In this document: in pieces, positions 1 through 46,746 of the stretch | Position numbering within the stretch: position 1 is the first letter of the stretch | Layout of the letters: each line of letters opens with the position of its first letter | Assembly (NCBI RefSeq): GCF_040807025.1 | Contig: NC_090973.1 | Span: 935,107 to 981,852, forward strand | From: Struthio camelus | Lineage: Eukaryota | Direction of reading: 5' to 3' | DNA: 46,746 nt | The notes under the pieces: model-generated | Told to the model about the DNA's origin: nothing | Database searches by the model: none | Seen by the model: only the letters and a program-made list of their open reading frames with translations | Program-made: the position numbers and the translations under genes

Positions 1-1090
1 CCATGGTGGGTCCCGATGTCCCCTGAGGAGATGTTTTGCCCCCTAGTGACCTCACCTGCCCCACAGCAAGCTCACCCAACCCCCAGAGACCTCACCTGCC
101 CCCCGGTGACCTCACCCGCCCCAGTGAGGAGCTCATTTGCCCCATGGTGGGTCCTGAAGTCCCCCGAGGAGATGTTTTGCCCCCTAGTGACCTCCTCTGC
201 CCCTCGGTGACCTCACCTGCCCCCGTGATGAGTTCGTCTGCCCCATGGTGGGTCCCGATGTCCCCTGAGGAGATGTTTTGCCTCCTGATGACCTCACCTG
301 CCCCGCAGCAAGCTCACCCAACCCCCAGAGACCTCACCTGCCCCCCGGTGACCTCACCCGCCCCAGTGAGGAGCTCATTTGCCCCATGGTGGGTCCTGAA
401 GTCCCCCGAGGAGATGTTTTGCCCCCTAGTGACCTCCTCTGCCCCTCGGTGACCTCACCTGCCCCCGTGATGAGTTTGTCTGCCCCATGGTGGGTCCCGA
501 TGTCCCCTGAGGAGATGTTTTGCCCCCCGGCGACCTCCTCTGCCCCTCGGTGACCTCATCTGTCCCCCCGGTGACCTCACCCACCCCAGTGAGGAGCTCA
601 TCTGCCCCATGGTGGGTCCCGATGTCCCCTGAGGAGATGTTTTGCCTCCTGATGACCTCATCTGCCCTCCAGTGACCTCATCTGTCCCCCCGGTGACCTC
701 ACCTGCCCCCGTGATGAGCTCATCTGCCCCATGGTGGGTCCCAATGTCCCCTGAGGAGATGTTTTGCCCCCTAGTAACCTCCTCTGGCCCCCGGTGACCT
801 CACCCATCCCCATGATGAGTTCATCTGCCCCACGATGGGTTGAGATGTCCCCTGAGGAGATGTTTTGCCCCCTAGTGACCTCATCCGCCCCACAGCAAGC
901 TCACCCGCCCCCCAGAGACCTCACCTGCCCCCCGGCGACCTCACCCGCCCCCGTGATGAGCTCATCTGCCCCACGGTGAGTCCCAATGTCCCCTGAGGAG
1001 ATGTTTTGCCCCCTCGGCGACCTCCTCCACCCCCCGGTGACCTCCTCTGTCCCCCCCCCCTCCGGCGACCTCACCCACCCCACAGCAACC
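1..1090 (+). repeat. Tandem array of about 120-bp units (about 242-bp higher-order repeat), about 9 copies, derived from the MVP start-codon region
   Basis: Units recur at about 1, 140, 243, 383, 485, 605, 725, 832 and 965. Each carries ..gccccATGGtgggtcc..cacagcaagctcacc..acctcacctgccccccggtgacctcacccgcccc. These are the same blocks that flank the true ATG at 1080-1135. Confidence 0.8.
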
Positions 1091-1131
1091 TCACCTGCCC
1101 CCCGGGAGCCCGCCCGCCCCCCGGCCGCCCC

Positions 1132-1250
1132 ATGGAGGACCCCGTGATCCGCATCCCGCCCTACCACTACATCCACGTGCTCGACCTCAACTCCAACGTC
1201 ACCCGCGTCGAGGTCGGGCCCCTCACCTACATCCGCCAGGACCATGAGAG
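1132..1250 (+). CDS. MVP: Major vault protein, coding exon 1 (initiator ATG; [39 protein letters not shown] + 2 nt)
   Basis: Translation matches the vertebrate MVP N-terminus ([31 protein letters not shown]). ATG sits in context gccccATGG. Donor gag|GTGGGT at 1250/1251, phase 2. Confidence 0.85.
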
Positions 1251-1319
1251 GTGGGTGCTGGGGGGCCCGGCGGGGGCTATAGGGGACGGGGAGCCCCCCC
1301 CCCGCCGACGTCTCTGAGG

Positions 1320-4300
1320 GGCGTCTGGGGGGGGCCTCTATAGGGCGCTTTATGGGCCTACGGGGGCTCTGTGGGGTTGTGGGGTTCCTATAGGGCTTTT
1401 TAAGGCTGTGTGAGACCCTATAGGGGGTTCTTTAGGGCTTCGGGACGTCTATAGGGCTCTGCGGTTCCTATAGAGTCCTGCATGGCTCTGACAGGCTTTA
1501 CAATAAATTATATAGATAATATGATGTATCTATAGGACGTTGTGGTATCTATAGGACTCTATAAGGCCATGGGGGGGGTATATAAGGGACTCTCCAGAGT
1601 TAAGGAGCCTCTATAGGGCTCTGGGCTTCCTTCAGGGCTATGGGGAGTGTTGAAGGGTTCTTTAGGGCTGGGGGGGGGGCTATAGGATGTGGGGGGGGTA
1701 TGGAGGGACTCTATAGGGCTGCGGGGTCCCTATAGGATCCATGGGGAGGTGGGGGGGGTCTCTGTGGGGCTGAGGGGGCTCTATAGGGCTCCGGGGACCC
1801 TCTAGGGCTGTAAGGGGTGTTGAGGGGCTCTCTAGGGGTGTGTGGGGGGGGTCCCTATAGGGCCATAAGGAGTTTGAGGGGCTCTATAGGGTTGGGGGGG
1901 GTCCATAGGGCTACGGTGGGTGTTAGGGAGCTCTATAGGGCCGTAAGTACTTCTACAGGGCTGTGGGGGTTGGGGGGGCTTTATGAAACTATGGTGTTCC
2001 TATAGGGCCTGGCAGTATGTTGAGGTCTTTATAGGGAAGCGAGGTGCCTAGCGGGGTTTCTATAGGGTTATGGGGATGCTGGAGGGCTCTATAGAGCCTG
2101 GAAGAGGTGTTGGGGGGCTCTGTAGGGCTGTGGGGCCCCTCCAGGGCTGGAGGGGGTGTTGGGGGCCCTCTAGGGCTGTGGGGGCTCTATAGAGTCGTGG
2201 GGGGTGCTGGGGGGGGGTCCTGTAGGGCTGTGGGGCCCGTATAGGGCCAGGGGGTGTCAGAGGGCTCTATAGGTTGTGGGGGGTGGGTGCTGGGGGGCTC
2301 TATAGGGTGCTGAGGGGCATCAGGGGCTCCTATAGGGTTGTAGGGGGTCTGGGGGGCTCTATAGGGCACTAAGGGGGGTGGGGGACTCCTATAGGGCTGG
2401 TAGGGGGTGTGGGGGCCTCTCTAGGGTGCTAAGGTGTATTGGGGACTCCTATAGGGCTGGGGGGGCTGGGGGGGTTCTATAGGGTGCTAAGGGGTGTGGG
2501 GGACTCCTATAGGGGCTGGGGGGGCTCTATGGGGTGCTAAGGGGTGTGGGAGACTCCTATAGGGCTGGGGGGGCTCTATAGGGCACTAAGGGGTGTGGGA
2601 GACTCCTATAGGGCTGGGGGGGCTCTATAGGGCACTAAGGGGTGTGGGAGACTCCCATAGGGCTGGGGGGGCTCTATGGGGCACTAAGGGGTCTGGGAGA
2701 CTCCTATAGGGCTGGGGGAGTCTCTAGGGTGCTAAGGGGTCTGGGGGACTCCTATAGGGCTGGGGGGTCTCTAGGGTGCTAAGGGGTCTGGGGGGCTCCT
2801 ATAGGGCTCCTAGGGGGGCTGGGGGACTCCTATAGGGCTGGGGGGGTCTCTAGGGTGCTAAGAGGTCTGGGGGGCTCCTATAGGGCTCCTAGGGGGGCTG
2901 GGGGACTCCTATAGGGCTGGGGGGGTCTCTAGGGTGCTAAGGGGTCTGGGGGGGCTCCTATAGGGCTCCTAGGGGGGCTGGGGGACTCCTATAGGGCTGG
3001 GGGGGTCTCTAGGGGGCTAAAGGGTCTGGGGGGCTCCTATAGGGCTCCTAGGGGGGCTGGGGGACTCCTATAGGGCTGGGGGGGTCTCTAGGGTGCTAAG
3101 GGGTCTGGGGGGCTCCTATAGGGCTCCTAGGGGGGCTGGGGGACTCCTATAGGGCTGGGGGGGTCTCTAGGGTGCTAAGGGGTCTGGGGGACTCCTATAG
3201 GGGCTGGGGGGGCTCTATGGGGTGCTAAGGGGTGTGGGAGACTCCTATAGGGCTGGGGGGGCTCTATAGGGCACTAAGGGGTGTGGGAGACTCCCATAGG
3301 GCTGGGGGGGCTCTATGGGGCACTAAGGGGTGTGGGGGACTCCTATAGGGCTGGGGGAGTCTCTAGGGTGCTAAGGGGTCTGGGGGACTCCTATAGGGCT
3401 GGGGGGGCTCTATGGGGCACTAAGGGGTGTGGGGGACTCCTATAGGGCTGGGGGGGTCTCTAGGGTGCTAAGGGGTCTGGGGGACTCCTATAGGGCTCCT
3501 AGGGGGGCTGGGGACTCCTATAGGGCTGGGGGGGTCTCTAGGGTGCTAAGGGGTCTGGGGGACTCCTATAGGGCTGGGGGGTCTCTAGGGTGCTAAGGGC
3601 TCTGGGGGGCTCCTATAGGGCTCCTAAGGGGTCTGGGGGCTCCTATAGGGCTGGGGGGGTCTCTAGGGGGCTAAAGGGTCTGGGGGGCTCCTATAGGGCT
3701 CCTAGGGGGGCTGGGGACTCCTATAGAGCTGGGGGAGTCTCTAGGGTGCTAAGGGGTCTGGGGGACTCCTATAGGGCTGGGGGGTCTCTAGGGTGCTAAG
3801 GGCTCTGGGGGGCTCCTATAGGGCTCCTAGGGGGGCTGGGGGACTCCTATAGGGCTGGGGGGGTCTCTAGGGGGCTAAAGGGTCTGGGGGGCTCCTATAG
3901 GGCTCCTAGGGGGGCTGGGGACTCCTATAGGGCTGGGGGAGTCTCTAGGGTGCTAAGGGGTCTGGGGGGCTCCTATAGGGCTCCTAGGGGGGCTGGGGGA
4001 CTCCTATAGGGCTGGGGGGGCTCTAGGGTGCTAAGGGGACTGGGGGGCTCCTATAGGGCTCCTAGGGGGGCTGGGGGCTCCTATAGGGCTGGGGGGTCTC
4101 TAGGGTGCTAAGGGGTCTGGGGGGCTCCTATAGGGCTCCTAGGGGGGCTGGGGGACTCCTATAGGGCTGGGGGGGTCTCTAGGGTGCTAAGAGGTCTGGG
4201 GGGCTCCTATAGGGCTCCTAGGGGGGCTGGGGGACTCCTATAGGGCTGGGGGGGTCTCTAGGGTGCTAAGGGGTCTGGGGGGGCTCCTATAGGGCTCCTA

Positions 4301-5790
4301 GGGGGGCTGGGGGACTCCTATAGGGCTGGGGGGGTCTCTAGGGTCCTAAGGGGTCTGGGGGGCTCCTATAGGGCTCCTAGGGGGGCTGGGGGACTCCTAT
4401 AGGGCTGGGGGGGTCTCTAGGGTGCTAAGGGGTCTGGGGGGGCTCCTATAGGGCTCCTAGGGGGGCTGGGGGCTCCTATAGGGCTGGGGGGTCTCTAGGG
4501 TGCTAAGGGGTCTGGGGGGGCTCCTATAGGGCTCCTAGGGGGGCTGGGGGCTCCTATAGGGCTGGGGGGGTCTCTAGGGTGCTAAGGGGTCTGGGGGGCT
4601 CCTACAGGGCTCCTAGGGGGGCTGGGGGCTCCTATAGGGCTGGGGGGGTCTCTAGGGTCCTAAGGGCTCTGGGGGGCTCCTATAGGGCTCCTAGGGGGGC
4701 TGGGGGACTCCTATAGGGCTGGGGGGGTCTCTAGGGTGCTAAGGGGTCTGGGGGGCTCCTATAGGGCTCCTAGGGGGGCTGGGGGCTCCTATAGGGCTGG
4801 GGGGATCTCTAGGGTCCTAAGGGCTCTGGGGGGCTCCTATAGGGCTCCTAGGGGGGCTGGGGGACTCCTATAGGGCTGGGGGGGTCTCTAGGGTGCTAAG
4901 GGGTCTGGGGGGCTCCTATAGGGCTCCTAGGGGGGCTGGGGGACTCCTATAGGGCTGGGGGGGTCTCTAGGGTGCTAAGGGGTCTGGGGGGCTCCTATAG
5001 GGCTCCTAGGGGGGCTGGGGGCTCCTATAGGGCTGGGGGGGTCTCTAGGGTGCTAAGGGGTCTGGGGGGCTCCTATAGGGCTCCTGGGGGGGCTGGGGGC
5101 TCCTATAGGGCTGGGGGGGTCTCTAGGGTGCTAAGGGGTCTGGGGGACTTCTACAGGGCTCCTAGGGGGGCTGGGGGCTCCTATAGGGCTGGGGGGGTCT
5201 CTAGGGTGCTAAGGGCTCTGGGGGGCTCCTATAGGGCTCCTAGGGGGGCTGGGGGCTCCTATAGGGCTGGGGGGGTCTCTAGGGTGCTAAGGGGTCTGGG
5301 GGGCTCCTATAGGGCTCCTAGGGGGGCTGGGGGCTCCTATAGGGCTGGGGGGGTCTCTAGGGTGCTAAGGGGTCTGGGGGGCTCCTATAGGGCTCCTAGG
5401 GGGGCTGGGGGACTCCTATAGGGCTGGGGGGGTCTCTAGGGTGCTAAGGGGTCTGGGGGACTCCTATAGGGCTCCTAGGGGGGCTGGGGGCTCCTATAGG
5501 GCTGGGGGGTCTCTAGGGTGCTAAGGGGTCTGGGGGGCTCCTATAGGGCTCCTAGGGGGGCTGGGGCCTCCTATAGGGCTGGGGGGTCTCTAGGGTGCTA
5601 AGGGGTCTGGGGGGCTCCTATAGGGCTCCTAGGGGGGCTGGGGGACTCCTATAGGGCTGGGGGGGGTCTCTAGGGTGCTAAGGGGTCTGGGGGACTCCTA
5701 TAGGGCTGGGGGGGTCTCTAGGGTGCTAAGGGGTCTGGGGGGCTCCTATAGGGCTCCTAGGGGGGCTGGGGGGGTCTCCGAGGGGCTCCA
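1320..5790 (+). repeat. CTATAGGG-core minisatellite in MVP intron 1. It is degenerate at 1320-2400. At 2400-5790 it is a homogeneous unit of about 80 bp with about 40 copies.
   Basis: Unit: gggggactcctatagggctgggggggtctctagggtgctaaggggtctggggggctcctatagggctcctaggggggct, repeated nearly identically. Confidence 0.9.
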
Positions 5791-5897
5791 GGGCGGCGGG
5801 TGGCGCTGCGGGGGGGGGGTTCCCTAGGGCCCCCCGGGGAAGGGGAGGGGGGGTGCAGCGTAGGCACCTGCGTGGTGTCCGTCCCCCCGCACCCCAG

Positions 5898-6093
5898 GGT
5901 GGCCTTCGCCCCCGTGCGCATGGTGACGGTGCCGGCGCGGCACTACTGCACGGTGCTGCACCCCGTGGCCCGGGCGCCCGGCGGGGAGGCCCTGCTGGAC
6001 GGCACCGGGCAGGTCCGGCTGCGGCACGGCGACCTGGAGGTGCGCCTGGCCCAGGAGCCCTTCCCTCTCTACCCCGGCGAGCAGCTCCAGCAG
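5898..6093 (+). CDS. MVP: MVP coding exon 2 (R)[65 protein letters not shown]
   Basis: Acceptor accccag|G at 5897/5898 completes the Arg codon split from exon 1. Strong identity to the human MVP exon (FAPMRMVTVPPRHYCTV...[25 protein letters not shown]). Donor cag|GTACCT at 6093/6094. Confidence 0.9.
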
Positions 6094-6099
6094 GTACCT

Positions 6100-9000
6100 A
6101 TGGCCCCTATAGACCCCCTATAGACCCTATAGCCCTCCCCGCGACCCCTCCGTCCCCGGTCCGGCTGGGGCTCGGCGACCTGGAGGTGCGCCTGGCCCAG
6201 GAGCCCTTCCCTCTCTACCCCGGCGAGCAGCTCCAGCAGGTACCTATGGCCCCTATACACCCCCTATAGCCCCTATAGACCCTATAGCCCTCCCCGCGAC
6301 CCCTCCGTCCCCGGTCCGGCTGCGGCACGGCGACCTGGAGGTGCGCCTGGCCCAGGAGCCCTTCCCTCTCTCCCCCGGCGAGCAGCTCCAGCAGGTACCT
6401 ATGGCCCCTATACACCCCCTATAGCCCCTATAGCCCTCCCCGCGACCCCTCCGTCCCCGGTCCGGCTGCGGCACGGCGACCTGGAGGTGCGCCTGGCCCA
6501 GGAGCCCTTCCCGCTCTACCCCGGCGAGCAGCTCCAGCAGGTACCTATGGCCCCTATACACCCCCTATAGACCCCCTATAGCCCCTATAGCCCTCCCCGC
6601 GACCCCTCCGTCCCCGGTCCGGCTGCGGCACGGCGACCTGGAGGTGCGCCTGGCCCAGGAGCCCTTCCCGCTCTACCCCGGCGAGCAGCTCCAGCAGGTA
6701 CCTATAGCCCCTATACACCCCCTATAGCCCCTATAGACCCTATAGCCCTCCCCGCGACCCCTCCGTCCCCGGTCCGGCTGCGGCACGGCGACCTGGAGGT
6801 GCGCCTGGCCCAGGAGCCCTTCCCTCTCTACCCCGGCGAGCAGCTCCAGCAGGTACCTACGGCCCCTATAGACCCCCTATAGCCCCTATAGCCCTCCCCG
6901 CGACCCCTCCGTCCCCGGTCCGGCTGCGGCTCGGCGACCTGGAGGTGCGCCTGGCCCAGGAGCCCTTCCCGCTCTACCCCGGCGAGCAGCTCCAGCAGGT
7001 ACCTATGGCCCCTATACACCCCCTATAGCCCCTATAGCCCCTATAGCCCTCCCCGCGACCCCTCCGTCCCCGGTCCGGCTGCGGCACGGCGACCTGGAGG
7101 TGCGCCTGGCCCAGGAGCCCTTCCCTCTCTCCCCCGGCGAGCAGCTCCAGCAGGTACCTATGGCCCCCATACACCCCCTATAGCCCCTATAGCCCCTATA
7201 GCCCCTATAGCCCTCCCCGCGACCCCTCCGTCCCCGGTCCAGCTGCGGCTCGGCGACCTGGAGGTGCGCCTGGCCCAGGAGCCCTTCCCTCTCTCCCCCG
7301 GCGAGCAGCTCCAGCAGGTACCTACGGCCCCTATACACCCCCTATAGCCCCTATAGCCCCTATAGCCCTCCCCGCGACCCCTCCGTCCCCGGTCCGGCTG
7401 CGGCTCGGCGACCTGGAGGTGCGCCTGGCCCAGGAGCCCTTCCCTCTCTACCCCGGCGAGCAGCTCCAGCAGGTACCTATGGCCCCTATACACCCCCTAT
7501 AGCCCCTATAGACCCTATAGCCCTCCCCGCGACCCCTCCGTCCCCGGTCCGGCTGCGGCTCGGCGACCTGGAGGTGCGCCTGGCCCAGGAGCCCTTCCCT
7601 CTCTACCCCGGCGAGCAGCTCCAGCAGGTACCTATGGCCCCTATAGACCCCCTATAGCCCCTATAGCCCCTATAGCCCTCCCCGCGACCCCTCCGTCCCC
7701 GGTCCGGCTGGGGCTCGGCGACCTGGAGGTGCGCCTGGCCCAGGAGCCCTTCCCTCTCTCCCCCGGCGAGCAGCTCCAGCAGGTACCTATGGCCCCTATA
7801 CACCCCCTATAGCCCCTATAGACCCCCTATAGTCCCTATAGCCCTCCCCGCGACCCCTCCGTCCCCGGTCCGGCTGCGGCTCGGCGACCTGGAGGTGCGC
7901 CTGGCCCAGGAGCCCTTCCCTCTCTACCCCGGTGAGCAGCTCCAGCAGGTACCTACGGCCCCTATACACCCCCTATAGCCCCTATAGCCCCTATAGCCCT
8001 CCCCGCGACCCCTCCGTCCCCGGTCCGGCTGGGGCTTGGCGACCTGGAGGTGCGCCTGGCCCAGGAGCCCTTCCCTCTCTACCCCGGCGAGCAGCTCCAG
8101 CAGGTACCTACGGCCCCTATACACCCCCTATAGCCCCTATAGCCCCTATAGACCCTATAGCCCTCCCCGCGACCCCTCCGTCCCCGGTCCGGCTGCGGCT
8201 CGGCGACCTGGAGGTGCGCCTGGCCCAGGAGCCCTTCCCTCTCTACCCCGGCGAGCAGCTCCAGCAGGTACCTATGGCCCCTATACACCCCCTATAGCCC
8301 CTATAGCCCCTATAGACCCTATAGCCCTCCCCGCGACCCCTCCGTCCCCGGTCCGGCTGCGGCACGGCGACCTGGAGGTGCGCCTGGCCCAGGAGCCCTT
8401 CCCTCTCTACCCCGGCGAGCAGCTCCAGCAGGTACCTATGGCCCCTATACACCCCCTATAGCCCCTATAGCCCCTATAGCCCTCCCCGCGACCCCTCCGT
8501 CCCCGGTCCGGCTGCGGCACGGCGACCTGGAGGTGCGCCTGGCCCAGGAGCCCTTCCCTCTCTCCCCCGGCGAGCAGCTCCAGCAGGTACCTACGGCCCC
8601 TATAGACCCCCTATAGCCCCTATAGCCCCTATAGCCCCTATAGCCCTCCCCGCGACCCCTCCGTCCCCGGTCCGGCTGCGGCACGGCGACCTGGAGGTGC
8701 GCCTGGCCCAGGAGCCCTTCCCTCTCTACCCCGGCGAGCAGCTCCAGCAGGTACCTATGGCCCCTATACACCCCCTATAGCCCCTATAGCCCCTATAGCC
8801 CCTATAGCCCTCCCCGCGACCCCTCCGTCCCCGGTCCGGCTGGGGCTTGGCGACCTGGAGGTGCGCCTGGCCCAGGAGCCCTTCCCTCTCTCCCCCGGCG
8901 AGCAGCTCCAGCAGGTACCTATGGCCCCTATACACCCCCTATAGCCCCTATACACCCCCTATAGCCCCTATAGCCCTCCCCGCGACCCCTCCGTCCCCGG

Positions 9001-10075
9001 TCCGGCTGGGGCTTGGCGACCTGGAGGTGTGCCTGGCCCAGGAGCCCTTCCCTCTCTCCCCCGGCGAGCAGCTCCAGCAGGTACCTACGGCCCCTATACA
9101 CCCCCGATAGCCCCTATAGACCCCCTATAGCCCCTATAGTCCCTATAGCCCTCCCCACGACCCCTCCGTCCCCGGTCCGGCTGCGGCTCGGCGACCTGGA
9201 GGTGCGCCTGGCCCAGGAGCCCTTCCCTCTCTCCCCCGGCGAGCAGCTCCAGCAGGTACCTATGGCCCCTATACACCCCCTATAGCCCCTATAGCCCTCC
9301 CCGTGACCCCTCCGTCCCCGGTCCGGCTGCGGCTTGGCGACCTGGAGGTGCGCCTGGCCCAGGAGCCCTTCCCTCTCTCCCCCGGCGAGCAGCTCCAGCA
9401 GGTACCTACGGCCCCTATAGACCCCCTATAGCCCCTATAGACCCCCTATAGCCCCCTATAGCCCCTATAGCCCTCCCCGCGACCCCTCCGTCCCCGGTCC
9501 GGCTGCGGCTCGGCGACCTGGAGGTGCGCCTGGCCCAGGAGCCCTTCCCTCTCTCCCCCGGCGAGCAGCTCCAGCAGGTACCTACGGCCCCTATAGACCC
9601 CCTATAGCCCCTATAGACCCCCTATAGCCCCTATAGCCCCTATAGCCCTCCCCGCGACCCCTCCGTCCCCGGTCCAGCTGCGGCACGGCGACCTGGAGGT
9701 GCGCCTGGCCCAGGAGCCCTTCCCTCTCTACCCCGGCGAGCAGCTCCAGCAGGTACCTATGGCCCCTATACACCCCCTATAGCCCCTATAGCCCTCCCCG
9801 CGACCCCTCCGTCCCCGGTCCGGCTGCGGCACGGCGACCTGGAGGTGCGCCTGGCCCAGGAGCCCTTCCCGCTCTACCCCGGCGAGCAGCTCCAGCAGGT
9901 ACCTACGGCCCCTATAGACCCCCTATAGACCTATAGACCCCCTATAGCCCTCCCCGCGACCCCTCCGTCCCCGGTCCGGCTGCGGCACGGCGACCTGGAG
10001 GTGCGCCTGGCCCAGGAGCCCTTCCCTCTCTCCCCCGGCGAGCAGCTCCAGCAGGTACCTACGGCCCCTATACAT
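6100..10075 (+). repeat. About 25 tandem copies (150-165 bp each) of the 3' 81 nt of MVP exon 2 plus the splice donor CAG|GTACCT plus (cccctatag)n
   Basis: ggcgacctggaggtgcgcctggcccaggagcccttccc...gagcagctccagcaggtacct recurs at about 6174, 6318, 6469, 6626, 6783, 6927, 7085, 7249, 7400, 7561, 7712, 7878, 8037, 8197, 8358, 8518, 8679, 8841, 9006, 9184, 9342, 9510, 9676, 9828 and 9982. Confidence 0.95.
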
Positions 10076-10479
10076 CTTCTCGTAGCCTGCCATAACTGCT
10101 GCAGTTAACCCCGGTCGTGCTGTCGTTTCTATAGGCTCCATGAACCACTATAGCTCCTTCAGCAACCCCACGGGCTCTTACAGCTCCTCTAGGCCCTATT
10201 GCCCCCTATAGCTCCTCTGGCCACTCAATGGGCTCCTATAGCTCCTCCGGGCTCCACAACCTCCCCCTGCCCGGTTTCCTATAGGCACTATGGGTCTCTC
10301 GCGGTCTCCTATAGGCTCCGTAACCCCCTATAGCTCTTCTAACCACTTGATGGGCTCCTATGGCCCCCCCCCAGGCTCCACAACCCCCCCCATTCCCTAT
10401 AGCTCCTATGGCCTCCTCATGGCTTCCTATAGGCTCTGTGTTCCCCTATAGCCGCTGTAGCCACCCCATGGGCTCCTAT

Positions 10480-11575
10480 AGCTGCTATAAGCTCCGCGGC
10501 ACCTGTAGCCGCCCCCAGCCACCCTTGTCCCCTGGGTGTCCCTGCATGACCCTCTGCCCCTGGTGTCACCCGCTGTCCCCTGGGTGTCACCCCCATGCCT
10601 GGTGTCCCCCACTGTCCCCTGGGTGTCCACCTGCCCCCCTGGGTGTCACCCCCATGCCTGGTGTCCCCCACTGTCCCCTGGGTGTCCACCTGTCCCCCGG
10701 TGTCACCTGCTGTCCCCGGGTGTCATCCCCATCCCTGGTGTCACCCACTGTCCCCTGGGCGTCATCTCCATCCCCCGTGTCCCCCACCATCCCCTGGGTG
10801 TCCACCTGTCCCGTGGGTGTCATCTCCATCCCCGGTGTCACCCACTGTCCCCTGAGTGTCCACCTGTCCTATGGGTGTCATCTCCATCCCCGGTGTCCCC
10901 CACCATCCCCTGGGTGTCATCTCCATCCCTGGTGTCCCCCACCATCCCCTGAGTGTCCACCTGTCCTATGGGTGTCATCTCCATCCCCGGTGTCCCCCAC
11001 CGTCCCCTGGGTGTCATCTCCATCCCCGGTGTCCCCCACCATCCCCTGGGTGTCCACCTGTCCCGTGGGTGTCATCTCCATCCCCAGTGTCCCCCACCGT
11101 CCCCTGGGTGTCATCTCCATCCCCGATGTCATCTGGTGTCCCCTGGGTGTCCACCTGTCCTATGGGTGTCATCTCCATCCCCAGTGTCCCCCACCGTCCC
11201 CTGGGTGTCATCTCCATCCCCGATGTCATCTGGTGTCCCCTGGGTGTCCACCTGTCCCGTGGGTGTCATCTCCATCCCTGGTGTCCCCCACCGTCCCCTG
11301 GGTGTCATCTCCATCCCCAGAGTCCCCCACTGTCCCCTGGGTGTCCACCTGTCCCGTGGGTGTCATCTCCATCCCCAGTGTCCCCCACCGTCCCCTGGGT
11401 GTCATCTCCATCCCTGGTGTCCCCCACCGCCTCCTGGGTGTCCACCTGTCCCGTGGGTGTCATCTCCATCCCTGGTGTCCCCCACCATCCCCTGGGTGTC
11501 CACCTGTCCCCTGGGTGTCATCTCCATCCCTGGTGTCCCCCACTGTCCCCTGGGCGTCCGCCTGAACCCCGGGCG
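10480..11575 (+). repeat. About 97-bp tandem repeat, about 11 copies, ending at the exon 3 acceptor (MVP intron 2)
   Basis: gtgtccacctgtcc..gggtgtcatctccatcccc(g/t)gtgtcccccacc recurs at 10621, 10797, 10950, 11047, 11150, 11247, 11344 and 11441. Confidence 0.85.
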
Positions 11576-11594
11576 TCACCCGCCTTGCCAACAG

Positions 11595-11718
11595 GACGTG
11601 ACGCCGCTGCGGGTGGTGCCGGCCGACACGGCGCTGCGCCTCCGCGCCCTGCTCGACTTCGAGGCCGACGACGGCACCCGCTTCGTGGCCGGCGACGAGT
11701 GGCTCTTCGAGGGCCCCG
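11595..11718 (+). CDS. MVP: MVP coding exon 3 [41 protein letters not shown](G)
   Basis: Acceptor ccaacag|GAC. Matches human [42 protein letters not shown]. Donor ccccg|GTGAGT, phase 1. Confidence 0.9.
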
Positions 11719-11804
11719 GTGAGTGGCGGGGGGCACCCGGGCCGGGAGGGCGGGGGTGGGTGCCACCAGCCCGGCGTGACCCCCCCGCCGTCCCTCCTCC
11801 GCAG

Positions 11805-11936
11805 GCACCTACATCCCGCGCAAGGAGGTGGAGGTGGCCGAGACGCTGCAGGCCACCATCATCGGCCCCAACCAGGCCGTGCGGCTGCGGGCGCGCAAGG
11901 AGTGCGCCGACCGCGAGGGCGCCCGCCGCGTCACAG
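11805..11936 (+). CDS. MVP: MVP coding exon 4 (G)[43 protein letters not shown](G)
   Basis: Acceptor tcctccgcag|GC. Matches human [33 protein letters not shown]. Donor cacag|GTGCCC. Confidence 0.9.
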
Positions 11937-11939
11937 GTG

Positions 11940-13010
11940 CCCCCCGCCGCCCCTGGGACCCTCCGGGGACCCCCCGGCACCCATGGGACCCCCTCAACAC
12001 CCATGGCACCATCCAACACCCATGGGACCTTCATCCTGTCCCCAGCACCCATGGGACCCCCCAACACCCATGGGACCCCCTCAACACCCATGGCACCACC
12101 CAACACCTATGAGACCTTTATCCTGTCCCTGGTGCCCCTGGGAACCCCCCAACACCCCTGGGACCCCCCCAACACCCATGGCACCACCCAACACCCATGG
12201 GACCCCCTCAACACCCATGGCACCACCCAACGCCCATGAGACCTTCATCCTGTCCCTGGCACCCCTGGGACCCCCCAGCACCCATGGCACCACCCAACAC
12301 CCATGGAACCTTCATCCTGTTCCCGGCACCCCGGGACCCCCCAGCACCCATGGGACCCCCTCAACACCCACGGCACCACCCAACACCCATGGGACCTTCA
12401 TCCTGTCCCCAGCACTCCTGGGACCCCCCAACACCCATGGCACCATCCAACACCCATGGGACCTTTATCCTGTCCCCAGCACCCCTGGGACCCCCCAGTG
12501 CCCATGGGACCCCCAGCACCCATGGGACCCCCCCCAACACCCATGGCACCACCCAACACCCATGAGACCTTCATCCTGTTCCCGGCACCCCGGGACCTCC
12601 CAGCACCCATGGGACCCCCTCAACACCCATGGCACCACCCAACACCCATGGGACCTTTGTCCTGTCCCCGGCACTCCGGGACCCCCCCCTTCCCCACCCA
12701 ACACCCCTGGGACTCTCATCCTCCCCCCAGCACACTTGGGACCCCCCTCAGTGCCCCCCAGCACCGTTGGGACCTCATGGCACCCCCCCCAGCAGCCATG
12801 GGACCCCCATCCTTCCTCCAGCACCCCTAAGACCCCCTTGTCCCCTCCCTCCAGCACCCAAAAGACCCCAATGCCCACAAAGCCCCCAATACCCATAAGA
12901 CCTCCAGGCCTCCAGCACCCATAAGATCTCCCCCAGCACCCCTGGGGCCCCCCCGGCACCCCTAGGACCCCCCCCAGCACCCCTGGGGCCCCCACACCGA
13001 GCGCCCCGTG
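11940..13010 (+). repeat. Minisatellite (24-60-bp units: cacccatgggaccccc / cacccatggcaccacc) filling MVP intron 4
   Basis: Dense recurrence of ccatgggacc and ccatggcacc motifs. Confidence 0.8.
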
Positions 13011-13020
13011 CCCCCACCAG

Positions 13021-13115
13021 GCGAAGAGTGGCTGGTGAAGCGGGTGGGCGCCTACCTGCCCGGCGTCTACGAAGAGGTGCTCGACGTGGTGGACGCCTTC
13101 GTCCTCACTGAGAAG
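13021..13115 (+). CDS. MVP: MVP coding exon 5 (G)[31 protein letters not shown]
   Basis: Acceptor cccccaccag|GC. Matches human [31 protein letters not shown]. Donor gaag|GTACGG, phase 0. Confidence 0.9.
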
Positions 13116-13197
13116 GTACGGCCGGCACCCACGGGTGACGCCTCGCCGGGCCGGTGTCACCCGCCCGCCCGCCCTCACCCGTCCCTGTCACCCGCAG

Positions 13198-13434
13198 AAA
13201 GCCCTGCACCTTCGGGCCACGAGGACCTTCCGGGACGCCCAGGGCATGGTGCGGCGCACGGGCGAGGAGTGGCTGGTGACGCAGGCGCAGAGCGAGGCCT
13301 ACATCCCCGACGTCTTTGAGGAGGTGGTGGCCGAGGTGGCCGTCACCACCCTGGGGCCCCGGCAGTACTGCGTCGTCCTCGACCCCGTGGGGCCTGACGG
13401 CAAGCCCCAGCTGGGCCAGCAGCGCGTCGTCAAG
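13198..13434 (+). CDS. MVP: MVP coding exon 6 [79 protein letters not shown]
   Basis: Acceptor cacccgcag|AAA. The 79-codon exon is colinear with human [27 protein letters not shown]...[19 protein letters not shown]. Donor caag|GTGGGT. Confidence 0.9.
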
Positions 13435-13444
13435 GTGGGTGCCG

Positions 13445-14500
13445 CCCGCCCGAGGGTGGCCCTCCTGGGTCCACCCTGGGGGATGGACCACCGAGGAGGT
13501 GGCCGCGGGTGGCCTTGAGGGACCTCAATGGGCTCCTGAGGGGCTCAGGGTGACGCTGAGGCATGCTAAGGTGGCCCTGAGGGGGCTGAGGTGGCCTTCA
13601 AGGTTTTCAAGAGCCCTGAGGGGGGGTCAGGGTGGCCCTGAGGGACACTAAGGTGGCCCCAAGAGGTTCAGGGTGGCACCAGAGGCCCTCAATGGACCCC
13701 TAAGGTGGCCCTGAGGGGCTCAGGGTGGCACTGAGAGAAACTGAGGTGGCCCTGAGGGAGCTCAGATGGCCTTGAATGTCCTCAATCTCTAAGGTGCCCC
13801 TGAGGGGGTCGGGGTGGCCCCGAGAGATGCTAAGGGGGGGTCACAAGGGACCCCACCATGCCAGTGATGTGTTCCCATGGTGTCCCCATGTCCGCACCAA
13901 GCCATTGACATGTGCCTGTGGCATCCCCATGTCCCCGCCATGCTGGTGGCACGTCCCCATGGTGTCCCCATGTCCCCGTCAAGCCACTGATGTGTCCCCA
14001 CGGCATTCCCATGACTCCACCATGCTGGTGGCACGTCCACATGGTGTCCCCGTGTCCCCGTCAAGCCATTGACGTGTCCCCACGGCATTCTCATGACTCC
14101 ACCATGCTGGTGGCACATCCCTATAGTGTCCCCATGTCCCTGTCAAGCCACTGATGTGTCCCCACGGCATGTCCATGACTCCACCATGCTGGTGGCACGT
14201 CCCCATGGTGTCTCCATATCCCCCCCCAAGTCACTGATGTGTCCCCATGGCATTCCCATGACTCCACCATGCTGGTGGCACATCCCCATGGTGTCCCCGT
14301 GTCCCCGTCAAGCCACTGACGTGTCCCCACGGCATTCTCATGACTCCACCATGCTGGTGGCATGTCCCCATGGAGTCCCCATGTCCCTGTCAAGCCATTG
14401 ACATGTCCCCACGGCATCCCCATGACTCCACCATGCTGGTGGCACGTCTCCATGGAGTCCCCGCTGTGCCAGTGACGTGTCCCCACCGTGTCCCCTCGTC
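13445..14500 (+). repeat. MVP intron 6: 20-40-bp ggtggccctgagggggctca repeats (13445-13840), then about 4.5 copies of a 138-bp unit (13850-14500) derived from the exon-7 acceptor region
   Basis: The unit gtccccgtcaagccactgacgtgtccccacggcattc..accatgctggtggcacgtccccatggtgtcccc is mirrored at the true acceptor gccagtgacgtgtccccaccgtgtcccctcgtccccag|. Confidence 0.8.
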
Positions 14501-14505
14501 CCCAG

Positions 14506-14631
14506 GGCGAGAAGTCCTTCTTCCTGCAGCCGGGCGAGCGGCTCCAGGCGGGCATCCAGGACGTCTATGTGCTGGCTGAGGACGAGGGGCTGCTGCTGCA
14601 GGCGCTGCAGACCCTCACCCACCCCGACGAG
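14506..14631 (+). CDS. MVP: MVP coding exon 7 [42 protein letters not shown]
   Basis: Acceptor ctcgtccccag|GGC. Matches human [41 protein letters not shown]. The in-frame read-through hits a stop at about 14715, so a donor is required. gacgag|GTGCCC at 14631/14632 is the first in-phase GT. Confidence 0.8.
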
Positions 14632-14639
14632 GTGCCCGG

Positions 14640-15510
14640 GGGCAACTGGGGCTCCGGGGTGGGGGGGGGCAACTGGGAGCCCTGGGGGCGACTGGGACCT
14701 TGGGGAGGCAATTGAGACCTTTGGGGGCAACTGGGGTCTCTGGGGGGCAACTGGGACCCTGGGGGGGGCAACTGGGACCTTGTGGGGGTGCAACTGGGAC
14801 CCTAGGGAGGGCAACAGAGACCTTGGGGGCAATGGGGGCCCCTGGGGGACACAGGGGACCTGGGGGACCCAGGGGTGGCCGAGCCAGTTGGAACATCTGG
14901 TGGTGCGTGGGGGGCAATTATGTCCCCAACCCGAGGGGTGGCAGGGCCCTGTGTCCCCAAAAGGGGTGGCAGCCCTGTCCACATGTCCCCAAGGGGGTGG
15001 TAGGGAGGATCCTCATGTCCCCAAGGGGGTGGCAGCCCTGTCCACATGTCCCCAAGGGGGTGGTAGGGAGGATCCTCATGTCCCCAAGGGGGTGGCAGCC
15101 CCATCCCTGTGTCCCCAAGGGGGTGGCAGGAGGATCCTCATGTCCCCAAGGGGGTGGCAGCCCTGTCCACATGTCCCCAAGGGGGTGGTAGGGAGGATCC
15201 TCATGTCCCCAAGGGGGTGGCAGCCCTGTCCACATGTCCCCAAGGGGGTGGCAGGAGGATCCTCATGTCCCCAAGGGGGTGGCAGCCCCATCCCTGTGTC
15301 CCCAAGGGGGTGGCAGGAGGATCCTCATGTCCCCAAGGGGGTGGCAGCCCTGTCCACATGTCCCCAAGGGGGTGGCAGGAGGATCCCCATGTCCCCAAGG
15401 GGGTGGCAGCCCCATCCCTGTGTCCCCAGGGGGGTGGCAGGAGGATCCTCATGTCCCCAAGGGGGTGGCAGCCCCATCCCCATGTCCCCAAGGGGGTGGC
15501 AGGGACGGGT
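14640..15510 (+). repeat. MVP intron 7: ggggcaactgggacc 30-bp repeats, then about 62-bp gtccccaagggggtggcagccctgtccacat repeats
   Basis: Regular recurrence at 14966, 15033, 15093, 15159, 15219, 15283, 15403 and 15463. Confidence 0.85.
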
Positions 15511-15614
15511 AACAGGGCACCACCGCCCCGTCCCCAGCGGGTGACCCGGGGGGTGGTGGGGGTCCCGGGCCGGGGAGGACGGGACGGACGGTGACGCGGC
15601 GGCGCGGTGCCCAG

Positions 15615-15773
15615 GAGGGGACGGAGGTGCGGCGGCGGGCGGGCGAGCGCTGGCTGGCCCGCGGCCCCCTCGAGTACGTGCCGCCGGCCGAGGTGGCCGT
15701 GCTGGAGCGGCGCCGCGCCGTGGCCCTGGGCGAGGGCGAGGGCATCTACGTGCGCGACGTCCGCACCGGCAAG
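15615..15773 (+). CDS. MVP: MVP coding exon 8 [53 protein letters not shown]
   Basis: Matches human ..[42 protein letters not shown]. Donor gcaag|GTCAGA at 15773/15774. The 5' boundary is ambiguous. The phase-0 acceptor gtgcccag|GAG (15614/15615) gives a linker similar in length to human. An alternative phase-0 acceptor, aacag|GGC at 15515/15516, would add about 33 Gly/Arg-rich residues. Confidence 0.65.
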
Positions 15774-15779
15774 GTCAGA

Positions 15780-18545
15780 CCCTGCGCCGCTCCCCCCCGG
15801 AGACCCTAGAGACCCCCAGAGACCCTGCAGACCCCCCTTAACCCCCTACAGTTGCCCCCAAACCCTCTAGAGCCCCTAGAGACCCCCCAGAGACCCTATA
15901 GACCCCTCAGAGCCCCTAGAGACCCCCTTAACCCCCTACAGACCCCCCGAACTCCATAGAGCCCCTAGAGACCCCCCAGAGACCCTGCAGACCCCCCTTA
16001 ACCCCCTACAGATGCCCCCAAACCCTCTAGAGCCCCTAGAGACCCCCCAGAGCCCTAGAGACCCCTTAACCCCCAACAGAGCCCCCCAAACTCCGTAGAG
16101 CCCCTAGAGACCCCCAGAGCTCCTAGAGACCCCCCTTAACCCCCTACAGACCCCATTAACCTCCTATAGACCCCCAAACTCCTTAGAGTCCTTAGAGACC
16201 CCCAAGAGCCCCTAGAGACCCCCTTAACCCCCTACAGACCCCCCGAACTCCATAGAGCCCCTAGAGACCCCCAGAGACCCTGCAGACCCCCCCTTAACCC
16301 CCTACAGTTGCCCCCAAACCCTCTAGAGCCCCTAGAGACCCCTCAGAGACCCTGCAGACCCCCCTTAATCCCCTATAGTTGCCCCCAAACCCTCTAGAGC
16401 CCCTAGAGACCCCCCAGAGACCCTATAGACCCCTCAGAGCCCCTAGAGACCCCTTAACCCCCAACAGAGCCCCCCAAACTCCGTAGAGCCCCTAGAGACC
16501 CCCAGAGACCCTGCAGACCCCCCTTAACCCCCTACAGATGCCCCCAAACCCTCTAGAGCCCCTAGAGACCCCTCAGAGACCCTAGAGACCCCCTTAACCC
16601 CCTACAGACCCCCCGAACTCCATAGAGCCCCTAGAGACCCCCCAGAGACCCTGCAGACCCCCCTTAACCACCTACAGATGCCCCCAAACCCTCTAGAGCC
16701 CCTAGAGACCCCCCAGAGCCCCTAGAGACCCCTCAGAGCCCCTACAGACCCCTTAACCCCCTACAGACCCCCCGAACTCCATAGAGCCCCTAGAGACCCC
16801 CAGAGACCCTGCAGACCCCCCTTAACCCCCTAGAGACCCCACTAACCTCCTATAGACCCCCAAACTCCTTAGAGCCCTTAGAGACCCCCCAGAGCCCCTA
16901 CAGACCCCCTTAACCCCCTAGAGACCCCCCTTAACCCCCTAGAGATCCCCAAACTCCCTAGAGCCCCTAGAGACCCCCAGAGACCCTAGGGATCCTCCTT
17001 AACCCCCTAGAGATCCCCAAACTCCCTAGAGCCCCTAGAGACCCCCAGACCCCCTAGGGACCCCTTTAACCCCCTAGAGCTCCCCTTAATCTCCTAGAGA
17101 CCCCCCCAAACTCCTTGGAGCCCCTAGAGACTCACCAGAGCCTCTAGAGACCCCCTTAACCTCCTATAGACCCCCCAATCTATGTAAAGCCCCTAGAGCC
17201 CCCCAGAGCCCTTAGAGACTCCTCTTAACCCCCTATAGACCCCCCAAACCCTCTAGAGCCCCTAGAGACCCCCCAGAGCCCCTATAGACTCCTCAGAGCC
17301 CCTAGAGACCCCTTAACCCCCTACAGATGCCCCCAAACCCTCTAGAGCCCCTAGAGACCCCCAGATACCCCAAAGACTCCTGTTAACCCTCTACAGACCC
17401 CCCCAAACTCCCTAGAGAGCCCTTAGGGACCCCCCCCAACTCCCTAGAGACCCCCCAGAGCCCCTAGAGACTCCCTTAACCCCGTATAGAGCCCCCCCCG
17501 AACTCCCTAGAGCCCCTGGAGACCTTCCTTGACCCCCTACAGACCCCTCAAAGCCTCCTAGAGCCCCTAGAGACCCCCCAAACCCCCTATAGACACCCCA
17601 AATCTCCTAGAGCCCTTAGAGACCCCCCCAGAGCCCCTAGAGACCCCCTTAAGCTCCTATAGACCCCCCTCGAGCCCCTATAGGCTCTCTAGAGCTCTTA
17701 TAGATCTCCGTTAACCCTCTACAGACCCCCACCCAAACCCGTAGAGAGCCCCCGAGCCCCTATAGAGCCCCGTAACCCCTCCTAGACCCCTGCAGAGCTC
17801 CAAACCCCCCAGTGACCCCCTGCAGCGCCCTCAGTCCCAGTGCCCCCCTATAGCGCTCTCAGCCCCCCTCCCAGGGCCCCCAAACCCCTCCCAGTGCTCC
17901 CAGTGCCTCCCAGTCCCCTCCCAATGTTCCTGGTCCCTCCCAGTCCTCTCCCAGCCCCCCAGCAATTCCCTCCCAGTGTTCCCAGTCCCCTTCCCAGTCC
18001 CTCCCAGGCCCCTCCCAGGCCCCCCAGCTCCCCTCCCCGTGCTCCCAGTACCACCAGTCCTTCCCAGTTCCCTCCCAGTGCCCCCAGTCCCTCCCAGTGC
18101 TCCCAGTGCCCCCAGTTCCCTCCCAGTGCCCCCAGTCCCTCCCAGCCCTCCTCCCAGTGCCTCCAGTTCCCTCCCAGTGCTCCCAGTCCCCTCCTAGTCC
18201 CTTTCAGCACTCCCAGTTCCTCTCAGCCCCCCTCCCAGTGCTCCCAGTGCCCCTAGTCCCTCCCAGTTCCCTCCCAGTGCTCCCTGTACCTCCAGTTCCC
18301 TTGCAGTTCCTTTCAGCTCCCCTCCCAGTGCTCCCAGTCCCTCCCAGTCCCTCCCAGCCCCCCTTCCCATGCCCCCAGTTCCCTCCCAGTGCTCCCAGTA
18401 CCCTCCCATTCCCCACCTAGTCCCTCCCAGCCCCCTCCCAGTGCTCTCCGTACCTCCAGTTCCCTCCCAGTGCCCTCCCAGTCCCTCCCAGCCCCCTCCC
18501 CAGCGCTCCCAGTGCCCCCAGTCCCCTCCCAGTGCCCCCCCCCGG
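15780..18545 (+). repeat. MVP intron 8: about 85-90-bp ccctagagaccccccagagaccct(g/a)(c/t)agacccccttaaccccctacag repeat (15780-17810), then 20-24-bp ctcccagtgctcccagtccc repeats (17810-18545)
   Basis: Direct tandem recurrence throughout. The CTAGAG/CTATAG cores are related to the intron 1 and intron 2 satellites. Confidence 0.85.
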
Positions 18546-18550
18546 CGCAG

Positions 18551-18789
18551 GTGCGGGCGGTGGTGGGCCAGACCTACATGCTGACGGCGACGGAGGAGCT
18601 GTGGGAGAAGGAGCTGGCGCCCGGCGTGGAGGCGCTGCTGGCGGCCTCCCGCGACCCCCTGGTCCAGCGCGGGGACGGCGAAGGGGACGGCGCCCCGGCG
18701 GGGCCGCGTGACCGCACGCGGGCCGTCACCTTCCGCGTGCCCCACAACGCCGCCATGCAGCTCTACGACTACCGCGAGCGGCGCGCCCG
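18551..18789 (+). CDS. MVP: MVP coding exon 9 [79 protein letters not shown](R)
   Basis: Acceptor ccggcgcag|GTG. Colinear with human [30 protein letters not shown]...RVPHNAAVQVYDYREKRAR. Donor gcccg|GTGAGC, phase 2. Confidence 0.9.
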
Positions 18790-18794
18790 GTGAG

Positions 18795-21170
18795 CGCGGG
18801 GACGTGGGGGGCGTGGGGGGCCTGGGGGATGCTGGAGACGTTGGGGACGTTGAGGACATGGAGGATGTTGGGGATATTGGGGACGTTGGGGGCGTGGGGG
18901 ACATTGGGGATGCTGGAGACGTTGGGGACGTTGAGGACATGGGGGATGTTGGGGATATTGGGGACGTTGGGGGCGTGGGGGACATTGGGGACGCTGGAGA
19001 CATTGGGGACGTTGAGGACATGGGGGATGTGGGGGATATTGGGGACGTTGGGGGCGTGGGGGACATTGGGGAAGCTGGAGACGTTGGGGACGTTGAGGAC
19101 ATGGGGGATGTGGGGGATATTGGGGACATTGGGGGCGTGGGGGACATTGGGGAGACAGGACGTTGGGGGCCTGGGGGACGTTGGGGACGCTGGAGACATT
19201 GGGGACGTTGAGGACATGGAGGATGTTGGGGATATTGGGGACATTGGGGAGACAGGACGTTGGGGGCCTGGGGGACGTTGGGGATGCTGGAGATGTTGGG
19301 GACGTTGAGGACATGGAGGATGTTGGGGATATTGGGGACGTTGGGGGCGTGGGGGACATTGGGGATGCTGGAGACGTTGGGGACGTTGAGGACATGGGGG
19401 ATGTTGGGGATATTGGGGACGTTGGGGGCGTGGGGGACATTGGGGACGCTGGAGACATTGGGGACGTTGAGGACATGGGGGATGTGGGGGATATTGGGGA
19501 CGTTGGGGGCGTGGGGGACATTGGGGAAGCTGGAGACGTTGGGGACGGTGAGGACATGGGGGATGTGGGGGATATTGGGGACATTGGGGGCGTGGGGGAC
19601 ATTGGGGAGACAGGACGTTGGGGGCCTGGGGGACGTTGGGGACGCTGGAGACGTTGGGGACGTTGAGGACATGGGGGATGTGGGGGATATTGGGGACGTT
19701 GGGGGCATGTTGAGGACACCAGGGGTGTTGGGGACATTGGGCACATGGAGGATGCTGGGAACCCTGAGGATGTTGGGGAGAAAGGGGACATTTGGGACAC
19801 GGGGGACATTGGGGATGCTGGAGACGTTGAGGACATCAGTGATGTTGAGGGCATGAGGATGTTGGAGACTTCAGGGACATCGGGGATGTTGGGTCATTGG
19901 GCACGCTGAAGATGGGGGTATTGGGGACACTGAGGATATTGGGGACATGGGGGGTATTGGGGACATTGAGGACATCAGGGATGTCACGGACGTTGGAGAT
20001 ATTGAGGATGTTGGAGACGTTGAGGCTATCAGGGACGTTGGGGACACTGAGGATACTGGGGATGAGGGACATCGGGGATGTTGGGCACATGGAGGACATC
20101 AAGGATTTTGGGGACACTGAGGATGTTGGGGACATTGGGGGCCTAGGGGATATTGTGGACAGTGAGGATGTTGGGCATATGGGGGACAATTGGGACATTG
20201 GGGACATGAGGGATGTGGGGGACATGGGGGCCATCAGGGCTGTGGAGGCCATGGAGGATGTTGAAGGTGTTGGGACCATGGGAGACATCAGGGACACAGG
20301 GAAGAGCAGGGCCGTGGAAGCCATGGGAGATGCTGGAGGTGGTGGGACCCCAGGGGGACGTCGTGGACGTGGGGAAGAGCAGGGCCATGGAAGCCATGGG
20401 AGATGGTGGAGGTGGTGGGACCCCGGGGGGACGTTGTGGATGTGGGAAAGAGCAGGGCCGTGGAAGCCATGGGAGATGCTGGAGGTGGTGGGACCCTGGG
20501 GGGACGTCGTGGATGTGGGGAAGAGCAGGGCCGTGGAAGCCATGGGAGATGCTGGAGGTGGTGGGACCCCAGGGGGACGTCGTGGACGTGGGGAAGAGCA
20601 GGGCCGTGGAAGCCATGGGAGATGCTGGAGGTGGTGGGACCACAGGGGACGTCGTGGATGTGGGGAAGAGCAGGGCCGTGGAAGCCATGGGAGATGCTGG
20701 AGGTGGTGGGACCCCAGGGGGACGTCGTGGATGTGGGGAAGAGCAGGGCCGTGGAAGCCATGGGAGATGCTGGAGGTGGTGGGACCCTGGGGGGACGTCG
20801 TGGATGTGGGGAAGAGCAGGGCTGTGGAAGCCATGGGAGATGGTGGAGGTGGTGGGACCCCGGGGGGACGTCATGGACGTGGGGAAGAGCAGGGCCGTGG
20901 AAGCCATGGGAGATGGTGGAGGTGGTGGGACCCCGGGGGGACGTCATGGACGTGGGGAAGAACAGGGCCGTGGAAGCCATGGGAGATGCTGGAGGTGGTG
21001 GGACCCCGGGGGGACGTCATGGACGTGGGGAAGAGCAGGGCCGTGGAAGCCATGGGAGATGGTGGAGGTGGTGGGACCCCGGGGGGACGTCATGGACGTG
21101 GGGAAGAGCAGGGCCGTGGAAGCCATGAGAGATGCTGGAGGTGGTGGCACCCCGGGGGGACGTCCGGGGC
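18795..21170 (+). repeat. MVP intron 9: 15/30-bp ggggacgttggggacattggggatgctggagac minisatellite with an about 120-bp higher-order repeat (18795-20290), then a 60-75-bp gggaagagcagggccgtggaagccatgggagatgctggaggtggtgggacc repeat (20290-21170)
   Basis: gaagccatgggagatg recurs at 20318, 20388, 20466, 20537, 20608 and onward. Confidence 0.85.
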
Positions 21171-21199
21171 CCCCCGTGACGGCGCCGGCGGGCCGGCAG

Positions 21200-21397
21200 G
21201 GTGGTGCTGGGCCCCGAGCTGGCCCTGCTGGCGCCGGGCGAGCAGCCCACGGTGCTGTCGCTGTCGGGTGGCCGGCCCAAGCGCCCGCACGCCCGCCGCG
21301 CCCTCTGCCTCCTGCTGGGCCCCGACTTCTGCGCCGACCTGGTGGCCATCGAGACGGCCGACCACGCCCGCCTCCAGCTCCAGCTGGCCTACAACTG
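21200..21397 (+). CDS. MVP: MVP coding exon 10 (R)[65 protein letters not shown](W)
   Basis: Acceptor ggccggcag|G completes the Arg codon. Matches human [66 protein letters not shown]. Donor aactg|GTGGGC, phase 2. Confidence 0.9.
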
Positions 21398-21419
21398 GTG
21401 GGCGGGGCTTCAGGGACGG

Positions 21420-22095
21420 GGCGGGGTCTTCTAGGGGAGGTGGAGCCAAGGGAGCAGGGCGGGGTGGGGTGGGGCTTGAGGTGGGGCGGGGCTTGTGGTG
21501 GGTGGGGCTTGGGGGTGGACCCATGGCGGAGCCGGGGGCGGAGCTTATCACGGTGGGGGCTTATCACGGTGGGGGATTGGGGCAGTGGGGCTGGGCCGCC
21601 CCCCCTGGCTGGGGAGCGGGGTGGGCGTGGCTTTACAGGAGGGGCGTGGCTTGGAGGGAGGGGGCGGGGTCTGCATGGGGGGTGGATTTGCTGCAGGGGT
21701 GTGTGGGGGGAGGGGTGGTGCACCAGGGAAGGGGCGTGGTGCAAGGGGGCGGAGCTCCCGCTTGGGGTGCTCGGGGGCGTGGCCAAGGTGATGGGGGCGT
21801 GGCCAAGGCGATGGGGGGCGTGGCCAGGGGAGGGGCTGGGGCTGCGGTTCCTACCAAGGGGCCGAGGCTGGGAGGGGAGGGCGGGAAGGGGGCGTGGCCA
21901 GGTGATGGAGGGGAGGGCGTGGCCTGTCCTTTGGGGGGCGTGGCCTGGCCTTTGGGGGCGTGGCCTGGCGGTGGAGGGGGCGTGGCCGGAGGCTGTGGTT
22001 GCTGCCAAGGGGCCAAGGCTGGTAGAGGGGTGGGAAGGGGGCGTGACCGGGTGGCGGCGGGGGCGTGGCCAAGCGGGGAGGGGGCGTGGCCTGAG
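21420..22095 (+). repeat. GGGGCGTGGCC (Sp/KLF GC-box-like) repeat cluster in MVP intron 10
   Basis: More than 15 copies of ggggcgtggcc(a/t)gg with irregular 20-60-bp spacing. Confidence 0.75.
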
Positions 22096-22115
22096 CGGCC
22101 CCGCCCCCTCCCCAG

Positions 22116-22254
22116 GCACTTTGAGGTGCCGGAGTCGCCGGCGGAGCTGGGGCGGCTCTTCAGCGTCCCCGACTTCGTGGGCGACGCCTGCAAGGCCCTG
22201 GCCTCCCGCGTGCGCGGCGCCGTCGCCGCCGTCTCCTTCGACGACTTCCACAAG
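22116..22254 (+). CDS. MVP: MVP coding exon 11 (W)[46 protein letters not shown]
   Basis: Acceptor ccctccccag|G completes the Trp codon. Matches human [48 protein letters not shown]. Donor caag|GTGGCG. Confidence 0.9.
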
Positions 22255-22259
22255 GTGGC

Positions 22260-24365
22260 GCCCGTCCCGCGTCACCCCGCGTCACCCCGCGTCACCCCGC
22301 GTCCTCCCAGGTCACCCCGTGTCCTCCCGGGTCACCCCGTGTCATCCTGGGTCATCCCGCGTCATCCCACGTCCCCACCTCGTCCTGGGTCACCCCAGGC
22401 CACCCCGTGTCACCCCGTGTCCTCCCGGCTCACCCCGTGTCATCCTGGGTCATCCCGCGTCATCCCGGGTCATCCCGCGTCATCCCACGTCCCCACCTCG
22501 TCCTGGGTCACCCCGTGTCATCCTGGGTCACCCCACGTCATCCCACGTCCCCCACCTCATCCCGGGTCACCCCGTGTCATCCTGGGTCATCCCGCATCAT
22601 CCCACGTCCCCACCTCATCCTGGGTCACCCCAGGCCACCCCGTGTCACCCCGTGTCATCCTGGGTCACGCCGTGTCCTCCCGGCTCACCCCGTGTCATCC
22701 TGGGTCATCCCGCGTCATCCCACATCCCCACCTCGTCCTGGGTCACCCCAGGCCACCCCGTGTCACCCCGTCTCATCCTGGGTCACCCCTTGTCCTCCCG
22801 GCTCACCCCGTGTCATCCTGGGTCATCCCGCATCATCCCATGTCCCCACCTCGTCCTGGGTCACCCCGTGTCCTCCCATGTCACCCCGTGTCCTCCCAGG
22901 TCACCCCATGTCCTCCCGGCTCACCCCGTGTCATCCTGGGTCATCCCGCGTCATCCCACGTCCCCACCTCGTCCTGGGTCACCCCAGGCCACCCCGTGTC
23001 ACCCCGTGTCATCCTGGGTCACCCCGTGTCCTCCCGGTTCACCCCGTGTCACCCCGTGTCATCCTGGGTCATCCTGCGTCATCCCACATCCCCACCTCGT
23101 CCTGGGTCACCCCAGGCCACCCCGTGTCACCCCGTGTCATCCTGGGTCACCCCTTGTCCTCCCGGGTCACCCTGTGTCATCCTGGGTCACCCCACGTCAT
23201 CCCACGTCCCCCACCTCGTCCCGGCTCACCCCAGGCCACCCCGCGTTGTCCCACGTCCTCCTATGTCACTACCTGTCATCCCCGCGTCACCCCCCTGGTG
23301 ACACCTCGCGCCAGCCCACGTCATTCCTGCCCGTCCCCGTGCCCCCGCTGCCCCCCAACGTCCCTCTGTCCTTGTGTCCCCTGAGCTCCCTGTGTGCCCC
23401 ATGTCCCCGACGTCCCTGAGGTTGCCCAATGCCATCTGCAATGTCCTCGATGTCCCCTGATGTCCCCAGTGTCCCCAACACCCCCAATGTTTTCAATAGG
23501 CCCGATGTCCCCTAACGTCCCTGATGTCCCCTAACATCCCCGATGTCCTCAATGCCCCCAGCATCTCCAGTGTTGCTGATGTCCCCAATGTCCCCAGTGT
23601 CCCCAATGCCCCATTTTCAACGGCCCCCATGTCCCGACACCCCCGATGTCCTCAGCGCCCCCAACATCTCCAACGTCCCTGATCTGCTCGATGCCGCCGA
23701 CATCTTCAGGGTCCCCCATGTCCCCTGACATCCCCGATGTCCTCGGCGCCCCCAACATCTCCAACGTCCCTGATCTGCTCGATGCCGCCGACATCTTCAG
23801 GGTCCCCCATGTCCCCTGACATCCCCGATGTCCTCGGCGCCCCCAACATCTCCAACGTCCCTGATCTGCTCGATGCCGCCGACATCTTCAGGGTCCCCCA
23901 TGTCCCGACACCCCCGATGTCCTCAGCGCCCCCAACATCTCCAACGTCCCTGATCTGCTCGATGCCGCCGACATCTTCAGGGTCCCCCATGTCCCCTGAC
24001 ATCCCCGATGTCCTCAGCGCCCCCAACATCTCCAACGTCCCTGATCTGCTCGATGCCGCCGACATCTTCAGGGTCCCCCATGTCCCCTGACATCCCCGAT
24101 GTCCTCGGCGCCCCCAACATCTCCAACGTCCCTGATCTGCTCAATGCCGCCGACATCTTCAGGGTCCCCCATGTCCCCTGACATCCCCGATGTCCTCGGC
24201 GCCCCCAACATCTCCAACGTCCCTGATCTGCTCGATGCCGCCGACATCTTCAGGGTCCCCCATGTCCCCTGACATCCCCGATGTCCTCGGCGCCCCCAAC
24301 ATCTCCAACGTCCCTGATCTGCTCGATGCCGCCATCTTCAGGGTCCCCCATGTCCCCTAACATCC
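22260..24365 (+). repeat. MVP intron 11: gtcaccccgtgtcatcctgggtcatcccgcgtcatcccacgtccccacctcgtcctgg family (22260-23300), then a 91-bp unit with about 9 copies (23400-24365)
   Basis: The 91-bp unit is gtcccctgacatccccgatgtcctcggcgcccccaacatctccaacgtccctgatctgctcgatgccgccgacatcttcagggtcccccat. It recurs at 23720, 23811, 23901, 23991 and 24082. Confidence 0.85.
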
Positions 24366-24447
24366 CTGGCGTCCCCAACACCCCCAGCGCTCCGACCGCG
24401 TCAGCCGCGGTCCCCAACGTGCCGTAACGTCCCCCTGCCGTCCCCAG

Positions 24448-24659
24448 AACTCGAACCGGGTGATCTGCTCGGCCGTGTTCGGCTTCGACGAGGGCGGGCG
24501 CCTGCGCGAGCGCCTCCGCTTCGCCCCCAACGGGCTGGTGGTGACCAGCGTCGACATCCAGAGCGTGGAGCCCGTGGACCAGCGCACGCGCGACGCCCTC
24601 CAGCGCAGCGTCCAGCTCGCCATCGAGATCGCCACCAACTCCCAGGAGGCCGCCGCCAG
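24448..24659 (+). CDS. MVP: MVP coding exon 12 [70 protein letters not shown](R)
   Basis: Acceptor ctgccgtccccag|AAC. Matches human NSARIIRTAVFGF...[44 protein letters not shown]. Donor gccag|GTCCTG, phase 2. Confidence 0.9.
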
Positions 24660-24669
24660 GTCCTGCGTC

Positions 24670-25795
24670 CCCCCCCCCCGTCCCCATGGGTCCCCTCCCA
24701 TGTTGTCCCACGTATACAGTGGTCCCGTGTCCTCATGTATCTCCTCGTGTCCCCCAGGTGTCCCCCAGGTCCTCTGTGTCCCCCATGTCACCTCCATGTC
24801 GCCCAAGGTCCCTCCCATGTTGTCCCGTATCCTCCCGTATCCCCCACCTTGCCCATATCCCGGTGGTCCCGTGTCCTCATGTATCTCCTCATGTCCTCCG
24901 TGTCACCCGTGTCCTCCATGTCCCCCATGTCACCTCCATGTCACCATGGGTCCCTCCCATGTTGTCCCGTATCCTCCCGTATCCCCCACCTTGCCCATAT
25001 CCCGGTGGTCCCGTGTCCTCATGTATCTCCTCGTGTCCCCCAGTATCCCCCGTGTCCCCCATGTCACCTCCATGTCACTCCAGGTCCCTCCCATGTTGTC
25101 CCGTATCCTCCTGTATCCCCCACTTTGCCCATATCCCGGTGGTCCCGTGTCCTCATGTATCTCCTCGTGTCCCCCAGTGTCCTCCATGTCCCCCATGTCA
25201 CCTCCATGTCACCATAGGTCCCTCCCATGTTGTCCCGTATCCTCCCGTATCCCCCACCTTGCCCATATCCTGGTGGTCCCGTGTCCTCATGTATCTCCTC
25301 ATGTCCTCCGTGTCACCCGTGTCCTCCATGTCCCCCATGTCACCTCCATGTCACTCCAGGTCCCTCCCATGTTGTCCCGTATCCTCCTGTATCCCCCACT
25401 TTGCCCATATCCCGGTGGTCCCGTGTCCTCATGTATCTCCTCATGTCCCCCGGTGTCCCCCGGGTCCCCCATGTCACCTCCATGTCACCATGGGTCCCTC
25501 CCATGTTGTCCCGTATCCTCCTGTATCCCCCACCTTGCCCATATCCCGGTGGTCCCGTGTCCTCATGTATCTCCTCATGTCCCCCGGTGTCCCCCGGGTC
25601 CCCCATGTCACCTCCATGTCACCATGGGTCCCTCCCATGTTGTCCTGTATCCTTCTGTATCCCCCACTTTGCCCATATCCCGGTGGTCCCGTGTCCTCAT
25701 GTATCTCCTCGTGTCCCCCCGTGTCCCCCCCATGTCACCATGGGTCCCCAAGGGTCCCTCTTGTGTTGCCCCGTGTCACCCCATACGCTCCGCGT
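24670..25795 (+). repeat. About 136-bp tandem repeat, about 8 copies, starting immediately after the MVP exon 12 donor (intron 12)
   Basis: gtcccgtgtcctcatgtatctcctc recurs at 24723, 25010, 25146, 25276, 25417, 25551 and 25687. Confidence 0.85.
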
Positions 25796-26051
25796 CACCC
25801 ATAGCCCAGCATCCCCGCGTCCTCCCGCGTGTCCTCCTGTCCCACCGTGTCCCCTGGGTGTCCCCGCAGGTCACAACGTGTCCCCACGGGTCCCCCCCCA
25901 GGTTGTCCCATGTCCTCCCACATCCTCCCTGTCCCCCCGTGTCCTCACGCCCCCTCCACGTCCCCCCACGCGCCCCCCCCCCGTGCCCCAGCGCGGGCCT
26001 GGCCTCCCCCCGCCGCCTGCCCCCCGCGTCCCACGTCCCCGCGTCCCCCAG

Positions 26052-26168
26052 GCAGGAGGCGGAGCGGCTGGCGCAGGAGGCCCGCGGCCGCCTCGAGCGC
26101 CAGCGCCTCCTCGACCAGGCCGAGGCCGAGCGGGCGCGCCGGGCGCTGCTCGAGCTCGAGGCCCTCAG
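26052..26168 (+). CDS. MVP: MVP coding exon 13 (R)[38 protein letters not shown](S)
   Basis: Acceptor gcgtcccccag|G. Matches human [39 protein letters not shown]. Donor ctcag|GTGAGC. Confidence 0.9.
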
Positions 26169-26174
26169 GTGAGC

Positions 26175-27410
26175 CCGTCCTCCCAGCATGCCCCGGGGGG
26201 GACCCCTTCCCAACATGCCCTGGGGCCACCCCTTCCCAGCATGCCCTGGGGTCACCCCTTCCCAGCATGCCCTGGGGCCACCCCCGTCCCAGCATGCCCT
26301 GGGGCCACCTCCGTCGCAGCATGCCCTGGGGTCACCCCTTCCCAGCATGCCCCGGGGTCACCCCTTCCCAGCATGCCCTGGGGTCACCCCTTCCCAGCAT
26401 GCCCTGGGGCCACCCCCGTCCCAGCATGCCCTGGGGTCACCCCTTCCCAGCATGCCCTGGGGCCACCCCCGTCCCAGCATGCCCTGGGGTCACCCCTTCC
26501 CAGCATGCCCTGGGGTCACCTCCGTCCCAGCATGCCCTGGGGCCACCACCTTCCCAGCATGCCCTGGGGCCACCTCTGTCCCTAGCATGCCCCAGGGCCA
26601 CCCCCGTCCCAGCATGCCATGGGGCCACCCCCGTCCCAACATGCCCTGGGGTCACCCCTTCCCAGCATGCCCTGGGGTCACCCCTTCCCAGCATGCCCTG
26701 GGGTCACCTCCGACCCAGCATGCCCTGGGGCCACCCCTTCCCAGCATGCCCTGGGGTCACCCCTTCCCAACATGCCCTGGGGCCACCTCTGACCCAGCAT
26801 GCCCTGGGGTCACCCCTTCCCAGCATGCCCTGGGCCCACCCCTTCCCAGCATGCCCTGGGGCCACCTCTGTCCCAGCATGCCCTGGGCCCACCCCTGTCC
26901 CAGCATGCCCCAGGGCCACCCCCGTCCCAGCATGCCCTGGGGTCACCCCTTCCCAGCATGCCCCGGGGGGGGGTCACCACCTTCCCAGCATGCCCCGGGG
27001 TCCCTGCCTTCCCAGCATGCCCTGGGGGGGGCACCCCCTTCCCAGCATGCCCCGGGGGGGTCACCACCTTCCCAGCATGCCCTGGGGGGGGGTCACCACC
27101 TTCCCAGCATGCCCTGGGGTCACCCCTTCCCAGCATGCCCCGGGGGGGGGGTCACCACCTCCCCAGCATGCCCCGGGGGGGGGGGTCACCACCTTCCCAG
27201 CATGCCCCGGGGTCACCACCTTCCCAGCATGCCCCGGGGGGGGGGTCACCACCTTCCCAGCATGCCCCGGGGTCACCACCTTCCCAGCATGCCCCGGGGG
27301 GGGGGGGGTCACCACCTTCCCAGCATGCCCTGGGGTCACCCCTTCCCAGCATGCCCCGGGGGGGGTGTCACCACCTTCCCATCCTGCCCCGGGGCTCCTC
27401 CGCTATCCCA
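26175..27410 (+). repeat. About 30-bp minisatellite cccttcccagcatgccctggggtcac, about 40 copies (MVP intron 13)
   Basis: Near-perfect 30-bp periodicity. The 3' portion accumulates (C)n and (G)n length variation. Confidence 0.9.
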
Positions 27411-27655
27411 TCCTGCCCCGGGGTTGCTCGGGGGGGGCGGGGCCAGGTGGGGCGGTCCCTTGGCGCGGGGGCGTGGCTGGAGGCCGCGAGGGGGAGGGTG
27501 GGCGTGGCTCCAGGGCTCGGGGGCGGGGCCTGGCGGGCGGCAACCCCCCTCCCGCCGCGCCCCCCCCCCCCGGCGGGGCGAACGGAACCCGGAGGCGGGG
27601 GCGTGGCTTTGGGCGGGGGGGCGTGGCCGCGCGCTGACCCCGCCCCCCCCGGCAG

Positions 27656-27782
27656 CGCGGCGGTGGAGAGCGCGGGGGCGGCGCGGGCCGAGGCGCAGGC
27701 GCGGGCCGAGGCCGCCCGCATCGAGGGCGAGGCCGCCATCCTGCAGGCCAAGCTCAAGGCCGAGGCCGCCGCCATCGAGGCG
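27656..27782 (+). CDS. MVP: MVP coding exon 14 (S)[42 protein letters not shown]
   Basis: Acceptor cccccggcag|C. Matches human [42 protein letters not shown]. Donor gcg|GTGCGT at 27782/27783, phase 0. Confidence 0.85.
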
Positions 27783-27789
27783 GTGCGTG

Positions 27790-28560
27790 GGGCCGCCGGG
27801 GGGGGGGCGGAGCCGGCGCAGGTGCCGCGGGGGATGGTGGGAGCGCGCAGGCGCGGTAGGGGCGGTGGGCGGGGGGAGTCCGCGGCGGGGAGCGGCGGCC
27901 GCGCAAGCGCAGTAGGGGAGGGCACCGGAGCGCGCAGGCGCAGTAGCCCGAGGGAGGGATTAAACGCGCAGGCGCAGTAGCCCGAGGGAGAGGCGGGAGC
28001 GCGCAGGCGCAGTAGCCTGAGGTGGGGGGGACAGCGCAGGCGCAGTAGCCCGAGGGAGGGGCGGGAGAGCGCAGGCGCTGTAGCCCGGGGGGCCGCGCAG
28101 GCGCGATTACTCGAGGGAGGGGCGGGCAGGCGCAGTAGCTCGAGAAAGGGGAGAATGCGCATGCGCTGTAGCGGGGGGCTGCGCAGGCGCAGTAGCCTGG
28201 GGAAGGGGGACGGCGCAGGCGCGGTTCAGTGGGGGGGGTGTCGCAAAGGACGCGCAGGCGCAGTACCGCAGGAGGGAGAAGGGGGGAGTGCGCAGGCGCA
28301 GTAGTATCAGTGAGGGGGTGTGGGGGGGGACGGGGGCGCGCAGGCGCAGTAGCCCCGGGGGAGAGGGGAGGAGCGCGCAGGCGCGGTTCGGCGGGAGAGG
28401 GGCGGTGTCGCAGGGGACGCGCAGGCGCAATAGCCGCGGGAAGCGGGGGGGGGGGACAGGGAGCGCGCAGGCGCGGTAGGTCGGGCCGGGGGGGGGGGGG
28501 ACGCGGCGCGCAGGCGCAGTCGGCGCGAAGGGGGCCGGGGGCGCGGCTGACGGCGGCTCC
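27790..28560 (+). repeat. About 60-bp gcgcaggcgcagtagcccgagggaggggcgggag repeat in MVP intron 14, sequence-related to the start of exon 15
   Basis: gcgcaggcgcag recurs about every 60 bp. Exon 15 begins ..gagcgcgcgcaggcgcaggagctg. Confidence 0.8.
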
Positions 28561-28575
28561 GCCCCCGTCGCGCAG

Positions 28576-28764
28576 GAGGCGGAGCTGGCGCGGCTGGAGC
28601 GCGCGCAGGCGCAGGAGCTGCGGGTGCAGCGGGCGCGGGCGGAGGCGGAGGCGGCGCATGCGCAGGCCATGGCCGAGGTGGAGGGCGCGCGCGTGCGCGA
28701 CGTGGCCACCGCCCTCGGCCCCGACGTCATCCGCGACATCGCCCGCGCCGGGCCCGAGCTCCAG
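28576..28764 (+). CDS. MVP: MVP coding exon 15 EAELARLERAQAQELRVQRARAEAEAAHAQAMAEVEGARVRDVATALGPDVIRDIARAGPELQ
   Basis: Acceptor ccgtcgcgcag|GAG. Colinear with human [63 protein letters not shown]. Donor ccag|GTGGGC. Confidence 0.9.
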
Positions 28765-28789
28765 GTGGGCGGGGCCTCCGCGGCGGGAG

Positions 28790-29235
28790 GGGGCGGGGGG
28801 CATCCGCGGCGGGAGGGGGCGGGGGGTGAGCGTTCGGGGGGGGCGGGGGGGCGGGGCCTAGGCGGGAGGCGAATCGAGTCCCCGGCGGGGCCGAAAGGGG
28901 CGGAGTCTATACGGGGTGGGCGGGGCCTCGAGGAGGGGGGCGGGCGCCCAAAGGGGGCGGGGTCCGCCGTGGTGGCGCCAGACGGGGGCGGGGCCCCATT
29001 GGGGTTGGGCGGAGCCTCGAGGGGGGGGGCAAGGCTCGCTTGGGTGGGGGCCTCCGAGTGGGCGTGGCATCAGAAGGGGGCGTGGCTTGTGCTTAGGGGG
29101 CGGGGCCAGGAGCCATGCTCTCTGGGAGGGTGGGGGAGGCCGGTGGGGCAGGACGGGCGGAGGGCGTGGTCTGCGAGGGGGGCGGGGCCTGAGGGGGGCG
29201 TGTCAAGAGGGGGCGGGGCCGGAGGGGGCGGGGCC
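28790..29235 (+). repeat. GC-box satellite gggggcggggcctgaggggg in MVP intron 15 (same family as 39500-40900)
   Basis: Multiple GGGGCGGGGCCTGAGGGG units, also with CGTGTC variants. Confidence 0.8.
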
Positions 29236-29255
29236 TGAGGGGGCGTGTCCCGCAG

Positions 29256-29393
29256 GTGAAGCTGCTGCAGGGCCTGGGGCTGCAGTCGACGCTCATCACC
29301 GACGGCGCCGCCCCCCTCAACCTCTTCGCCACCGCCCGGGGGCTGCTGGGGCTGGTCCCGCCCCCCGGCCCCGCCCCCGGCCCCGCCCCCTGA
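29256..29393 (+). CDS. MVP: MVP terminal coding exon [45 protein letters not shown] (TGA at 29391-29393)
   Basis: Acceptor tgtcccgcag|GTG. Matches human [33 protein letters not shown]. The stop is followed 22 nt later by AATAAA. Confidence 0.9.
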
Positions 29394-29414
29394 GCGGCCC
29401 CGCCCCCCGAGCGC

Positions 29415-29420
29415 AATAAA
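29415..29420 (+). terminator. MVP: MVP polyadenylation signal AATAAA (3' UTR only about 40-50 nt)
   Basis: Canonical AATAAA lies 22 nt after the TGA. A GT-rich stretch follows at 29440-29465. Confidence 0.75.
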
Positions 29421-29424
29421 GGCG

Positions 29425-30010
29425 GCCGTGACGTCATGGCGGTGGTGTCCTAGCTTTGTGGGGGGGGGGGGGAAGGGGCTGTGATGTCACCACGCTGGGG
29501 ACACGGCAGCTGTGATGTCATAGTCCCGGGGGGCGGGGCTTGTGCACTCAGTGGGTGGGCTGGCAGGGCTGTGATGTCACGGGGGGGGTGGGCGGGCTGC
29601 TGGCTATGATGTCACAGCTCCGGGGGCCCGAGAGGGTTGGGGCGGGACGCTCGGGTGTGACATCATTGGGCTGGGGGGGTGGGGCTGTGATGTCACAGAG
29701 CGGAGCGATGTCAGGCTGGGGAGTGATGTCGTCAGGCCCAGGTGTGACGTCATCGGGCCGGGGCGTGGCGTCGTGGGGCCGGGGTGTGACGTCATCGGGC
29801 TAGGTGTGACGTCATCCGGTCCGGGCGCGATGCCATCGAGGTGCAGCAGCGTGCCGTGGGGCTGGGGCGTGACATCATCGGGCCGAGTGTGACATCAGTG
29901 GGGCCAGGTGTGATGTCATCGAGCCAGAGCGTGAGCTCATGGCGCCTGGGCATGACGTTATTGGGCCCGGATGTGACCTAGTCGGGCCGGGCGTGATGTC
30001 ACGGGGCCGA
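29425..30010. promoter_or_regulatory. Tandem array of about 22 units of a 22-bp repeat GGGYGTGAYGTCAYCGGGCC carrying CRE palindromes (TGACGTCA) or their CpG-decayed variants
   Basis: Perfect TGACGTCA at 29429-29436, 29745-29752, 29787-29794 and 29807-29814. The other units carry TGATGTCA, TGACATCA or TGACCTCA. Confidence 0.7.
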
Positions 30011-30229
30011 GGTGTGACCTCATGGGGCGGGGGGGGGGGCGGCGCGGGGGCCCCGGACGCCTGGGTCCCCAAGCAGGAGGCGGGGCCGGAGCTCCCGAAG
30101 GCTCTTTTAATACTGAGGTTATTGCTGCTGCGCGGGGGCACCCCGGGGGCCCAGGCGTCCCCGGGGCCGGGGGGCTGCTACGGTCCTGGGGACCCCCGGG
30201 GACACCCGAGGGGGCTCGTGGGGACCCGG

Positions 30230-31990
30230 GGACGGGGACGGGGCTGCTACTGTGCTGGGGGCACCCGAGGGTGGGTGCTGGGGGATGGTCACCACCTGCA
30301 GGACGCCCTAAGGTGGGTCCCAGGCACCCTGGGGGCACCCAAGGGTGGTCCTGGGGGATGGTCACCACCTGCAGGACGCCCTAAGGTGGGTCCCAGGCAC
30401 CTTGGGGGCACCCAAGGGTGGTCCTGGGGGATGGTCACCACCTGCAGGACGTCCCAAGGTGGGTCCCAGGCACCCTGGGGGCACCCAAGGGTGGGTGCTG
30501 GGGGATGGTCACCACCTGCAGGATGCCCCAAGGTGGGTGCCGGGCACCCTGGGGGCACCCAAGGGTGGGTGCTGGGGGATGGTCACCACCTGCAGGACGC
30601 CCCAAGGTGGCTCCCGGGCACCCTGGGGGCACCCGAGGGGGCTCCTGGGGGATGGTCACCACCTGCAGGACACCCTAAGCTGGGTCCCAGGCACCCTGGG
30701 GGCACCCGAGGGGGCTCCTGGGGGATGGTCACCACCTGCAGGACGCCCCAAGGTGGGTCCCGGGCACCCTGGGGGCACCCGAGGGGGCTCCTGGGGGATG
30801 GTCACCACCTGCAGGACACCCTAAGCTGGGTCCCAGGCACCCTGGGGGCACCCGAGGGGGCTCCTGGGGGATGGTCACCACCTGCAGGACGCCCCAAGGT
30901 GGGTCCCGGGCACCCTGGGGGCACCCGAGGGGGCTCCTGGGGGATGGTCACCACCTGCAGGACACCCTAAGCTGGGTCCCAGGCACCCTGGGGGCACCCA
31001 AGGGGGCTCCTGGGGGATGGTCACCACCTGCAGGACGCCCCAAGGTGGGTGCCGGGCACCCTGGGGGCACCCAAGGGTGGGTGCTGGGGGATGGTCACCA
31101 CCTGCAGGACGCCCCAAGGTGGGTCCTGGGCACCTTGGGGGCACCCGAGGGGGCTCCTGGGGGATGGTCACCACCTGCAGGACGCCCCAAGGTGGGTGCC
31201 GGGCACCTTGGGGGCACCCGAGGGGGCTCCTGGGGGATGGTCACCACCTGCAGGACGCCCTAAGGTGGGTCCCGGGCACCTTGGGGGCACCCAAGGGTGG
31301 GTGCTGGGGGATGGTCACCACCTGCAGGACGCCCCAAGGTGGCTCCCGTGCACCCTGGGGGCACCCGAGGGGGCTCCTGGGGGATGGTCACCACCTGCAG
31401 GACGCCCCAAGGTGGGTCCCGGGCACCTTGGGGGCACCCAAGGGGGCTCCTGGGGGATGGTCACCACCTGCAGGACACCCTAAGGTGGGTCCCGGGCACC
31501 TTGGGGGCACCCAAGGGTGGTCCCGGCAGACCCTGGTGACCCCCAGGAGCATTTTTCGGGGATGCCCCTGACTCTGGGAACACCCAAGGATGCTCCCAGT
31601 AGATGGTCACCACCCTTGTGACAGCTATGGGTGCTCTTAGGGGACACTGGAGACACCCTTGGGTGCTCCTAGGAGATGGCCACCACCCTGGAGACACTCT
31701 ACAGTGGTTCCTGGGCACCCTGGGGACACCCAAGAGTACTCTTAGGAGACAGCCACCACTCTGGTGACACCCATGGGTGCTCCGGATGGACCTTGAAGAC
31801 ACCCTTGGGTGCTTCTAGATGACCACCTCCCAGGTGACACCCATGGGTGCTCCGGAGGGACCCTGGAGACACCCAAAGGTGCTTCTAGATGAGCATCACC
31901 CAGGTGACACCCAAGGGTGCTCTTAGAAGCCAGTCACTGCCCTGAGGACATCCCATGGTGGGTCCTGGGCACCCTGGGGACACCCAAGGG
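30230..31990. repeat. Intergenic 73-bp tandem repeat, about 17 homogeneous copies (30230-31500) then diverged copies. Each unit contains the E-box CACCTGCAGG.
   Basis: Unit: ggatggtcaccacctgcaggacgccccaaggtgggtcccgggcaccctgggggcacccgagggggctcctggg. Confidence 0.9.
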
Positions 31991-32125
31991 TGCTCCTGAG
32001 GATCCCGCCACACCCCCCCCCCCCACCCCAGGAGCTCCTCGTACCTCCTTTTCTCCCTCCCAAGCGTCGAGCACCCCCGGGCGGCCCAGCGAGCGGGCGG
32101 CAGCACCCCGGGGTGCCGGGCGGCG

Positions 32126-32386
32126 TCAGGGGGGCGCCGGGGGCCGGAAGAGGCGCCAGGCGCCGCGGCAGATGAGGCCGAACCAGTAGAGCTGGGGGGC
32201 GAGGAGGGCGGCGGCGGCGGCGTTGTAGGCGGCCGGCAGCGCCGCCGGCACCCGCAGCAGCGGCAGCCCCGCGTGGCGCCCGTAGGCCCAGTACAGGTAG
32301 GGGAACAGCAGCACCCGGCACCCGAAGAAGGTCACCAGCATGGCCAGGCCGTTGAGCTTGTGCAGCGCCGTGTGCTGCCGCTTGTA
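32126..32386 (-). CDS. TLCD3B: TLCD3B terminal coding exon [86 protein letters not shown] (stop = plus TCA at 32126-32128)
   Basis: Minus-strand acceptor ccccggcag|TAC. Matches human [82 protein letters not shown]. Confidence 0.85.
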   Translation of the reverse strand, partial: [86 protein letters not shown]

Positions 32387-32399
32387 CTGCCGGGGCGAC

Positions 32400-35197
<2,798 letters not shown>

Positions 35198-35417
35198 GGC
35201 GGCCACGGGGAAGCAGACGAGCACCATGGCGGCGTGGTGGAGCACCATGAGCAGGTCCTTGCGGAGGTAGGCGGCGGTGGCGGCCCGCAGCGAGGGCGGT
35301 GGCCCGGCCTCGTGGCCCTTGACGCGACCCCGGTGCCAGTGGCAGAGGAACATGGCGTAGACGTCGTAGATGAAGTAGGGCACCGCGAACTCCGGGTAGG
35401 CGCCCGCCAGCCAGTGC
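35198..35417 (-). CDS. TLCD3B: TLCD3B coding exon 3 (Q)HWLAGAYPEFAVPYFIYDVYAMFLCHWHRGRVKGHEAGPPPSLRAATAAYLRKDLLMVLHHAAMVLVCFPVAA
   Basis: Minus-strand acceptor ccggcgcag|G. Matches human HWLSSAYTQFAVPYFIYDIYAMFLCHWHKHQVKGH...YLHKEFLMVLHHAAMVLVCFPLSVV, including the TLC-domain HH motif. Donor gccgcc|GTGAGTGAGG, phase 0. Confidence 0.85.
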
Positions 35418-35419
35418 CT

Positions 35420-37010
35420 GCGCCGGGAGAGGGACCCAGGTGTCCGGGGAGGGACCCAGGTGTCCGGGGAGGGACCCAGGCGTCCGGGAGGGACCCAGGC
35501 ATCCGGGAAGGACCCAGGAGTCCGGGCAGGGACCCAGGTGTCCGGGCAGGACTGAGGCATCCGCATCCACTACCCTGGTTTTACTCAACCCATTGGAGCT
35601 CTCCAAAGGGGCCCAGGCATCCGGGCGCTGCCCCTTGCCCCCCACCCCCACCCCAAGGGGCCCAGATGTCCGGGCGCTGCCCCTTCCCCCCCACCCCCAC
35701 CCCAAGGGGCCCAGGCGTCCAGGCGCGCCGGGCTAATCCCCCACCCCCACCCCGCCCGCCAAGGGCAAAGCCTAGAGAGAGGGCCCAGGCGTCCGGCTCT
35801 CCCCTCCCCCAGCCCCAAGGGACCCAGGCGTCCGGGCGCTGCCCTCCTCCGCCCCCCCCCCCCCCGCTTCGCTCGGAAGGGCCCAGGCGTCCAGGCGCTG
35901 CCCTCCTCCCTCCCCCCCCAACCTCGGGCTCAGAAGGGCCCAGGCGTCCGGGCGCGCCAGGCTAATCCCCATCTGCTCAGTGGCTAATCCCCGCCAAGGG
36001 CAGAGCCGAGAGGGCCCAGGCGTCCGGGCGCTGCCTCTCCCCCCCCCAACCTCGGGCTCAGAAGGGCCCAGGCATCCGGGTGCTGCCCCTCCCCCACCCT
36101 GCTCAGAAAAGGGCCCAGGCGTCCGGGCGCTGTCCAGTGCTGAAGGGCGGCCGGCGCCGGGAAGGGAGGGGACGGGGACCCTGTGGGTGCCCTTGGGGGT
36201 CCCCAGGGGCCATGTGGGTGCTGTGGGGTGGGTGTAGGGGCACCGTGGGGCAGGGTGGCACCCACGGGTCACGGTGGCACCCACAGTTTGGGGTAGCACC
36301 TATGGGTCATGGTGGCACCCACGAGTTGTGGTGACCCCCATGGGCCACGGTGGCACCCATGGGCCATGGTGACACCCACAGTTTGGGGTGACCCCCATGG
36401 GTCACGGTGGCACCCATGAGTCATGGTGGCACCTATGGGTCATGGTGGCACCCACGAGTTGTGGTGACCCCCATGGACCACGGTGGCACCCATGGGCCAT
36501 GGTGACACCCACAGTTTGGGGTGACCCCCATGGGTCACGGTGGCACCCATGAGTCATGGTGGCACCTATGGGTCATGGTGGCACCCACGAGTTGTGGTGA
36601 TCCCCATGGGTCACGGTGGCGCCCATGGGCCATGGTGGCACCTATGGGTCATGGTGGCACCCACGAGTTGTGGTGATCCCCATGGGTCACGGTGGCACCC
36701 ATGGGCCATGGCGATACCCACAGTTTGGGGTGGCACCTATGGGTCACGGTGGCACCCATGGGCCATGGTGGCACCCACAGTTCGAGGTGACATCCATGCG
36801 TCATGGTGGCACCCATGGCTTGTGGTGGCATCCATGGGCCACGGTGGCACCCGTTGGTCATGATGCCACCCACGGGGCATGGTGGCACCCACAGGCTATG
36901 GTGACACCCACGGGTTGTGGTGGCACCTATGAGTCACAGTGGCACCTATGGGCCATGGTGACACCCACGGGTCGTGGTGGCACCCATGGGTCATGATGGC
37001 ACCCACGGGT
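35420..37010. repeat. TLCD3B intron 2: gggacccaggtgtccgggga / gggcccaggcgtccgggcgctgcc repeats (35420-36130), then a 19-20-bp ggtggcacccatgggtcac minisatellite (36180-37010)
   Basis: Direct tandem recurrence. These share the GGCCCAGGCGTCCGGG core with the arrays at 32400-33425 and 44900-46746. Confidence 0.85.
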
Positions 37011-37032
37011 GCCCAGGCCAGGCCGTACTCAC

Positions 37033-37116
37033 TGGTCATCGATGACATGGTGGCAGGAGCTGGAGATGATGTATCCGGCCGTGGTGGCCATGATGGCCTG
37101 CACCGAGGACACCAGC
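37033..37116 (-). CDS. TLCD3B: TLCD3B coding exon 2 (R)LVSSVQAIMATTAGYIISSSCHHVIDD(Q)
   Basis: Minus-strand acceptor ccccccag|G and donor gacca|GTGAGTACGG. Matches human LVSSVQAIMASTAGYIVSTSCKHIIDDQ. Confidence 0.8.
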
Positions 37117-37129
37117 CTGGGGGGGGGGG

Positions 37130-39350
37130 GGACACGGGGACGTCAAGGGACATCGAGGGACGGGGACGTTGGGGACATGAGGGGACGGGGCCCTGAGCGG
37201 GTGGCAGCCACCCCTGCGGCCACCCCCCGCTGCCACTTGTCCCCAGCCCTGTCCCCAAGCTGCTGCCATCCCTGTCCCCACGGTCCTCGCGGTGTCCCCG
37301 TCCCCACGTTGTCTCCACAATGTCCCCGGCTGTCTCCATGTTGTCCCCATGCCATCCCTGTCCCTGTCCCCTCGCTGTCCCCATTCCCCCGTGTCCCCAT
37401 CCCTGTCACTGTCCCCTCATTGTCCTTGTTCCCTCATTGTCCCCGTCCCCACAGTGTCCCCAGCCCTGTCCCCGTCCCCTCATTGTCCCCACACCGTCCC
37501 CCTCCCCAGTGTCCCCATCCCGGTCGCTGTCCCGTCACCGTCCCCACGACGTCCCCGTCCCCATAGTGTCCCCAACCCCTCATTGTCCCCATCCCCATCC
37601 CCTCATTGTCCTCTCGTTGTCTCCGTCCCCACGGTGCCCCTGTCCCTGTCCCCTTGTTGTCCCCACGCTGTCCCCGTCCCCTTGTTGTTTCTGTCCCCTC
37701 CTTGTCCCCTTGTTGTCCCCATGCCGTGTGTGTCCCTGTCCCCGTCCCCTCAGTGTCCCCTTGTTGTCCCCGTCCCCTCACTGTCCCCCCAGTGTCCTCT
37801 CCTTGTCCCCATCCCCTCCCCATCCCACTGTTGTCCCTGTCCCCTCAGTGTCCCTGCCCTCAGTGTCCCCCCACCCCCTCAGTGTCCCCTGTGTCCCCTC
37901 CCCATCTCCTCAGTGTCCCCACACCGTCCCCGTCTCCTCAGTGTCCCCTCAGTGTCCCCACCCTCTCCCCCTGCCCTCATTGTCCCCCCTGTCCCCTCAG
38001 TGTCCCCACACTGTCCCCATCCCCTCAGTCTCCCCTCACTGTCCCCATCCCCTCCCCGCCCTCCCCGTCCCCTCAGTGTCCCCTCAATGTCCTCACATTG
38101 TCCCCATCACCCTGTTGCCCCCTCAGTGTCCCCTCAGTGTCCGCCCGTGTCCCCATCCCTCCACCCCCCCGTTGTCCCCTCAGTGTCCCCACACTGTCCT
38201 CATCTCCCATCCCCTCCCCGTCCCCCCAGTGTCCCCATCCCTTCCCCCATCCCCACCCCGTCCCCTCAGGGTCCCCACACCGTCCCTGTCCCCTCAGTGT
38301 CCTCTCAGTGTCCCCATCCCCCTGTTGTCCCCTCAGCGTCCCCCCCATGCCCTCAGTGTCCCCACACTGTCCCCGTCCCCCCTCCCCTCCCCGCAGTGTC
38401 CCCTCAGTGTCCCCCTCCCCCGTCCCATCAGTGTCCCCTCAGTGTCCCCTCAGTGTCCCCTCAGTGTCCCCATCCCCTCCCCCATCCCCACACTGTTCCC
38501 ATCCCCCCCCAGTGTCCCCACACTGTCCCCGTCCCCTCAGTGTCCCAATCGCCCCCTCAGTGTCCCAATCGCCCCGTTGTCCCCTCAGTGTCCCCATCCC
38601 CCCTCAGTGTCCCCTCAGTGTCCCCATCCCCTCCCCCATCCCCACACTGTCCCCATCCCCCCCCAGTGTCCCCACACTGTCCTCGTCCCCTCAGTGACCC
38701 AATCGCCCCGTTGTCCCCTCAGTGTCCCCCTCCCCCGTCCCCTCAGTGTCCCCTCAGTGTCCCCTCAGTCCCCCCATCCCCTCCCCCGTCCCCTCAGTCC
38801 CCCCCTCCCCCCGTTGTCCCCTCAGTGTCCCCATCCCCTCCCCCCTCCCCTCAGTGTCCCCTCAGTGTCCCCATCCCCTCCCCCCCTCAGTGTCCCCTCA
38901 GTGTCCCCCTCCCCCCTCCCCTCAGTGTCCCCTCAGTGTCCCCCATCCCCTCCCCCCTCCCCTCAGTGTCCCCTCAGTGTCCCCATCCCCTCCCCCGTCC
39001 CCTCAGTGTCCCCCCATCCCCTCAGTGTCCCCCTCCCCCATCCCCTCAGTGTCCCCTCAGTGTCCCCATCCCCTCCCCCCCTCAGTGTCCCCTCAGTGTC
39101 CCCATCCCCTCCCCCGTCCCCTCAGTGTCCCCTCAGTGTCCCCCTCCCCCTCCCCCCATCCCCTCAGTGTCCCCTCAGTGTCCCCCTCCCCCTCCCCCCA
39201 TCCCCTCAGTGTCCCCTCAGTGTCCCCCTCCCCCCTCCCCTCAGTGTCCCCTCAGTGTCCCCTCAGTGTCCCCCTCCCCCATCCCCTCAGTGTCCCCCTC
39301 CCCCCCTCCCCTCAGTGCCCCCCCGTCCCCTCCTCGCCCCCCCCCCACCC
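37130..39350. repeat. C-rich 24-30-bp minisatellite (tgtccccatcccctcagtgtcccctcag family), about 2.2 kb, filling TLCD3B intron 1
   Basis: Continuous recurrence of cctcagtgtcccc. The plus strand is Pro/Ser-codon-like, which explains the long artefactual ORFs here. Confidence 0.85.
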
Positions 39351-39356
39351 CGGTAC

Positions 39357-39493
39357 CGGGCGGCGACGATGACGGCGTCGGGCTCGGGCCAGCGCAGCCC
39401 CGGCAGCCGCCGCAGCCCGGCCCGGGCCGCCAGGAAGAGCCCGGGGAAGAAGACGAAGCCGCCGGCCAGCAGGGCACCCGGGGGGGCCGCCAT
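39357..39493 (-). CDS. TLCD3B: TLC domain-containing protein 3B (FAM57B), coding exon 1: MAAPPGALLAGGFVFFPGLFLAARAGLRRLPGLRWPEPDAVIVAA(R)
   Basis: Minus-strand ATG (plus CAT at 39491-39493). Matches the human TLCD3B N-terminus M..VAGGVVFPGLFLLSKNTLQRLPQLRWEEADAVIVSAR. Donor cccg|GTACCG on the minus strand, phase 2. Confidence 0.8.
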
Positions 39494-39499
39494 GAGCGG

Positions 39500-40900
39500 G
39501 GGGGGGCGGGGGGCGGGGGGGGGCACAGGGACCTGCCCGGCCCGGCCCGGCCCGCCGGCCCCGCCGGGAGCGACGCTGGGGGCGGGGCCTGAGGGGGGCG
39601 GGGCAACAGAGGGGGCGGGGTCTGAGGGGGGCACAGGGACCTGCCCGGCCCGCCGGCCCCGCCGGGAGCGACGCTGGGGGCGGGGCCTGAGGGGGGCGGG
39701 GCTTGAGGGGGCGGGGTCTGAGGGGGGGCACAGGGACCTGCCCGGCCCGGCCCGGCCCGCCGGCCCCGCCGGGAGCGACGCTGGGGGCGGGGCCTGAGGG
39801 GGGCGGGGCTTGAGGGGGCGGGGTCTGAGGGGGGCACAGGGACCTGCCCGGCCCGGCCCGGCCCGCCGGCCCCGCCGGGAGCGACGCTGGGGGCGGGGCC
39901 TGAGGGGGGCGGGGTCTGAGGGGGCGGGGTCTGAGGAGGGGCACAGGGACCTGCCCGGCCCGCCGGCCCCGCCGGGAGCGATGGTGGGGGCGGGGCCTGA
40001 GGGGGGCGGGGCCTGAGGGGGGCGGGGTCTGAGGGGGGTGGGGTCTGAGGGGGGCACAGGGACCTGCCCGGCTCGGCCCGGCCCGCCGGCCCCGCCGGGA
40101 GCGACGCTGGGGGCGGGGCCTGAGGGGGGCGGGGTCTGAAGGGGGCGGGGTCTGAGGGGGGGCACAGGGACCTGCCCGGCCCGCCGGCCCCGCCGGGAGC
40201 GACGCTGGGGGCGGGGCCTGAGGGGGGCGGGGTCTGAGGGGGCGGGGTCTGAGGGGGGCACAGGGACCTGCCCGGCCCGCCGGCCCCGCCGGGAGCGACG
40301 CTGGGGGCGGGGCCTGAGGGGGGCGGGGCCTGAGGGGGCGGGGCCTGAGGGGGGGGGCACAGGGACCTGCCCGGCCCGCCGGCCCCGCCGGGAGCGATGG
40401 TGGGGGCGGGGCCTGAGGGGGGTGGGGCCTGAGGGGGGGGCACAGGGACCTGCCCGGCCCGCCGACCCCGCCGGGAGCGATGCTGGGGGCGGGGCCTGAG
40501 GGGGGCGGGGCCTGAGGGGGGGCACAGGGACCTGCCCGGCCCGGCCCGGCCCGCCGGGAGCGACGCTGGGGGCGGGGCCTGAGGGGGGCGGGGTCTGAAG
40601 GGGGCGGGGTCTGAAGGGGGGCACAGGGACCTGCCCGGCCCGGCTCCGCCCTGCCGGAAGCAATGCTGGGGGGGGTCTGAATGGGGGCGGGGCCTGAGGG
40701 GGGCGGAGTCACAGGGGGATGCAGGGACCTGCCTGGCCCTGCCGGGAGTGATGCTGGCGGCGGGGCCATGGGGCGGGGTCACAGGGGGTGGGGCCTAAGG
40801 GGGCGGGGGGCTACCTGGCCCGGCCCGGCCCTGCCTTGGGGGTGACCCTGGGGGCGGGGCCTAAAGGGGGCGGGGCCTAAAGGGGGCGGGGCGTGAGGGC
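39500..40900. repeat. About 105-bp tandem repeat, about 13 copies, rich in GC-boxes (GGGGCGGGGCCTGAGGGG), immediately upstream of the TLCD3B ATG (5' UTR or proximal promoter)
   Basis: cacagggacctgcccgg recurs at 39525, 39633, 39730, 39837, 39944, 40055, 40164, 40260, 40360, 40443, 40524, 40623 and 40716. Confidence 0.9.
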
Positions 40901-41197
40901 AGCCCAGGGAGGGGGCACCATTCTGGTGGGGGGGGGGAGCTAGCCCCACTGGGAGGGATGTGGGGGTGGGGCTACGGTGGGAGGAGCGAAGTGGGGGCGG
41001 GCCTTGGGGGAAAGTGTTGAGGGGCGGGGCCTCCAGGGGGAGGGATGTGGGGCGGGGCTAAAGGGAAAGGAGGGGGGGTGCCCTGCTTCCCACTCCCCCC
41101 TTCCAAAATGGCAAGGAGAAGGGACCCGGGCGTCCTGCCACTCCCCCCCAACAGCGTTCCCAGGCCCCGCCCCCGCCCCTCCCCACGGGAAACCCTC

Positions 41198-41390
41198 ATT
41201 TGCATATATTTGCATATCACTTGTAGGCCCCTCCCCACTGGGAGGGGGCAGGTTGGGGGGAGGAGCTGAGCCAGACCCTCTGCGTGCATGCAGCCAGCAC
41301 GCCATCGCACCTAGACGTATTTGCACATATTTGCATAAATTTGCAAACATTTGCATACATTTGTGTACATTTGCCTACATTTGTGCGCGC
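41198..41390. promoter_or_regulatory. 10-bp-phased array of octamer motifs ATTTGCAT (POU/Oct site) and single-base variants
   Basis: Perfect ATTTGCAT at 41198, 41208, 41329 and 41349. Variants atttgcac, atttgcaa, atttgtgt, atttgcct and atttgtgc sit at exact 10-bp spacing through 41319-41386. Another ATTTGCAT is at 41944. Confidence 0.6.
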
Positions 41391-41399
41391 CCCTCCCCC

Positions 41400-41850
41400 T
41401 CGAGGGCGCCGCGCGTTGTCCGAGCAACGGCCGCCGCCGAGCCGGGTGGCGCTCGGCGCATGCGCCGCCCGCCACCCGCCAGCGCCCCTCCCTATTGGCC
41501 GCGGCCGGCAGCCAATGGGAGGCGGCGGGACGCGGCGCGTTGCCAGGCAGAGTCTCGGCGCGCCGCGCTGAAAGGGCGGCTCCGATTGGCGCCGGGGCCA
41601 GCGCCTGAGGCGAAGGCGCCACCGCGCCGCGCGCCTCGCTGATTGGCCCCGCCGGGAGTGTCCCCACTCTGTGGGCAACGCCCCTCTCCACCCCCGGCCA
41701 ATAGGAAGGCGCGAGGCGGCGTTTCCATGGCACCCGCACCGCCTCCCGCTTCCGGGTGGCTACCTCAGCACCGCCTCGCTGGAGCGCGCGCCGGGTGGGG
41801 GGGGGGAGGTGTTGCCGCAGCAACCGCGCATGCGCGTCAGAGGGTCATTA
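41400..41850. promoter_or_regulatory. CpG-island promoter, probably bidirectional (TLCD3B on the minus side). It has five CCAAT/ATTGG boxes and two GCGCATGCGC (NRF1-like) palindromes.
   Basis: ATTGG at 41494, 41585 and 41642. CCAAT at 41512 and 41697. gcgcatgcgc at 41457-41466 and 41826-41835. Very high CpG density and no TATA box. Confidence 0.6.
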
Positions 41851-42075
41851 GTATTCATGAAGGGCACCGCGACTACATGAATATTTATGAGGAAGGCGGG
41901 GCCTTGCTGAGTGGCGGGGTGGGCGGGGCTCCCGGACAGGGTGATTTGCATACAACAGCCCTTCATGCGGAAGGGTGGGTGCAGGGCTCATGAATATTGA
42001 TGAGGACATGTCATAAATTATTAATGAGGGAGATGCAGCTCTTCTCCCACGTGACTGTGGGAAATAGCCCCTCCC

Positions 42076-42477
42076 ATTGCCATGGAAACTGAGGCCTATT
42101 CGGTTGCCATGGAGACTGTCAGCCCAGGGGGGGGAGGAGCTGTCCTGTCGCCATGGAGATTGTCAGTCAGCTCGGGGGGGGGGTTCTACCCTGTCACCAT
42201 GGCGACTGTTACAGTGGTTGGGGGGGTGTCCTACTGCCATCACCATGGAAACCACAACCTTCCTGGTTGCCATGGAAACTGTCAGTCTGCTGGGGGGGCA
42301 CTACCCTGTCGCCGTGGCGACTGTCACAGTGGTCTGAGGCCTACCCCCGTTGCCATGGAAACCGGGACCTACCCCCCCCCACCATCGCCACACACATTGG
42401 GGAGGGCTCCCCCCACCTACCTGGTTGCCATGGCAACCACCACCGTGCACCTACCCCCCCCAGGTCGCCACGGCGAC
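42076..42477. promoter_or_regulatory. Array of about 10 RFX-type X-box palindromes (GTYGCCATGGMRAC), including a perfect GTTGCCATGGCAAC at 42424-42437
   Basis: gttgccatggaaac at 42078, 42267 and 42351. gttgccatggagac at 42104. gtcgccatggagat at 42147. gtcaccatggcgac at 42193. gtcgccgtggcgac at 42308. gtcgccacggcgac at 42464. Confidence 0.55.
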
Positions 42478-42612
42478 CGCCTCCCCCCCCCCTCAAAACC
42501 AGGCCCTCGCGGCCTGGCCCGTTTCCACGGTTACCCGGAGCCTGCCGGCAGTTTGGGGGGGGCCAGGCCCCTCCCCGGCGCCCAGGCCAGGGGCCGGCGG
42601 GGGCGGGGGGGG

Positions 42613-42732
42613 CTATTTTTAGCCCCCGAAAAGGCCAGGGGTCGGCGGAAAGGTCGCCGGGGGGGGGGGAGGCCCTAGATAAGGGGCGGCGCTGGGGGGC
42701 CGGGGGGCAGCGGGACCCGGCGCTGCCCCACG
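42613..42732 (+). promoter_or_regulatory. Candidate muscle-type alternative promoter and non-coding first exon. It has a MEF2/TATA-like CTATTTTTAG (42613-42622) and a GATA motif AGATAA (42677-42682). The exon would end at donor cacg|GTGAGT (42732/42733).
   Basis: The only A/T-rich MEF2 consensus in a GC-rich context. It is followed about 110 nt later by a perfect GTGAGT donor. Compatible with an ALDOA-like pM exon. Confidence 0.3.
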
Positions 42733-42779
42733 GTGAGTCGGGGGGTCCCTGCGGCCCCCTGGGGTGGGGGGGATACCCC

Positions 42780-44100
42780 CCCGTGCCCTAAATAACCCCC
42801 CTGACACCCCAAATACCCCCCTGACACCCCCCTGGGCAGCTCTATAACCCCCCCCAGCACCCTAAATACCCCCCCGGCACCCCCATATCCCCCTCAACAC
42901 CCCAAATACCCCCCTGACACCCCAAATACCCCCCTGACACCCCCCTGGGCAGCTCTATACCCCCCCAGCACCCTAAATACCCCCCCTGGCACCCCCATAT
43001 CCCCCTCAACACCCCAAATACCCCCCTGGCACCCCAAATGCCCCCCTGGCACCCCCCCCGGCAGCCCTATACCCCCCCTGGCACCCCAAATGCCCCCCCG
43101 GCACCTCTCTCAGCACCCCCAAATACCCCCCCCGACACCCCCCTGGGCAGTCCTATACCCCCCTGGCACCCCAAATACCCCCCTGACACCCCCCCCGGCA
43201 CCCCAAATACCCTCCAGGGCTCCCCCAAATGCCCACCCAGGATCACATATACCCCCCTAGACCCCCCGCAAATACTCCGTGGGACCCCCTAAATACCCAC
43301 CCAGGACCCTATATGTCCTCCTAGACCCCCCAAATACTCCCTCAGCACCCCAAATACCCTCCCTGACCCCCCCAAATATCCCCTGAGACCCCCAAATTCC
43401 CCTCTGGAATGCCAACTACCACCCAGGACCCCATATACTCCCCTAGACCCCCTCAAATAACCCCCTGTGACCCCCCAAATACCCACCCAGGACCCCAAAT
43501 ACTCACCCAGGACCCCATACGCTCCTGTAGACCCCCCCCAAATAACCCCCAGGACCCCCCCAAATACCCACCCAGGACCCCAAATATCCCCAAATAACCC
43601 CCCTAGACCCCCCAAATTCCCCCCCAGGACCCCAAATACACCCCTAGACCCCCCCCAAATAACCCCAGGACCCCCAAATCCCCCCCAGGACCCCAAATAC
43701 CCATCCAGGACCCCAAATACCCCCTTAGACCCCCCCAAATAACCCCCAGGACCCCCCAAATACCCACCGAGGACCCCAAATGCCCCCCAGACCTCCCAAA
43801 TAACCCCTGGGACCCCCAAATACCCACCCAGGACCCCCTATTACCCCCAGACTCCCCCCAAATAACCCCCGAGACCCCCAAATCCCCCCCAGGACCCCAA
43901 ATACCCACCTAGGACCCCCCTAAACCCCCAAATAACCCCTGGGGCCCCCAAATCCCCCCCAGGACCCCAAATACCCACCTAGGACCCCCCTTAAACCCCC
44001 CCAAATAACCCCTGGGACCCCCAAATCCCCCCCAGGACCCCAAATACCCACCTAGGACCCCCCTAAACCCCCAAATAACCCCCGGGACCCCCCCCAATTC
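42780..44100. repeat. 20-30-bp minisatellite ccccaaatacccccctgacacc / cccaggaccccaaatacccac
   Basis: Continuous recurrence of ccaaata(c/a)cc. Confidence 0.85.
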
Positions 44101-44143
44101 CCCCCCGGGACCCCAATCCCCCCCGTCCCCCCCCCCCGCGCGG

Positions 44144-44266
44144 TGACTCAGCGCTCGGCGGCGCGGCCCCTTTAAGCGCCCCCCTCGCCCCTCCCGCCGC
44201 TTCCTCTGACGTCACAGCCCCCCCCCCGCACCGCACGCGCGCGCCGCAGCCTCGGCGCGAGACCAG
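44144..44266 (+). promoter_or_regulatory. Candidate promoter and non-coding first exon. It has AP-1 TGACTCA (44144-44150), TTTAAG (44171-44176) and CRE TGACGTCA (44207-44214). The exon would end at donor accag|GTGGGG (44266/44267).
   Basis: A unique, non-repetitive GC-rich island between two satellite arrays, with canonical motifs and a donor. No ORF is present. Confidence 0.3.
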
Positions 44267-44289
44267 GTGGGGCCCGGGGGGGGGGGCGG

Positions 44290-44900
44290 CAGGTTTTGGG
44301 GCGAAAAAGTCGGGTTTTGGGGCCAAACGTGTGGAGATTGGGGGAGGGGGTGGGTTTTGGGGCCAAACGTGTGGAGATTGGGGGCTGGGGGCGGGTTTTG
44401 GGGCTAAACGTGTGGAGATTGGGGGCTGGGGGGTGGATTTTGGGGCTAAACGTGTGGAGATTGGGGGCTGGGGGCGGGTTTTGGGGCTAAAAGTGTGGAG
44501 ATTGGGGGAGGTGGGTGGGTTTTGGGGCAGAAAATGTAGATTTTGGGCTTGGGGGAAGACTTGAGGGCAGATTTGGGGGCTGGGGGCAGATTTGGGGCTG
44601 AAAAGGTAGCTTTAGGGGGCTGGGGGGCAAATAGGGGACTGTGGGGGCAGATTTTGGGGCTGGAAAGAGATTTTGGGGTGGAGGAGCAGATTTTTGGGGT
44701 GGGGGAGCAGATTTTGGGGCTGTGGGGGCACATTTTGGGATGAAGGAGCAGATTTTTGGGGCTGTGGGGGTAGATTTTGGGGTGCAGGAGCAGATTTTTG
44801 GGGCTAGCATGGCAGATTTTGGGGTGGGGGGGCAGATTTAGGGGGGGAAGAGCAGGTTTTGGGGCTGGAAAGGCAGATTTTGGGGCTGTGGGGAGCAGAT
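44290..44900. repeat. About 60-bp gggttttggggccaaacgtgtggagattgggggctggggg repeat (about 4 copies), then about 40-bp gcagattttggggctgtggggg repeats
   Basis: Direct tandem recurrence. Confidence 0.85.
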
Positions 44901-46746
44901 TGAGGGAGGCCCCGCTCTGCCTCATGCAGGGGGAGGAGGAAGGGGGGCCCTGCCCGGACGCCTGGGCCCTTCCTGCTGCCCTTGAGACGCCCTTGGGGCT
45001 CCGTCCCGGACGCCTGGGTCCCTCCCCTCCCCCCAAATTCCCCCCCCCCAACCCGGATGCCTGGGACACCTTGGTCCCTTCCCCCCCCCCAATTCCCCCC
45101 CCCCAACTCGGACGCCTGGGTCCCGCCCCTGACTGCACCCAGAGCCCTACCCGGACGCCTGGGTCCCCTCCCCGCCCGCGGTGACTTCCCCAACCCGGAC
45201 GCCTGGGTCCCATTTCCCCTTCGCAGCCGCTGCCGCCCGGACGCCTGGGTCCGTCTACCCCCCCCCCCCCAAATCCGGGCGCCTGGGTCCCTCTTCCCCC
45301 CCCCCCAAACCCGGACACCTGGGTCCCTCTTCCCCCCCCCCCCAAACCCGGACGCCTGGGTCCCTCTTCCCCCCCCCCCCCAAACCCGGACGCCTGGGTC
45401 CCTCTTCCCCCCCCCCCCAACCCCAGACGCCTGGGTCCCTCTTCCCCCCCCCCCCCCAAACCCGGACGCCTGGGTCCCTCTTCCCCCCCCCCCCCAACCC
45501 CGGACGCCTGGGTCCCTCTCCCCCCCCCCCAAACCCGGACGCCTGGGTCCCTCTCCCCGCCCCCCCCAAACCCGGACGCCTGGGTCCCTCTCCCCTTCCC
45601 CCCCAAATCCGGGCGCCTGGGTCCGTCTACCCCCCCCCCCCCCAAATCCGGGCGCCTGGGTCCCTCTTCCCCCCCCCCCAAACCCGGACGCCTGGGTCCC
45701 TCTTCCCCCCCCCCCAAACCCGGACGCCTGGGTCGCTCTTCCCCCCCCCCCCCCCAAACCCGGACGCCTGGGTCCCTCTTCCCCCCCCCCCCCAAACCCG
45801 GACGCCTGGGTCCCTCTTCCCCCCCCCCCCCAAACCCGGACGCCTGGGTCCCTCTTCCCCCCCCCCCCCCAAACCCGGACGCCTGGGTCCCTCTTCCCCC
45901 CCAACCCCAGACGCCTGGGTCCCTCTTCCCCCCCCCCCCAACCCCGGACGCCTGGGTCCCTCTTCCCCCCCCCCCCAACCCCGGACGCCTGGGTCCCTCT
46001 TCCCCCCCCCCCAACCCCAGACGCCTGGGTCCCTCTTTCCCCCCCCCCCCAACCCCAGACGCCTGGGTCCCTCTTTCCCCCCCCCCCCAACCCGGACGCC
46101 TGGGTCCCTCTTTCCCCCCCCCCCCAAACCCAGACGCCTGGGTCCCTCTTCCCCCCCCCCCCCCCAAACCCGGACGCCTGGGTCCCTCTCCCCTTCCCCC
46201 CCCAACCCGGACGCCTGGGTCCCTCTCCCCTTCCCCCCCCAACCCGGACGCCTGGGTCCCTCTCCCCTTCCCCCCCCAACCCGGACGCCTGGGTCCCTCT
46301 CCCCCCCCCCCCCAACCCGGACGCCTGGGTCCCTCTCCCCCCCCCCCCCCAACCCGGACGCCTGGGTCCCTCTCCCCCCCCCCCCAACCCGGACGCCTGG
46401 GTCCCTCTCCCCGCCCCCCCAAACCCGGACGCCTGGGTCCCTCTCCCCTTCCCCCCCAACCTGGACGCCTGGGTCCCTCTCCCCTTCCCCCCCCCCAAAC
46501 CCAGACGCCTGGGTCCCTCTTCCCCCCCCCCCCAAACCCGGACGCCTGGGTCCCTCTTCCCCCCCCCCCCCAAACCCGGACGCCTGGGTCCCTCTTCCCC
46601 CCCCCCCCCAAACCCGGACGCCTGGGTCCCTCTTCCCCCCCCCCCCCCAAACCCGGACGCCTGGGTCCCTCTTCCCCCCCCCCCCCCAAACCCGGACGCC
46701 TGGGTCCCTCTCCCCTTCCCCCCCCCAAACCCGGACGCCTGGGTCC
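44900..46746. repeat. About 60-bp tandem repeat (c)n-aaacccggacgcctgggtccctcttcc with variable poly-C tracts of 9-15 nt, about 30 copies, running to the window edge
   Basis: ccggacgcctgggtccctc recurs about every 58-62 bp. Its core is the reverse complement of the unit at 32400-33425. Confidence 0.9.

Follow-up and report, generated by a model that had tools for sequence, protein, structure and literature searches.

A tandem array upstream of the ostrich MVP start codon appears to copy the gene's own 5' splice sites and fits avian sequence stuttering

Introduction

Genes on the dot chromosomes of chicken carry local repeats that have been described as 'sequence stuttering' (Hron et al. 2026, Genome Biol Evol 18:evag038, PMC12954441). 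Its marks include imperfect tandem repeats recognized by TRF, a strictly local origin of each repeat family, extensive variation in length among individuals of one species, and a position in the GC-rich euchromatin of a dot microchromosome (PMC12954441). The same study uses 'exon stuttering' for the copying of an exon edge, together with its splice site, into the intron; in the cases described the source lies within about one base of the border or at it, and the exon part measures 20 to 187 bp (Hron et al. 2026, PMC12954441). The gene for major vault protein, MVP, is not mentioned in the accessible part of the supplementary text of that study (PMC12954441). A second described system concerns MVP itself: the human gene has a splice variant with a long 5' leader that includes an inhibitory small uORF (Holzmann et al. 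2001, FEBS Lett 494:99, as cited in PMC3483550 and PMC3875758).

We analyzed a window of 46,746 nucleotides of ostrich (Struthio camelus) DNA, by which we mean the whole stretch studied, at whose 5' end a tandem array had been predicted upstream of the MVP start codon. Positions are those of the window unless another species is named, and a slash within a sequence marks an exon-intron border.

Results

The window contains a plus-strand MVP gene, which tblastn places from 1132 to about 29375, and its GC content is 61 to 81%. We identify it as ostrich MVP because a near-full-length query retrieves the RefSeq protein 'major vault protein [Struthio camelus]' (P0241), with 97% identity to a rough concatenation of the exons (emu, 91%), and single exons match the ostrich protein at 98 to 100% identity. 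Comparison with human MVP by tblastn places the canonical start codon at 1132-1134 and the first coding exon at 1132-1250 (plus strand, ending in ...QDHER), directly followed by a GT donor at 1251. The canonical MEDPVIRIP start is found in at least 13 bird MVP models.

The predicted array upstream of the MVP ATG is real and goes well beyond chance, as judged by TRF, by anchor spacing and by the match of its last unit, and it adjoins the start region. It occupies 1 to 1106 on the plus strand, the window opening inside it, and is locus-specific. Phasing by C-runs resolves it into sub-units of 19 to 21 nt, which are grouped in higher-order units of 101, 122 and 141 nt with a super-period of 242 nt. 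Over 1-1056, TRF reports a period of 242 nt (4.2 copies, 81% matches) and one of 122 nt (8.7 copies), with a base period of 20 nt; the periods of 20, 101, 122, 141 and 242 nt are found at 66 to 86% matches, and TRF coverage of 1-1131 is 98%. The anchor GGAGATGTTTTGC occurs at 27, 168, 269, 410, 511, 633, 755, 856 and 997, which gives successive units of 141, 101, 141, 101, 122, 122, 101 and 141 nt and a last unit that begins at 997, and cutting at C-runs yields 54 sub-units, 49 of them 19 to 21 nt long. Against dinucleotide shuffles, this last unit (997-1106) scores z=24 for its match to the array, and we therefore set the end of the array 26 nt before the ATG at 1132. The intervening plus-strand segment, 1107-1131, is a GC-rich spacer with CCGCCC boxes in which array membership is not demonstrable. 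Of the nine units, seven keep the string gccccATGGtgggtcc intact, and their ATGs fall at 3, 144, 245, 386, 487, 609 and 731; the two gene-proximal units show cacgATGGgttg (835) and ccccacgGTGAGTcc (969-981) in its place. These seven ATGG sub-unit copies, of the form gccccATG/GTGGGTCC, are distributed over 1-751 on the plus strand, and a donor-like GTGGGT directly follows each ATG (3 to 731).

Within the window the array is strictly local, confined between neighboring exons, and does not behave as a dispersed satellite. For the 242-nt unit, even the best hit in 1251-46746 (32.8 bits) falls short of significance, GTGACCTC is found 14 times inside the array and a single time in the rest of the window, and TRF finds different families of repeat units in the other MVP introns of the window. 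An Rfam scan of 1-1400 at E<=1 gave no match. We also considered a coding tandem repeat (an N-terminal repeat domain), for which we looked for a frame-keeping unit length, a frame that stays open across units and a conserved peptide; it was ruled out by the lengths of the sub-units (19 to 21 nt) and units (101, 122 and 141 nt) and by a longest array ORF of 102 codons.

For the ostrich exon-intron borders we used predicted proteins from the NCBI annotation. The N terminus of ostrich RefSeq MVP (MMSSSAPRWVEM...SSSAPR) is the exact translation of 812-975 joined to 1086-1250. The first of these plus-strand segments (812-975, 100% in tblastn), the leader exon and first coding part of the model, is a segment of the array; the modeled CDS starts at ATG 812, and the nearest in-frame stop upstream is at 752. 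The model thus implies a leader intron of 110 nt on the plus strand (976-1085, GT...AG) with the donor ccccacg/GTGAGTcc and the acceptor caccccacag/C, and its junction leaves 46 nt of 5' leader in the ATG exon (1086-1131, plus strand), the same length as in emu. This acceptor is exactly the ccccacag/caacctcacc that had been proposed for a spliced non-coding exon, and its AG (1084-1085) is invariant in five birds, namely ostrich, emu, gull, ibisbill and ptarmigan.

Both modeled junctions recur within the array. The terminal acceptor sub-unit together with the first 21 nt of the ATG exon (1078-1106, plus strand) still belongs to the repeat family: the acceptor and exon start at 1070-1106 are identical to 70-106 at 32 of 36 positions (z=10.6). 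Acceptor-unit copies of the form CCCCACAG/CAAGCTCACC lie on the plus strand at 59-76, 301-318 and 888-905, with putative borders at 66/67, 308/309 and 895/896; the acceptor-type sub-unit CCCCACAGCAAGCTCACC is present in three upstream copies and as the terminal CCCCACAGCAACCTCACC at 1078, and the window holds four matches to the acceptor 18-mer where 0.04 would be expected. The terminal donor unit (960-995) is likewise identical to 717-753 at 34 of 36 positions (z=14.5), the two differences being ACG/ATG and GTGAGT/GTGGGT. From the junctions of the RefSeq model, the repeated ATGG unit therefore reads as a copy of the leader-exon donor, and the ACAG unit as a copy of the acceptor with about 21 nt of exon.

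The original prediction held that the array units are copies of the start-codon context, and this part does not stand. Its quoted start-region string is exact, yet the acctcacctgcccccc part of that string is the last array sub-unit. The segments 1107-1250, 1123-1160 and 1132-1250 match the array no better than dinucleotide shuffles do (z from -0.1 to 1.0), the start-context match GCCCCATGGnGG / GCCCCATGGnGGnnCCCG is equaled by 63 of 300 shuffles, and the 9-mer GCCCCATGG is not rare, with nine occurrences in the window against 5.7 expected. The ATGG units share 16 to 19 of 21 positions with the terminal donor sub-unit CCCCACGGTGAGTCCCAATGT (969) and 14 to 15 of 21 with the start unit. An origin of the ATGG unit from the 3' end of the ATG exon and its donor (CCATGAGAG/GTGGGT) was also tried and rejected (1232-1275 versus array, z=0.5). 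We thus replace a partly supported reading by one in which, as far as the sequence comparisons go, the array would copy the gene's own 5' splice sites and not demonstrably its start codon.

Seven-codon uORFs (MVGPDVP or MVGPNVP) follow five of the seven gccccATGG ATGs, which agrees in part with the proposal that each array ATG opens such a short uORF; those at 144 and 386 instead open ORFs of 102 and 55 codons. The description of these ATGs as near-Kozak holds only for the G at +4, since position -3 is C in every ATGG copy and in the real start. Complete removal of the array by splicing would give a 46-nt leader free of upstream ATGs; an unspliced leader would have 32, two of which open ORFs that overlap the main ATG. 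In a leader like that of the RefSeq model, five of seven upstream ATGs (812, 815, 845, 860 and 956) are in frame with MVP and hence are not short uORFs, and the uORFs present start at ATG 759 (12 codons) and ATG 835 (two codons, strong context). All seven MVGPDVP-type ATGs lie upstream of both the modeled CDS start at 812 and the in-frame stop at 752. The modeled mRNA includes at least 164 nt of array, so that upstream ATGs can be present, most of them in frame. The modeled exon holding this sequence may begin at a TSS within the array.

Extended MVP N termini are found in the models of ostrich, emu, hoazin (X2), gull (two models) and ptarmigan (X1). Only the last 29 or so residues are common to the ostrich and emu extensions, and loosely so; this poor conservation argues for incidental rather than selected coding. 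A search with the N-terminal exons for bird RNA-derived contigs with a 5' UTR returned only short contigs from mammals and other non-bird species.

The original prediction also offered, should the 5' UTR not extend into the array, a promoter built of tandem copies of its own core. Base composition and the other birds speak against this. The CpG observed/expected ratio of the array is 0.35 to 0.37, which is intron-like (0.21 to 0.43 in 200-nt windows over 1-1000), and the array falls short of a CpG island as defined by GC >0.5, CpG o/e >0.6 and a length of at least 200 bp. The ratio is 0.7 to 0.85 over 1001-1300, a stretch that begins in the last array unit and takes in the ATG exon. We rejected this peak as a local promoter mark because high values are common to all MVP exons (0.67 to 1.31). 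In gull, a CpG island (o/e about 0.9) covers modeled exon 1, about 1.1 kb upstream of the ATG, and the array is bordered on its 5' side by a GC-box block in gull, ptarmigan and emu (6160-6300 of the emu locus). With CpG-rich or GC-box DNA upstream of the array in other birds, the ostrich promoter should lie upstream of the window, and by orthology we infer that the ostrich array is transcribed leader or intron and not promoter.

The closest counterpart is in emu, where the same 20-mer family extends over about 3.7 kb (6331-10032 of the emu locus, L004) and proximal units of 160 and 180 nt are colinear with the ostrich higher-order unit (z=33). The emu model has a homologous intron of 108 nt (cgccca/GTGAGTcc ... 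ccccatag/T), with 10041 joined to 10150 of that locus, and, as in ostrich, 46 nt from acceptor to start. At the canonical start the emu assembly has ACG (ctgccccACGGaggac); the emu model begins 29 codons upstream, inside the array. Gull (two loci), ibisbill and ptarmigan have shorter, degenerate arrays in 20-nt phase at the same position. Two models, gull MVP-like and ptarmigan X1, skip the array by joining an exon that lies 5' of it to the orthologous acceptor, and the distance from that acceptor to the ATG is 56 nt in the gull MVP-like model and 49 nt in ptarmigan. A single intron does not reproduce the bona fide gull MVP model, a LOW QUALITY protein, which was used only qualitatively. Array length thus ranges from about 0.27 kb in ptarmigan and about 0.6 kb in gull to at least 1.1 kb in ostrich and 3.7 kb in emu.

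The ostrich array matches the gull and ptarmigan arrays at z of about 6, which is statistically weak evidence of homology given that a control ostrich intron array reaches z=5.7; we therefore judged neognath homology by position and by long exact motifs. One of these, the 14-mer CCCCACAGCAAGCT, is confined to the upstream arrays in both the emu and the gull loci. The turtle MVP locus has no such array, and its acceptor lies 5 nt before the ATG, from which we take it as ancestral that the leader intron has its 3' end shortly before the start codon. On the sequences compared, the array is a bird feature.

Tandem repeats are not restricted to the leader. TRF covers 75.7% of the window and 46 to 98% of every MVP intron longer than 700 nt, and 0% of the MVP coding exons with the exception of exon 2. 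With three-quarters of the window repetitive, such an array is typical at MVP, contrary to the expectation that it would be unusual for a gene of this type. At 6012-10074, a 155-nt unit made of the last 27 codons of coding exon 2 plus the GT donor is present in about 26 copies, and in a tinamou contig the 3' end of the first coding exon is likewise repeated. At the leader, the copied part of the ATG exon is about 21 nt, with borders taken from predicted models, and so falls at the short end of the published 20 to 187 bp for exon stuttering. The emu gene is on a chromosome-level record of 3.31 Mb, and the ostrich record is 4.79 Mb.

Discussion

The explanation that we favor, with a probability of roughly two in three, is that a gene-specific minisatellite of the sequence-stuttering kind fills the transcribed 5' leader and first-intron region of MVP, bounded by the ATG exon on one side and, on the other, by a promoter that would lie upstream of the window. 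The 20- to 21-nt unit of the array, CTGCCCC-AYRG-YGAsCTCAyC, itself resembles a splice site: the ACAG form corresponds to the acceptor of the ATG exon (CCCCACAG/CAA) and the ACGG or ATGG form to a GT donor (CCCCAyG/GTGrGT). The higher-order unit would then repeat the acceptor with the first 20 or so nucleotides of the ATG exon, plus the donor of the leader exon, and gccccATGG would be a donor-type sub-unit with T for C, not demonstrably copied from the start codon. Local slippage, unequal exchange or gene conversion probably gave rise to the array and would continue to change it. Splicing would remove most of it. The ostrich and emu models exonize the last repeat, and if the ostrich 975/1086 splice is used, it would set five upstream AUGs in frame. 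We regard the array as most likely a tolerated by-product and not a dedicated regulatory device, with possible side effects in the form of cryptic splice sites and, where isoforms keep repeat sequence, an N-terminal extension or a load of uORFs.

A different seed for the family is conceivable, namely a duplicated 5' edge of the ATG exon that included the start codon (the CCCCATGG start context), the ATGG units being its decayed copies. The C-run phase does run on to the ATG, with sub-units beginning at 1078, 1098, 1117 and 1128; the ATGG units are the sub-units nearest to the start unit (14 to 15 of 21); the gull ATG follows tgcccc in exact 20-nt phase; CTGCCCCAyGG is common to the emu and gull starts and the array core; and copying of exon edges is seen twice elsewhere in bird MVP. 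Yet the similarity at the start does not exceed that of shuffled controls, GCCCCATGG is common in the window, the ATGG units are clearly nearer to the donor unit (34 of 36), and ibisbill has ggtctccATGG without the unit core before its ATG. Moreover, ATGG, ACGG and ACAG are alternatives at one place in the unit and are separated by single transitions (C/T or G/A), so an ATG can arise without copying of a start codon, and we consider a start-codon seed unlikely. It is also rather improbable that the MVP 5' UTR lies deep in the array, with many upstream AUGs, including MVGPDVP uORFs throughout, throttling translation. This would be in keeping with the array sequence of at least 164 nt in the ostrich RefSeq model, with read-through into the array in the hoazin X2 and gull models, with the 32 upstream ATGs of an unspliced leader (two with ORFs overlapping the main ATG), and with the small uORF that inhibits expression in the human 5'-leader splice variant (Holzmann 2001, cited in PMC3483550). 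However, the seven MVGPDVP-type ATGs all precede the modeled CDS start and the stop at 752, each is directly followed by a donor-like GTGGGT, and five of the seven upstream ATGs of the modeled leader are in frame and make no uORF; at least 13 bird models have the canonical MEDPV start, and the gull MVP-like and ptarmigan models skip the array entirely.

Two further explanations touch the nature of the array itself. That it is the MVP promoter, repeating its own core sequence, could draw on its place directly 5' of the first coding exon, on Sp1-like CCGCCC motifs and on the CpG o/e of 0.7 to 0.85 over 1001-1300; but the array is as depleted in CpG as the introns (0.35 to 0.37), high ratios are general to MVP exons (0.67 to 1.31), and gull, ptarmigan and emu have their CpG island or GC-box block 5' of the array, with gene models whose transcripts run across the array, which leaves a promoter role highly improbable. 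An assembly artefact, a collapsed or mis-expanded low-complexity region, is scarcely credible even though GC-rich bird repeats assemble poorly and a short-read ibisbill contig is gapped exactly here: homologous arrays occupy the same position in the independent emu, gull (two loci), ibisbill and ptarmigan assemblies, and the ostrich RefSeq protein agrees with the window sequence, although copy number may be inexact.

Within the favored explanation of a stuttering array in the leader, one extension can be put forward only tentatively, and we doubt it: in ratites the last repeat may be a real coding leader exon, with MVP starting at an array-derived AUG. Ostrich AUG 956 and its emu counterpart are both in frame, 22 codons upstream. 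Such a start is perhaps obligatory in emu, because the canonical ATG there reads ACG, a change that could stem from gene conversion by the surrounding CTGCCCCACGG units. If so, ratite MVP would gain a Pro/Ser-rich N-terminal tail, stuttering would have abolished the start codon of a structural protein that is deeply conserved and would also have supplied the substitute, and it would follow, were the leader exon truly translated, that stuttering can create new coding sequence.

On the favored explanation, stuttering, which was reported from chicken in 2026, also affects a palaeognath, and it involves a 5' leader intron as well as exon edges that do not code. This would also mean that one stutter array can persist in place across deep bird divergences while its copy number shifts about ten-fold. 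For annotation the locus carries a warning, in that repeat-borne ATGs and splice sites lead to spurious-looking N-terminal extensions in several bird MVP models.

How far the array resembles known systems can be set out for three of them. In human MVP, splicing of the leader is said to decide whether an upstream AUG enters the mRNA, with a single, unique uORF. The gene is the same, and the three extra acceptor copies in ostrich would lengthen the leader if used; in contrast to the one unique uORF of the human variant, ostrich has a repeat array whose modeled AUGs are mostly in frame. The human leader variant is a functional parallel to the ostrich array and not its homologue. With classical minisatellites (VNTRs) the array has in common a base unit of 10 to 60 nt, a GC-rich and strand-asymmetric composition, higher-order periodicity and growth that is presumed to proceed by slippage, unequal exchange or gene conversion. 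It differs from them in that its unit derives from, or doubles as, MVP's own splice sites, in being one of many arrays in MVP, and in a position conserved across deep bird lineages. Stuttering in chicken resembles the array in several respects. The repeats form imperfect tandem blocks, tens to hundreds of bases in size, that are local and lie only between exons; the gene is GC-rich, and repeats fill almost all of its long introns; and there are blocks that include an exon edge with a splice donor or acceptor and thus offer potential alternative splice sites. Whereas the chicken cases involve coding exons, the ostrich array lies in the 5' leader and first intron, and its copied edges are non-coding and short (about 21 nt plus the donor unit); it is also old, being present in ostrich and emu and degenerate in neognaths, and its last unit is exonized in gene models. 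With these differences, the MVP array fits as a further case of the sequence stuttering known from avian dot-chromosome genes.

The upstream arrays and the emu start codon

In emu, where the array upstream of MVP is homologous to that of ostrich, ACG stands in place of the canonical MVP start codon (ctgccccACGGaggac; L004 10196-10198, GCA_036370855.1 CM072418.1, L004 being the emu MVP locus). The annotated emu MVP protein starts 29 codons further upstream, within array-derived sequence, and has T where the first M of the canonical start would stand; CTGCCCCACGG, which flanks the emu ACG, is identical to the core sequence of the most frequent array unit. A kinesin gene in divergent orientation, whose CDS begins at L004 289, is separated from the MVP start by ~9.7 kb (L004 289-10000) that consist almost entirely of tandem arrays. 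These fall into three distinct families: positions 620-2600 hold a CCCCTATAGCC-type array, 2782-6135 a 19-mer (GGGGGGGGTGAATAACCCC), and 6331-10032 the MVP 20-mer. A ATGGnGGCGCCGG motif, located at L004 496 inside a CpG-rich segment, is common to this emu locus and to the exon-1 regions of gull and ptarmigan.

The ostrich upstream array is marked by a recurring motif, GTGACCTC, with 14 occurrences in window 46-1044, spaced ~20-160 nt apart; the rest of the window holds a single copy, against an expectation of 2.4. Within the motif lies TGACCT, which is the nuclear-receptor half-site AGGTCA read on the opposite strand. The emu proximal units also carry the motif. Because gull units carry GAGGTCTC in its place, the half-site likeness is probably incidental.

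MVP copies and protein homologues

Two MVP loci are present in the black-headed gull assembly, and the arrays upstream of them are nearly identical. A 9.6-Mb chromosome record carries a full-length gene; the second locus, an 'MVP-like' copy, lies on a 3.2-Mb contig. The MVP-like product (503 aa) has numerous R-to-W-type changes and a divergent tail, so that this copy is probably either a duplicate undergoing decay or an alternative haplotig. In the homologous-protein search, matches were limited to proteins of a length near that of the query, and full-length bird MVPs, including that of ostrich itself, were recovered only with a near-full-length query; the partial MVP queries therefore misled as to the closest species.

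Exon-edge copying in MVP coding exons

The tinamou (Nothoprocta perdicaria) contig L003 (1-300) begins within a tandem array. Here the 3' portion of the first MVP coding exon (...VTRVERGPQCYVRQDHER) is repeated along with the GT donor of that exon, and copies lie at ~70-133 and 240-300.

In the ostrich window, an array at 6012-10074 carries the edge of MVP coding exon 2 in ~26 copies, with units of 146-176 nt (mostly 155 nt), each running from the final 27 codons of the exon through its GT donor into the first part of the intron. The reading frame is still intact in many of these copies. As an example of exon stuttering, in which an exon edge and its splice site are copied as local tandem repeats (Hron et al. 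2026), this array is striking.

Follow-up and report, generated by a model that had tools for sequence, protein, structure and literature searches.

Intron 2 of the ostrich (Struthio camelus) MVP gene contains a tandem array of 25 units, each of which repeats the 3' end of exon 2 together with its 5' splice site. The array was found in a window of 46,746 nt, the whole stretch of DNA that was analysed. This architecture is already described as a kind, under the name of exon stuttering (Hron et al., bioRxiv 2025; GBE 2026, PMC12954441), and ostrich MVP is a new and extreme case of it; the statement of the first-pass annotation that no gene architecture like this had been described is outdated. 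The array is probably an exon-stuttering minisatellite that originated once, in a palaeognath ancestor, that has since been renewed by concerted turnover, and that is tolerated in splicing. The same array in emu and rhea, the presence of each species' synonymous exon changes in its own array and the excess of nonsynonymous variants among those confined to the arrays favor a single origin and a concerted evolution anchored by selection on the exon. The orthology with emu and rhea, the concerted pattern of exon and array and the nonsynonymous excess are additions to what has been published on exon stuttering.

MVP gene model and genomic context

An MVP probe in tblastn, together with a splice-site model, identified the MVP gene in the window (Table 1; here and below, a slash within a sequence or a pair of positions marks a splice boundary). 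A 16-exon model with the donor after 6093 and the acceptor at 11594/11595 encodes an intact protein of 848 aa, which is 100% identical over its whole length to the NCBI MVP of Struthio camelus, the NCBI model adding an N-terminal extension only. The emu MVP model is 94% identical and has the same exon 2-exon 3 junction as the ostrich. As initially annotated, exon 2 ends at 6093 with CAG/GTACCT, which is borne out by the MVP model and by the 16-mer of the donor. The exon 3 sequence directly after the exon 2 join is GACGTGAC.

Table 1. Features of the MVP locus in the ostrich window (positions are those of the window).
Feature	Position	Strand	Basis or detail
MVP coding exon 1, ATG at 1132	1132-1250	+	tblastn with MVP probe, splice-site model; translation equals NCBI ostrich MVP
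Intron 1 G-rich tandem array, 78/156-nt units with CTATAGGG; intron stuttering	2410-5773	+	TRF
MVP coding exon 2, 196 nt, intact	5898-6093	+	Acceptor ccccag/GG, donor CAG/gtacct; encodes VAFAPVRMV...PGEQLQQ
Source segment, last 82 nt of exon 2, first (selected) repeat copy	6012-6093	+	Exon-array majority agreement from -82
Authentic exon 2 donor CAG/GTACCT, 7/9 consensus match, without +4A and +5G	6091-6099	+	Use gives intact ORF, matches annotated protein
Exon-stuttering array, 25 units	6094-10074	+	16-mer matches, TRF, 25 blastn-short matches of at least 42.1 bits
Example 155-nt unit (copy 10): spacer 7473-7546, tail copy 7547-7627, decoy donor 7627/7628	7473-7627	+	
25th and last decoy donor, nearest to exon 3 acceptor	10052-10060	+	
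Intron 2 non-array part	10075-10556	+	Begins with tcttctcgtagcct, which has a match in merganser intron 2 (p = 0.002 in local alignment, relative to shuffled controls)
Second tandem array, wholly intronic, GGTGTC[AC]CC motif, periods 19/58/97	10557-11578	+	TRF
MVP coding exon 3	11595-11718	+	Acceptor ttgccaacag/GACGTG

Tandem repeats make up 76% of the window and 34-98% of each intron longer than 400 nt. Among the MVP exons, only the exon 2 tail, which belongs to the array, and the last exon, at its 3' end, overlap such repeats, with coverages of 53% and 28%. TRF repeats occupy 92% of intron 2, whose GC content is 0.68, against 0.69 for the window as a whole. The array of intron 1 has 97 CTATAGGG motifs and a GC skew of +0.43, and its motif is reverse-complementary to the spacers of the intron 2 array, with inverted repeats of up to 55 nt at 76% complementarity.

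The introns of dot-chromosome genes consist of more than 70% tandem repeats and are enriched in G4 (Smeds et al. 10.1101/2025.10.17.683159; Huang et al. 2023, PMC9974502). The repeat share of the ostrich window and the G4-capable runs, which cover 49-57% of the arrays in introns 1 and 2, are similar to these intronic minisatellites, and the G4-capable C-run motifs on the template strand (about two per array unit) fit the published enrichment. Unlike the dot-chromosome minisatellites, which are purely intronic or intergenic and have short units in multiples of 10-11 bp, the MVP unit is about 155 nt long and embeds coding sequence and a functional-looking donor. The records bearing MVP are of 4.79 Mb in the ostrich and 3.31 Mb in the emu. 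The genes ALDOA, PPP4C and KAT8 are presumably the neighbors of MVP in human 16p11.2. These three genes are located on chicken dot chromosome 38 (Hron et al., PMC12954441).

Structure of the intron 2 array

The exact 16-mer CTCCAGCAGGTACCTA was found 26 times on the + strand, at the authentic exon 2 donor (6093/6094) and in 25 copies beyond it, and 0 times on the - strand, while TRF placed the array at 6012-10074 with a period of 155, approximately 22-26 copies and 90-91% matches. Both agree with the approximately 25 copies first reported for intron 2, each with the identical donor; the copy number of 25 is the count in a single assembled haplotype. Also confirmed was the tandem periodicity, with a unit length of 146-176 nt (mode of 155 nt), so that the range of 150-165 nt given before was slightly off.

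Each unit includes a spacer, a copy of the last 81-82 nt of exon 2 and a decoy donor CAG/GTACCTA. The spacers begin with GTACCTAYGG, continue with two to six CCCCTATAG/CCCCTATACA repeats and end with CCCTCCCCGCGACCCCTCCGTCCCCG. When re-aligned, the tail copies differ from the last 81 nt of exon 2, the segment recognized in the first-pass annotation, by 0-5 mismatches, copies 5, 15 and 17 being exact; the homology between exon and array, by majority agreement, in fact begins at -82 from the donor, one base before that 81-nt tail. The copied segment runs up to the exact end of the exon and then on through CAG/GTACCTA into the intron, and the last unit of the array ends 20 nt past its donor. As in classical GC-rich minisatellites (VNTRs), the units are arranged head to tail with interspersed variant units. 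The intron 2 part that follows the array starts with a match to merganser intron 2 and therefore marks ancestral intron sequence.

Relation to known exon stuttering

Exon stuttering was named on avian dot chromosomes, where 115 chicken genes have 1-44 copies, as in intron 18 of chicken PHF8 (Hron et al., PMC12954441). In the ostrich MVP array, as in the published cases, the lateral part of a coding exon is repeated directly in tandem within the neighboring intron, along with its splice site and adjoining intron sequence; the exon is intact, the intron is nearly all tandem repeat and GC-rich, and the source lies at the exon border, which is within 1 base in more than 90% of the published cases (PMC12954441). 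The screen used by those authors (blastn-short of exon against proximal intron, length of at least 20 and bit score of at least 42.1) gave 25 matches for ostrich exon 2, 16 for emu and 20 for rhea, and 0 matches for the 15 other ostrich MVP exons.

The host gene is ostrich MVP, unlike the cases of Hron et al. (PMC12954441), which are chicken genes; MVP was not found in the text of their supplements, figure images lying outside it, and it is likely, although uncertain, that the 115 chicken genes listed do not include it. With 25 copies, an exon part of 81-82 nt and a span of 4.1 kb, the array lies near the top of the published ranges (medians of 4 copies, a 36-nt exon part and a 1.75-kb span, with exon parts of 20-187 nt; PMC12954441). 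By these ranges, ostrich MVP is among the largest examples of a phenomenon that was described only in 2025-26, in chicken, and that was read as evolutionarily recent.

Comparison with other birds and a turtle

A comparison of orthologous MVP introns, as proposed in the first-pass annotation, showed the same array in intron 2 of emu (16 copies, period 155) and rhea (20 copies, period 151), the copies beginning at -82 from the donor in ostrich and rhea and at -78 in emu. The array was absent from MVP intron 2 of the neognaths Lagopus, Mergus and Phaenicophaeus and of the turtle Malaclemys. In these four, the intron has a length of 73-1063 nt, and in the ostrich of approximately 5.5 kb. An array of the GGTGTC[AC]CC motif, like the second array of the ostrich, also occupies the corresponding site in emu and rhea and was absent from the neognaths. 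The orthology of a stutter array can extend over the deepest split among palaeognath birds.

Among ostrich, emu and rhea, the spacers diverge in their 3' halves, and so do the arrays at their distal ends. Alignments of the spacers aimed at a common origin owed their significance only to the shared CCCCTATAG motif, an ancestral microsatellite that dominates spacer similarity, and were thus indecisive. A seed of the CCTATAGCCCC type is already present in Lagopus intron 2.

Concerted evolution of exon and array

Array identity is 0.96-0.99 within species versus 0.90-0.93 between species. The synonymous exon substitutions of ostrich, emu and rhea are each present in the array of the same species, and the fixed exon differences (tail positions 12, 18, 39, 54 and 63) are all found in 84-100% of the copies of their own species. 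The tandem arrays of rDNA, snRNA and histone genes are known for concerted evolution. Similarly to these, the MVP copies are more alike within than between species, with species-specific substitutions fixed across copies; in contrast to them, only the terminal copy, which is part of a coding exon, is functional, the others being intronic and unconstrained. The array and its source exon evolve in concert, which means a flow of sequence between an intronic minisatellite and a coding exon.

The variants confined to the arrays comprise 12 nonsynonymous and 7 synonymous changes, versus 0 and 7 between exons (Fisher p = 0.006). The copies are non-coding, with coding constraint limited to the exon copy. 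Some of the array-only variants are common to two species, namely Y to S in ostrich and emu and A to C in a His codon in emu and rhea. Additionally, tail position 24 is G in 12 of the 16 emu copies, as in ostrich, versus C in the emu exon. The decoy donor is intact in 60 of 61 copies, and its 9-mer shows no excess conservation (1/27 variable sites versus 21/225 in the rest of the tail, p = 0.48; tests with p = 0.28-0.48); not being more conserved than the copied tail, the identity of the donors is explained by homogenization. A cluster of tandem alternative or mutually exclusive exons was considered and rejected: only the 3' 82 of 196 nt are copied, the frame is lost or a stop gained in 86 of 89 pseudo-exon variants, and the ratios of 12:7 and 0:7 differ as given above.

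Splice-site choice among 26 donors

How the first of 26 equivalent donors would be selected, as asked in the first-pass annotation, is a legitimate question. The annotated ostrich and emu proteins, which may rest partly on homology and not on transcripts, match splicing at the first donor only and lend no support to the recursive or decoy splicing suggested in the first-pass annotation. A protein-database search with the exon 2-exon 4 peptide (151 aa) gave no ratite transcript-derived fragments, the identity of the best matches across the full query not exceeding 72%. A transcript that reads on to a later donor, whichever it is, meets a TAG at codon 115. The acceptor-like motifs noted earlier in the spacers amount to 89 TATAG/ sites, and the predicted 107-nt pseudo-exon, which shifts the reading frame, is present in 25 of 25 units; 86 of the 89 acceptor/donor combinations result in a stop at residues 108-273. 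The pseudo-exon sequence starts with CCCTCCCCGCG.

In model pre-mRNAs with identical donors in cis, more than 45 nt apart, and one acceptor, the intron-proximal donor wins almost completely at high U1 occupancy (Hodson et al. 2012, PMC3413131). The MVP locus has the same arrangement of identical donors more than 45 nt apart contesting one acceptor; unlike those substrates, its annotated product needs the most distal of the 26 donors, and the donor, in a natural multi-exon setting, is weaker (7/9). The log-odds of the 5' splice sites were derived from general consensus frequencies and are valid only for ranking donors within MVP. The intron-proximal rule predicts the use of the last donor, opposite to the choice implied by the annotated MVP proteins. 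The locus is a natural experiment for 5' splice-site choice, with 26 identical donors and the apparent use of one disfavored by this rule, for which ostrich, emu and rhea, having different copy numbers, are replicates and the array-free neognaths are controls.

We infer that the array is a tolerated burden in splicing and not a device. By exon definition, the first donor would be chosen since no other is paired with a strong CAG acceptor across the 196 nt of exon 2; moderately weak as it is, lacking +4A and +5G, it probably needs this help to hold U1. The use of a decoy would lead to a premature stop and to removal by nonsense-mediated decay. All 15 real MVP acceptors are CAG, and the decoy acceptors are TAG/C or TAG/A; the pyrimidine content of the decoys (0.69) is inside the range of the real ones (0.41-0.82), and thus pseudo-exons of 107-157 nt look definable, which weakens the argument from exon definition. 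Local RNA structure was rejected as the feature that sets the first donor (donor 0) apart: its 9-mer has an unpaired probability of 0.35-0.37, versus a mean of 0.31-0.43 at the decoys.

Origin and possible role of the array

In the most probable history, a segment of approximately 150 nt over the exon 2/intron 2 boundary (82 nt of exon, the donor and approximately 70 nt of intron) would have been duplicated in tandem and then expanded to 25 copies within intron 2. The locus lies in a small-chromosome region of the ostrich genome that is rich in GC, prone to G4 and saturated with repeats. The founding duplication was most likely a single event that preceded the radiation of the palaeognaths approximately 62-68 Myr ago, and unequal exchange or gene conversion may have turned the array over since then. 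The tail of the real exon would be the terminal copy of the array and the sole one under selection, so that synonymous changes of exon and array would spread together within species and nonsynonymous variants would be confined to the array.

Alternatively, stuttering could have arisen recently and independently in ostrich, emu and rhea, each array being derived from its own exon after the species-specific substitutions, the locus being predisposed to it by the CCCCTATAG microsatellite with which intron 2 opens. This is unlikely, but it requires no exchange between exon and array, it explains the match of each array to its own exon trivially, and the divergent spacer 3' halves and array ends as well as the seed in Lagopus are consistent with it. 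Independent, recent expansions in related species were also favored by Hron et al. (PMC12954441), who found orthologous stuttering introns to be structurally different between related species and highly length-polymorphic within chicken; in contrast, the MVP array is orthologous across three palaeognath lineages and concerted with its parent exon. The three arrays involve the same exon and side and nearly the same breakpoint, with near-equal periods, and given published exon parts of 20-187 nt, it is improbable that two further breakpoints would fall within 4 nt of the first; our own estimate is roughly (7/168)^2. The derived array-only variants common to species, the G at position 24 of most emu copies and the second intron 2 array common to all three species also argue against separate origins. 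An assembly artefact, a concern of the first-pass annotation, is extremely improbable, whether through collapse or over-expansion of a repeat or through a misjoin; GC-rich minisatellite regions are hard to sequence and the copy number comes from one haplotype, but the presence of the array cannot be due to it, since the independent assemblies GCA_036370855.1 and GCA_028389875.1 of the two other species carry orthologous arrays. Furthermore, the units vary in length and carry structured variants, unlike stuttered polishing errors, and exon 2 and exon 3 flank the array in collinear order.

A functional splicing device, kept by selection for more than 60 Myr as a series of recursive (ratchet) donor sites or as a platform on which U1 is recruited to protect or pace the transcript, is very improbable. 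Recursive splice sites or ratchet points are known from Drosophila Ubx and from the RS-exons of vertebrates. As in those sites, the AG/GT juxtaposed in each MVP unit (CAGCAG/GTACCT) would, once spliced, recreate exactly the same donor, and farther upstream of the unit-end AG, at -38 to -19, there is a run rich in pyrimidines (0.85). The occurrence of the array in all three palaeognath lineages sampled and the nearly complete preservation of the decoy donors also agree with a function. Unlike recursive splice sites, the units have a weak adjacent pyrimidine tract (0.47 at -20 to -4, with three other, competing AGs in the last 14 nt) and are in a short intron of just 5.5 kb, and from their sequence they would not be classed as members. 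Against selection for a device are also the donor 9-mer, not significantly more conserved than the copied tail, the freely varying copy number and spacers, and the three neognaths and the turtle, which manage with a short intron 2 and no array.

It is quite improbable that a role in the processing of MVP pre-mRNA has kept the array in place for more than 60 Myr, be it through recursive or U1-loading AG/GT donors or through the folding of exon 2, by the array and the complementary G-rich array of intron 1, into an RNA architecture that would enforce the choice of the first donor or drive back-splicing of exon 2. A weaker version, in which exon-stutter arrays exchange sequence with their parent exon, is likelier; if such exchange is true, intronic minisatellites would feed coding mutations and GC-biased synonymous changes directly into the genes of dot chromosomes.

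Elsewhere in the window, at 29.4-46.7 kb, the ten longest ORFs (at least 184 aa), for which Pfam gave no match, look like products of GC-rich repeats.

The MVP gene and the exon 2 array

The ostrich (Struthio camelus) locus was identified as the major vault protein gene, MVP, with a 16-exon model that encodes an intact 848-aa protein. Its identity to the NCBI ostrich protein is 100%; the sole difference is that the NCBI protein has 70 additional residues at its N-terminus, read through the upstream repeat. Given the boundaries of exons 2 and 3, intron 2 measures 5.5 kb (5501 nt).

Features of the ostrich MVP locus (window positions)
Feature	Position	Strand	Detail
5' tandem repeat	1-1131		periods 20/101/122/141/242; TRF coverage 98%
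MVP model	1132-29393	+	16 exons
G-rich intron 1 array	2410-5773		CTATAGGG repeats
Exon 2	5898-6093	+	ends CAG|GTACCT
Exon 2 tail array	6094-10074		C-rich CCCTATAG spacers
Second intron 2 array	10557-11578		GGTGTC[AC]CC motif
Exon 3	starts 11595	+	acceptor ttgccaacag|
Repeat in last coding exon	29256-29396		TRF coverage 28%
Downstream region	29400-46746		72% tandem repeat

The 16-mer CTCCAGCAGGTACCTA occurs 26 times, always on the + strand, at a spacing of 146-176 nt (mode 155), and all 25 downstream sites are preceded by a copy of the exon 2 tail (81 nt) with 0-5 mismatches, three of the 25 being identical to the exon. Homology with the exon begins at -82 from the donor, and after each tail come GTACCTAYGG, two to six CCCCTATAG/CCCCTATACA repeats and CCCTCCCCGCGACCCCTCCGTCCCCG. 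The same array was recovered by TRF. The first-pass annotation, which had described about 25 tandem copies of the exon end with its donor, was right in every important respect, its unit length of 150-165 nt being the sole point that needed adjustment.

The accompanying statement that no such gene architecture had been described is superseded by Hron et al. (bioRxiv September 2025; Genome Biol Evol February 2026, PMC12954441), who coined 'sequence stuttering' for exactly this architecture. Their chicken survey yielded 115 genes and 236 introns; the exon part is 20-187 nt long (median 36), the copy number 1-44 (median 4) and the span 112-23,555 bp (median 1,751). When the window was put through the same blastn-short screen (minimum length 20 nt, minimum score 42.1 bits), it returned 25 matches for exon 2 and zero for every other MVP exon. 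The name MVP was not found in the text of their supplements, which report a chicken screen. The ostrich array is a new, unusually large case of this very recently described class, to which it adds array orthology across palaeognaths with concerted evolution of exon and array, as well as a sharp, testable puzzle in splice-site choice.

Distribution and evolution of the array

The MVP loci of emu, lesser rhea, ptarmigan, merganser, cuckoo and turtle were compared with that of ostrich. As the first-pass annotation had proposed, intron 2 was checked in these relatives, with the array found in emu and rhea and absent in the three neognaths and the turtle.

Exon 2 tail copies in MVP intron 2
Species	Tail copies	Period (nt)	Intron 2 (nt)
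Ostrich	25	146-176 (mode 155)	5501
Emu	16	155	4565
Rhea	20	151	5162
Ptarmigan (Lagopus)	0		898
Merganser (Mergus)	0		1063
Cuckoo (Phaenicophaeus)	0		856
Turtle (Malaclemys)	0		73

Since emu and rhea carry orthologous arrays, an assembly artefact was rejected as the source. The earliest split among living palaeognaths separates ostrich from all the others, with rheas branching next and a crown age of about 62-68 Ma (PMC12368558); this branching order, together with the array in all three species, suggests that the seeding duplication took place in the palaeognath ancestor, although the 3' halves of the spacers and the distal array ends have since diverged. In ostrich and rhea the copied segment begins at -82, in emu at -78.

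Fixed differences among the three species lie at positions 12, 18, 39, 54 and 63 of the exon tail, each being present in 84-100% of the same species' copies, and copies are 96-99% identical within species versus 90-93% between species. All seven exon-tail differences are synonymous, compared with 12 nonsynonymous to 7 synonymous for array-only variants (Fisher p=0.006). These sequences are most simply read as evolving in concert, through unequal exchange or conversion within an array in which the real exon tail would be the terminal copy and the only one under purifying selection. Hron et al. (PMC12954441) described such expansions as recent and independent in related species; for MVP, the evidence leans against this, and independent recurrence at a predisposed site in each species is considered unlikely. 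Some array-only variants occur in more than one species, namely Y->S in 11 of 25 ostrich and 12 of 16 emu copies and a His A->C in emu and rhea.

The copied-tail His codon (positions 13-15) is altered in many copies of all three species (CTC/CTT in ostrich, CCT in emu, CCC in rhea), and TAC->TCC (tail position 59) is frequent in the ostrich and emu arrays; each change replaces a C-flanked A, and the two may reflect a mutational hotspot or array variants inherited from a common ancestor. Position 24 in the emu array (L001, the emu locus, 5198-7605) reads C G G C G G C G G G C G G G G G, a pattern suggestive of a higher-order repeat of three units in the proximal part of the array, as multi-unit unequal exchange would give. 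The rhea array terminates about 40 nt into an exon-tail copy (L002, the rhea locus, 5113-5170), the emu array after a complete, degenerate spacer and the ostrich array 20 nt past its final donor; the distal boundaries were remodelled independently.

Splice donor selection

With the authentic donor the ORF stays intact and agrees at every residue with the NCBI ostrich model; the emu model (94% identical) joins exon 2 to exon 3 at the same place, and both models are free of alternative-isoform labels. Read-through to any later donor leads to a TAG at codon 115, and pseudo-exons from TATAG| to a decoy donor (that of an array copy) introduce a stop at residues 108-273 in 86 of 89 cases. The 107-nt pseudo-exons anticipated earlier are also present, with the frame shifted in 25 of 25. 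Judged from these reading frames, decoy use would be destructive.

The exon 2 donor matches 7 of 9 consensus positions and, lacking +4A and +5G, is middling to weak among the 15 donors of the gene. All 15 real acceptors have CAG and the decoys have TAG|C or TAG|A, but the two groups are alike in pyrimidine content (0.69 in decoys vs 0.41-0.82 in the real acceptors). Local RNA structure did not distinguish the authentic donor from the decoys, and decoy donors are conserved no more than the rest of the copied tail, hence showing no sign of selection. The intron-proximal rule for competing identical donors (Hodson et al. 2012, PMC3413131), applied to this intron, would select decoy 25. Here it is proposed that stable occupancy of the weak exon 2 donor may depend on help from exon definition across the full 196-nt exon with its CAG acceptor, that decoys would be poorly occupied and that NMD would clear leftover mis-splicing. 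Each tail ends in an AG|GT that would regenerate the donor, which makes recursive splicing a formal possibility, but the pyrimidine tract adjoining the tail AG is weak.

Exon 2 is flanked by complementary arrays, G-rich in intron 1 and C-rich in intron 2, as is also the case in emu and rhea. Complementary repeats flanking an exon are a known recipe for exon circularisation or looping. The inverted arms reach 55 nt with 76% complementarity in many pairs, and the predicted RNA duplex has -111 kcal/mol vs -87 +/- 6 for shuffled spacers.

Possible origin of the array

G4-capable C-run motifs occur about twice per unit on the template strand and take up 57% of the array; in intron 1 such motifs lie on the sense strand and take up 49%. 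The palindromic hexamer CTATAG occurs 220 times, vs about 6 expected from dinucleotide content, and a CCTATAGCCCC-type seed is already present at the start of ptarmigan intron 2. These features are consistent with an origin through replication stress or recombination, as in the models discussed by Hron et al. (PMC12954441), and with the G4 enrichment of dot-chromosome intronic minisatellites.

All CTATAG occurrences lie within 1-18000, and other AT-containing palindromic hexamers are at or under expectation. In all six birds examined (the window and L001-L005), GC skew is about +0.43 in intron 1 and flips to between about -0.3 and -0.5 in intron 2; since the array-less neognaths show the same flip, this strand asymmetry is older than the repeats.

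Repeat content of the locus

Tandem repeats (TRF) make up 76% of the window and, in each intron above 400 nt, 34-98% of the sequence; among the exons they touch only the tail of exon 2 and the last exon at its 3' end. A repeat-filled, exon-sparing pattern of this kind is characteristic of euchromatin on avian dot chromosomes. In the palaeognaths, tandem repeats account for 76-88% of the MVP locus, which spans about 28-32 kb; in ptarmigan, merganser, cuckoo and turtle they account for 3-29% of a locus of 9-15 kb. The gene's 'stuttering state' is therefore lineage-specific, not bird-wide. The second, purely intronic array in the 3' part of intron 2 is also present in emu (L001 8203-9574) and rhea (L002 5641-7304) and was not found in intron 2 of the three neognaths examined, so ordinary 'intron stuttering' arrays can also be palaeognath-orthologous.

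The downstream region contains 50 ORFs of at least 110 aa on both strands; its ten longest (at least 184 aa) had no Pfam match, and no neighbouring gene was identified there. The 5' tandem repeat lies directly upstream of the conserved MVP start and holds the first ATG of the NCBI ostrich (918 aa) and emu (879 aa) models, whose repeat-encoded N-terminal extensions, missing in other species, are probably an annotation artefact. At the other end, a tandem repeat enters the last coding exon, the C-terminal tails of ostrich, emu and neognaths are all unlike, and repeat turnover may be shaping the MVP C-terminus.

Follow-up and report, generated by a model that had tools for sequence, protein, structure and literature searches.

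The window, a stretch of 46,746 nucleotides of Struthio camelus DNA, contained a complete MVP (major vault protein) gene on the + strand, in which tblastn with a human MVP probe identified 16 coding exons from 1133 to approximately 29354. The human MVP sequence served as a probe only. A protein search with the peptide encoded by exons 3-8 revealed that the top matches were bird MVPs, with identities of 86% (Nothoprocta), 84% (Ibidorhyncha), 84% (Atlantisia) and 79% (Chroicocephalus); MVP of Chlamydotis was 87% identical, over half of the query only. The MVP exons in the window were intact and showed 84-92% identity to those of other birds, and the gene had a G+C content of 68%. The features around exons 6 and 7, together with a second array at exon 2, are listed in Table 1. 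The exon numbering of the initial annotation, in which exon 7 starts at 14506, agreed with these boundaries, and so did its reading of the acceptor of this exon as ..GCCAGTGACGTGTCCCCACCGTGTCCCCTCGTCCCCAG/GGC, with the AG at 14504-14505 (a slash marks the splice point here and below).

Table 1. Positions of the features described in the text, numbered from the first letter of the window.
Feature	Position	Strand	Description and basis
Exon 2 donor array	6012-10074; copies 6158-6239 ... 9973-10054		blastn-short
MVP coding exon 6	13198..13434	+	79 codons, ends QQRVVK; tblastn with MVP; exon present in five bird loci
Intron 6 GT donor	13435-13436	+	read from sequence
Intron 6	13435..14505	+	1071 nt; 5' half G-rich, 3' half C-rich
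Second, looser array of intron 6 (5' half)	13535..13835	+	periods 20 and 93, motif GGTGGCCCTGAGGG; TRF
E1, first (edge) 41-mer	13851..13891	+	CCCCACCATGCCAGTGATGTGTTCCCATGGTGTCCCCATGT; A/B intermediate look; most acceptor-like copy
Internal array	13892..14458	+	seven 82-bp dimers, A half CCCCGTCAAGCCACTGACGTGTCCCCACGGCATTCCCATGA and B half CTCCACCATGCTGGTGGCACGTCCCCATGGTGTCCCCATGT
E2, terminal 41-mer plus AG; working acceptor region of exon 7	14459..14505	+	CCCCGCTGTGCCAGTGACGTGTCCCCACCGTGTCCCCTCGTCCCCAG
GTGAC, putative branch point	14472..14476	+	A at 14475, 31 nt before exon 7
Polypyrimidine tract upstream of the AG	14477..14503	+	20 nt before the AG are 80% pyrimidine
Authentic acceptor AG	14504..14505	+	sole CAG/G in the array region
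MVP coding exon 7	14506..14631	+	42 codons, ends THPDE; outside the repeat

TRF arrays made up 82% of intron 6. The looser array in the 5' half of the intron had no kinship with the array at the acceptor. We observed that its motif, GGTGGCCCTGAGGG, recurs in a degenerate, non-tandem form throughout the neoavian orthologous introns (Ibidorhyncha, Atlantisia, Chroicocephalus and Chlamydotis), and the 20/93-bp array at 13535-13835 therefore also looks locally derived from old intron sequence. A search of 13100-14700 against Rfam revealed nothing near significance, with a best E-value of 0.52.

As the initial annotation had proposed, a tandem array filled 13851-14505, the final 655 nt of intron 6, and its units read ..GTCAAGCCACTGACGTGTCCCCACGGCATTC..CCATGCTGGTGGCACGTCCCCATGGTGTCCCC. 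The proposed period of 138 bp was incorrect; the self-match of the array at a lag of 138 was only 0.155, which was lower than the off-period background of 0.27. TRF revealed a period of 82 bp with 7.2 copies and 87% matches, together with a 247-bp higher order, and a repeat search of the window resolved the array into 16 monomers with a spacing of 41 nt, which alternated between two forms, A and B. The A and B monomers were identical at 26 of 41 positions. The self-match was highest at a lag of 82 (0.74), followed by 247 (0.65) and 41 (0.57), and the 247-bp higher order, which corresponds to three dimers, was weak. The last B half of the internal array was 8 nt short; the terminal 41-mer, E2, came after this B unit across the 8-nt deletion and ended with the acceptor AG. 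The 41-bp sub-unit had a G+C content of 63.4%. Additionally, the array showed a strong strand asymmetry: runs of C4 or longer numbered 28, and G4 runs were absent. The canonical G-quadruplex or i-motif pattern (four C3+ runs with loops of up to 12) was absent from the array because the fourth run is 18 nt away.

The copies differed in their similarity to each other along the array. The central dimers were 87-93% alike, and the similarity of the first and last dimers to the others was 78-87%. Slightly higher similarity was seen between dimers that are three apart (93, 93 and 85%) than between neighboring dimers (approximately 88%), which fits the 247-bp period. Transitions accounted for 37 of the 47 differences from the consensus, and 13 of them were CpG transitions at the four CpG sites per unit. 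This pattern is that of a methylated, neutrally decaying array, the center of which has been partly homogenized.

We compared the splicing signals of the array units with those of the authentic acceptor. The GTGAC in E2 is the probable branch point, as judged from the yUnAy consensus and the list of AG dinucleotides; no AG was present between 14475 and the acceptor AG, and each of the four neoavian introns had a TRAY element (TGAC, TAAC or TGAT) at the corresponding position. The A units carried CTGAC, TTGAC or CTGAT, followed by a tract with 65-80% pyrimidine, and the most pyrimidine-rich tract (0.80) was that of the real acceptor. Each 82-mer had a single AG, in the context GTCAAG/CC, which has an A at -3 and a C at +1 and forms a weak cAAG/C site. 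Copies of exon 7 were sought with blastn-short under the exon-copy criteria of Hron et al. (length of at least 20 nt and bit score of at least 42.1; PMC12954441), and none were found elsewhere in the window. Given that exon 7 had no copies and that the units contained cAAG/C in place of CAG/G, the 3' splice site itself was not duplicated. The amplified segment is purely intronic and comprises the putative branch point and the pyrimidine tract, within the approximately 41 bases directly upstream of exon 7.

AGs upstream of the acceptor were present at 13982, 14064, 14146, 14229, 14311, 14393 and 14471. Splicing to any of the upstream AGs would lead to a frameshift or an early stop. Since the units provide only the poor cAAG/C, splicing should still use the lone CAG/G at 14504-14505, and the array most likely has no function. 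Every unit mimics part of a 3' splice site, and gene predictors and splice-site models would thus meet many near-signals in such introns.

The relationship between E2 and the array units was examined with a specific word and with profile searches. The acceptor 19-mer GCCAGTGACGTGTCCCCAC matched the A units at 18 of 19 positions. When up to three mismatches were allowed, this word had seven matches in the 46.7-kb window, all of which were inside the array (shuffles expect 0.04). A profile HMM was built from the 13 internal 41-mers, the internal array was masked, and both strands of the window were searched. E1, with an E-value of 4.3e-11, and E2, with an E-value of 1.6e-4, were the two top matches; the next best match anywhere had an E-value of 0.024, and E2 was therefore superior to all other sites in the window, apart from E1, by approximately 150-fold in E-value. 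The alignment of E2 to the profile was in register and extended over 29 nt, from 14467 to 14495 (profile positions 9-37). E1 and E2 were identical at 36 of 47 positions without gaps, and the positions that agreed with either the A or the B consensus numbered 36 of 41 in E2 and 39 of 41 in E1. Upon comparison with the introns of the gene, the acceptor probe scored 41 in its own intron and a maximum of 33 in all other introns. The alignment of the acceptor flank with the unit, which had been set beforehand as the test of the proposed kinship, reached beyond the TGACGTGTCCCCAC block, moderately and by a margin that was not wide. On these alignments, the terminal 41-mer E2 is a true relative of the array units.

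Two other scores were tried and dropped. With a plain local score (+2/-3), the alignment of the acceptor flank to the 82-bp consensus ended at the 19-nt block, and 47 of 18,398 tiles elsewhere equaled or exceeded the acceptor flank. This score was too unspecific owing to a common motif, GTGTCCCC, and was replaced by the specific-word and profile searches; other introns also contain the tail motif GTGTCCCC..GTCCCC (25846, 33635 and 37441-37646). The profile of the 82-bp dimer ranked E2 poorly (E-value of 0.16). The 41-mer profile is the right model because E2 joins an A-like head to a B-like tail.

To place the array in a comparative context, we compared five bird MVP loci, i.e., those of the tinamou Nothoprocta and the four Neoaves Ibidorhyncha, Atlantisia, Chroicocephalus and Chlamydotis. 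The four neoavian orthologous introns were 640-765 nt in length and had a G+C content of 55-57%. TRF revealed no array in these four introns, with at most 2.5 copies of short motifs; three of the assemblies may be short-read and could have collapsed arrays, and the array-less intron of Chroicocephalus sits on a 3.2-Mb contig. All four introns ended with ..CTGCTGGTGA(C/T)(G/A)TGTCCC..GTCCCCAG, for which the shorter form is ..CTGCTGGTGACGTGTCCC..GTCCCCAG. A profile built from the four 43-nt neoavian flanks was searched against the whole window, and its ten best matches were all within 13859-14494 on the + strand. The best match was a B unit with an E-value of 0.0065, and E2 had an E-value of 0.019; the cross-species matches were individually weak (E-values of 0.007-0.2), and the array copies are non-independent, so that the ten top matches represent one event seen many times. 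In the MAFFT alignment, the neoavian flank was placed on a B unit and was followed by a gap of approximately 290 columns up to the AG. The neoavian GCTGGTG was kept by the B units, and GTGACGTGTCCC was kept by the A and E units. The acceptor flank of the tinamou had its best match in the window at E2 (14451-14471, score 45). When plain local alignment was used, equal or better matches to three of five outgroup probes were found at other places in the window, owing to the frequency of the GTGTCCCC motif. Single outgroup probes were set aside, as those of Ibidorhyncha and Chlamydotis were weak or non-specific and the four-species profile was clearer.

E2 sits where the acceptor flank sits in the other birds. 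We consider it quite probable, short of proof, that E2 is, by its position, orthologous to the ancestral acceptor flank and that the array units are paralogues of E2. The initial annotation had derived the array from the acceptor region of exon 7. The local origin in this proposal is supported by the position of E2, the neoavian profile and the array-less introns of Neoaves, but exon 7 and the 3' splice site were not part of what was copied.

Some features of the outgroup loci were observed in addition. Intron 6 of the tinamou Nothoprocta (locus 6351-7355) contained its own G-rich arrays, GGACATGGGGACAC.., with periods of 20, 48 and 68 around a 525-N gap, and a 19-bp repeat with 2.6 copies, GTCCCCGTGTCCCCACCGT, was located directly at the acceptor. 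The G-rich unit of the tinamou held the reverse complement of the acceptor motif GTGTCCCCATGTCC. In Chlamydotis, the sequence at approximately 6363-6560 continued past an acceptor-like site of intron 6 straight into sequence resembling late MVP exons, AVESAGAARAEA.., and neither exon 7 nor exon 8 was detected in this locus; the cause is either a deletion or a misassembly in the Chlamydotis genome.

Across the rest of the locus, TRF arrays covered 76% of the window and 77% of the MVP gene, and they covered 0% of each exon except exon 2. Every intron longer than 400 nt consisted of 34-97% tandem repeat, and arrays were located 0-60 nt from many splice sites. The tandem-repeat share of MVP was 6-16% in the four Neoaves and 70% in the tinamou, in which the units were others. 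We compared the 45 nt beside each splice site with its own intron and with all other introns of MVP (1251-29255) and found that 15 of the 26 splice-site flanks had own-intron matches above anything in the other introns. The clearest of these were the intron 2 donor (score 80), the intron 8 acceptor (63) and the intron 13 donor (52), and further clear matches were found for the intron 11 donor and the intron 15 acceptor (48 each). Arrays that are seeded from, or reach into, splice-site flanks are the rule in the MVP gene; with 15 of 26 flanks having own-intron paralogues, the acceptor of intron 6 is therefore typical and not exceptional.

Genes on chicken dot chromosomes have been reported to undergo sequence stuttering, in which introns are full of imperfect local tandem blocks and exons remain intact (Hron et al. 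2026, Genome Biol Evol, PMC12954441). Exon edges and splice sites are occasionally copied as well, which was termed exon stuttering (PMC12954441). In that study, a local origin of the blocks and an expansion independent between species were inferred, and the length varied between individuals (PMC12954441). The mechanism was left open between replication stress at GC-rich or G4 DNA and meiotic gene conversion (PMC12954441). The screen of Hron et al. detects only arrays that contain exon sequence, and intron-only arrays are invisible to it (PMC12954441).

The array at exon 2 consisted of 25 further copies of the last 82 nt of the exon, the GT donor and approximately 73 nt of the intron, with a period of approximately 155 bp and 97.6-98.8% identity. 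It is textbook exon stuttering, in which the real donor is followed by 25 intact decoys. Compared with these nearly identical copies, the array of intron 6 looks older, as we infer from the divergence of its units. According to the initial annotation, the start codon, a donor and an acceptor region of the gene had each been amplified. We found this for the donor, with its 25 copies, and for the intronic part of the acceptor region, but not for the start codon, as the best match to its context covered 15 of 18 positions and scored 21, which fell short of the 99.5th percentile of chance matches in the window (23). In particular, the array upstream of the gene (1-1056; periods of 20, 101, 122, 141 and 242) contained GCCCCATGGTGGGTCCCG, which matched the start-codon context GCCCCATGGAGGACCCCG (1118-1165) at these 15 positions only.

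The array of intron 6 shares with sequence stuttering its imperfect blocks of tens to hundreds of bases in an intron of a very GC-rich bird gene. The blocks fill the intron (82-bp unit, 7.2 copies; 82% of intron 6) and are locally confined, as the unit profile had no match with an E-value below 0.02 outside intron 6 and the exons other than exon 2 were free of repeats. Additionally, the orthologous introns differed, with no array in Neoaves and different arrays in the tinamou. On the features compared, namely block structure, local confinement and ortholog differences, the array of intron 6 would be classified as one instance of intronic sequence stuttering. In contrast to the arrays of Hron et al., it is intron-only, and its source was traced by outgroups to the segment with the branch point and pyrimidine tract. 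As in exon stuttering, the source lies where exon and intron meet, and the array extends as far as the exon. However, the copies contain neither exon 7 bases nor the CAG, and the copied exon sequence that defines exon stuttering was thus found in the exon 2 array (25 matches) and not in intron 6. The array also resembles higher-order satellites or minisatellites under unequal exchange in its 41/82/247 hierarchy and in its central copies, which are more alike than those at the edges. Unlike higher-order satellites, the array is tiny (0.65 kb) and intragenic, and its terminal unit doubles as a functional acceptor flank.

We take PPP4C, ALDOA, KCTD13 and SEZ6L2 to be neighbors of MVP on human 16p11.2. 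The chicken orthologues of these four genes are listed on dot chromosome 38 (supplement, PMC12954441). MVP was absent from the text and the searchable supplements of Hron et al. (PMC12954441).

Taken together, the array probably originated by local tandem amplification of approximately 41 nt directly upstream of the 3' splice site of exon 7. First, a flank present once and similar to the neoavian ..CTGCTGGTGACGTGTCCC..GTCCCCAG would have been duplicated, and the copies would have diverged into the A and B forms. The 82-bp AB dimer would then have been amplified approximately sevenfold, possibly with a later duplication of 247 bp (three dimers). The outermost monomers, with the least exchange between copies, would have stayed closest to the original, and the last monomer would still serve as the real acceptor. 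The copying itself may have proceeded by replication slippage, by unequal sister-chromatid or meiotic exchange or by gene conversion, in the setting of a very GC-rich, repeat-dense avian chromosome region. The absence from the array of a G-quadruplex motif, which is one proposed driver of stuttering, counts against this explanation.

The direction of derivation could be the reverse, with an older array, which birds may have had ancestrally and Neoaves may have lost, having spread to the splice site and gene conversion from this array having overwritten the acceptor flank; the acceptor copy would then be the recipient of the sequence. We consider this unlikely. Over their last ~150 nt, the neoavian introns are rich in pyrimidines and contain loose GTCC/CATGTCC motifs that line up with several units in the MAFFT alignment; the tinamou has its own repeat (19 bp x 2.6) at the acceptor, and the B units fit the neoavian flank slightly better than E2 does, all of which would suit a reversed direction. 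However, no array of more than 2.5 copies was found by TRF in any of the four neoavian introns, E2 was the window's best match to the tinamou flank and occupies the orthologous position with the conserved TRAY element, and both edge copies are A/B intermediates, as expected of remnants of the source. Compositional convergence, in which acceptor flanks and C-rich arrays both favor GTCCCC-type pyrimidine motifs without common descent, is very improbable given that the 19-mer was found nowhere else in the window, that the match kept the 41-nt phase over 29 nt, and that E2 and the acceptor probe stood apart from all other window sites and introns in E-value and score, respectively; the recurrence of GTGTCCCC..GTCCCC in other introns and the 47 equally high-scoring tiles are what convergence would predict.

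It is likewise highly unlikely that the repeated modules of branch point and pyrimidine tract constitute a functional splicing element, serving as decoys or as a landing pad for C-rich/pyrimidine-binding splicing factors that tune the inclusion of exon 7. The array is absent from four other birds with the same exon, its copies decay by CpG transitions like neutral DNA, and nearly every long MVP intron holds an unrelated array, whereas such an element would account for the good branch-point matches and pyrimidine tracts of the A units. The missing CAG fits selection against cryptic acceptors but is also explained if the AG was never in the copied unit. The size and composition of the sub-unit resemble those of PO41, a 41-bp repeat with 63% G+C (PMC3091757) that is enriched in the euchromatic part of chicken dot chromosomes (PMC9974502), and a dispersed avian 41-bp satellite (PO41 or CNM) could have landed in the intron. 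Such an insertion appears extremely improbable, as the PO41/CNM family has a 21-bp core with (A)3-5 and (T)3-5 clusters (PMC7374410), whereas neither the A nor the B consensus has an A or T run longer than 2, a distinction drawn from the family description and not from a consensus sequence. In addition, no copy matching the unit profile was present outside intron 6 in a window of which 76% is tandem repeat.

As a probable product of local amplification, an intron-only array with a traced source supports the idea of local origin, which Hron et al. inferred mainly from exon-containing arrays. It provides a cleanly dissected case of a phenomenon whose description dates only from 2026 and is otherwise an ordinary, probably neutral, part of a highly repetitive gene. 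A generalization in which stuttering arrays are seeded preferentially from splice-site-proximal elements (the branch point and pyrimidine tract, or the donor flank) is doubtful, with the 15 of 26 MVP flanks pointing in its direction. If it were true, the introns of dot-chromosome genes would largely be their own amplified splicing signals, and selection would hold the working copy at the exon edge. Decoy branch points or donors would then be numerous in each such intron, and the instability would be linked to splicing or co-transcriptional processes.

Two further regions of the window, downstream of MVP, contained open reading frames. On the plus strand, a C-rich array at 37292-39797 was spanned by very long ORFs of 766-825 aa with proline/serine/cysteine-rich repeats (..PSVSPQCPHP..); these ORFs may represent a low-complexity coding exon or simply a stop-free array. 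On the minus strand, the ORF at 35039-35566 matched the TLC domain PF03798 with 24.5 bits, slightly below the cutoff of 24.6 (E-value of 3e-5), and is probably an exon of a neighboring gene on the opposite strand. Arrays with a 155-bp period at approximately 34.1-35.2 kb surrounded this TLC-domain ORF.

Follow-up and report, generated by a model that had tools for sequence, protein, structure and literature searches.

Convergent MVP and TLCD3B genes in the ostrich: a gene neighbourhood that is very probably ancestral to bony vertebrates

In human and mouse, the genes of the 16p11.2 BP4-BP5 region are arranged in the order PAGR1-MVP-CDIPT-SEZ6L2-ASPHD1-KCTD13-TMEM219-TAOK2-HIRIP3-INO80E-DOC2A-C16orf92-TLCD3B-ALDOA, and approximately ten genes and 200 kb separate MVP from TLCD3B in mammals. 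A pangolin product that is named DOC2A was found to be a TLCD3B protein, and this misnaming hints at an adjacency of DOC2A and TLCD3B in a mammal. A human deletion of 118 kb covers only MVP, CDIPT, SEZ6L2, ASPHD1 and KCTD13 (PMC11568765). Gene order was described as not conserved relative to human in the zebrafish 16p11.2 paper. In birds, the dot chromosomes display "sequence stuttering" and "exon stuttering" (PMC12954441, Genome Biol Evol 2026); the same study assigned ALDOA, PPP4C and MAZ to chicken chr38, where MAZ and ALDOA lie 1.7 Mb apart.

Here, a stretch of 46,746 nucleotides of the ostrich (Struthio camelus) genome was analysed at its full length (the window), in which MVP on the plus strand and TLCD3B on the minus strand converge with a stop-to-stop interval of 2,732 bp (29394-32125). 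The preliminary description of this DNA had placed the two genes tail to tail about 2.7 kb apart, and this was borne out, as both gene models are intact and the interval is free of gaps and of genes. On its 3' side, MVP is followed directly by TLCD3B, which confirms that the ostrich arrangement departs from the human order. The coding features are as follows.

1132 to 29393, plus strand: MVP coding region, 16 coding exons, 848 aa
1132-1250, 5898-6093, 11595-11718, 11805-11936, 13021-13115, 13198-13434, 14506-14631, 15615-15773, plus strand: MVP exons 1 to 8
18551-18789, 21200-21397, 22116-22254, 24448-24659, 26052-26168, 27656-27782, 28576-28764, 29256-29393, plus strand: MVP exons 9 to 16
32126 to 39493, minus strand: TLCD3B (FAM57B) coding region, 5 exons, 265 aa, from tblastn and an exon model, with a TLC domain (PF03798)
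39493-39357, 37116-37033, 35417-35198, 33533-33438, 32386-32126, minus strand: TLCD3B exons, with canonical splice sites

MVP was placed on its strand by tblastn. In the 16-exon model, all introns are GT-AG, the 848-aa frame is open, and the TGA stop occupies 29391-29393 within the last exon. The Pfam domains Vault, Vault_2/3/4 and MVP_shoulder were detected, and solved MVP structures found in a PDB search aligned with the model from end to end (1272 bits). Over residues 71-918 of XP_068779312.1, the Struthio camelus major vault protein of RefSeq, the model matches at 100% identity; this RefSeq protein forms a one-member cluster in the protein collection. The TLCD3B stop codon lies at 32126-32128 on the minus strand, and the best database matches of the protein were bird TLCD3B/FAM57B proteins (86-92% identity). 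The exact 265-aa ostrich protein was absent from the protein collection searched, and a complete gene model is therefore supplied here. The human MVP, TLCD3B, ALDOA, CDIPT, KCTD13 and KIF22 probes served for exon location only; gene identities were subsequently confirmed by the Pfam, PDB and database searches. Both genes proved to be intact multi-exon orthologues, with their best matches among birds and reptiles.

The interval between the stop codons had been described as holding only repeat arrays. Tandem repeats (Tandem Repeats Finder, TRF) do make up 67% of it, but both poly(A) signals and a probable TLCD3B 3'UTR of approximately 2 kb are also located there.

29415 to 29420, plus strand: AATAAA, the poly(A) signal of MVP, which begins 22 nt past the stop
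29429 to 30030, no strand assigned: CpG-rich array of 21-35-bp units in tandem, which occupies the stretch from one poly(A) site to the other, with a CRE-like octamer TGAYRTCA per unit
30106 to 30111, minus strand: ATTAAA, the poly(A) signal of TLCD3B (plus-strand reading TTTAAT), the sole minus-strand poly(A) signal in the interval
30090 to 32125, minus strand: probable TLCD3B 3'UTR of about 2.0 kb, its extent taken from the conserved poly(A) signal

The position of its AATAAA only 22 nt after the stop indicates that the MVP 3'UTR is very short; at the turtle locus, a poly(A) signal (TTTATT on the locus plus strand) likewise lies 15-20 nt beyond the MVP gene end. The ATTAAA of TLCD3B and its flanks are invariant in an alignment of ostrich, swan, crane and falcon, and a 16-nt inverted repeat (arms 30055-30070 and 30145-30160) brackets the signal. 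The TLCD3B 3'UTR would extend approximately 2 kb to this conserved signal, and since both poly(A) signals and this 3'UTR lie in the interval, the two transcript ends, predicted near 29440 (plus strand) and 30085 (minus strand), would be only about 0.65 kb apart. Within the 3'UTR, a 73-bp unit is repeated 17.2 times at 30255-31523; TRF gave 93% matches and a higher-order period of 220 bp for this array, and degenerate 70-bp copies continue from it to about 31990. A 28-nt core of the 73-bp unit has a single match in swan, which lies a short way upstream of the poly(A) signal of the swan TLCD3B. No match to Rfam families or tRNA genes was returned for the window.

Comparison with other vertebrates, which the preliminary description had proposed, revealed the ostrich arrangement in turtle, skink and frog. 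In the turtle Mauremys reevesii (CM027979.1), TLCD3B on the plus strand ends at 23659 and MVP on the minus strand starts at 27562, leaving 3.9 kb with no called gene. In the skink Tiliqua scincoides (CM068528.1), the corresponding positions are 15353 and 19293, again convergent, 3.9 kb apart and with no called gene between. In the frog Nanorana parkeri (KN906227.1; 26332 and 33683), the convergent genes are 7.4 kb apart, with no called gene and four N runs in the interval. A tblastn search on the DNA of all three loci confirmed this, as the exons for the C-terminal part of MVP were found opposite the C-terminal exon of TLCD3B. Between the ostrich spacer and those of the three species, no sequence conservation was found beyond short GC-rich motifs.

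The two genes are also consecutive in two teleosts, by the order of locus tags and GenBank accessions alone, which says nothing on orientation or on unannotated genes between them. In the tarpon Megalops atlanticus, TLCD3B is MATL_G00011600 (KAG7492231.1) and MVP is MATL_G00011610 (KAG7492232.1), with CDIPT at MATL_G00011580; in the bonefish Albula goreensis, TLCD3B is AGOR_G00093850 (KAI1896346.1) and MVP is AGOR_G00093860 (KAI1896347.1), with CDIPT at AGOR_G00093830. CDIPT is two locus tags from TLCD3B in conger, moray and Synaphobranchus as well. The sterlet locus had no neighbour gene within 10 kb. The tail-to-tail loci of turtle, skink and frog, together with the consecutive locus tags of tarpon and bonefish, therefore place the origin of the adjacency before the divergence of bony vertebrates.

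These results make it very probable that the ostrich genes are true single-locus orthologues which converge by ancestral bony-vertebrate microsynteny, that the order seen in human and mouse originated on the branch leading to mammals, and that no local deletion or rearrangement took place in the ostrich. Parsimony assigns the ancestral state to the ostrich and the change to the mammalian branch. The convergent pair would have been retained in teleosts, frog, squamate, turtle and ostrich, while on the mammalian branch the block from CDIPT to DOC2A and C16orf92 would have come to lie between MVP and TLCD3B. The ostrich interval itself would then consist of a minimal MVP 3'UTR, a stuttered CRE-like array of about 0.6 kb, and a TLCD3B 3'UTR of about 2 kb that was enlarged by local tandem duplication, through the same "sequence stuttering" that also fills the introns on both sides. 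The polarity of the synteny inference is thereby corrected, with the human 16p11.2 order as the derived one and the ostrich neighbourhood as the ancestral one. The finding is otherwise ordinary and already known, and matters little beyond housekeeping.

The preliminary description had attributed the adjacency to loss or relocation of the intervening block in the ostrich lineage, or to a local rearrangement. A deletion or relocation of the CDIPT-DOC2A block in the ostrich or bird lineage, joining MVP and TLCD3B, has several observations in its favour. KCTD13 and DOC2A are listed as missing in all birds and SEZ6L2 as missing in Galliformes and Anseriformes (Galloanserae) (PMC12954441, supplementary tables); there was no bird protein among the 120 best CDIPT matches, and tblastn found neither CDIPT (turtle and monitor probes) nor KCTD13 (human probe) coding sequence in the window. 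However, the adjacency in turtle, skink, frog and two teleosts is older than birds, which contradicts a bird-lineage origin and the cause first suggested. CDIPT was, moreover, found in turtles, squamates and frogs. In Nanorana and Varanus, it is on a contig of equal size to the MVP/TLCD3B contig, which is presumably one and the same scaffold, yet it does not separate the two genes; in Lerista, a skink, 23 locus tags lie between CDIPT and MVP; and at the turtle, skink and frog loci that were examined, it lies outside the MVP-TLCD3B interval. Chicken RNA-seq has also yielded CDIPT (PMC5470226). Birds are thus reported to have lost some genes of the block that intervenes in human, but the adjacency is older than birds and was not caused by those losses. 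We consider this explanation very unlikely.

Slightly less probable still is an assembly artefact, a false junction of two unrelated contigs within the tandem arrays at 29.4-32.0 kb. The interval is prone to mis-joining, being 67% tandem repeat and including a 1.27-kb array at 93% identity, and other bird assemblies carry different DNA downstream of TLCD3B. Against this, the whole window is free of N runs, and no gap or join signature was observed in 29400-32100, where the preliminary description had allowed for an assembly join. Toward TLCD3B, the 73-bp array grades into degenerate copies, the pattern to be expected of an array that grew where it stands. Next come, in the expected order, the poly(A) signal of TLCD3B that the four birds share and the CRE-like motif, with MVP directly beyond, which matches turtle, skink and frog. 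The least probable alternative, that the locus is a segmental duplicate or retrocopy (which had also been raised) with the "real" genes at another place in the genome and ordered as in human, has nothing positive for it other than the absence of the exact TLCD3B protein from the protein collection, and is opposed by the full intron sets, canonical splice sites and open frames of both genes, so that neither is a retrocopy, by the identity of the MVP product to the RefSeq ostrich protein, and by the resemblance of the TLCD3B 5' side to the ALDOA side of crane and falcon.

The adjacency is not universal among birds, since MVP was not seen within 10 kb downstream of TLCD3B in the swan, crane and falcon assemblies, all three neognaths. 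In swan, a KIF22-like kinesin lies downstream of TLCD3B on the same strand; this assignment comes from a precomputed Pfam architecture (Kinesin plus a weak HHH_3 match), and the human KIF22 probe matched the swan kinesin weakly, in its first exons only. In crane and falcon, TLCD3B is followed by a shared 52-bp array and then by CR1 or AT-rich DNA. The difference in these three birds may be a real neognath rearrangement or an assembly error. In the long-read assembly of a palaeognath, by comparison, the region is resolved, whereas several neognath assemblies have it broken or rearranged.

On the 5' side of TLCD3B, the preliminary description had reported a head-to-head CpG island followed by candidate ALDOA-like first exons. 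The CpG-rich region is present, with a GC content of 0.84-0.86 and a CpG o/e of 0.60-0.65 at 39500-40500. No ALDOA coding exon was found in the window, even by word-size-2 tblastn of exon 1, and any ALDOA-like sequence there is at most non-coding.

39545 to 40745, no strand assigned: CpG-island-like region 5' of TLCD3B, GC 0.78-0.86, with 83-98-bp tandem units that carry GGGGCGGGGCC boxes
42555 to 46056, plus strand: region weakly collinear with the ALDOA 5' flank and 5'-UTR region of crane and falcon, without an ALDOA coding exon

More broadly, 39.5-46.1 kb of the window showed weak collinearity (65-76% identity, repeat-rich) with the TLCD3B-ALDOA spacer and the ALDOA 5' region of crane and falcon, in which ALDOA is annotated head to head with TLCD3B. 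The ostrich ALDOA is therefore probably also head to head with TLCD3B. The window ends inside an array of 40 copies of a 37-bp unit (45236-46746).

The array between the two 3' ends has a 21-bp period by TRF and a CpG o/e of up to 0.97. Its stretch 29429-30001 holds four full TGACGTCA octamers and ten of the form TGATGTCA or TGACATCA; the palindromic TGACGTCA is the consensus of the CRE (CREB/ATF site). Fourteen of the 15 TGAYRTCA matches of the window fall inside the array, where shuffling gives an expectation of 0.76 for the whole window. Because the block is a tandem array, the number of motifs in the ostrich reflects duplication and not independent selection. At the equivalent site downstream of the TLCD3B poly(A) signal, GTGACRTCAC was also found in swan (5 copies), crane and falcon. 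From motif position and copy number, it is conceivable, though doubtful, that GTGACRTCAC some 60-100 nt downstream of this signal in the four birds (14 copies in ostrich, 5 in swan) is a putative functional avian element, for instance an enhancer to which CREB/ATF binds, or an element that acts as a boundary or in termination where two genes converge, and that it marks the breakpoint at which neognaths lost the ancient MVP-TLCD3B linkage. The breakpoint reading follows from the swan, where a KIF22-like gene stands after the element instead of MVP.

Tandem repetition is not confined to the interval, as TRF covered 76% of the whole window and 72-98% of most introns longer than 1 kb. The GC content is 0.61-0.81. 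Two of the intronic arrays contain exon sequence.

6012 to 10074, plus strand: exon-derived array in MVP intron 2, with 26 occurrences of the last 40 nt of exon 2 plus the GT donor
34096 to 35233, minus strand: exon-derived array in TLCD3B intron 3, 7.3 copies of a 155-bp unit, with copies of the 3' part of exon 3 plus the donor

The copies of the MVP exon 2 end differ by two mismatches at most and are spaced 146-176 bp apart, most often 155 bp. Copies derived from TLCD3B exon 3 were also observed in crane and swan. The locus thus combines array-dominated introns in a GC-rich gene with arrays that contain exon sequence, and adds ostrich examples to the recently described sequence and exon stuttering. 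The ostrich contig which carries MVP is 4.79 Mb long. By published gene content, the segment probably belongs to a very GC-rich, repeat-rich small chromosome that is the counterpart of chicken dot chromosome 38.

MVP (plus strand) and TLCD3B (minus strand) are oriented in the ostrich locus as they are in human and mouse 16p11.2, and the head-to-head pairing of TLCD3B with ALDOA (seen in crane and falcon, and presumed in ostrich) is also alike, whereas the number of genes between MVP and TLCD3B is zero in the ostrich. The turtle, skink and frog loci share with it the two orthologues, tail to tail, and an interval without annotated genes that measures 3.9, 3.9 and 7.4 kb, respectively, and 2.7 kb in ostrich, but the ostrich spacer is far more GC-rich and more tandemly repeated. 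As in clusters of the cAMP response element (CRE, TGACGTCA), four perfect palindromic CREs occur in a CpG-rich block of 0.6 kb, and a single change, of CpG to TpG or to CpA, is all that sets the ten variants apart from TGACGTCA; the ostrich block, however, lies between two gene 3' ends and not at a known promoter. In repeat content, the locus resembles the stuttering of avian dot chromosomes, as the introns of the GC-rich ostrich genes are full of imperfect tandem arrays that derive from local sequence and measure tens to hundreds of bp; exon ends are included in some of them (MVP exon 2 and TLCD3B exon 3). The published screen was of chicken and does not name MVP or TLCD3B (PMC12954441), whereas the ostrich is a palaeognath, in which stuttering also extends to a 3'UTR and to an intergenic CRE-like element.

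In tblastn with vertebrate probes, MVP maps to the + strand of the window between about 1.1 and 29.4 kb and TLCD3B (FAM57B) to the - strand between 39.5 and 32.1 kb, and both genes were modelled exon by exon.

1132-29393, + strand: MVP coding model, 16 coding exons, all introns GT-AG, product of 848 aa
39493-39357, 37116-37033, 35417-35198, 33533-33438 and 32386-32126, - strand: TLCD3B, 5 exons, introns GT-AG, 265 aa

The MVP model protein contains Vault, Vault_2/3/4 and MVP_shoulder domains (Pfam), solved MVP chains align to its residues 2-842 (1272 bits), and it matches the ostrich (Struthio camelus) major vault protein XP_068779312.1, whose gene lies on a contig of 4,790,203 bp, at 100% identity over all 848 residues. 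At 918 aa the RefSeq ostrich MVP is longer, its start lying 70 codons before the conserved ATG at 1132. The 70 additional N-terminal residues come from translation of a 122/242-bp tandem array (window 1-1131); other MVPs lack any equivalent, and the extension is probably an artefact of annotation. The TLCD3B model protein carries a TLC domain (Pfam); its closest full-length match was the crane (86%), with partial matches of 90-92% in tinamou, swan and duck. The exact 265-aa protein was absent from a collection of 15 billion sequences in which the neighbouring MVP is present, and the ostrich annotation may lack TLCD3B or carry another model of it. The MVP TGA stop lies at 29391-29393 and the TLCD3B stop codon at 32126-32128 (- strand), so that the preliminary description was exact in both stop coordinates and in their distance of 2,732 bp. 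The window contains no N runs.

It is established that in human the genes CDIPT to DOC2A sit between MVP and TLCD3B at 16p11.2, and the short ostrich spacing had been ascribed to loss or relocation of this block, or to a local rearrangement, in the ostrich lineage. Two observations document part of the human order: a 118-kb deletion holds only MVP, CDIPT, SEZ6L2, ASPHD1 and KCTD13 (PMC11568765), and a pangolin TLCD3B protein bears the name of a DOC2A isoform. The genomic context of TLCD3B orthologues was compared in turtle, skink and frog. In the turtle Mauremys reevesii (151.7-Mb chromosome), TLCD3B (+ strand) ends at 23659 and an 852-aa Vault-domain gene lies on the opposite strand from 27562, with no gene called between them; the corresponding TLCD3B ends and Vault-domain gene starts are 15353 and 19293 in the skink Tiliqua scincoides (144.3 Mb), and 26332 and 33683 in the frog Nanorana parkeri. 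Tblastn on the locus DNA showed the C-terminal MVP exons facing the C-terminal TLCD3B exon in all three. No gaps occur in the turtle and skink loci; four N runs interrupt the frog interval.

For fish, gene order was taken from GenBank locus tags. TLCD3B and MVP carry consecutive tags in tarpon (MATL_G00011600, KAG7492231.1; MATL_G00011610, KAG7492232.1) and bonefish (AGOR_G00093850, KAI1896346.1; AGOR_G00093860, KAI1896347.1). In both fish CDIPT is two tags from TLCD3B, on the side away from MVP (MATL_G00011580 and AGOR_G00093830), and the CDIPT-x-TLCD3B spacing recurs in conger, a moray and Synaphobranchus. The contigs carrying CDIPT and MVP/TLCD3B are of the same size in Nanorana (1,318,787 bp) and in Varanus (5,994,773 bp); in the skink Lerista, 23 locus tags separate CDIPT and MVP. 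The most parsimonious reading is that MVP and TLCD3B were already adjacent in the ancestor of bony vertebrates and that the mammalian interposition of CDIPT to DOC2A is derived. The proposed change in the ostrich lineage is thus contradicted by the same adjacency in turtle, skink, frog, tarpon and bonefish; the adjacency is explained by ancestral synteny retained on an avian microchromosome with repeat stuttering. Lineage-specific deletion, relocation, duplication and mis-join were rejected. The arrangement is ordinary, and public annotations already show it.

Birds are reported to have lost part of the human block. A tBLASTn screen that included the ostrich assembly GCA_040807025.1 listed DOC2A and KCTD13 as ohnologs missing in all birds, DOC2A also in crocodilians, and recorded SEZ6L2 as absent from Galliformes and Anseriformes; it assigned all three genes to the chicken chr38 paralogon (PMC12954441). 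Chicken RNA-seq yielded CDIPT, a gene earlier predicted to be absent (PMC5470226). These losses are not the cause of the adjacency, because it is already present in frog, skink and turtle.

MVP was not found downstream of TLCD3B in the neognath assemblies examined (swan, crane and falcon), which share the TLCD3B poly(A) region followed by a homologous 52-bp array.

L003 (swan locus) 12130-22129, Cygnus olor CM030314.1: TLCD3B, then a KIF22-like kinesin

The swan kinesin (641 aa, weak HHH_3 match) lies 2.7 kb past TLCD3B on the same strand, an order that would fit either a KIF22 to MVP block inverted with respect to the ostrich or a fault of the assembly. An olfactory receptor gene lies upstream at this locus, and the swan TLCD3B model is without exons 1-2. 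After the 52-bp array come a CR1 fragment and AT-rich DNA in crane and a casein-kinase-1-like fragment in falcon, and on chicken GGswu chr38 MAZ (0.34 Mb) is far from PPP4C/ALDOA (1.99-2.11 Mb). The neognath surroundings of TLCD3B reflect either true rearrangement or assembly problems, and on the present evidence the ostrich is the bird that keeps the ancestral order.

The interval between the stops had been described as holding only repeat arrays. TRF arrays do cover 67% of it; however, it also holds two poly(A) signals and a putative TLCD3B 3'UTR. As coverage reaches 76% window-wide and 72-98% in every intron above 900 bp, repeat arrays are the general fabric of the region, where G+C is 61-81% throughout.

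29415, + strand: MVP poly(A) signal AATAAA, 22 nt past the stop
29429 to about 30030: CRE-like array, 21-35-bp units with one CRE-like octamer each
30111-30106, - strand: TLCD3B poly(A) signal ATTAAA, the sole - strand poly(A) signal of the interval
30255-31523: 73-bp x17.2 array inside the putative 3'UTR, degenerate copies to about 31990
GTGACRTCAC sites: window 29429-30030; L003 (swan) 13667-13747; L001 (crane) 15475; L002 (falcon) 13722

The turtle MVP has a poly(A) signal in a similar place. Since alignment showed ATTAAA and its flanks to be invariant across ostrich, swan, crane and falcon, TLCD3B would end near 30090, with a predicted 3'UTR of about 2 kb. A 28-nt core of the ostrich 73-bp unit has one match in swan, immediately 5' of the swan poly(A) signal, which indicates that the array is locally expanded 3'UTR sequence. 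With these predicted ends, about 0.65 kb would separate the two transcripts, filled by the CRE-like array. GTGACRTCAC occurs 60-100 nt downstream of ATTAAA in all four birds, and the CRE-like motif is expanded in ostrich (14 copies) and in swan (5). Within 29429-30001 fall 14 of the 15 window matches to TGAYRTCA, against 0.76 expected, and CpG o/e in the array reaches 0.97.

On the 5' side of TLCD3B, the CpG-rich region noted previously was recovered (39500-40500, GC 0.84-0.86, CpG o/e 0.60-0.65, composed of 83-98-bp tandem units). No ALDOA coding exon was found within the window, and the candidate ALDOA-like first exons could at most be non-coding. ALDOA is annotated head to head with TLCD3B in crane and falcon (with PPP4C too in falcon), and their TLCD3B-ALDOA spacer and ALDOA 5' region are coarsely collinear with window 39.5-46.1 kb. 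Most likely, the ALDOA coding exons start just past the right-hand edge of the window.

The 11-mer GGACGCCTGGG, read in host-gene sense, is tandem in the last TLCD3B intron (18 copies in ostrich, 5 in turtle) and recurs in the ALDOA 5' region (36 in ostrich, 2 in crane).

Copies of GGACGCCTGGG: window 32420-33418, 35475-36114 and 44956-46733; L004 (turtle locus) 23005-23300; L001 (crane) 6170-6316

These arrays represent either a single array of great age or repeated stuttering of a shared seed motif. The motif is also present in the arms of a 16-nt inverted repeat (30055-30070 / 30145-30160; 94% complementary, 74 nt apart) that brackets the TLCD3B poly(A) signal.

Periods of roughly 73-82 bp or 155 bp are found in many of the large arrays of the window.

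2410-5773: period 78/156-157
6012-10074, MVP intron 2: period 155; last 40 nt of exon 2 plus GT donor, 26 occurrences with <=2 mismatches
12167-12550: period 153
20235-21164 and 30255-31517: period 73
34096-35233, TLCD3B intron 3: 155-bp x7.3, 97% identity; 3' part of exon 3 plus donor

The MVP exon-2 copies are spaced 146-176 bp, most often 155, and the real donor is directly followed by 25 decoy 5' splice sites that match it almost perfectly. Copies derived from TLCD3B exon 3 were also found in crane (L001 12152-12614) and swan (L003 10859-11497) and in neither the turtle nor the skink locus; this stutter seems to be one that birds share. Sequence stuttering and exon stuttering have been described for avian dot chromosomes (PMC12954441), and the arrays of the ostrich window match both. 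MVP is not named in that account of exon stuttering, and the ostrich exon-2 array fits the pattern.

Follow-up and report, generated by a model that had tools for sequence, protein, structure and literature searches.

The window analysed here, a stretch of 46,746 nucleotides from Struthio camelus, harbors the 3′ ends of two genes which face one another across a short intergenic spacer. When compared to the MVP 3′ exons of other birds (tblastn/blastn), the last exon of the plus-strand gene, MVP, shares 87% nucleotide identity with the closest relative found (L011) and 80-85% amino acid identity with loci L007 to L010; the best match of the MVP exon is a JGI sequence (96% identity). Homologues of the exon upstream of it furthermore show a match to the Pfam MVP_shoulder domain. 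On the minus strand lies the last exon of TLCD3B, whose bird homologues are named FAM57B or ceramide synthase-like. Identities of 77-87% are observed among the bird sequences which align over most of this exon, the best matches being found in passerines (87%; protein) and goose (90%; tblastn). The ~2 kb TLCD3B 3′UTR (32125 down to ~30112) is full of 73/220-bp arrays (TRF), while the block downstream of its poly(A) signal can be aligned to what follows the TLCD3B signal in goose, jay and manakin. An array of CRE-like octamers exactly fills the ~690-bp spacer from the MVP AATAAA to the TLCD3B ATTAAA, with its first core beginning 8 nt past the MVP signal, and is bracketed by two runs of G. The convergent arrangement of the two genes around the array, and the location of the first CRE (29429) in the 3′ end region of MVP, both of which formed part of the original prediction for this DNA, were thus recovered. 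No RNA families were detected anywhere in the window (Rfam). The features of the spacer and its flanking genes are as follows.

29256..29393, plus strand: last coding exon of MVP, with the protein ending in ...PAP* and the stop codon TGA at 29391-29393
29415..29420, plus strand: MVP poly(A) signal AATAAA, equivalently placed in L007, L008, L010, L011 and L012
29429..29436, no strand assigned: first of the perfect TGACGTCA cores, where MVP is presumably cleaved; GU-rich GGTGGTGTCC..TTTGTG comes next
29460..29472, plus strand: G13 run, then AAGGGG, G-rich on the MVP sense strand
29482..29700, no strand assigned: left cluster of six cores (five TGATGTCA and one TGACATCA) in three pairs, with the shared flank GCTGTGATGTCA
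29706..30035, no strand assigned: right array of 16 x 21 bp, consensus GGTGTGACGTCATCGGGCCGG (TRF and unit table; CpG o/e 0.97)
30029..30039, plus strand: G11 run at the end of the array
30066..30111, minus strand: TLCD3B poly(A) signal ATTAAA (30106-30111; TTTAAT on the plus strand) with the conserved downstream block GCCTCCTGCTTGGGG
32126..32386, minus strand: last coding exon and stop codon of TLCD3B/FAM57B, with homologues containing PF03798

Twenty-three cores of the TGACGTCA type, of which fewer than one is expected by chance, are located within 29429-30022. This count comprises 20 cores with at most two mismatches and three degenerate units situated in gaps of 63 and 41 bp, and as such the previous estimate of about 22 copies is a fair one. 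Four cores are perfect palindromes and occur where they had been predicted (29429, 29745, 29787 and 29807), the latter three in the right array. The perfect octamer is expected 0.17 times in the whole window, and the five copies present were reached by none of 100 shuffles. Similarly, 14 copies of the less stringent TGAYRTCA are present in 29429-30001, although chance would give 0.76 over the whole window. The fifth perfect copy, at 44207, is single, intact and unrelated to the array, and sits in a promoter-like setting, with an AP-1 site and TTTAAG, flanks rich in CpG and, downstream, a donor-like site.

Only the right half of this region (29706-30035; 16 units by register) constitutes a regular array, with head-to-tail copies of constant period and a unit within the 10-100 bp range of minisatellites. 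A period of 21 with 14.7 copies was identified at 29723-30028 by TRF (65% matches; score: 128, among the lowest of the tandem repeats in the window), and both this result and the spacing of the cores give a unit of 21 bp rather than the 22 bp proposed. The left half (29429-29700) is no simple array. Its seven cores follow each other at 53, 31, 59, 35, 51 and 30 bp, with the first core standing apart and the remaining six forming three pairs, in which the two cores are separated by 30-35 bp (~31) and which recur every 81-94 bp (~88). The flank GCTGTGATGTCA is common to five left-hand TGATGTCA copies, suggesting that their TG probably represents a single inherited change rather than five events. 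The picture of a formerly homogeneous array does not hold, since the left half was amplified from an already-TG variant and the two halves differ in architecture. Nor is there a gradient of decay: mismatches to the ideal 21-mer, counted by unit from left to right (6, 6, 5, 6, 7, 3, 7, 10, 12, 0, 4, 2, 3, 8, 11, 3, 7, 3, 7, 5, 4, 5 and 3), follow no trend, and the best units (29745-29814) border directly on the worst (29706-29727 and 29828-29849). As single-stranded DNA the right array folds better than its shuffles (z=-3.3). This better folding derives from the self-complementary cores and is compatible with slippage-prone DNA, of which it is no proof.

At their central dinucleotide, ten of the 23 units have TG, seven CG, three CA, two CC and one GC. 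The reading of the cores as palindromic CREs and TG/CA forms derived from them is supported. Deamination-type changes affect 13/46 central positions, and transitions 10/138 of the six other core positions, resulting in an enrichment at the central CpG (Fisher odds ratio: 5.0; p=5e-4; 23 units) which is reduced, when the five left GCTGTGATGTCA copies are collapsed to one event, to an odds ratio of 3.2 (p=0.02). The enrichment of TG/CA which was predicted for deaminated CpG sites is thus present. Decay of this kind is, however, ordinary and textbook, as TG/CA enrichment is expected for any vertebrate CpG. In sites compared between species, the canonical CRE is replaced most often by TGATGTCA and TGACATCA (PMC1796609).

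The claim that the array is decaying because it is methylated is weaker than had been stated, as the CpG o/e is 0.78 overall, 0.53 in the left half and 0.97 in the right. The overall value is the highest among those arrays of the window which are not exon-derived, with 0.20 for the TLCD3B 3′UTR repeats, 0.15 for a 53-bp intron array and 0.00 for a 3.5-kb array of 78 bp, and with a window average of 0.43. Taking a CpG island in the sequence sense as more than 200 bp with GC above 50% and CpG o/e above 0.6, the stretch 29425-30035 qualifies (611 bp; GC: 68%; o/e: 0.78), and the array adjoins a CpG-rich block beginning at ~27400. By unit identity (65%) the right half is old, yet its CpG o/e of 0.97 gives a hint that it has been protected from methylation or renewed. 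In the same half, the majority base is held by 85% at the non-CpG core positions versus 68% in the flanks; this slight retention of core over flank derives from 16 units only, with several flank positions kept equally well, and because 16 units are few we count it as weak.

Tandem repeats make up 75.7% of the window, in 61 blocks (TRF), and its GC content is 69%. At 27830-28540, in the intron directly upstream of the exon beginning at 28576, ~15 copies of GAGCGCGCAGGCGCAGTAGCC are found whose source is the start of that exon, while one 155-bp unit, made up of a small MVP exon in full and its intron, is repeated ~22 times at 5991-10074. With 76% of the window in tandem repeats, a non-functional origin is the default, and a tandem array is by itself no signal. 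Within the window, the only other array which resembles the 21-bp unit is a 20-bp array at 1-1103, matching at 12/14 bases in reverse orientation, a match too short to call kinship. This 20-bp array lies just upstream of the MVP start codon and contains TGACCTCA cores. The array shares 11 nt, GACGTCATCCG, with the penultimate MVP exon (~28723), an identity which is at chance level for a window of this size and was not used. Beyond the window, at least 120 loci with three GTGAYRTCA cores at a period of 20-22 bp occur in metagenome contigs, which are environmental and apparently non-avian, with spacers unrelated to the window unit; the CpG form is the dominant core in 54/120 among the matches listed. 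Arrays of this kind are accordingly no rarity in nature, and no enrichment is claimed.

On the MVP side of the spacer, the AATAAA is succeeded by two cores at a distance of 31-32 bp from each other in five other loci, namely a Colinus record (L007), two galliform-type Logan contigs (L008 and L012), a spliced transcript of another bird (L010) and L011. In the first four the cores are positioned at +24 and +56, the first of the form TGATGTC(A/G) and the second TGATGTCA, GAGATGTCA or TGACATCA. In L011 they are found at +43 and +74, and the equivalent pair in the window is located at +67 and +98, with an additional perfect core at +14. The spacing within the pairs of the left cluster thus matches that of the single pair in these five loci. 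At the second site of the pair, the galliform-type loci carry TGATGTCA and L010 carries TGACATCA. These are products of deamination on opposite strands, which indicates an ancestral TGACGTCA. The first core of the window (29429) is aligned by MAFFT to GTGATGTC(A/G)T in the galliform-type loci, while the bases equivalent to it are absent in L011. Within 660 bp, the latter locus contains five dispersed cores that deviate by no more than one mismatch, compared to 0.23 in shuffles, and includes TGTGATGTCGTCAG, as does the window at 29723, but none of its cores is intact. Window positions 29466-29618 align weakly with L011 835-993 (blastn; 63.6% identity; e-value: 2e-7). Core pairs recur at the orthologous place, and a regular 21-bp array is present in none of the five MVP loci. 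The L010 cDNA extends ~310 nt beyond the AATAAA, which places this zone within a transcript in at least one bird.

The L007 locus could not be taken for the same MVP/TLCD3B pair, as its neighboring TLC-domain gene has no match to the TLCD3B exon. By its ORFs this gene resembles a true ceramide synthase, and it is located in AT-normal DNA. Given this different neighbor and the UNVERIFIED_CONTAM flag on the record, L007 informs on the MVP 3′ flank only. A TLCD3B poly(A) site in L011 was dropped, its resemblance at the 3′ end being weak, and L015, considered as an outgroup MVP 3′ end, stops 57 nt past the stop codon and is uninformative.

On the TLCD3B side, the goose locus (L003) harbors five tandem cores with a 17-20-bp period, beginning ~60 nt past the TLCD3B ATTAAA. 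Four of these are TGATGTCA and one is TGACGTCA, and the flank CCCGATGAYGTCAC is common to the goose cores and the minus-strand reading of the window unit. The gene next to TLCD3B in goose is a kinesin, not MVP. In the jaeger (L006), at least one core, GTGTGACGTCACC, is found directly after the G-rich block, and the sequence beyond it contains gaps. TGAYRTCA occurs nowhere in the jay (L001) and manakin (L002) loci, which harbor other arrays at the equivalent place, with the units GAGTGACCCCT and CCCCAAAT, starting at a GTGACC half-site. In both birds the gene following TLCD3B differs from MVP; in manakin it is presumably RNF40, judging from its C-terminus. No TGAYRTCA was found in flycatcher (L005) or pigeon (L004) either, and yet another repeat is present downstream of TLCD3B in the latter. 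Past the TLCD3B poly(A) signal, goose, jay, manakin and jaeger all have runs of G with AGGGG blocks.

Single cores or core pairs are thus found at orthologous places in birds without the array. The greater age of the cores relative to the array, the lineage-specific copy number and the amplification of other sequence where the cores have been lost all fit local amplification. We therefore consider it probable that the array is an intergenic minisatellite, which arose through local tandem amplification of an older CRE-like sequence between the converging 3′ ends. Its setting is a GC-rich, repeat-saturated avian microchromosome, with replication slippage or unequal exchange as the proposed amplifier. 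In the proposed sequence of events, comparison with the other birds shows an ancestral state in which two TGAYGTCA octamers 31-32 bp apart lay just past the MVP poly(A) signal, with a further one, or a small number, just past that of TLCD3B, and an increase in copy number in some lineages only. In the lineage of the window, the sequence itself shows triplication of the pair in the left cluster and amplification of a 21-bp unit to 16 copies in the right array, by which the spacer was filled. The central CpG of many copies later became TG or CA, the pattern being that of methyl-CpG deamination and the methylation itself putative, and one TG variant was itself amplified. The array as such would need no function. 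Any function would belong to the old motifs, which would most plausibly serve as weak CREB/ATF sites or within the conserved region past the poly(A) signals.

This local amplification resembles the "sequence stuttering" reported from avian dot chromosomes, in which originally unique sequence, at times including exon edges, is expanded locally and imperfectly in tandem (PMC12954441). Stuttering is found in GC-rich, repeat-dense euchromatin, and intergenic DNA is stated to be affected too (PMC12954441, Genome Biol Evol 2026). The array shares with it the imperfect local expansion and the extremely GC-rich, repeat-dense and gene-dense surroundings, with exon stuttering and stuttered introns in the same window (GC: 69%; TRF: 76%). 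However, the analysis in that paper concerns introns, while the present array is intergenic, with a poly(A) site on either side, and its units are more diverged (65% matches) than those of the published example (<20% edit distance). Extensive length variation between individuals is a further defining feature of stuttering. Chicken dot chromosomes have furthermore been reported to be highly methylated (PMC9974502).

A counter-point to the minisatellite reading is that many bird lineages have retained cores next to both poly(A) sites, which is not expected under pure neutrality. This persistence holds where MVP has another neighbor (L007) and where TLCD3B is not beside MVP (goose). Together with the CpG o/e of the right half and the slight core-over-flank retention, it keeps functional alternatives alive. 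In one of these, which we regard as unlikely, the array would be a functional group of CREB/ATF sites that serves as enhancer or as chromatin boundary between the two genes, partly unmethylated and with its strength tuned by array size. With the octamer or the half-site TGACG as the mark of a CREB/ATF site, four units are perfect octamers and seven have the central CG intact, and to the four perfect CREs are added 13 TG/CA variants, of which the TG form TGATGTCA has been reported as a lower-affinity yet functional CRE (PMC1796609). A period of 21 bp, equal to two helical turns, would place the sites on one face of the DNA, the CpG content is that of a CpG island, in contrast to the neighboring arrays, and the cores recur here in several bird lineages. 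The array has the same octamer as the canonical CRE, with TGATGTCA and TGACATCA common and TGATATCA absent, and the alternation of canonical, TG and CA forms between orthologous sites of different species is seen alike in published CREs and in the loci compared here (PMC1796609). CREs, however, act mainly within ~150 bp upstream of the start site, and typical ones are single or few in number and situated in an unmethylated CpG island (PMC1796609), while here 23 copies lie between two 3′ ends, with no start-site features seen nearby. The one promoter-like CRE of the window (44207) is single and intact, while 16 of the 23 cores lack the CpG needed for strong CREB binding. The cluster reading is further weakened by the lack of an intact core in L011, the replacement of the cores by unrelated arrays in passerines (jay and manakin) and the lack of an array in the galliform-type loci.

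The octamers could alternatively belong to the 3′-end machinery, as a GU-rich RNA element or as a DNA-bound roadblock or pause site which, together with the runs of G, would aid Pol II termination and prevent collision; this we likewise hold to be rather improbable. That the array spans exactly the interval between the two poly(A) signals is in its favor, as is the position of the first pair: in six loci, which are unalignable farther out, it lies within ~25-105 nt of the MVP AATAAA. The conserved pair lies within the GU/G-rich zone past the MVP cleavage region, a sequence from which the octamers are inseparable, and the L010 cDNA reaches into this zone. G-runs with AGGGG blocks follow both the TLCD3B signal in four birds and the MVP signal here. 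A downstream element nevertheless requires one copy, not 23, and such a role would explain the conservation of the seed but not the copy number; moreover, two cores suffice in the galliform-type loci and none in passerines, and the first 60-100 nt past a poly(A) signal would be expected to be conserved regardless of the octamer. We know of no CRE-type terminator. In a combined and still less probable scenario, the octamer cluster would be an old, selectively maintained, bZIP-bound mark of the 3′ boundary which MVP and TLCD3B share in birds. It would keep the spacer open and low in methylation, serve as terminator or boundary and perhaps be recombination-prone, with this activity driving repeated local re-expansion in the window, L011 and goose. 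An assembly artefact or a chance cluster is hardly credible. Although GC-rich avian microchromosome repeats are difficult to assemble (PMC12954441), the units differ from one another (65% matches), so that a collapsed or inflated perfect repeat is not what is seen; related cores occur at the same two positions in independent assemblies of other birds; and the observed counts were never reached by shuffles.

Several known systems share single traits with the array. The 21-bp Tax-responsive repeats of HTLV-1 and BLV and the 19-bp repeat of the HCMV immediate-early region contain CRE-type cores in GC-rich flanks. Like these, the array consists of short repeated units (19-21 bp), by which bZIP binding would be multiplied; however, the resemblance is one of design only, as the viral repeats number three to five copies in a promoter or LTR upstream of the start, and no sequence kinship is expected. 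MAZ-type G5AG5 elements reportedly cause pausing and termination between closely spaced genes, and the present spacer is similar in being very short and in having A-interrupted runs of G tens of nt past the poly(A) signals. The likeness concerns the bracketing G-runs, which are candidates for a pause role, and not the CRE units. In fission yeast, the M26/CRE meiotic recombination hotspot consists of ATGACGT bound by Atf1-Pcr1, and the minus-strand reading of the window unit, ATGACGTCAC, contains this heptamer, which we treat as a lead only. Recombination in birds is reported to be concentrated at CpG-island-like gene ends, and to our knowledge there is no evidence of vertebrate hotspots made by ATF/CREB sites.

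The array itself is of little import, being one more minisatellite in a type of chromosome known for them. It is, however, a stuttered array of intergenic DNA for which the seed can be identified in other birds, and as such it supports the local-origin model of such repeats. The seed is unusual, consisting of CRE-like octamers after two converging poly(A) sites, which persist in several bird lineages. If the array proves to be unmethylated and occupied, it would constitute a testable case of an array of transcription factor sites which acts at gene ends in a very compact region.

Long tandem arrays occupy the 3'UTR of TLCD3B in the ostrich window and in the goose, jay and manakin loci, every one of them centred on a GGGGCACCYTRRGG-like motif, so that distant birds have kept an array at an orthologous place. 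In the goose, jay, manakin and jaeger, a G-run followed by AGGGG is found 45-60 nt downstream of the poly(A) signal of TLCD3B. In the window, such a block lies downstream of the MVP poly(A) signal. These blocks resemble MAZ/VEZF1-type G5AG5 pause elements. The features are located as follows:

Window: TLCD3B 3'UTR array, 30255-31526; G-run with AGGGG, 29460-29480
Goose (L003): TLCD3B 3'UTR array, 12400-13480; G-run with AGGGG, ~13585-13602
Jay (L001): TLCD3B 3'UTR array, 2000-3650; G-run with AGGGG, ~3735-3755
Manakin (L002): TLCD3B 3'UTR array, 6260-7530; G-run with AGGGG, ~7617-7635
Jaeger (L006): G-run with AGGGG, 2151-2175

In the galliform-type contigs, MVP is embedded in AT-normal, repeat-poor DNA and converges on a different TLC-domain (ceramide-synthase-like) gene rather than on TLCD3B (Colinus record L007, 14023-18469). 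Elsewhere, TLCD3B is neighboured by a kinesin gene in the goose and by a different gene in passerines, which appears to be RNF40 in the manakin. The genomic neighbourhood of MVP seems to have changed among birds.

Arrays with GTGAYRTCA cores at a 20-22-bp period, set in unrelated spacers, are present in at least 120 environmental metagenome contigs (L016-L135). Canonical TGACGTCA is the dominant core in 54 of the 120 matches listed, and one example, L048, carries 13 perfect copies. CRE-core minisatellites appear to be a recurrent type.

A single intact TGACGTCA at 44207 of the window has promoter-like surroundings, and the region is probably the promoter for a gene that lies on the plus strand, upstream of TLCD3B. 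As a guess from human gene order, this gene may be ALDOA. The nearby features are:

44145: AP-1 site, TGACTCA
44140-44270: TTTAAG and CpG-rich flanks
~44266: donor-like AGGTGGGG

Further arrays are found elsewhere in the window. At 1-1103, 20-bp units (CCCCCGGTGACCTCACCTGCCC) are arrayed within a 121/242-bp higher-order repeat that ends ~30 bp upstream of the MVP start codon (1132); read in reverse, its TGACCTCA core and CGGGG flank agree with the 21-bp CRE-core unit at 12/14 positions. A 78-bp array (25 copies, 96% identity) lies inside a 3.5-kb repeat block (2250-5773) that contains zero CpG at a GC content of 66%.

Two arrays involve MVP exon sequence. The intronic stretch at 27830-28540 holds ~15 copies of GAGCGCGCAGGCGCAGTAGCCCGAGGG, which originate from the start of the MVP exon that follows (28576-28764; GAGCGCGCGCAGGCGCAGGAGCTG) and yield a CpG-island-like block (observed/expected CpG 1.07). 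At 5991-10074, ~22 copies of a 155-bp unit (~91% identity) each comprise a complete small MVP exon with a GT donor and a short CCCCTATAG-rich intron, representing either whole-exon 'stuttering', the imperfect local tandem expansion of unique sequence on avian dot chromosomes, or an assembly issue. If all of these copies were spliced, the product would be an MVP with ~22 extra repeat segments.

Follow-up and report, generated by a model that had tools for sequence, protein, structure and literature searches.

The 46.7-kb stretch of DNA analysed here (the window) carries, next to a CpG island, octamer-type sites repeated at exactly 10-bp intervals. This raises the question of whether they belong to a regulatory element read by POU factors or to a repeat that resembles one by accident. 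We consider it probable that the TLCD3B–ALDOA intergenic region contains a conserved cis-regulatory module, in which two homotypic clusters of POU sites bracket an NF-Y/NRF1/RFX-type CpG island and the 10-bp array is a lineage amplification of an old doublet. Motif identity and enrichment are shown, as are an order and orientation conserved between turtle and three bird lineages and a lineage-specific gain in copy number; POU occupancy of the sites, the regulated gene and the effect of the extra copies are what we infer from these sequence patterns.

Five coding exons of TLCD3B were placed on the minus strand of the window by tblastn and splice-site reading, and the spliced product of 265 aa showed 86% identity to the Balearica 'ceramide synthase' and 85–92% identity to bird 'ceramide synthase/FAM57B' proteins, which marks the window as a bird locus. 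The stop-free segments outside the repeats corresponded to major vault protein (MVP, plus strand) and to the last exon of a TLC-domain protein (minus strand). At the orthologous loci of crane (L004) and falcon (L005), a class I aldolase (PF00274) lies directly upstream of TLCD3B in a divergent, head-to-head arrangement, with which a tblastn search with ALDOA agreed; the TLCD3B/ALDOA intergenic location given in the preliminary description was thus confirmed. The same layout was found in the window, where TLCD3B on the minus strand and an exon resembling the muscle-type (pM) first exon of ALDOA on the plus strand flank the element. We assign the latter block to the ALDOA pM promoter and first exon because of its position, its MEF2 consensus (CTATTTTTAG at 42613), its TATA-like box (TAGATAAGG at 42676) and its splice donor (exon end at 42732, donor GT at 42733, the junction reading CCCACG and then GTGAGT). 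The block is kept upstream of the aldolase coding exons in crane (L004 ~8394–8240) and falcon (L005 ~8845–8715). This putative upstream non-coding exon is the only part of ALDOA inside the window: a tblastn search of the window with the human protein gave no match to ALDOA coding sequence. A housekeeping (pH-like) ALDOA promoter was not found in the repeat-DNA stretch of 42.8–46.7 kb, and the alternative exon 1a of turtle and human was found in no bird locus searched. A herpesviral or other non-vertebrate origin, for which the TAATGARAT-like motifs, GC boxes and high GC content might speak, was rejected on the intron-bearing MVP and TLCD3B exons, the tandem-repeat content of the window and the matches to bird proteins.

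The segment between the two clusters (Table 1) passed the limits for a CpG island (at least 200 bp, GC >0.55 and CpG o/e >0.65) over 447 bp, against a CpG o/e of 0.43 for the whole window. In accordance with its earlier designation as a CCAAT/NRF1 island, it was shown to contain five CCAAT boxes (41494−, 41512+, 41585−, 41642− and 41698+) and two NRF1-type GCGCATGCGC palindromes (41456 and 41826), together with X-box-like sites at 41721 (GTTTCCATGGCACC) and 41811 (GTTGCCGCAGCAAC). The island was BLAST-collinear with crane L004 9348–9144 and matched turtle L009 8482–8424, and a turtle gene model starts within the orthologous island (L009 8461, minus strand).

Table 1. Features of the TLCD3B–ALDOA intergenic region and its borders (positions in the window).
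Feature	Position	Strand	Basis or remark
TLCD3B coding exon 1	39357–39493	−	ATG at 39493; tblastn, splice-site reading
GC-box (Sp1-type, GGGGCGGGG) minisatellite, 40 boxes	39503–41057		between TLCD3B exon 1 and the octamers
Distal octamer doublet, ATTTGCATAT ×2, two exact ATTTGCAT 10 bp apart	41198–41217	+	TRF, perfect two-copy array
Decamer array, seven head-to-tail units, consensus ATTTGCATAC	41319–41388	+	TRF, unit-by-unit reading
CpG island	41389–41835		GC 0.774, CpG o/e 1.02
Variant-MORE-like candidate POU dimer island	41846–42029	+	motif scan, alignment to orthologues
MORE-like ATTAGTATTCAT	41847		2 mismatches to ATGAATATTCAT
MORE-like ATGAATATTTAT (also read ATGAATATTTATGAGG)	41877		1 mismatch to ATGAATATTCAT
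Octamer ATTTGCAT	41944	+	exact, within the MORE-like island
MORE-like ATGAATATTGAT (also read ATGAATATTGATGAGG)	41990		1 mismatch to ATGAATATTCAT
Brn-3-like ATTAATGAGG	42020		contains TAATGAGG at 42022
E-box CACGTGAC, contains ACGTG	42048–42055	+	motif map
RFX X-box-like palindromes, GTTGCCATGGAAAC type, ten	42076–42477		context, outside the POU clusters
Putative ALDOA muscle-type (pM-like) promoter and non-coding first exon	42613–42732	+	block conserved in crane and falcon

Exact ATTTGCAT octamers occurred five times in the window, all on the plus strand (41198, 41208, 41329, 41349 and 41944; span 41198–41951), against 0.17 expected, and none of 100 shuffles reached five. They read ATGCAAAT in the TLCD3B sense, sharing one orientation, and these five octamers and the three MORE-like sites of the window are confined to about 800 bp. 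The two octamers at 41198 and 41208, which had already been pointed out, were both exact. Nine octamers or near-octamers at 10-bp spacing had been reported for 41319–41386; the array itself was recovered, but it comprises seven units, nine being the total when the two octamers at 41198 and 41208 are included. TRF called it with a period of 10 over 41319–41383 (6.5 copies, 83% matches), and the units read, in order, ATTTGCACAT, ATTTGCATAA, ATTTGCAAAC, ATTTGCATAC, ATTTGTGTAC, ATTTGCCTAC and ATTTGTGCGC. Exact octamers are present in two of the seven, and the remaining five have 1, 1, 1, 2 and 3 mismatches, the last unit being the one with three. Each of the seven units keeps ATTTG unchanged, and the departures from the unit consensus, 11 in total, are confined to positions 6–10. 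The string ATTTGCATACATTTGCAT represents a doublet with two octamer-type sites 10 bp apart.

On the ALDOA side of the island, GC falls to 0.519 over 41836–42045, which corresponds to the AT-rich patch described previously. At no more than two mismatches, ATGAATATTCAT had three matches in the whole window, all of them within 41847–42001, against 0.14 expected; relative to the MORE consensus ATG(A/C)ATAT(G/T)CAT, the window copies carry 1, 1 and 2 mismatches, and none is exact. The repeated (T/G)ATGAGG motif noticed in this patch was present in the form ATGAATATT(T/G)ATGAGG, one T longer than the spelling given for it, with a third copy, inverted and degenerate, at 41846–41863. The octamer at 41944 proved exact as had been stated. 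The label TAATGARAT-like, on the other hand, fails strictly because the sequence at 42022 reads TAATGAGGG, lacking the final AT of the strict form TAATGA(A/G)AT. The E-box was also present, starting at 42048 and not at 42049, and CACGTG occurs in crane and turtle as well, at no fixed place relative to the other motifs. The AT-rich motifs, with GC of 0.20–0.52, sit between flanks with GC of 0.67–0.83; their persistence in such GC-rich flanks suggests purifying selection, as an argument and not as a test.

Three orthologous loci were informative for comparison, namely crane L004, falcon L005 and turtle L009, the last of which stops short of ALDOA. All four species share one order of elements: the TLCD3B ATG, GC-box or other repeats, octamer(s) in the same orientation, an NRF1 palindrome, CCAAT and X-boxes, and MORE-like palindromes. 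The window and turtle additionally have an octamer among the MORE-like sites and a TTAATGAGG beyond these sites. Turtle L009 7424–7103 repeats the window order of MORE, MORE, octamer, MORE and TAATGAGG, and this second turtle island reads, in order, ATAAATATTCAT, ATCAATATTCAT, ATTTGCAT, ATGAATATTCAT (exact), ATGAATATCAAT and TAATGAGG. In crane, TTAATGAG overlaps a MORE-like site, and the MORE-like copies of both falcon and crane have one mismatch. In all three birds the MORE-like sites are succeeded by X-boxes and by the ALDOA pM-like block; further elements common to these species are CTCATGAATATT(A/G)A and a composite of (G/A)AATATTnAT(G/A)AGG with a GC box after it.

On the TLCD3B side, MAFFT aligned units 4–5 of the window array to a doublet in crane (ATTTGCATACATTTGCCTAC), falcon (ATTTGCATATAGTTGCGTAC) and turtle (ATTTGCATACATTTGCATGC), with the columns ATTTGCATA.A.TTG..T.C invariant in all four species and a mean column identity of 54% for the block. 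Across the alignments, invariant motif cores lie within poorly conserved flanks (mean column identity 47–54%). The distal site CCCTCATTTGCATAT corresponds to CCCTCATTTGCATATcttggcgtct, with one intact octamer, in crane, and is degenerate in falcon. In turtle, a stretch of about 200 bp contains five exact octamers, and together with two ATcTGCAT and one ATGAATAATCAATGAGG the cluster occupies about 350 bp. Compared with shuffled sequences, turtle had 8 octamers (0.25 expected) and 6 MORE-like sites (0.07 expected), falcon had 4 MORE-like sites (0.53 expected), and crane had 2 octamers (0.32 expected) and 3 MORE-like sites (0.87 expected), the crane counts by themselves exceeding chance weakly. 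In both crane and falcon, all octamer and MORE-like matches of the ~24-kb locus fall inside the orthologous ~600 bp. The POU-type sites noticed earlier on both flanks of the island are not due to chance: the same motif order recurs in crane, falcon and turtle, in all of which the comparison of orthologues called for at the time found the motifs present.

In the anseriforms Anser and Cygnus, TLCD3B stands in a different neighbourhood, beside olfactory-receptor and kinesin genes, and the motifs were absent there. The contigs of Cyanocitta (ending 1.6 kb upstream of the gene), Manacus and Aegotheles (both short) do not reach the region and were left out of the comparison. The 10-kb upstream flank of the cuckoo is repeat DNA with no island, and the 10-kb flank of chimpanzee reaches no CpG island. 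A metagenome scan for ATTTGCATACATTTG-N(70-100)-GCGCATGCGC returned no match.

These comparisons bear directly on the spacing of the array. The preliminary description had taken the helical phase as a sign of cooperative binding. On this reading the octamers, seven to nine in number, form a selected platform whose exact 10-bp spacing aligns bound POU proteins along the same side of the DNA. An array of this kind should have several intact sites at multiples of about 10.5 bp, with a phase shared among species. Such a platform would account for the 10-bp direct doublet of octamer-like units kept in turtle, crane and partly falcon, for the second perfect doublet upstream of the array, and for the invariant ATTTG with deviations only in positions 6–10. 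Crane, falcon and turtle, however, have two units and not the seven of the window, and the turtle octamers besides the doublet are 67, 40, 37, 48 and 32 bp apart and show no phasing. Within the window, five of the seven units are degenerate, and the exact 10-bp spacing needs no selection because a decamer repeat gives it automatically; arrays of comparable period are abundant, 43 TRF rows having a period of 8–12, including arrays of 95 and 179 copies. We therefore did not retain the step from helical phasing to cooperative binding and regard a selected platform as unlikely. The conserved feature is the doublet and not a phased platform, with a modest possibility that adjacent sites matter, given the ATTTG invariance in seven units and the age of the 10-bp doublet.

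The opposite reading is that the array is a neutral decamer microsatellite resembling the octamer by accident, and that neither it nor the AT-rich patch has a regulatory role. The setting is favorable to such an origin: the window is 69% GC overall (range 60–81%) and 76% tandem repeat as called by TRF, the array among it, and the units are head-to-tail copies of one unit whose number varies among species, as replication slippage or unequal exchange would produce. Other repeated sites behave likewise; the X-boxes number ten in the window versus two at the orthologous place in crane and falcon, and the 40 GC boxes of the window compare with a shorter array in crane and about four boxes in falcon. 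The octamer core is nevertheless invariant in four species, birds and turtle, while its flanks have diverged, and the MORE-like island, which is not repetitive, is kept in order and orientation. Moreover, the octamer array is the sole one of 359 TRF rows with a consensus GC below 0.45. This conservation already strains the neutral reading, which we judge very unlikely. The slippage alternative raised earlier holds for five of the seven units, the doublet itself being old and conserved, and a single AT-rich array fits ordinary local expansion that started from a conserved AT-rich site. In being GC-rich and repeat-rich, with arrays of GC boxes, X-boxes and octamers, the window resembles the DNA of bird microchromosomes or dot chromosomes (PMC9974502); unlike such DNA and promoter micro- and minisatellites in general, the octamer array of the window is the only AT-rich one and grew from a motif whose conservation reaches back to the bird–turtle ancestor.

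A functional element could also be read by factors other than POU proteins, whether homeodomain, forkhead or C/EBP-like, or could have a structural role, with phased ATTT tracts bending the DNA or keeping nucleosomes away from the island edge. DNA curvature is a known effect of phased A/T tracts, and in the window ATTTG recurs at an exact 10-bp phase over 70 bp; in addition, three of the unit junctions read TATTTGC, in agreement with the forkhead core TRTTTRY. What is conserved, however, goes beyond AT-richness, being the full ATTTGCATA core together with the 12-bp MORE-like palindromes, and the species with two units could not form a phased bend, while exact ATTTGCAT and ATGAATATTCAT are canonical POU sites. 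Such non-POU or structural explanations accordingly seem quite unlikely.

Octamers of the form ATGCAAAT/ATTTGCAT are the Oct-1/Oct-2 sites of immunoglobulin, H2B and snRNA promoters. The window resembles these promoters in its exact 8-mers, promoter-proximal and in a single orientation, and octamers are characteristic of snRNA and H2B promoters, so that a distal element of snRNA type, a histone H2B-type promoter or a transposable-element remnant might be imagined as their source. The window differs, though, in being a homotypic cluster at a CCAAT/NRF1 CpG island between ceramide-synthase and glycolytic genes, with no TATA, PSE or snRNA associated. No Rfam family reached the gathering score in the window, the 40500–43000 region giving two chance-level matches (E about 0.9), which speaks against an snRNA-type enhancer (DSE). 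None of the six ORFs overlapping 40940–42791 contained a Pfam family or domain, which speaks against another gene. The position between the same two genes from turtle to birds argues, in turn, against recent insertion of a transposable element. We consider these origins exceedingly improbable.

The module that we favor instead is consistent with published POU-site data. The MORE is defined as ATGCATATGCAT, and the variant ATGAATATTCAT was the top de novo motif of class III POU ChIP-seq in neural stem cells, the variant MORE being bound as a dimer by Brn2 and class IV factors (PMC4576985). Likewise, 12-bp palindromes recur on the ALDOA side, the turtle copy being exact; unlike the published sites, all copies in the window are imperfect and are predicted sites. 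In colon-cancer cells, POU2F1 gave a ChIP signal and activation on −900 to −450 of a human ALDOA promoter (PMC8837540), and the MORE-like island of the window comparably lies about 650–850 bp upstream of the ALDOA pM-like exon. The human site, by contrast, is defined only as a TAAT core (PMC8837540), and that promoter is one of several of ALDOA. The Brn-3 consensus oligonucleotide reads GCGCGTTAATGAGCTGTG, and the Pit-1 oligonucleotide contains TGAATATGAATAA (PMC2425483). At the consensus level only, ATTAATGAGG of the window, GTTAATGAGG of turtle and ATTAATGAGC of crane resemble the Brn-3 (POU4F) core GTTAATGAGC, and TGAATAT/ATGAATA resembles the Pit-1 (POU1F1) oligonucleotide. By these published definitions the motifs flanking the island on either side are of POU type, as the preliminary description had proposed.

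In the proposed module, the TLCD3B-side cluster is made up of octamers, whereas the ALDOA-side cluster combines ATGAATATTCAT-like palindromes of the variant-MORE type with a single octamer and a Brn-3-like TTAATGAG. Oct-1/POU2F1 would occupy the sites in most tissues, class III and IV POU factors may bind the MORE-like sites as dimers in neural tissue, and the bound factors would modulate transcription from the neighboring CpG-island promoter(s) in the direction of TLCD3B, of ALDOA or of both genes. In this lineage, unequal exchange or slippage during replication probably extended the ancestral doublet ATTTGCATAC ATTTGCNTNC to seven units; most of the units gained have presumably decayed since, and the extra units are probably largely neutral.

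If POU factors occupy the sites, this locus would present compact, deeply conserved homotypic POU clusters controlling a head-to-head gene pair. In human, TLCD3B and ALDOA both map to 16p11.2, an interval with reported links to brain disorders. Current understanding is unchallenged by these observations, octamers, MORE sites, CpG-island promoters and repeat expansion all being well known; what the locus adds is a new example of a conserved homotypic site cluster in a head-to-head promoter and of site amplification driven by a repeat. It also illustrates how tandem repeats that expand on the GC-rich chromosomes of birds can raise the number of transcription-factor sites at their existing location, and natural 2-site and 7-site alleles would permit a direct dosage test. 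A bolder version would see a POU switch in two parts, octamers on one side of the NF-Y/NRF1/RFX CpG island and MORE-type dimer sites on the other, that dates back at least to the bird–turtle ancestor and co-ordinates the neural ceramide-synthase gene TLCD3B with the glycolytic ALDOA. The amplification of its sites in this bird lineage (2 to 7 octamers, 2 to 10 X-boxes and up to about 40 GC boxes) would then be adaptive, tuning or buffering promoter output in hypermutable, GC-biased microchromosomal DNA; to this version we give little credence.

As for the division of labor between the two clusters, the octamer side probably serves TLCD3B, the falcon octamer lying ~200 bp from the TLCD3B ATG, whereas for the MORE side either gene may be the target. 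A bidirectional promoter would be expected to have its start sites less than about 1 kb apart within one shared island; exon M lies ~1.2 kb from the TLCD3B ATG in falcon and ~3.2 kb from it in the window.

On the TLCD3B side of the module of predicted POU sites, a near-canonical MORE, the 12-bp palindromic POU-dimer site, was identified between the two octamer positions in both the falcon (ATGCATATGCAG, positions 9835-9824 of its orthologous locus, L005) and the crane (ATGCATATTCAG, positions 9519-9508 of L004). The window's equivalent, GCGTGCATGCAGCCAGC at about 41283-41299, no longer retains the central ATAT. No octamer and MORE module was present at the TLCD3B-like loci of both anseriform assemblies, Anser cygnoides (L002) and Cygnus olor (L006), where the TLCD3B-like gene has genes for an olfactory receptor and a kinesin (PF16796 and PF00225) as its neighbours, not ALDOA; the explanation could be a rearranged locus, a paralogous gene or a fault in the assembly.

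The other features of the interval between TLCD3B and ALDOA, together with two repeat arrays located elsewhere in the window, are summarized in the table below.

Coordinates of sequence features in the window
Feature	Coordinates	Characteristics
GC-box minisatellite	39503-41057	about 1.5 kb; Sp1-type units GGGGGCGGGGCCTGAG; separates the TLCD3B start codon from the octamers
RFX X-box-like palindromes	42076-42477	n = 10; types GTTGCCATGGAAAC, GTCGCCGTGGCGAC, GTTGCCATGGCAAC and similar
ALDOA muscle-type promoter-like block	42613-42732	MEF2 consensus, TATA-like box and short non-coding exon
Tandem array in the MVP region	15862-17647	179 copies of ACCCCTAGAG
Tandem array in the MVP region	22265-23203	95 copies of TCCCGGGTCA

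The minisatellite, which contains 40 occurrences of GGGGCGGGG, was represented by a shorter array in the crane and was almost lacking in the falcon. As for the X-box-like palindromes, neighbouring copies are spaced 27-75 bp apart, and only two were present at the orthologous place in each of the crane and the falcon, as against 10 in this stretch of the window. The strict form GTNRCCNNRGNRAC matched eight times in the whole window, with all eight matches falling within 41811-42477. The ALDOA promoter-like block, in which the MEF2 consensus CTATTTTTAG is a perfect match, the TATA-like element is TAGATAAGG and the non-coding exon ends at its 3' side in CCCACG|GTGAGT, was conserved in both crane and falcon.

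With regard to the TLCD3B gene itself, an alternative first coding exon (MGLIFLFSCCFFPLFFLALRW...) was found upstream of canonical exon 1 in the turtle (L009, 10001-10126), and a primate counterpart occupies the corresponding upstream place in the chimpanzee locus (L010); neither the window nor any of the bird loci examined yielded a counterpart of this exon. Separately, the 3' end of exon 3 ('..LMV..MVLVCFPVAAV') occurs in about seven degenerate tandem copies on the minus strand (34109-35135), with a period of about 155 bp, within the intron immediately downstream of the real exon, and the exon fragment is therefore part of the repeat unit.

In the remainder of the window, very large tandem arrays of short period, of which the two tabulated are examples, lie between the major vault protein (MVP) exons (10-26 kb, plus strand), and MVP and TLCD3B are convergently oriented, as in the turtle. 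The segment 2001-5000 is a GC-rich repeat block almost without CpG, its three consecutive 1-kb bins displaying CpG o/e values of 0.00-0.05 at 64-67% GC.

Follow-up and report, generated by a model that had tools for sequence, protein, structure and literature searches.

A degenerate array of RFX-type X-boxes, probably amplified in situ, in the TLCD3B-ALDOA intergenic region of a bird

The locus and its genes

The window, meaning the whole 46,746-bp stretch of DNA that was analysed, has a base composition of 60-80% G+C and carries tandem repeats throughout (552 TRF rows). Pfam identifies shoulder-domain exons of the major vault protein (MVP) near 22.1 and 24.5 kb on the + strand, and the window is therefore eukaryotic chromosomal DNA with introns. 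On the opposite strand lies TLCD3B (FAM57B), with five exons at 39493-39357 and near 37.1, 35.3, 33.5 and 32.3 kb that join into a 265-aa TLC-domain protein with 85-92% identity to bird TLCD3B/FAM57B (best E 2e-145); exon 1 occupies 39357-39493, with the ATG at 39493. This match identifies the DNA as that of a bird, and the composition of the window suggests a microchromosome. MVP (19900-30000) and TLCD3B (32100-39500) are tail-to-tail neighbors, here as in the turtle (L005). At human 16p11.2, several genes lie between the two. Intron 3 of TLCD3B (33800-35200, gene on the - strand) harbors a 155-bp tandem repeat that contains copies of the 3' end of exon 3 ('MVLVCFPVAAV' plus the donor), which appear in tblastn as many pseudo-exon fragments.

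In crane and falcon, TLCD3B stands head-to-head with a class-I aldolase gene whose exons are 85-95% identical to ALDOA and whose relatives carry the source name aldolase A. The coding exons of ALDOA fall past the 3' end of the window (in the other birds they come after the second promoter described below), so the link of the window to ALDOA rests on synteny and on conserved promoter blocks.

The region upstream of TLCD3B is built of successive motif modules. Between the TLCD3B ATG and the CpG island, TRF reports 99-bp tandem repeats of GC boxes (GGGGCGGGG; 39495-40900), which multiply a GC-box tract that is shorter in crane and falcon, and tandem octamers on the + strand (41198-41383), with two copies of ATTTGCATAT at 41198-41217 and 6.5 copies of ATTTGCATAC at 41319-41383. 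The CpG island (41390-41840; CpG o/e 1.03) contains two GCGCATGCGC palindromes, CCAAT boxes and the X-box sites A-D, and is probably the shared TLCD3B/distal ALDOA promoter. A cluster of POU-type motifs follows at 41846-42030 (+), immediately 5' of the array, with three to four copies of ATGAATATTNATGAGG and one of ATTTGCAT. The cluster is conserved in crane (L001 9130-9010, - strand), falcon (L002 9590-9480, - strand), parrot (L008 1120-1160) and turtle (L005 7460-7100, - strand), and its ATGAATATTNATGAGG palindromes, with their TAATGAG ends, resemble Brn-3/MORE sites.

The X-box array

Measured from the TLCD3B ATG, the array begins 2.6 kb upstream, on the divergent side, and it does lie where the first-pass annotation of this DNA had placed it, between a CpG-island promoter and downstream first exons, which are non-coding. 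It is made up of 12 RFX-type 14-mers (U1-U12; 42076-42534) that occur in both orientations, are centred on CCATGG or CCRYGG and are separated by spacers of 13-43 bp. From the left, U1 (ATTGCCATGGAAAC) starts at 42076, U2 (GTTGCCATGGAGAC) at 42103, U3 (GTCGCCATGGAGAT) at 42147, U4 (GTCACCATGGCGAC) at 42193, U5 (ATCACCATGGAAAC) at 42239 and U6 (GTTGCCATGGAAAC) at 42266. They are followed by U7 (GTCGCCGTGGCGAC) at 42308, U8 at 42349, with the same letters as U6 (GTTGCCATGGAAAC), the degenerate U9 (ATCGCCACACACAT) at 42384, U10 at 42424, U11 (GTCGCCACGGCGAC) at 42464 and U12 (GTTTCCACGGTTAC) at 42521, slightly beyond the range originally given for the array. The sole perfect palindrome is U10 (42424-42437; GTTGCCATGGCAAC), exactly at the place claimed for it; the CCAC that comes after it is likewise found at the E1 site of parrot, crane and falcon, described below. 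Another sequence quoted in the first-pass annotation, gtcgccatggagac, is not present as such, the real sequences being GTTGCCATGGAGAC and GTCGCCATGGAGAT. Start-to-start spacings from U1 to U12 are 27, 44, 46, 46, 27, 42, 41, 35, 40, 40 and 57 bp; the earlier figure of about 40-60 bp was roughly right, and the measured range is 27-57 bp.

The proposed cluster of about ten palindromic RFX-like 14-mers is borne out by the counts. Allowing up to three mismatches, GTTGCCATGGCAAC has 10 matches in the 46,746-bp window, all within 757 bp (41721-42477) and eight of them in the array, whereas 100 dinucleotide shuffles averaged 1.94 matches and never exceeded 5. The strong half-site GTTGCC/GGCAAC is concentrated in the same way, with 8 of its 22 window copies in 41400-42540 where 0.54 would be expected (binomial p 3e-8). 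As the array copies are diverged duplicates, these statistics show clustering and not tenfold independent selection. The sites had also been said to fit the consensus GTNRCC-N(0-3)-RGYAAC. The assignment to the RFX/EF-C X-box stands, but inside the array the strict consensus is matched by U10 only. GTNRCC can be read on both strands at four sites (U4, U7, U10 and U11), a further five have a single good half, and the three decayed copies U1, U5 and U9 have no good half-site. The half-site architecture of an RFX X-box is found in the array as a whole and not in each copy.

Relationships among the copies are still traceable. The U1-U2 pair (42076-42116, +) is paralogous to U5-U6 at an offset of 163 bp (72% identity over 64 nt), and U3, U4 and U7 form a family of ~45-bp units with 60-81% identity at offsets of 46 and 115 bp. 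G-runs lie in the left half of the array and C-runs in the right half, with inverted-repeat matches between the halves, which means that the units occur in both orientations. No consistent head-to-tail period was found, and TRF at score 30 makes no call over the array because spacing and orientation are irregular (27-57 bp, two orientations). The array is an old, rearranged duplication block and not a clean tandem array.

Conserved X-box sites in other birds

The orthologous promoter was compared in crane (L001), falcon (L002) and parrot (L008), three birds that all belong to Neoaves; swan (L003, L006), chicken (L004) and a passerine (L007) were left out, their sequences either not reaching the promoter or having no X-box. 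A global MAFFT alignment of the four species was mis-registered in its left third, and local alignments were used for sites A, B, C and E1. All four birds (window, crane, falcon and parrot) are collinear over this intergenic region, and their landmarks follow a common order: GC boxes, octamers, site A, the GCGCATGCGC palindrome, CCAAT boxes and sites B and C in the 5' part, followed in the 3' part by the POU-type ATGAATATTNATGAGG cluster, the E pair, a MEF2-like element, a TATA box, the first exon and the second promoter.

Crane, falcon and parrot all keep site A, an isolated X-box (GTTGTCCGAGCAAC; 41415-41428), as GTCKCYACGGYAAC, and site C (GTTTCCATGGCACC; 41721-41734) as GTTGCCRTGGCGAC. Site B (41539-41552, +), with the sequence GTTGCCAGGCAGAG, is a half X-box that has conserved counterparts in crane, parrot and turtle. 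Site D (GTTGCCGCAGCAAC; 41811-41824) adjoins the NRF1-like GCGCATGCGC and was found, beyond the window, in crane only. CCAAT boxes stand upstream of the array among sites A-C. For sites A, B, C and E1 together, 34 of 56 columns (61%) are invariant in the X-box cores and 34 of 160 (21%) in the ±18-bp flanks (Fisher p 1e-7), a comparison that is ascertainment-biased because the sites were picked by motif match and the alignments centred on them. The X-box core is the best-conserved part of each of these local alignment blocks.

The E position holds two X-boxes 36 bp apart in the crane, GTTGCCATGGAAAC and GTTGCCATGGCGGC, one X-box and a degenerate second in the falcon, and one perfect GTTGCCATGGCAAC and then the palindrome GTCGCTATAGCGAC in the parrot. 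It is the U5-U6 pair of the window (42239-42279, +; 27 bp apart) that aligns to crane E1-E2 and to falcon E1 and its degenerate E2, and the alignment takes in the spacer CCACAACCTTCC. U5-U6 is probably the ancestral seed of the array; on this alignment, the ancestral state would be a pair that was amplified to 11-12 sites in the lineage of the window. Because the flanks are collinear and an X-box pair is already present at the orthologous position, the array appears to have grown in situ and not to have been inserted. What is kept at the orthologous locus of crane, falcon and parrot is the seed sites; the multimer is not, with 1-2 copies there and 11-12 in the window, a copy-number difference between species of the kind seen in minisatellites.

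At the turtle locus (L005), octamer, CCAAT, NRF1-like and POU-like modules and site B are present, and no X-box array was found. Directly after the POU-like cluster, and divergent from TLCD3B, the turtle has a small gene (5808-8461) whose Cys-rich 239-aa product matches no Pfam family and for which the bird intervals showed no counterpart. It occupies the place of the X-box pair and the M-like ALDOA promoter of birds.

The promoters downstream of the array

Two promoters with non-coding first exons follow the array. The first is an M-like ALDOA promoter and exon at 42613-42732 (+), with a MEF2-like element (CTATTTTTAG) at 42613, a TATA-like element (TAGATAAGG) at 42676 and the donor GTGAGT at 42733. 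The corresponding elements are CTATTTTTGGC and TATATAAGG in crane and falcon and CTATTTTGGGC and TATATAAAGG in parrot, and in crane and falcon CTATTTTTGGC is a MEF2-like element that overlaps a TTGGC NF1 half-site. The block is conserved in all four birds, in which the first exon ends with an identical CCACG/GTGAGT donor (window 42732/42733). These are the sequence features of an ALDOA M-type promoter, and muscle-type use would be predicted. The second, H-like promoter and first exon (44143-44266, +) contains TGACTCA, CCCTTTAAG and TGACGTCA and has its donor GT at 44267; the other three birds, crane, falcon and parrot, preserve this block, with the donor CAG/GTGGGG. In falcon (L002 8230-8200, - strand) and parrot (L008 1690-1750), a GTTGCC half-site abuts the TATA-like CCCTTTAAG of this promoter (GTTGCCCCTTTAAG), an arrangement absent from the window and from crane.

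In the window, crane, falcon and parrot, the intron between the two non-coding exons is filled with CACCCCAAAT-type repeats. All four birds have a CACCCCAAATACCCCCC minisatellite between the exons (window 42786-44116) and GCAGATTTTGGGGTGAAAA after the second (44311-44900), and minisatellite families seem to have kept their positions in orthologous introns for long periods.

The promoters of mammalian ALDOA stand in the order N-M-H. The bird region resembles the mammalian one in having a CpG-island region, a TATA promoter with a MEF2-like element and a GC-rich AP-1/CRE promoter, and in that both first exons are non-coding, a likeness of promoter layout and not of aligned mammalian sequence. To our knowledge, no X-box has been described in the mammalian ALDOA M promoter, and a text search of the literature found no description of a regulatory link between RFX and ALDOA. 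[quoted passage not shown]

Origin of the array

Taken together, the array is best read as a locally amplified, degenerate block of RFX-type X-boxes derived from an ancestral pair near the M-like ALDOA promoter, an explanation that we regard as reasonably probable. By the comparison with the other birds, it would be a lineage-specific, degenerate, two-orientation amplification of conserved RFX-type sites and not a conserved multimer. In the divergent TLCD3B-ALDOA intergenic region of a bird microchromosome, an X-box pair a few hundred bp upstream of the TATA-box M-like promoter would have given rise to 11-12 palindromes. The seeds would be among four conserved X-box positions in this region (A, B, C and the E pair; a fifth, D, is shared with crane only) and would most likely be bound by RFX1-3 dimers. 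The extra copies may have come from slippage or unequal exchange, a process that would also account for the multiplied GC boxes and octamers and for the minisatellites that fill the introns, and at most they would raise local RFX occupancy quantitatively. The analysis shows the identity of the motif, its clustering, the gene context, the orthology, the conservation of the seeds and the difference in copy number between species; RFX occupancy, the effect on transcription and the neutral origin of the extra copies are what we infer from these comparisons.

The whole intergenic region has grown. It measures 3241 bp in the window, 1754 in crane and 1288 in falcon, and over the same three it holds 50, 33 and 16 GC boxes, counted as GGGCGG in the window, 8, 4 and 3 octamers and 10, 4 and 3 X-boxes. 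Every neighboring motif module has been multiplied too, which argues for repeat-prone mutation rather than selection for extra copies. The tandem multiplication of GC boxes and octamers runs parallel to the X-box expansion.

Alternatively, the extra X-boxes may have been selected, forming a homotypic RFX cluster that boosts or gates ALDOA or TLCD3B as an enhancer or a boundary. Promoter VNTRs that change activity through the number of transcription factor sites are known (MNS16A, for example), most copies of the array keep at least one intact half-site, and between the U1-U2 and U5-U6 paralogues the cores match at 25 of 28 positions and the non-core sequence at 21 of 36. However, the U4 and U7 units match in the core (12/14) no better than in the flanks (31/39), and core-over-spacer conservation among paralogous copies is equivocal. 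Three copies have decayed, the multiplication of all the other motif modules points to a mutational cause, and 1-2 copies suffice in three other birds. Neither does a boundary function find its motif: the CTCF core CCASYAGRKGGCR occurs nowhere in the 3.2-kb intergenic region, the array included, and a CTCF-type insulator was rejected, which leaves the insulator-like element envisaged in the first-pass annotation unsupported. Selection for the additional copies thus seems unlikely, although it keeps some weight, and the multimer probably has little function beyond that of the ancestral pair.

The candidate binding factor

The perfect palindrome GTTGCCATGGCAAC is the HT-SELEX core of RFX and its classic palindromic consensus, and half-sites are functional too (PMC5449588, PMC3414849). 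By its letters, the array motif is a canonical RFX/EF-C X-box, for which RFX occupancy would be predicted. X-boxes of the RFX, EF-C and MDBP systems are found in HBV enhancer I, polyomavirus and CMV enhancers, MHC class II and ciliary genes and the ALMS1 promoters. The array shares with them the 14-bp inverted repeat of GTNRCC half-sites, a perfect copy identical to the published palindromic consensus, CpG/TpG variants that mirror the m5C-for-T rule, and a promoter-proximal position beside Sp1 and CCAAT sites. It differs in number, known cellular X-boxes being single or paired whereas the array has 11-12 predicted sites in 460 bp, and in its target, a glycolytic gene and not a ciliary or immune one. 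The S-X-X2-Y module of MHC class II promoters was not found in the array, which has one ATTGG (42396) and no CRE.

It is also conceivable, though rather doubtful, that the sites are bound by another factor (YY1 through GCCAT/ATGGCG, NFI through TGGCA, or another palindrome binder), or that nothing binds and the conservation has another cause. The array does contain nine GCCAT/ATGGC cores and seven TGCCA/TGGCA half-sites, and the human M promoter uses NF1 and MEF2. Against this, neither the extended YY1 motif CGCCATNTT nor a full NFI site (TTGGCN5GCCAA) occurs in the array, and a YY1 or NFI array was rejected. Moreover, the positions conserved across species are those of the RFX half-sites (G1, T2, C5, C6 and the mirror positions), and they are conserved also in sites A and B, which lack the CCATGG core; this favors RFX over YY1 or NFI.

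Three other kinds of explanation were considered and rejected: coding sequence, as ORFs over the array have no Pfam match; RNA, as no Rfam family was found anywhere in the window; and a herpesvirus-like enhancer (TAATGARAT-like elements and octamers in GC-rich repeats), as MVP exons with introns and TLCD3B mark a cellular bird locus.

The variation among half-sites has a bearing on how RFX proteins might read the copies. MDBP is RFX1, and the literature reports that m5C substitutes for T in MDBP sites. At half-site positions 3-4, a count by eye over 24 half-sites gave TG in 6, CG in 7 and CA in 2, and the CpG-type copies are U3, the right half of U4, U7, U9 and U11. The CpG/TpG alternation noticed at first is real as far as GTTGCC, GTCGCC and GTCACC are concerned, but GGAAAC and GGCGAC do not differ by a single CpG transition. 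CpG o/e is 0.41 in the array and 1.03 in the adjoining island, a depletion that fits methylation-driven decay of CpG among the copies. Since RFX1 is MDBP and reads m5C like T, the CpG-type copies could be methylation-dependent sites. On this basis TpG-type copies (GTTGCC...) would bind RFX whatever their methylation state, and CpG-type copies (GTCGCC...GGCGAC) would bind RFX1/MDBP only if methylated.

A far-reaching extension of this idea, which we consider very unlikely, would make the array a methylation-graded RFX1/MDBP 'rheostat' and the multiplication of modules a compensatory adaptation for ALDOA. Binding would be constitutive at the TpG copies and would require methylation at the CpG copies, and the multiplied GC boxes, octamers and X-boxes would keep the highly expressed ALDOA active, or steer promoter choice, on a bird dot chromosome that is rich in GC, laden with repeats and possibly heavily methylated.

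Comparable arrays

A species-wide satellite, or a mobile-element fragment, that happened to have an X-box-like core and came to lie here by chance is a highly improbable source of the array: the window is saturated with minisatellites and X-box-bearing ones exist elsewhere (in a parrot intron, and as 18- and 30-bp arrays in unrelated metagenome contigs), but the array unit has no further copy in the remaining 46 kb of the 46.7-kb window, both flanks are collinear with other birds, and the orthologous X-box pair aligns to U5-U6 including the spacer.

The parrot case is a 68-bp minisatellite in an ALDOA intron (L008 8689-9098), with seven copies of GTTGCCATGGGAAC within ATGGGGA-type repeats. This X-box-like array is unrelated to the promoter array, and it indicates that X-box-like arrays can arise by chance in repeat-rich loci. 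A scan of metagenomes for the E1-E2 signature returned 46 contigs with paired X-boxes (L009-L054), none of them avian. Several, in AT-richer, eukaryote-like DNA, have 18-bp or 30-bp tandem arrays of near-perfect X-boxes (for example L054 920-1400, L011 843-945 and L037 3578-3704), and X-box minisatellites seem to recur in other organisms. Within the window, a 20-bp intronic minisatellite after an MVP exon (GGGGGCAACTGGGACCYTG; 14641-14810) contains six chance GGCAAC half-sites and no palindromes.

Arrays of binding sites are familiar from viral and cellular DNA. In the family of repeats at EBV oriP, which holds EBNA1 sites, viral palindromic arrays are near-identical and functionally required. 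The array resembles oriP in that dyad-symmetric sites for a dimeric DNA-binding protein, here a predicted one, follow one another in a regular series; unlike oriP, it is cellular, decayed and lineage-specific. A cellular parallel is MNS16A at TERT, a promoter minisatellite (VNTR) with GATA-1 sites (PMC5438627). As in promoter VNTRs of this type, a transcription factor site near a promoter has been multiplied by local duplication and copy number differs between lineages, but here TRF makes no call, the copies being too diverged and too irregular, and the units run in both orientations.

Implications

The array is a homotypic cluster of transcription factor sites made by local duplication, a fairly ordinary case that touches no long-standing open question. 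It is a natural example of how, on a repeat-prone microchromosome, local duplication has raised the number of such sites about six-fold; should RFX not bind, it would be one more minisatellite. With this comparison, the control region shared by TLCD3B and ALDOA in birds gains conserved RFX-type sites that had gone unremarked. If RFX does bind, the mixture of CpG and TpG variants could serve for an in vivo test of the MDBP rule, and birds would offer a natural series of 1, 2 and ~11 copies in which the number of homotypic sites can be set against promoter output.
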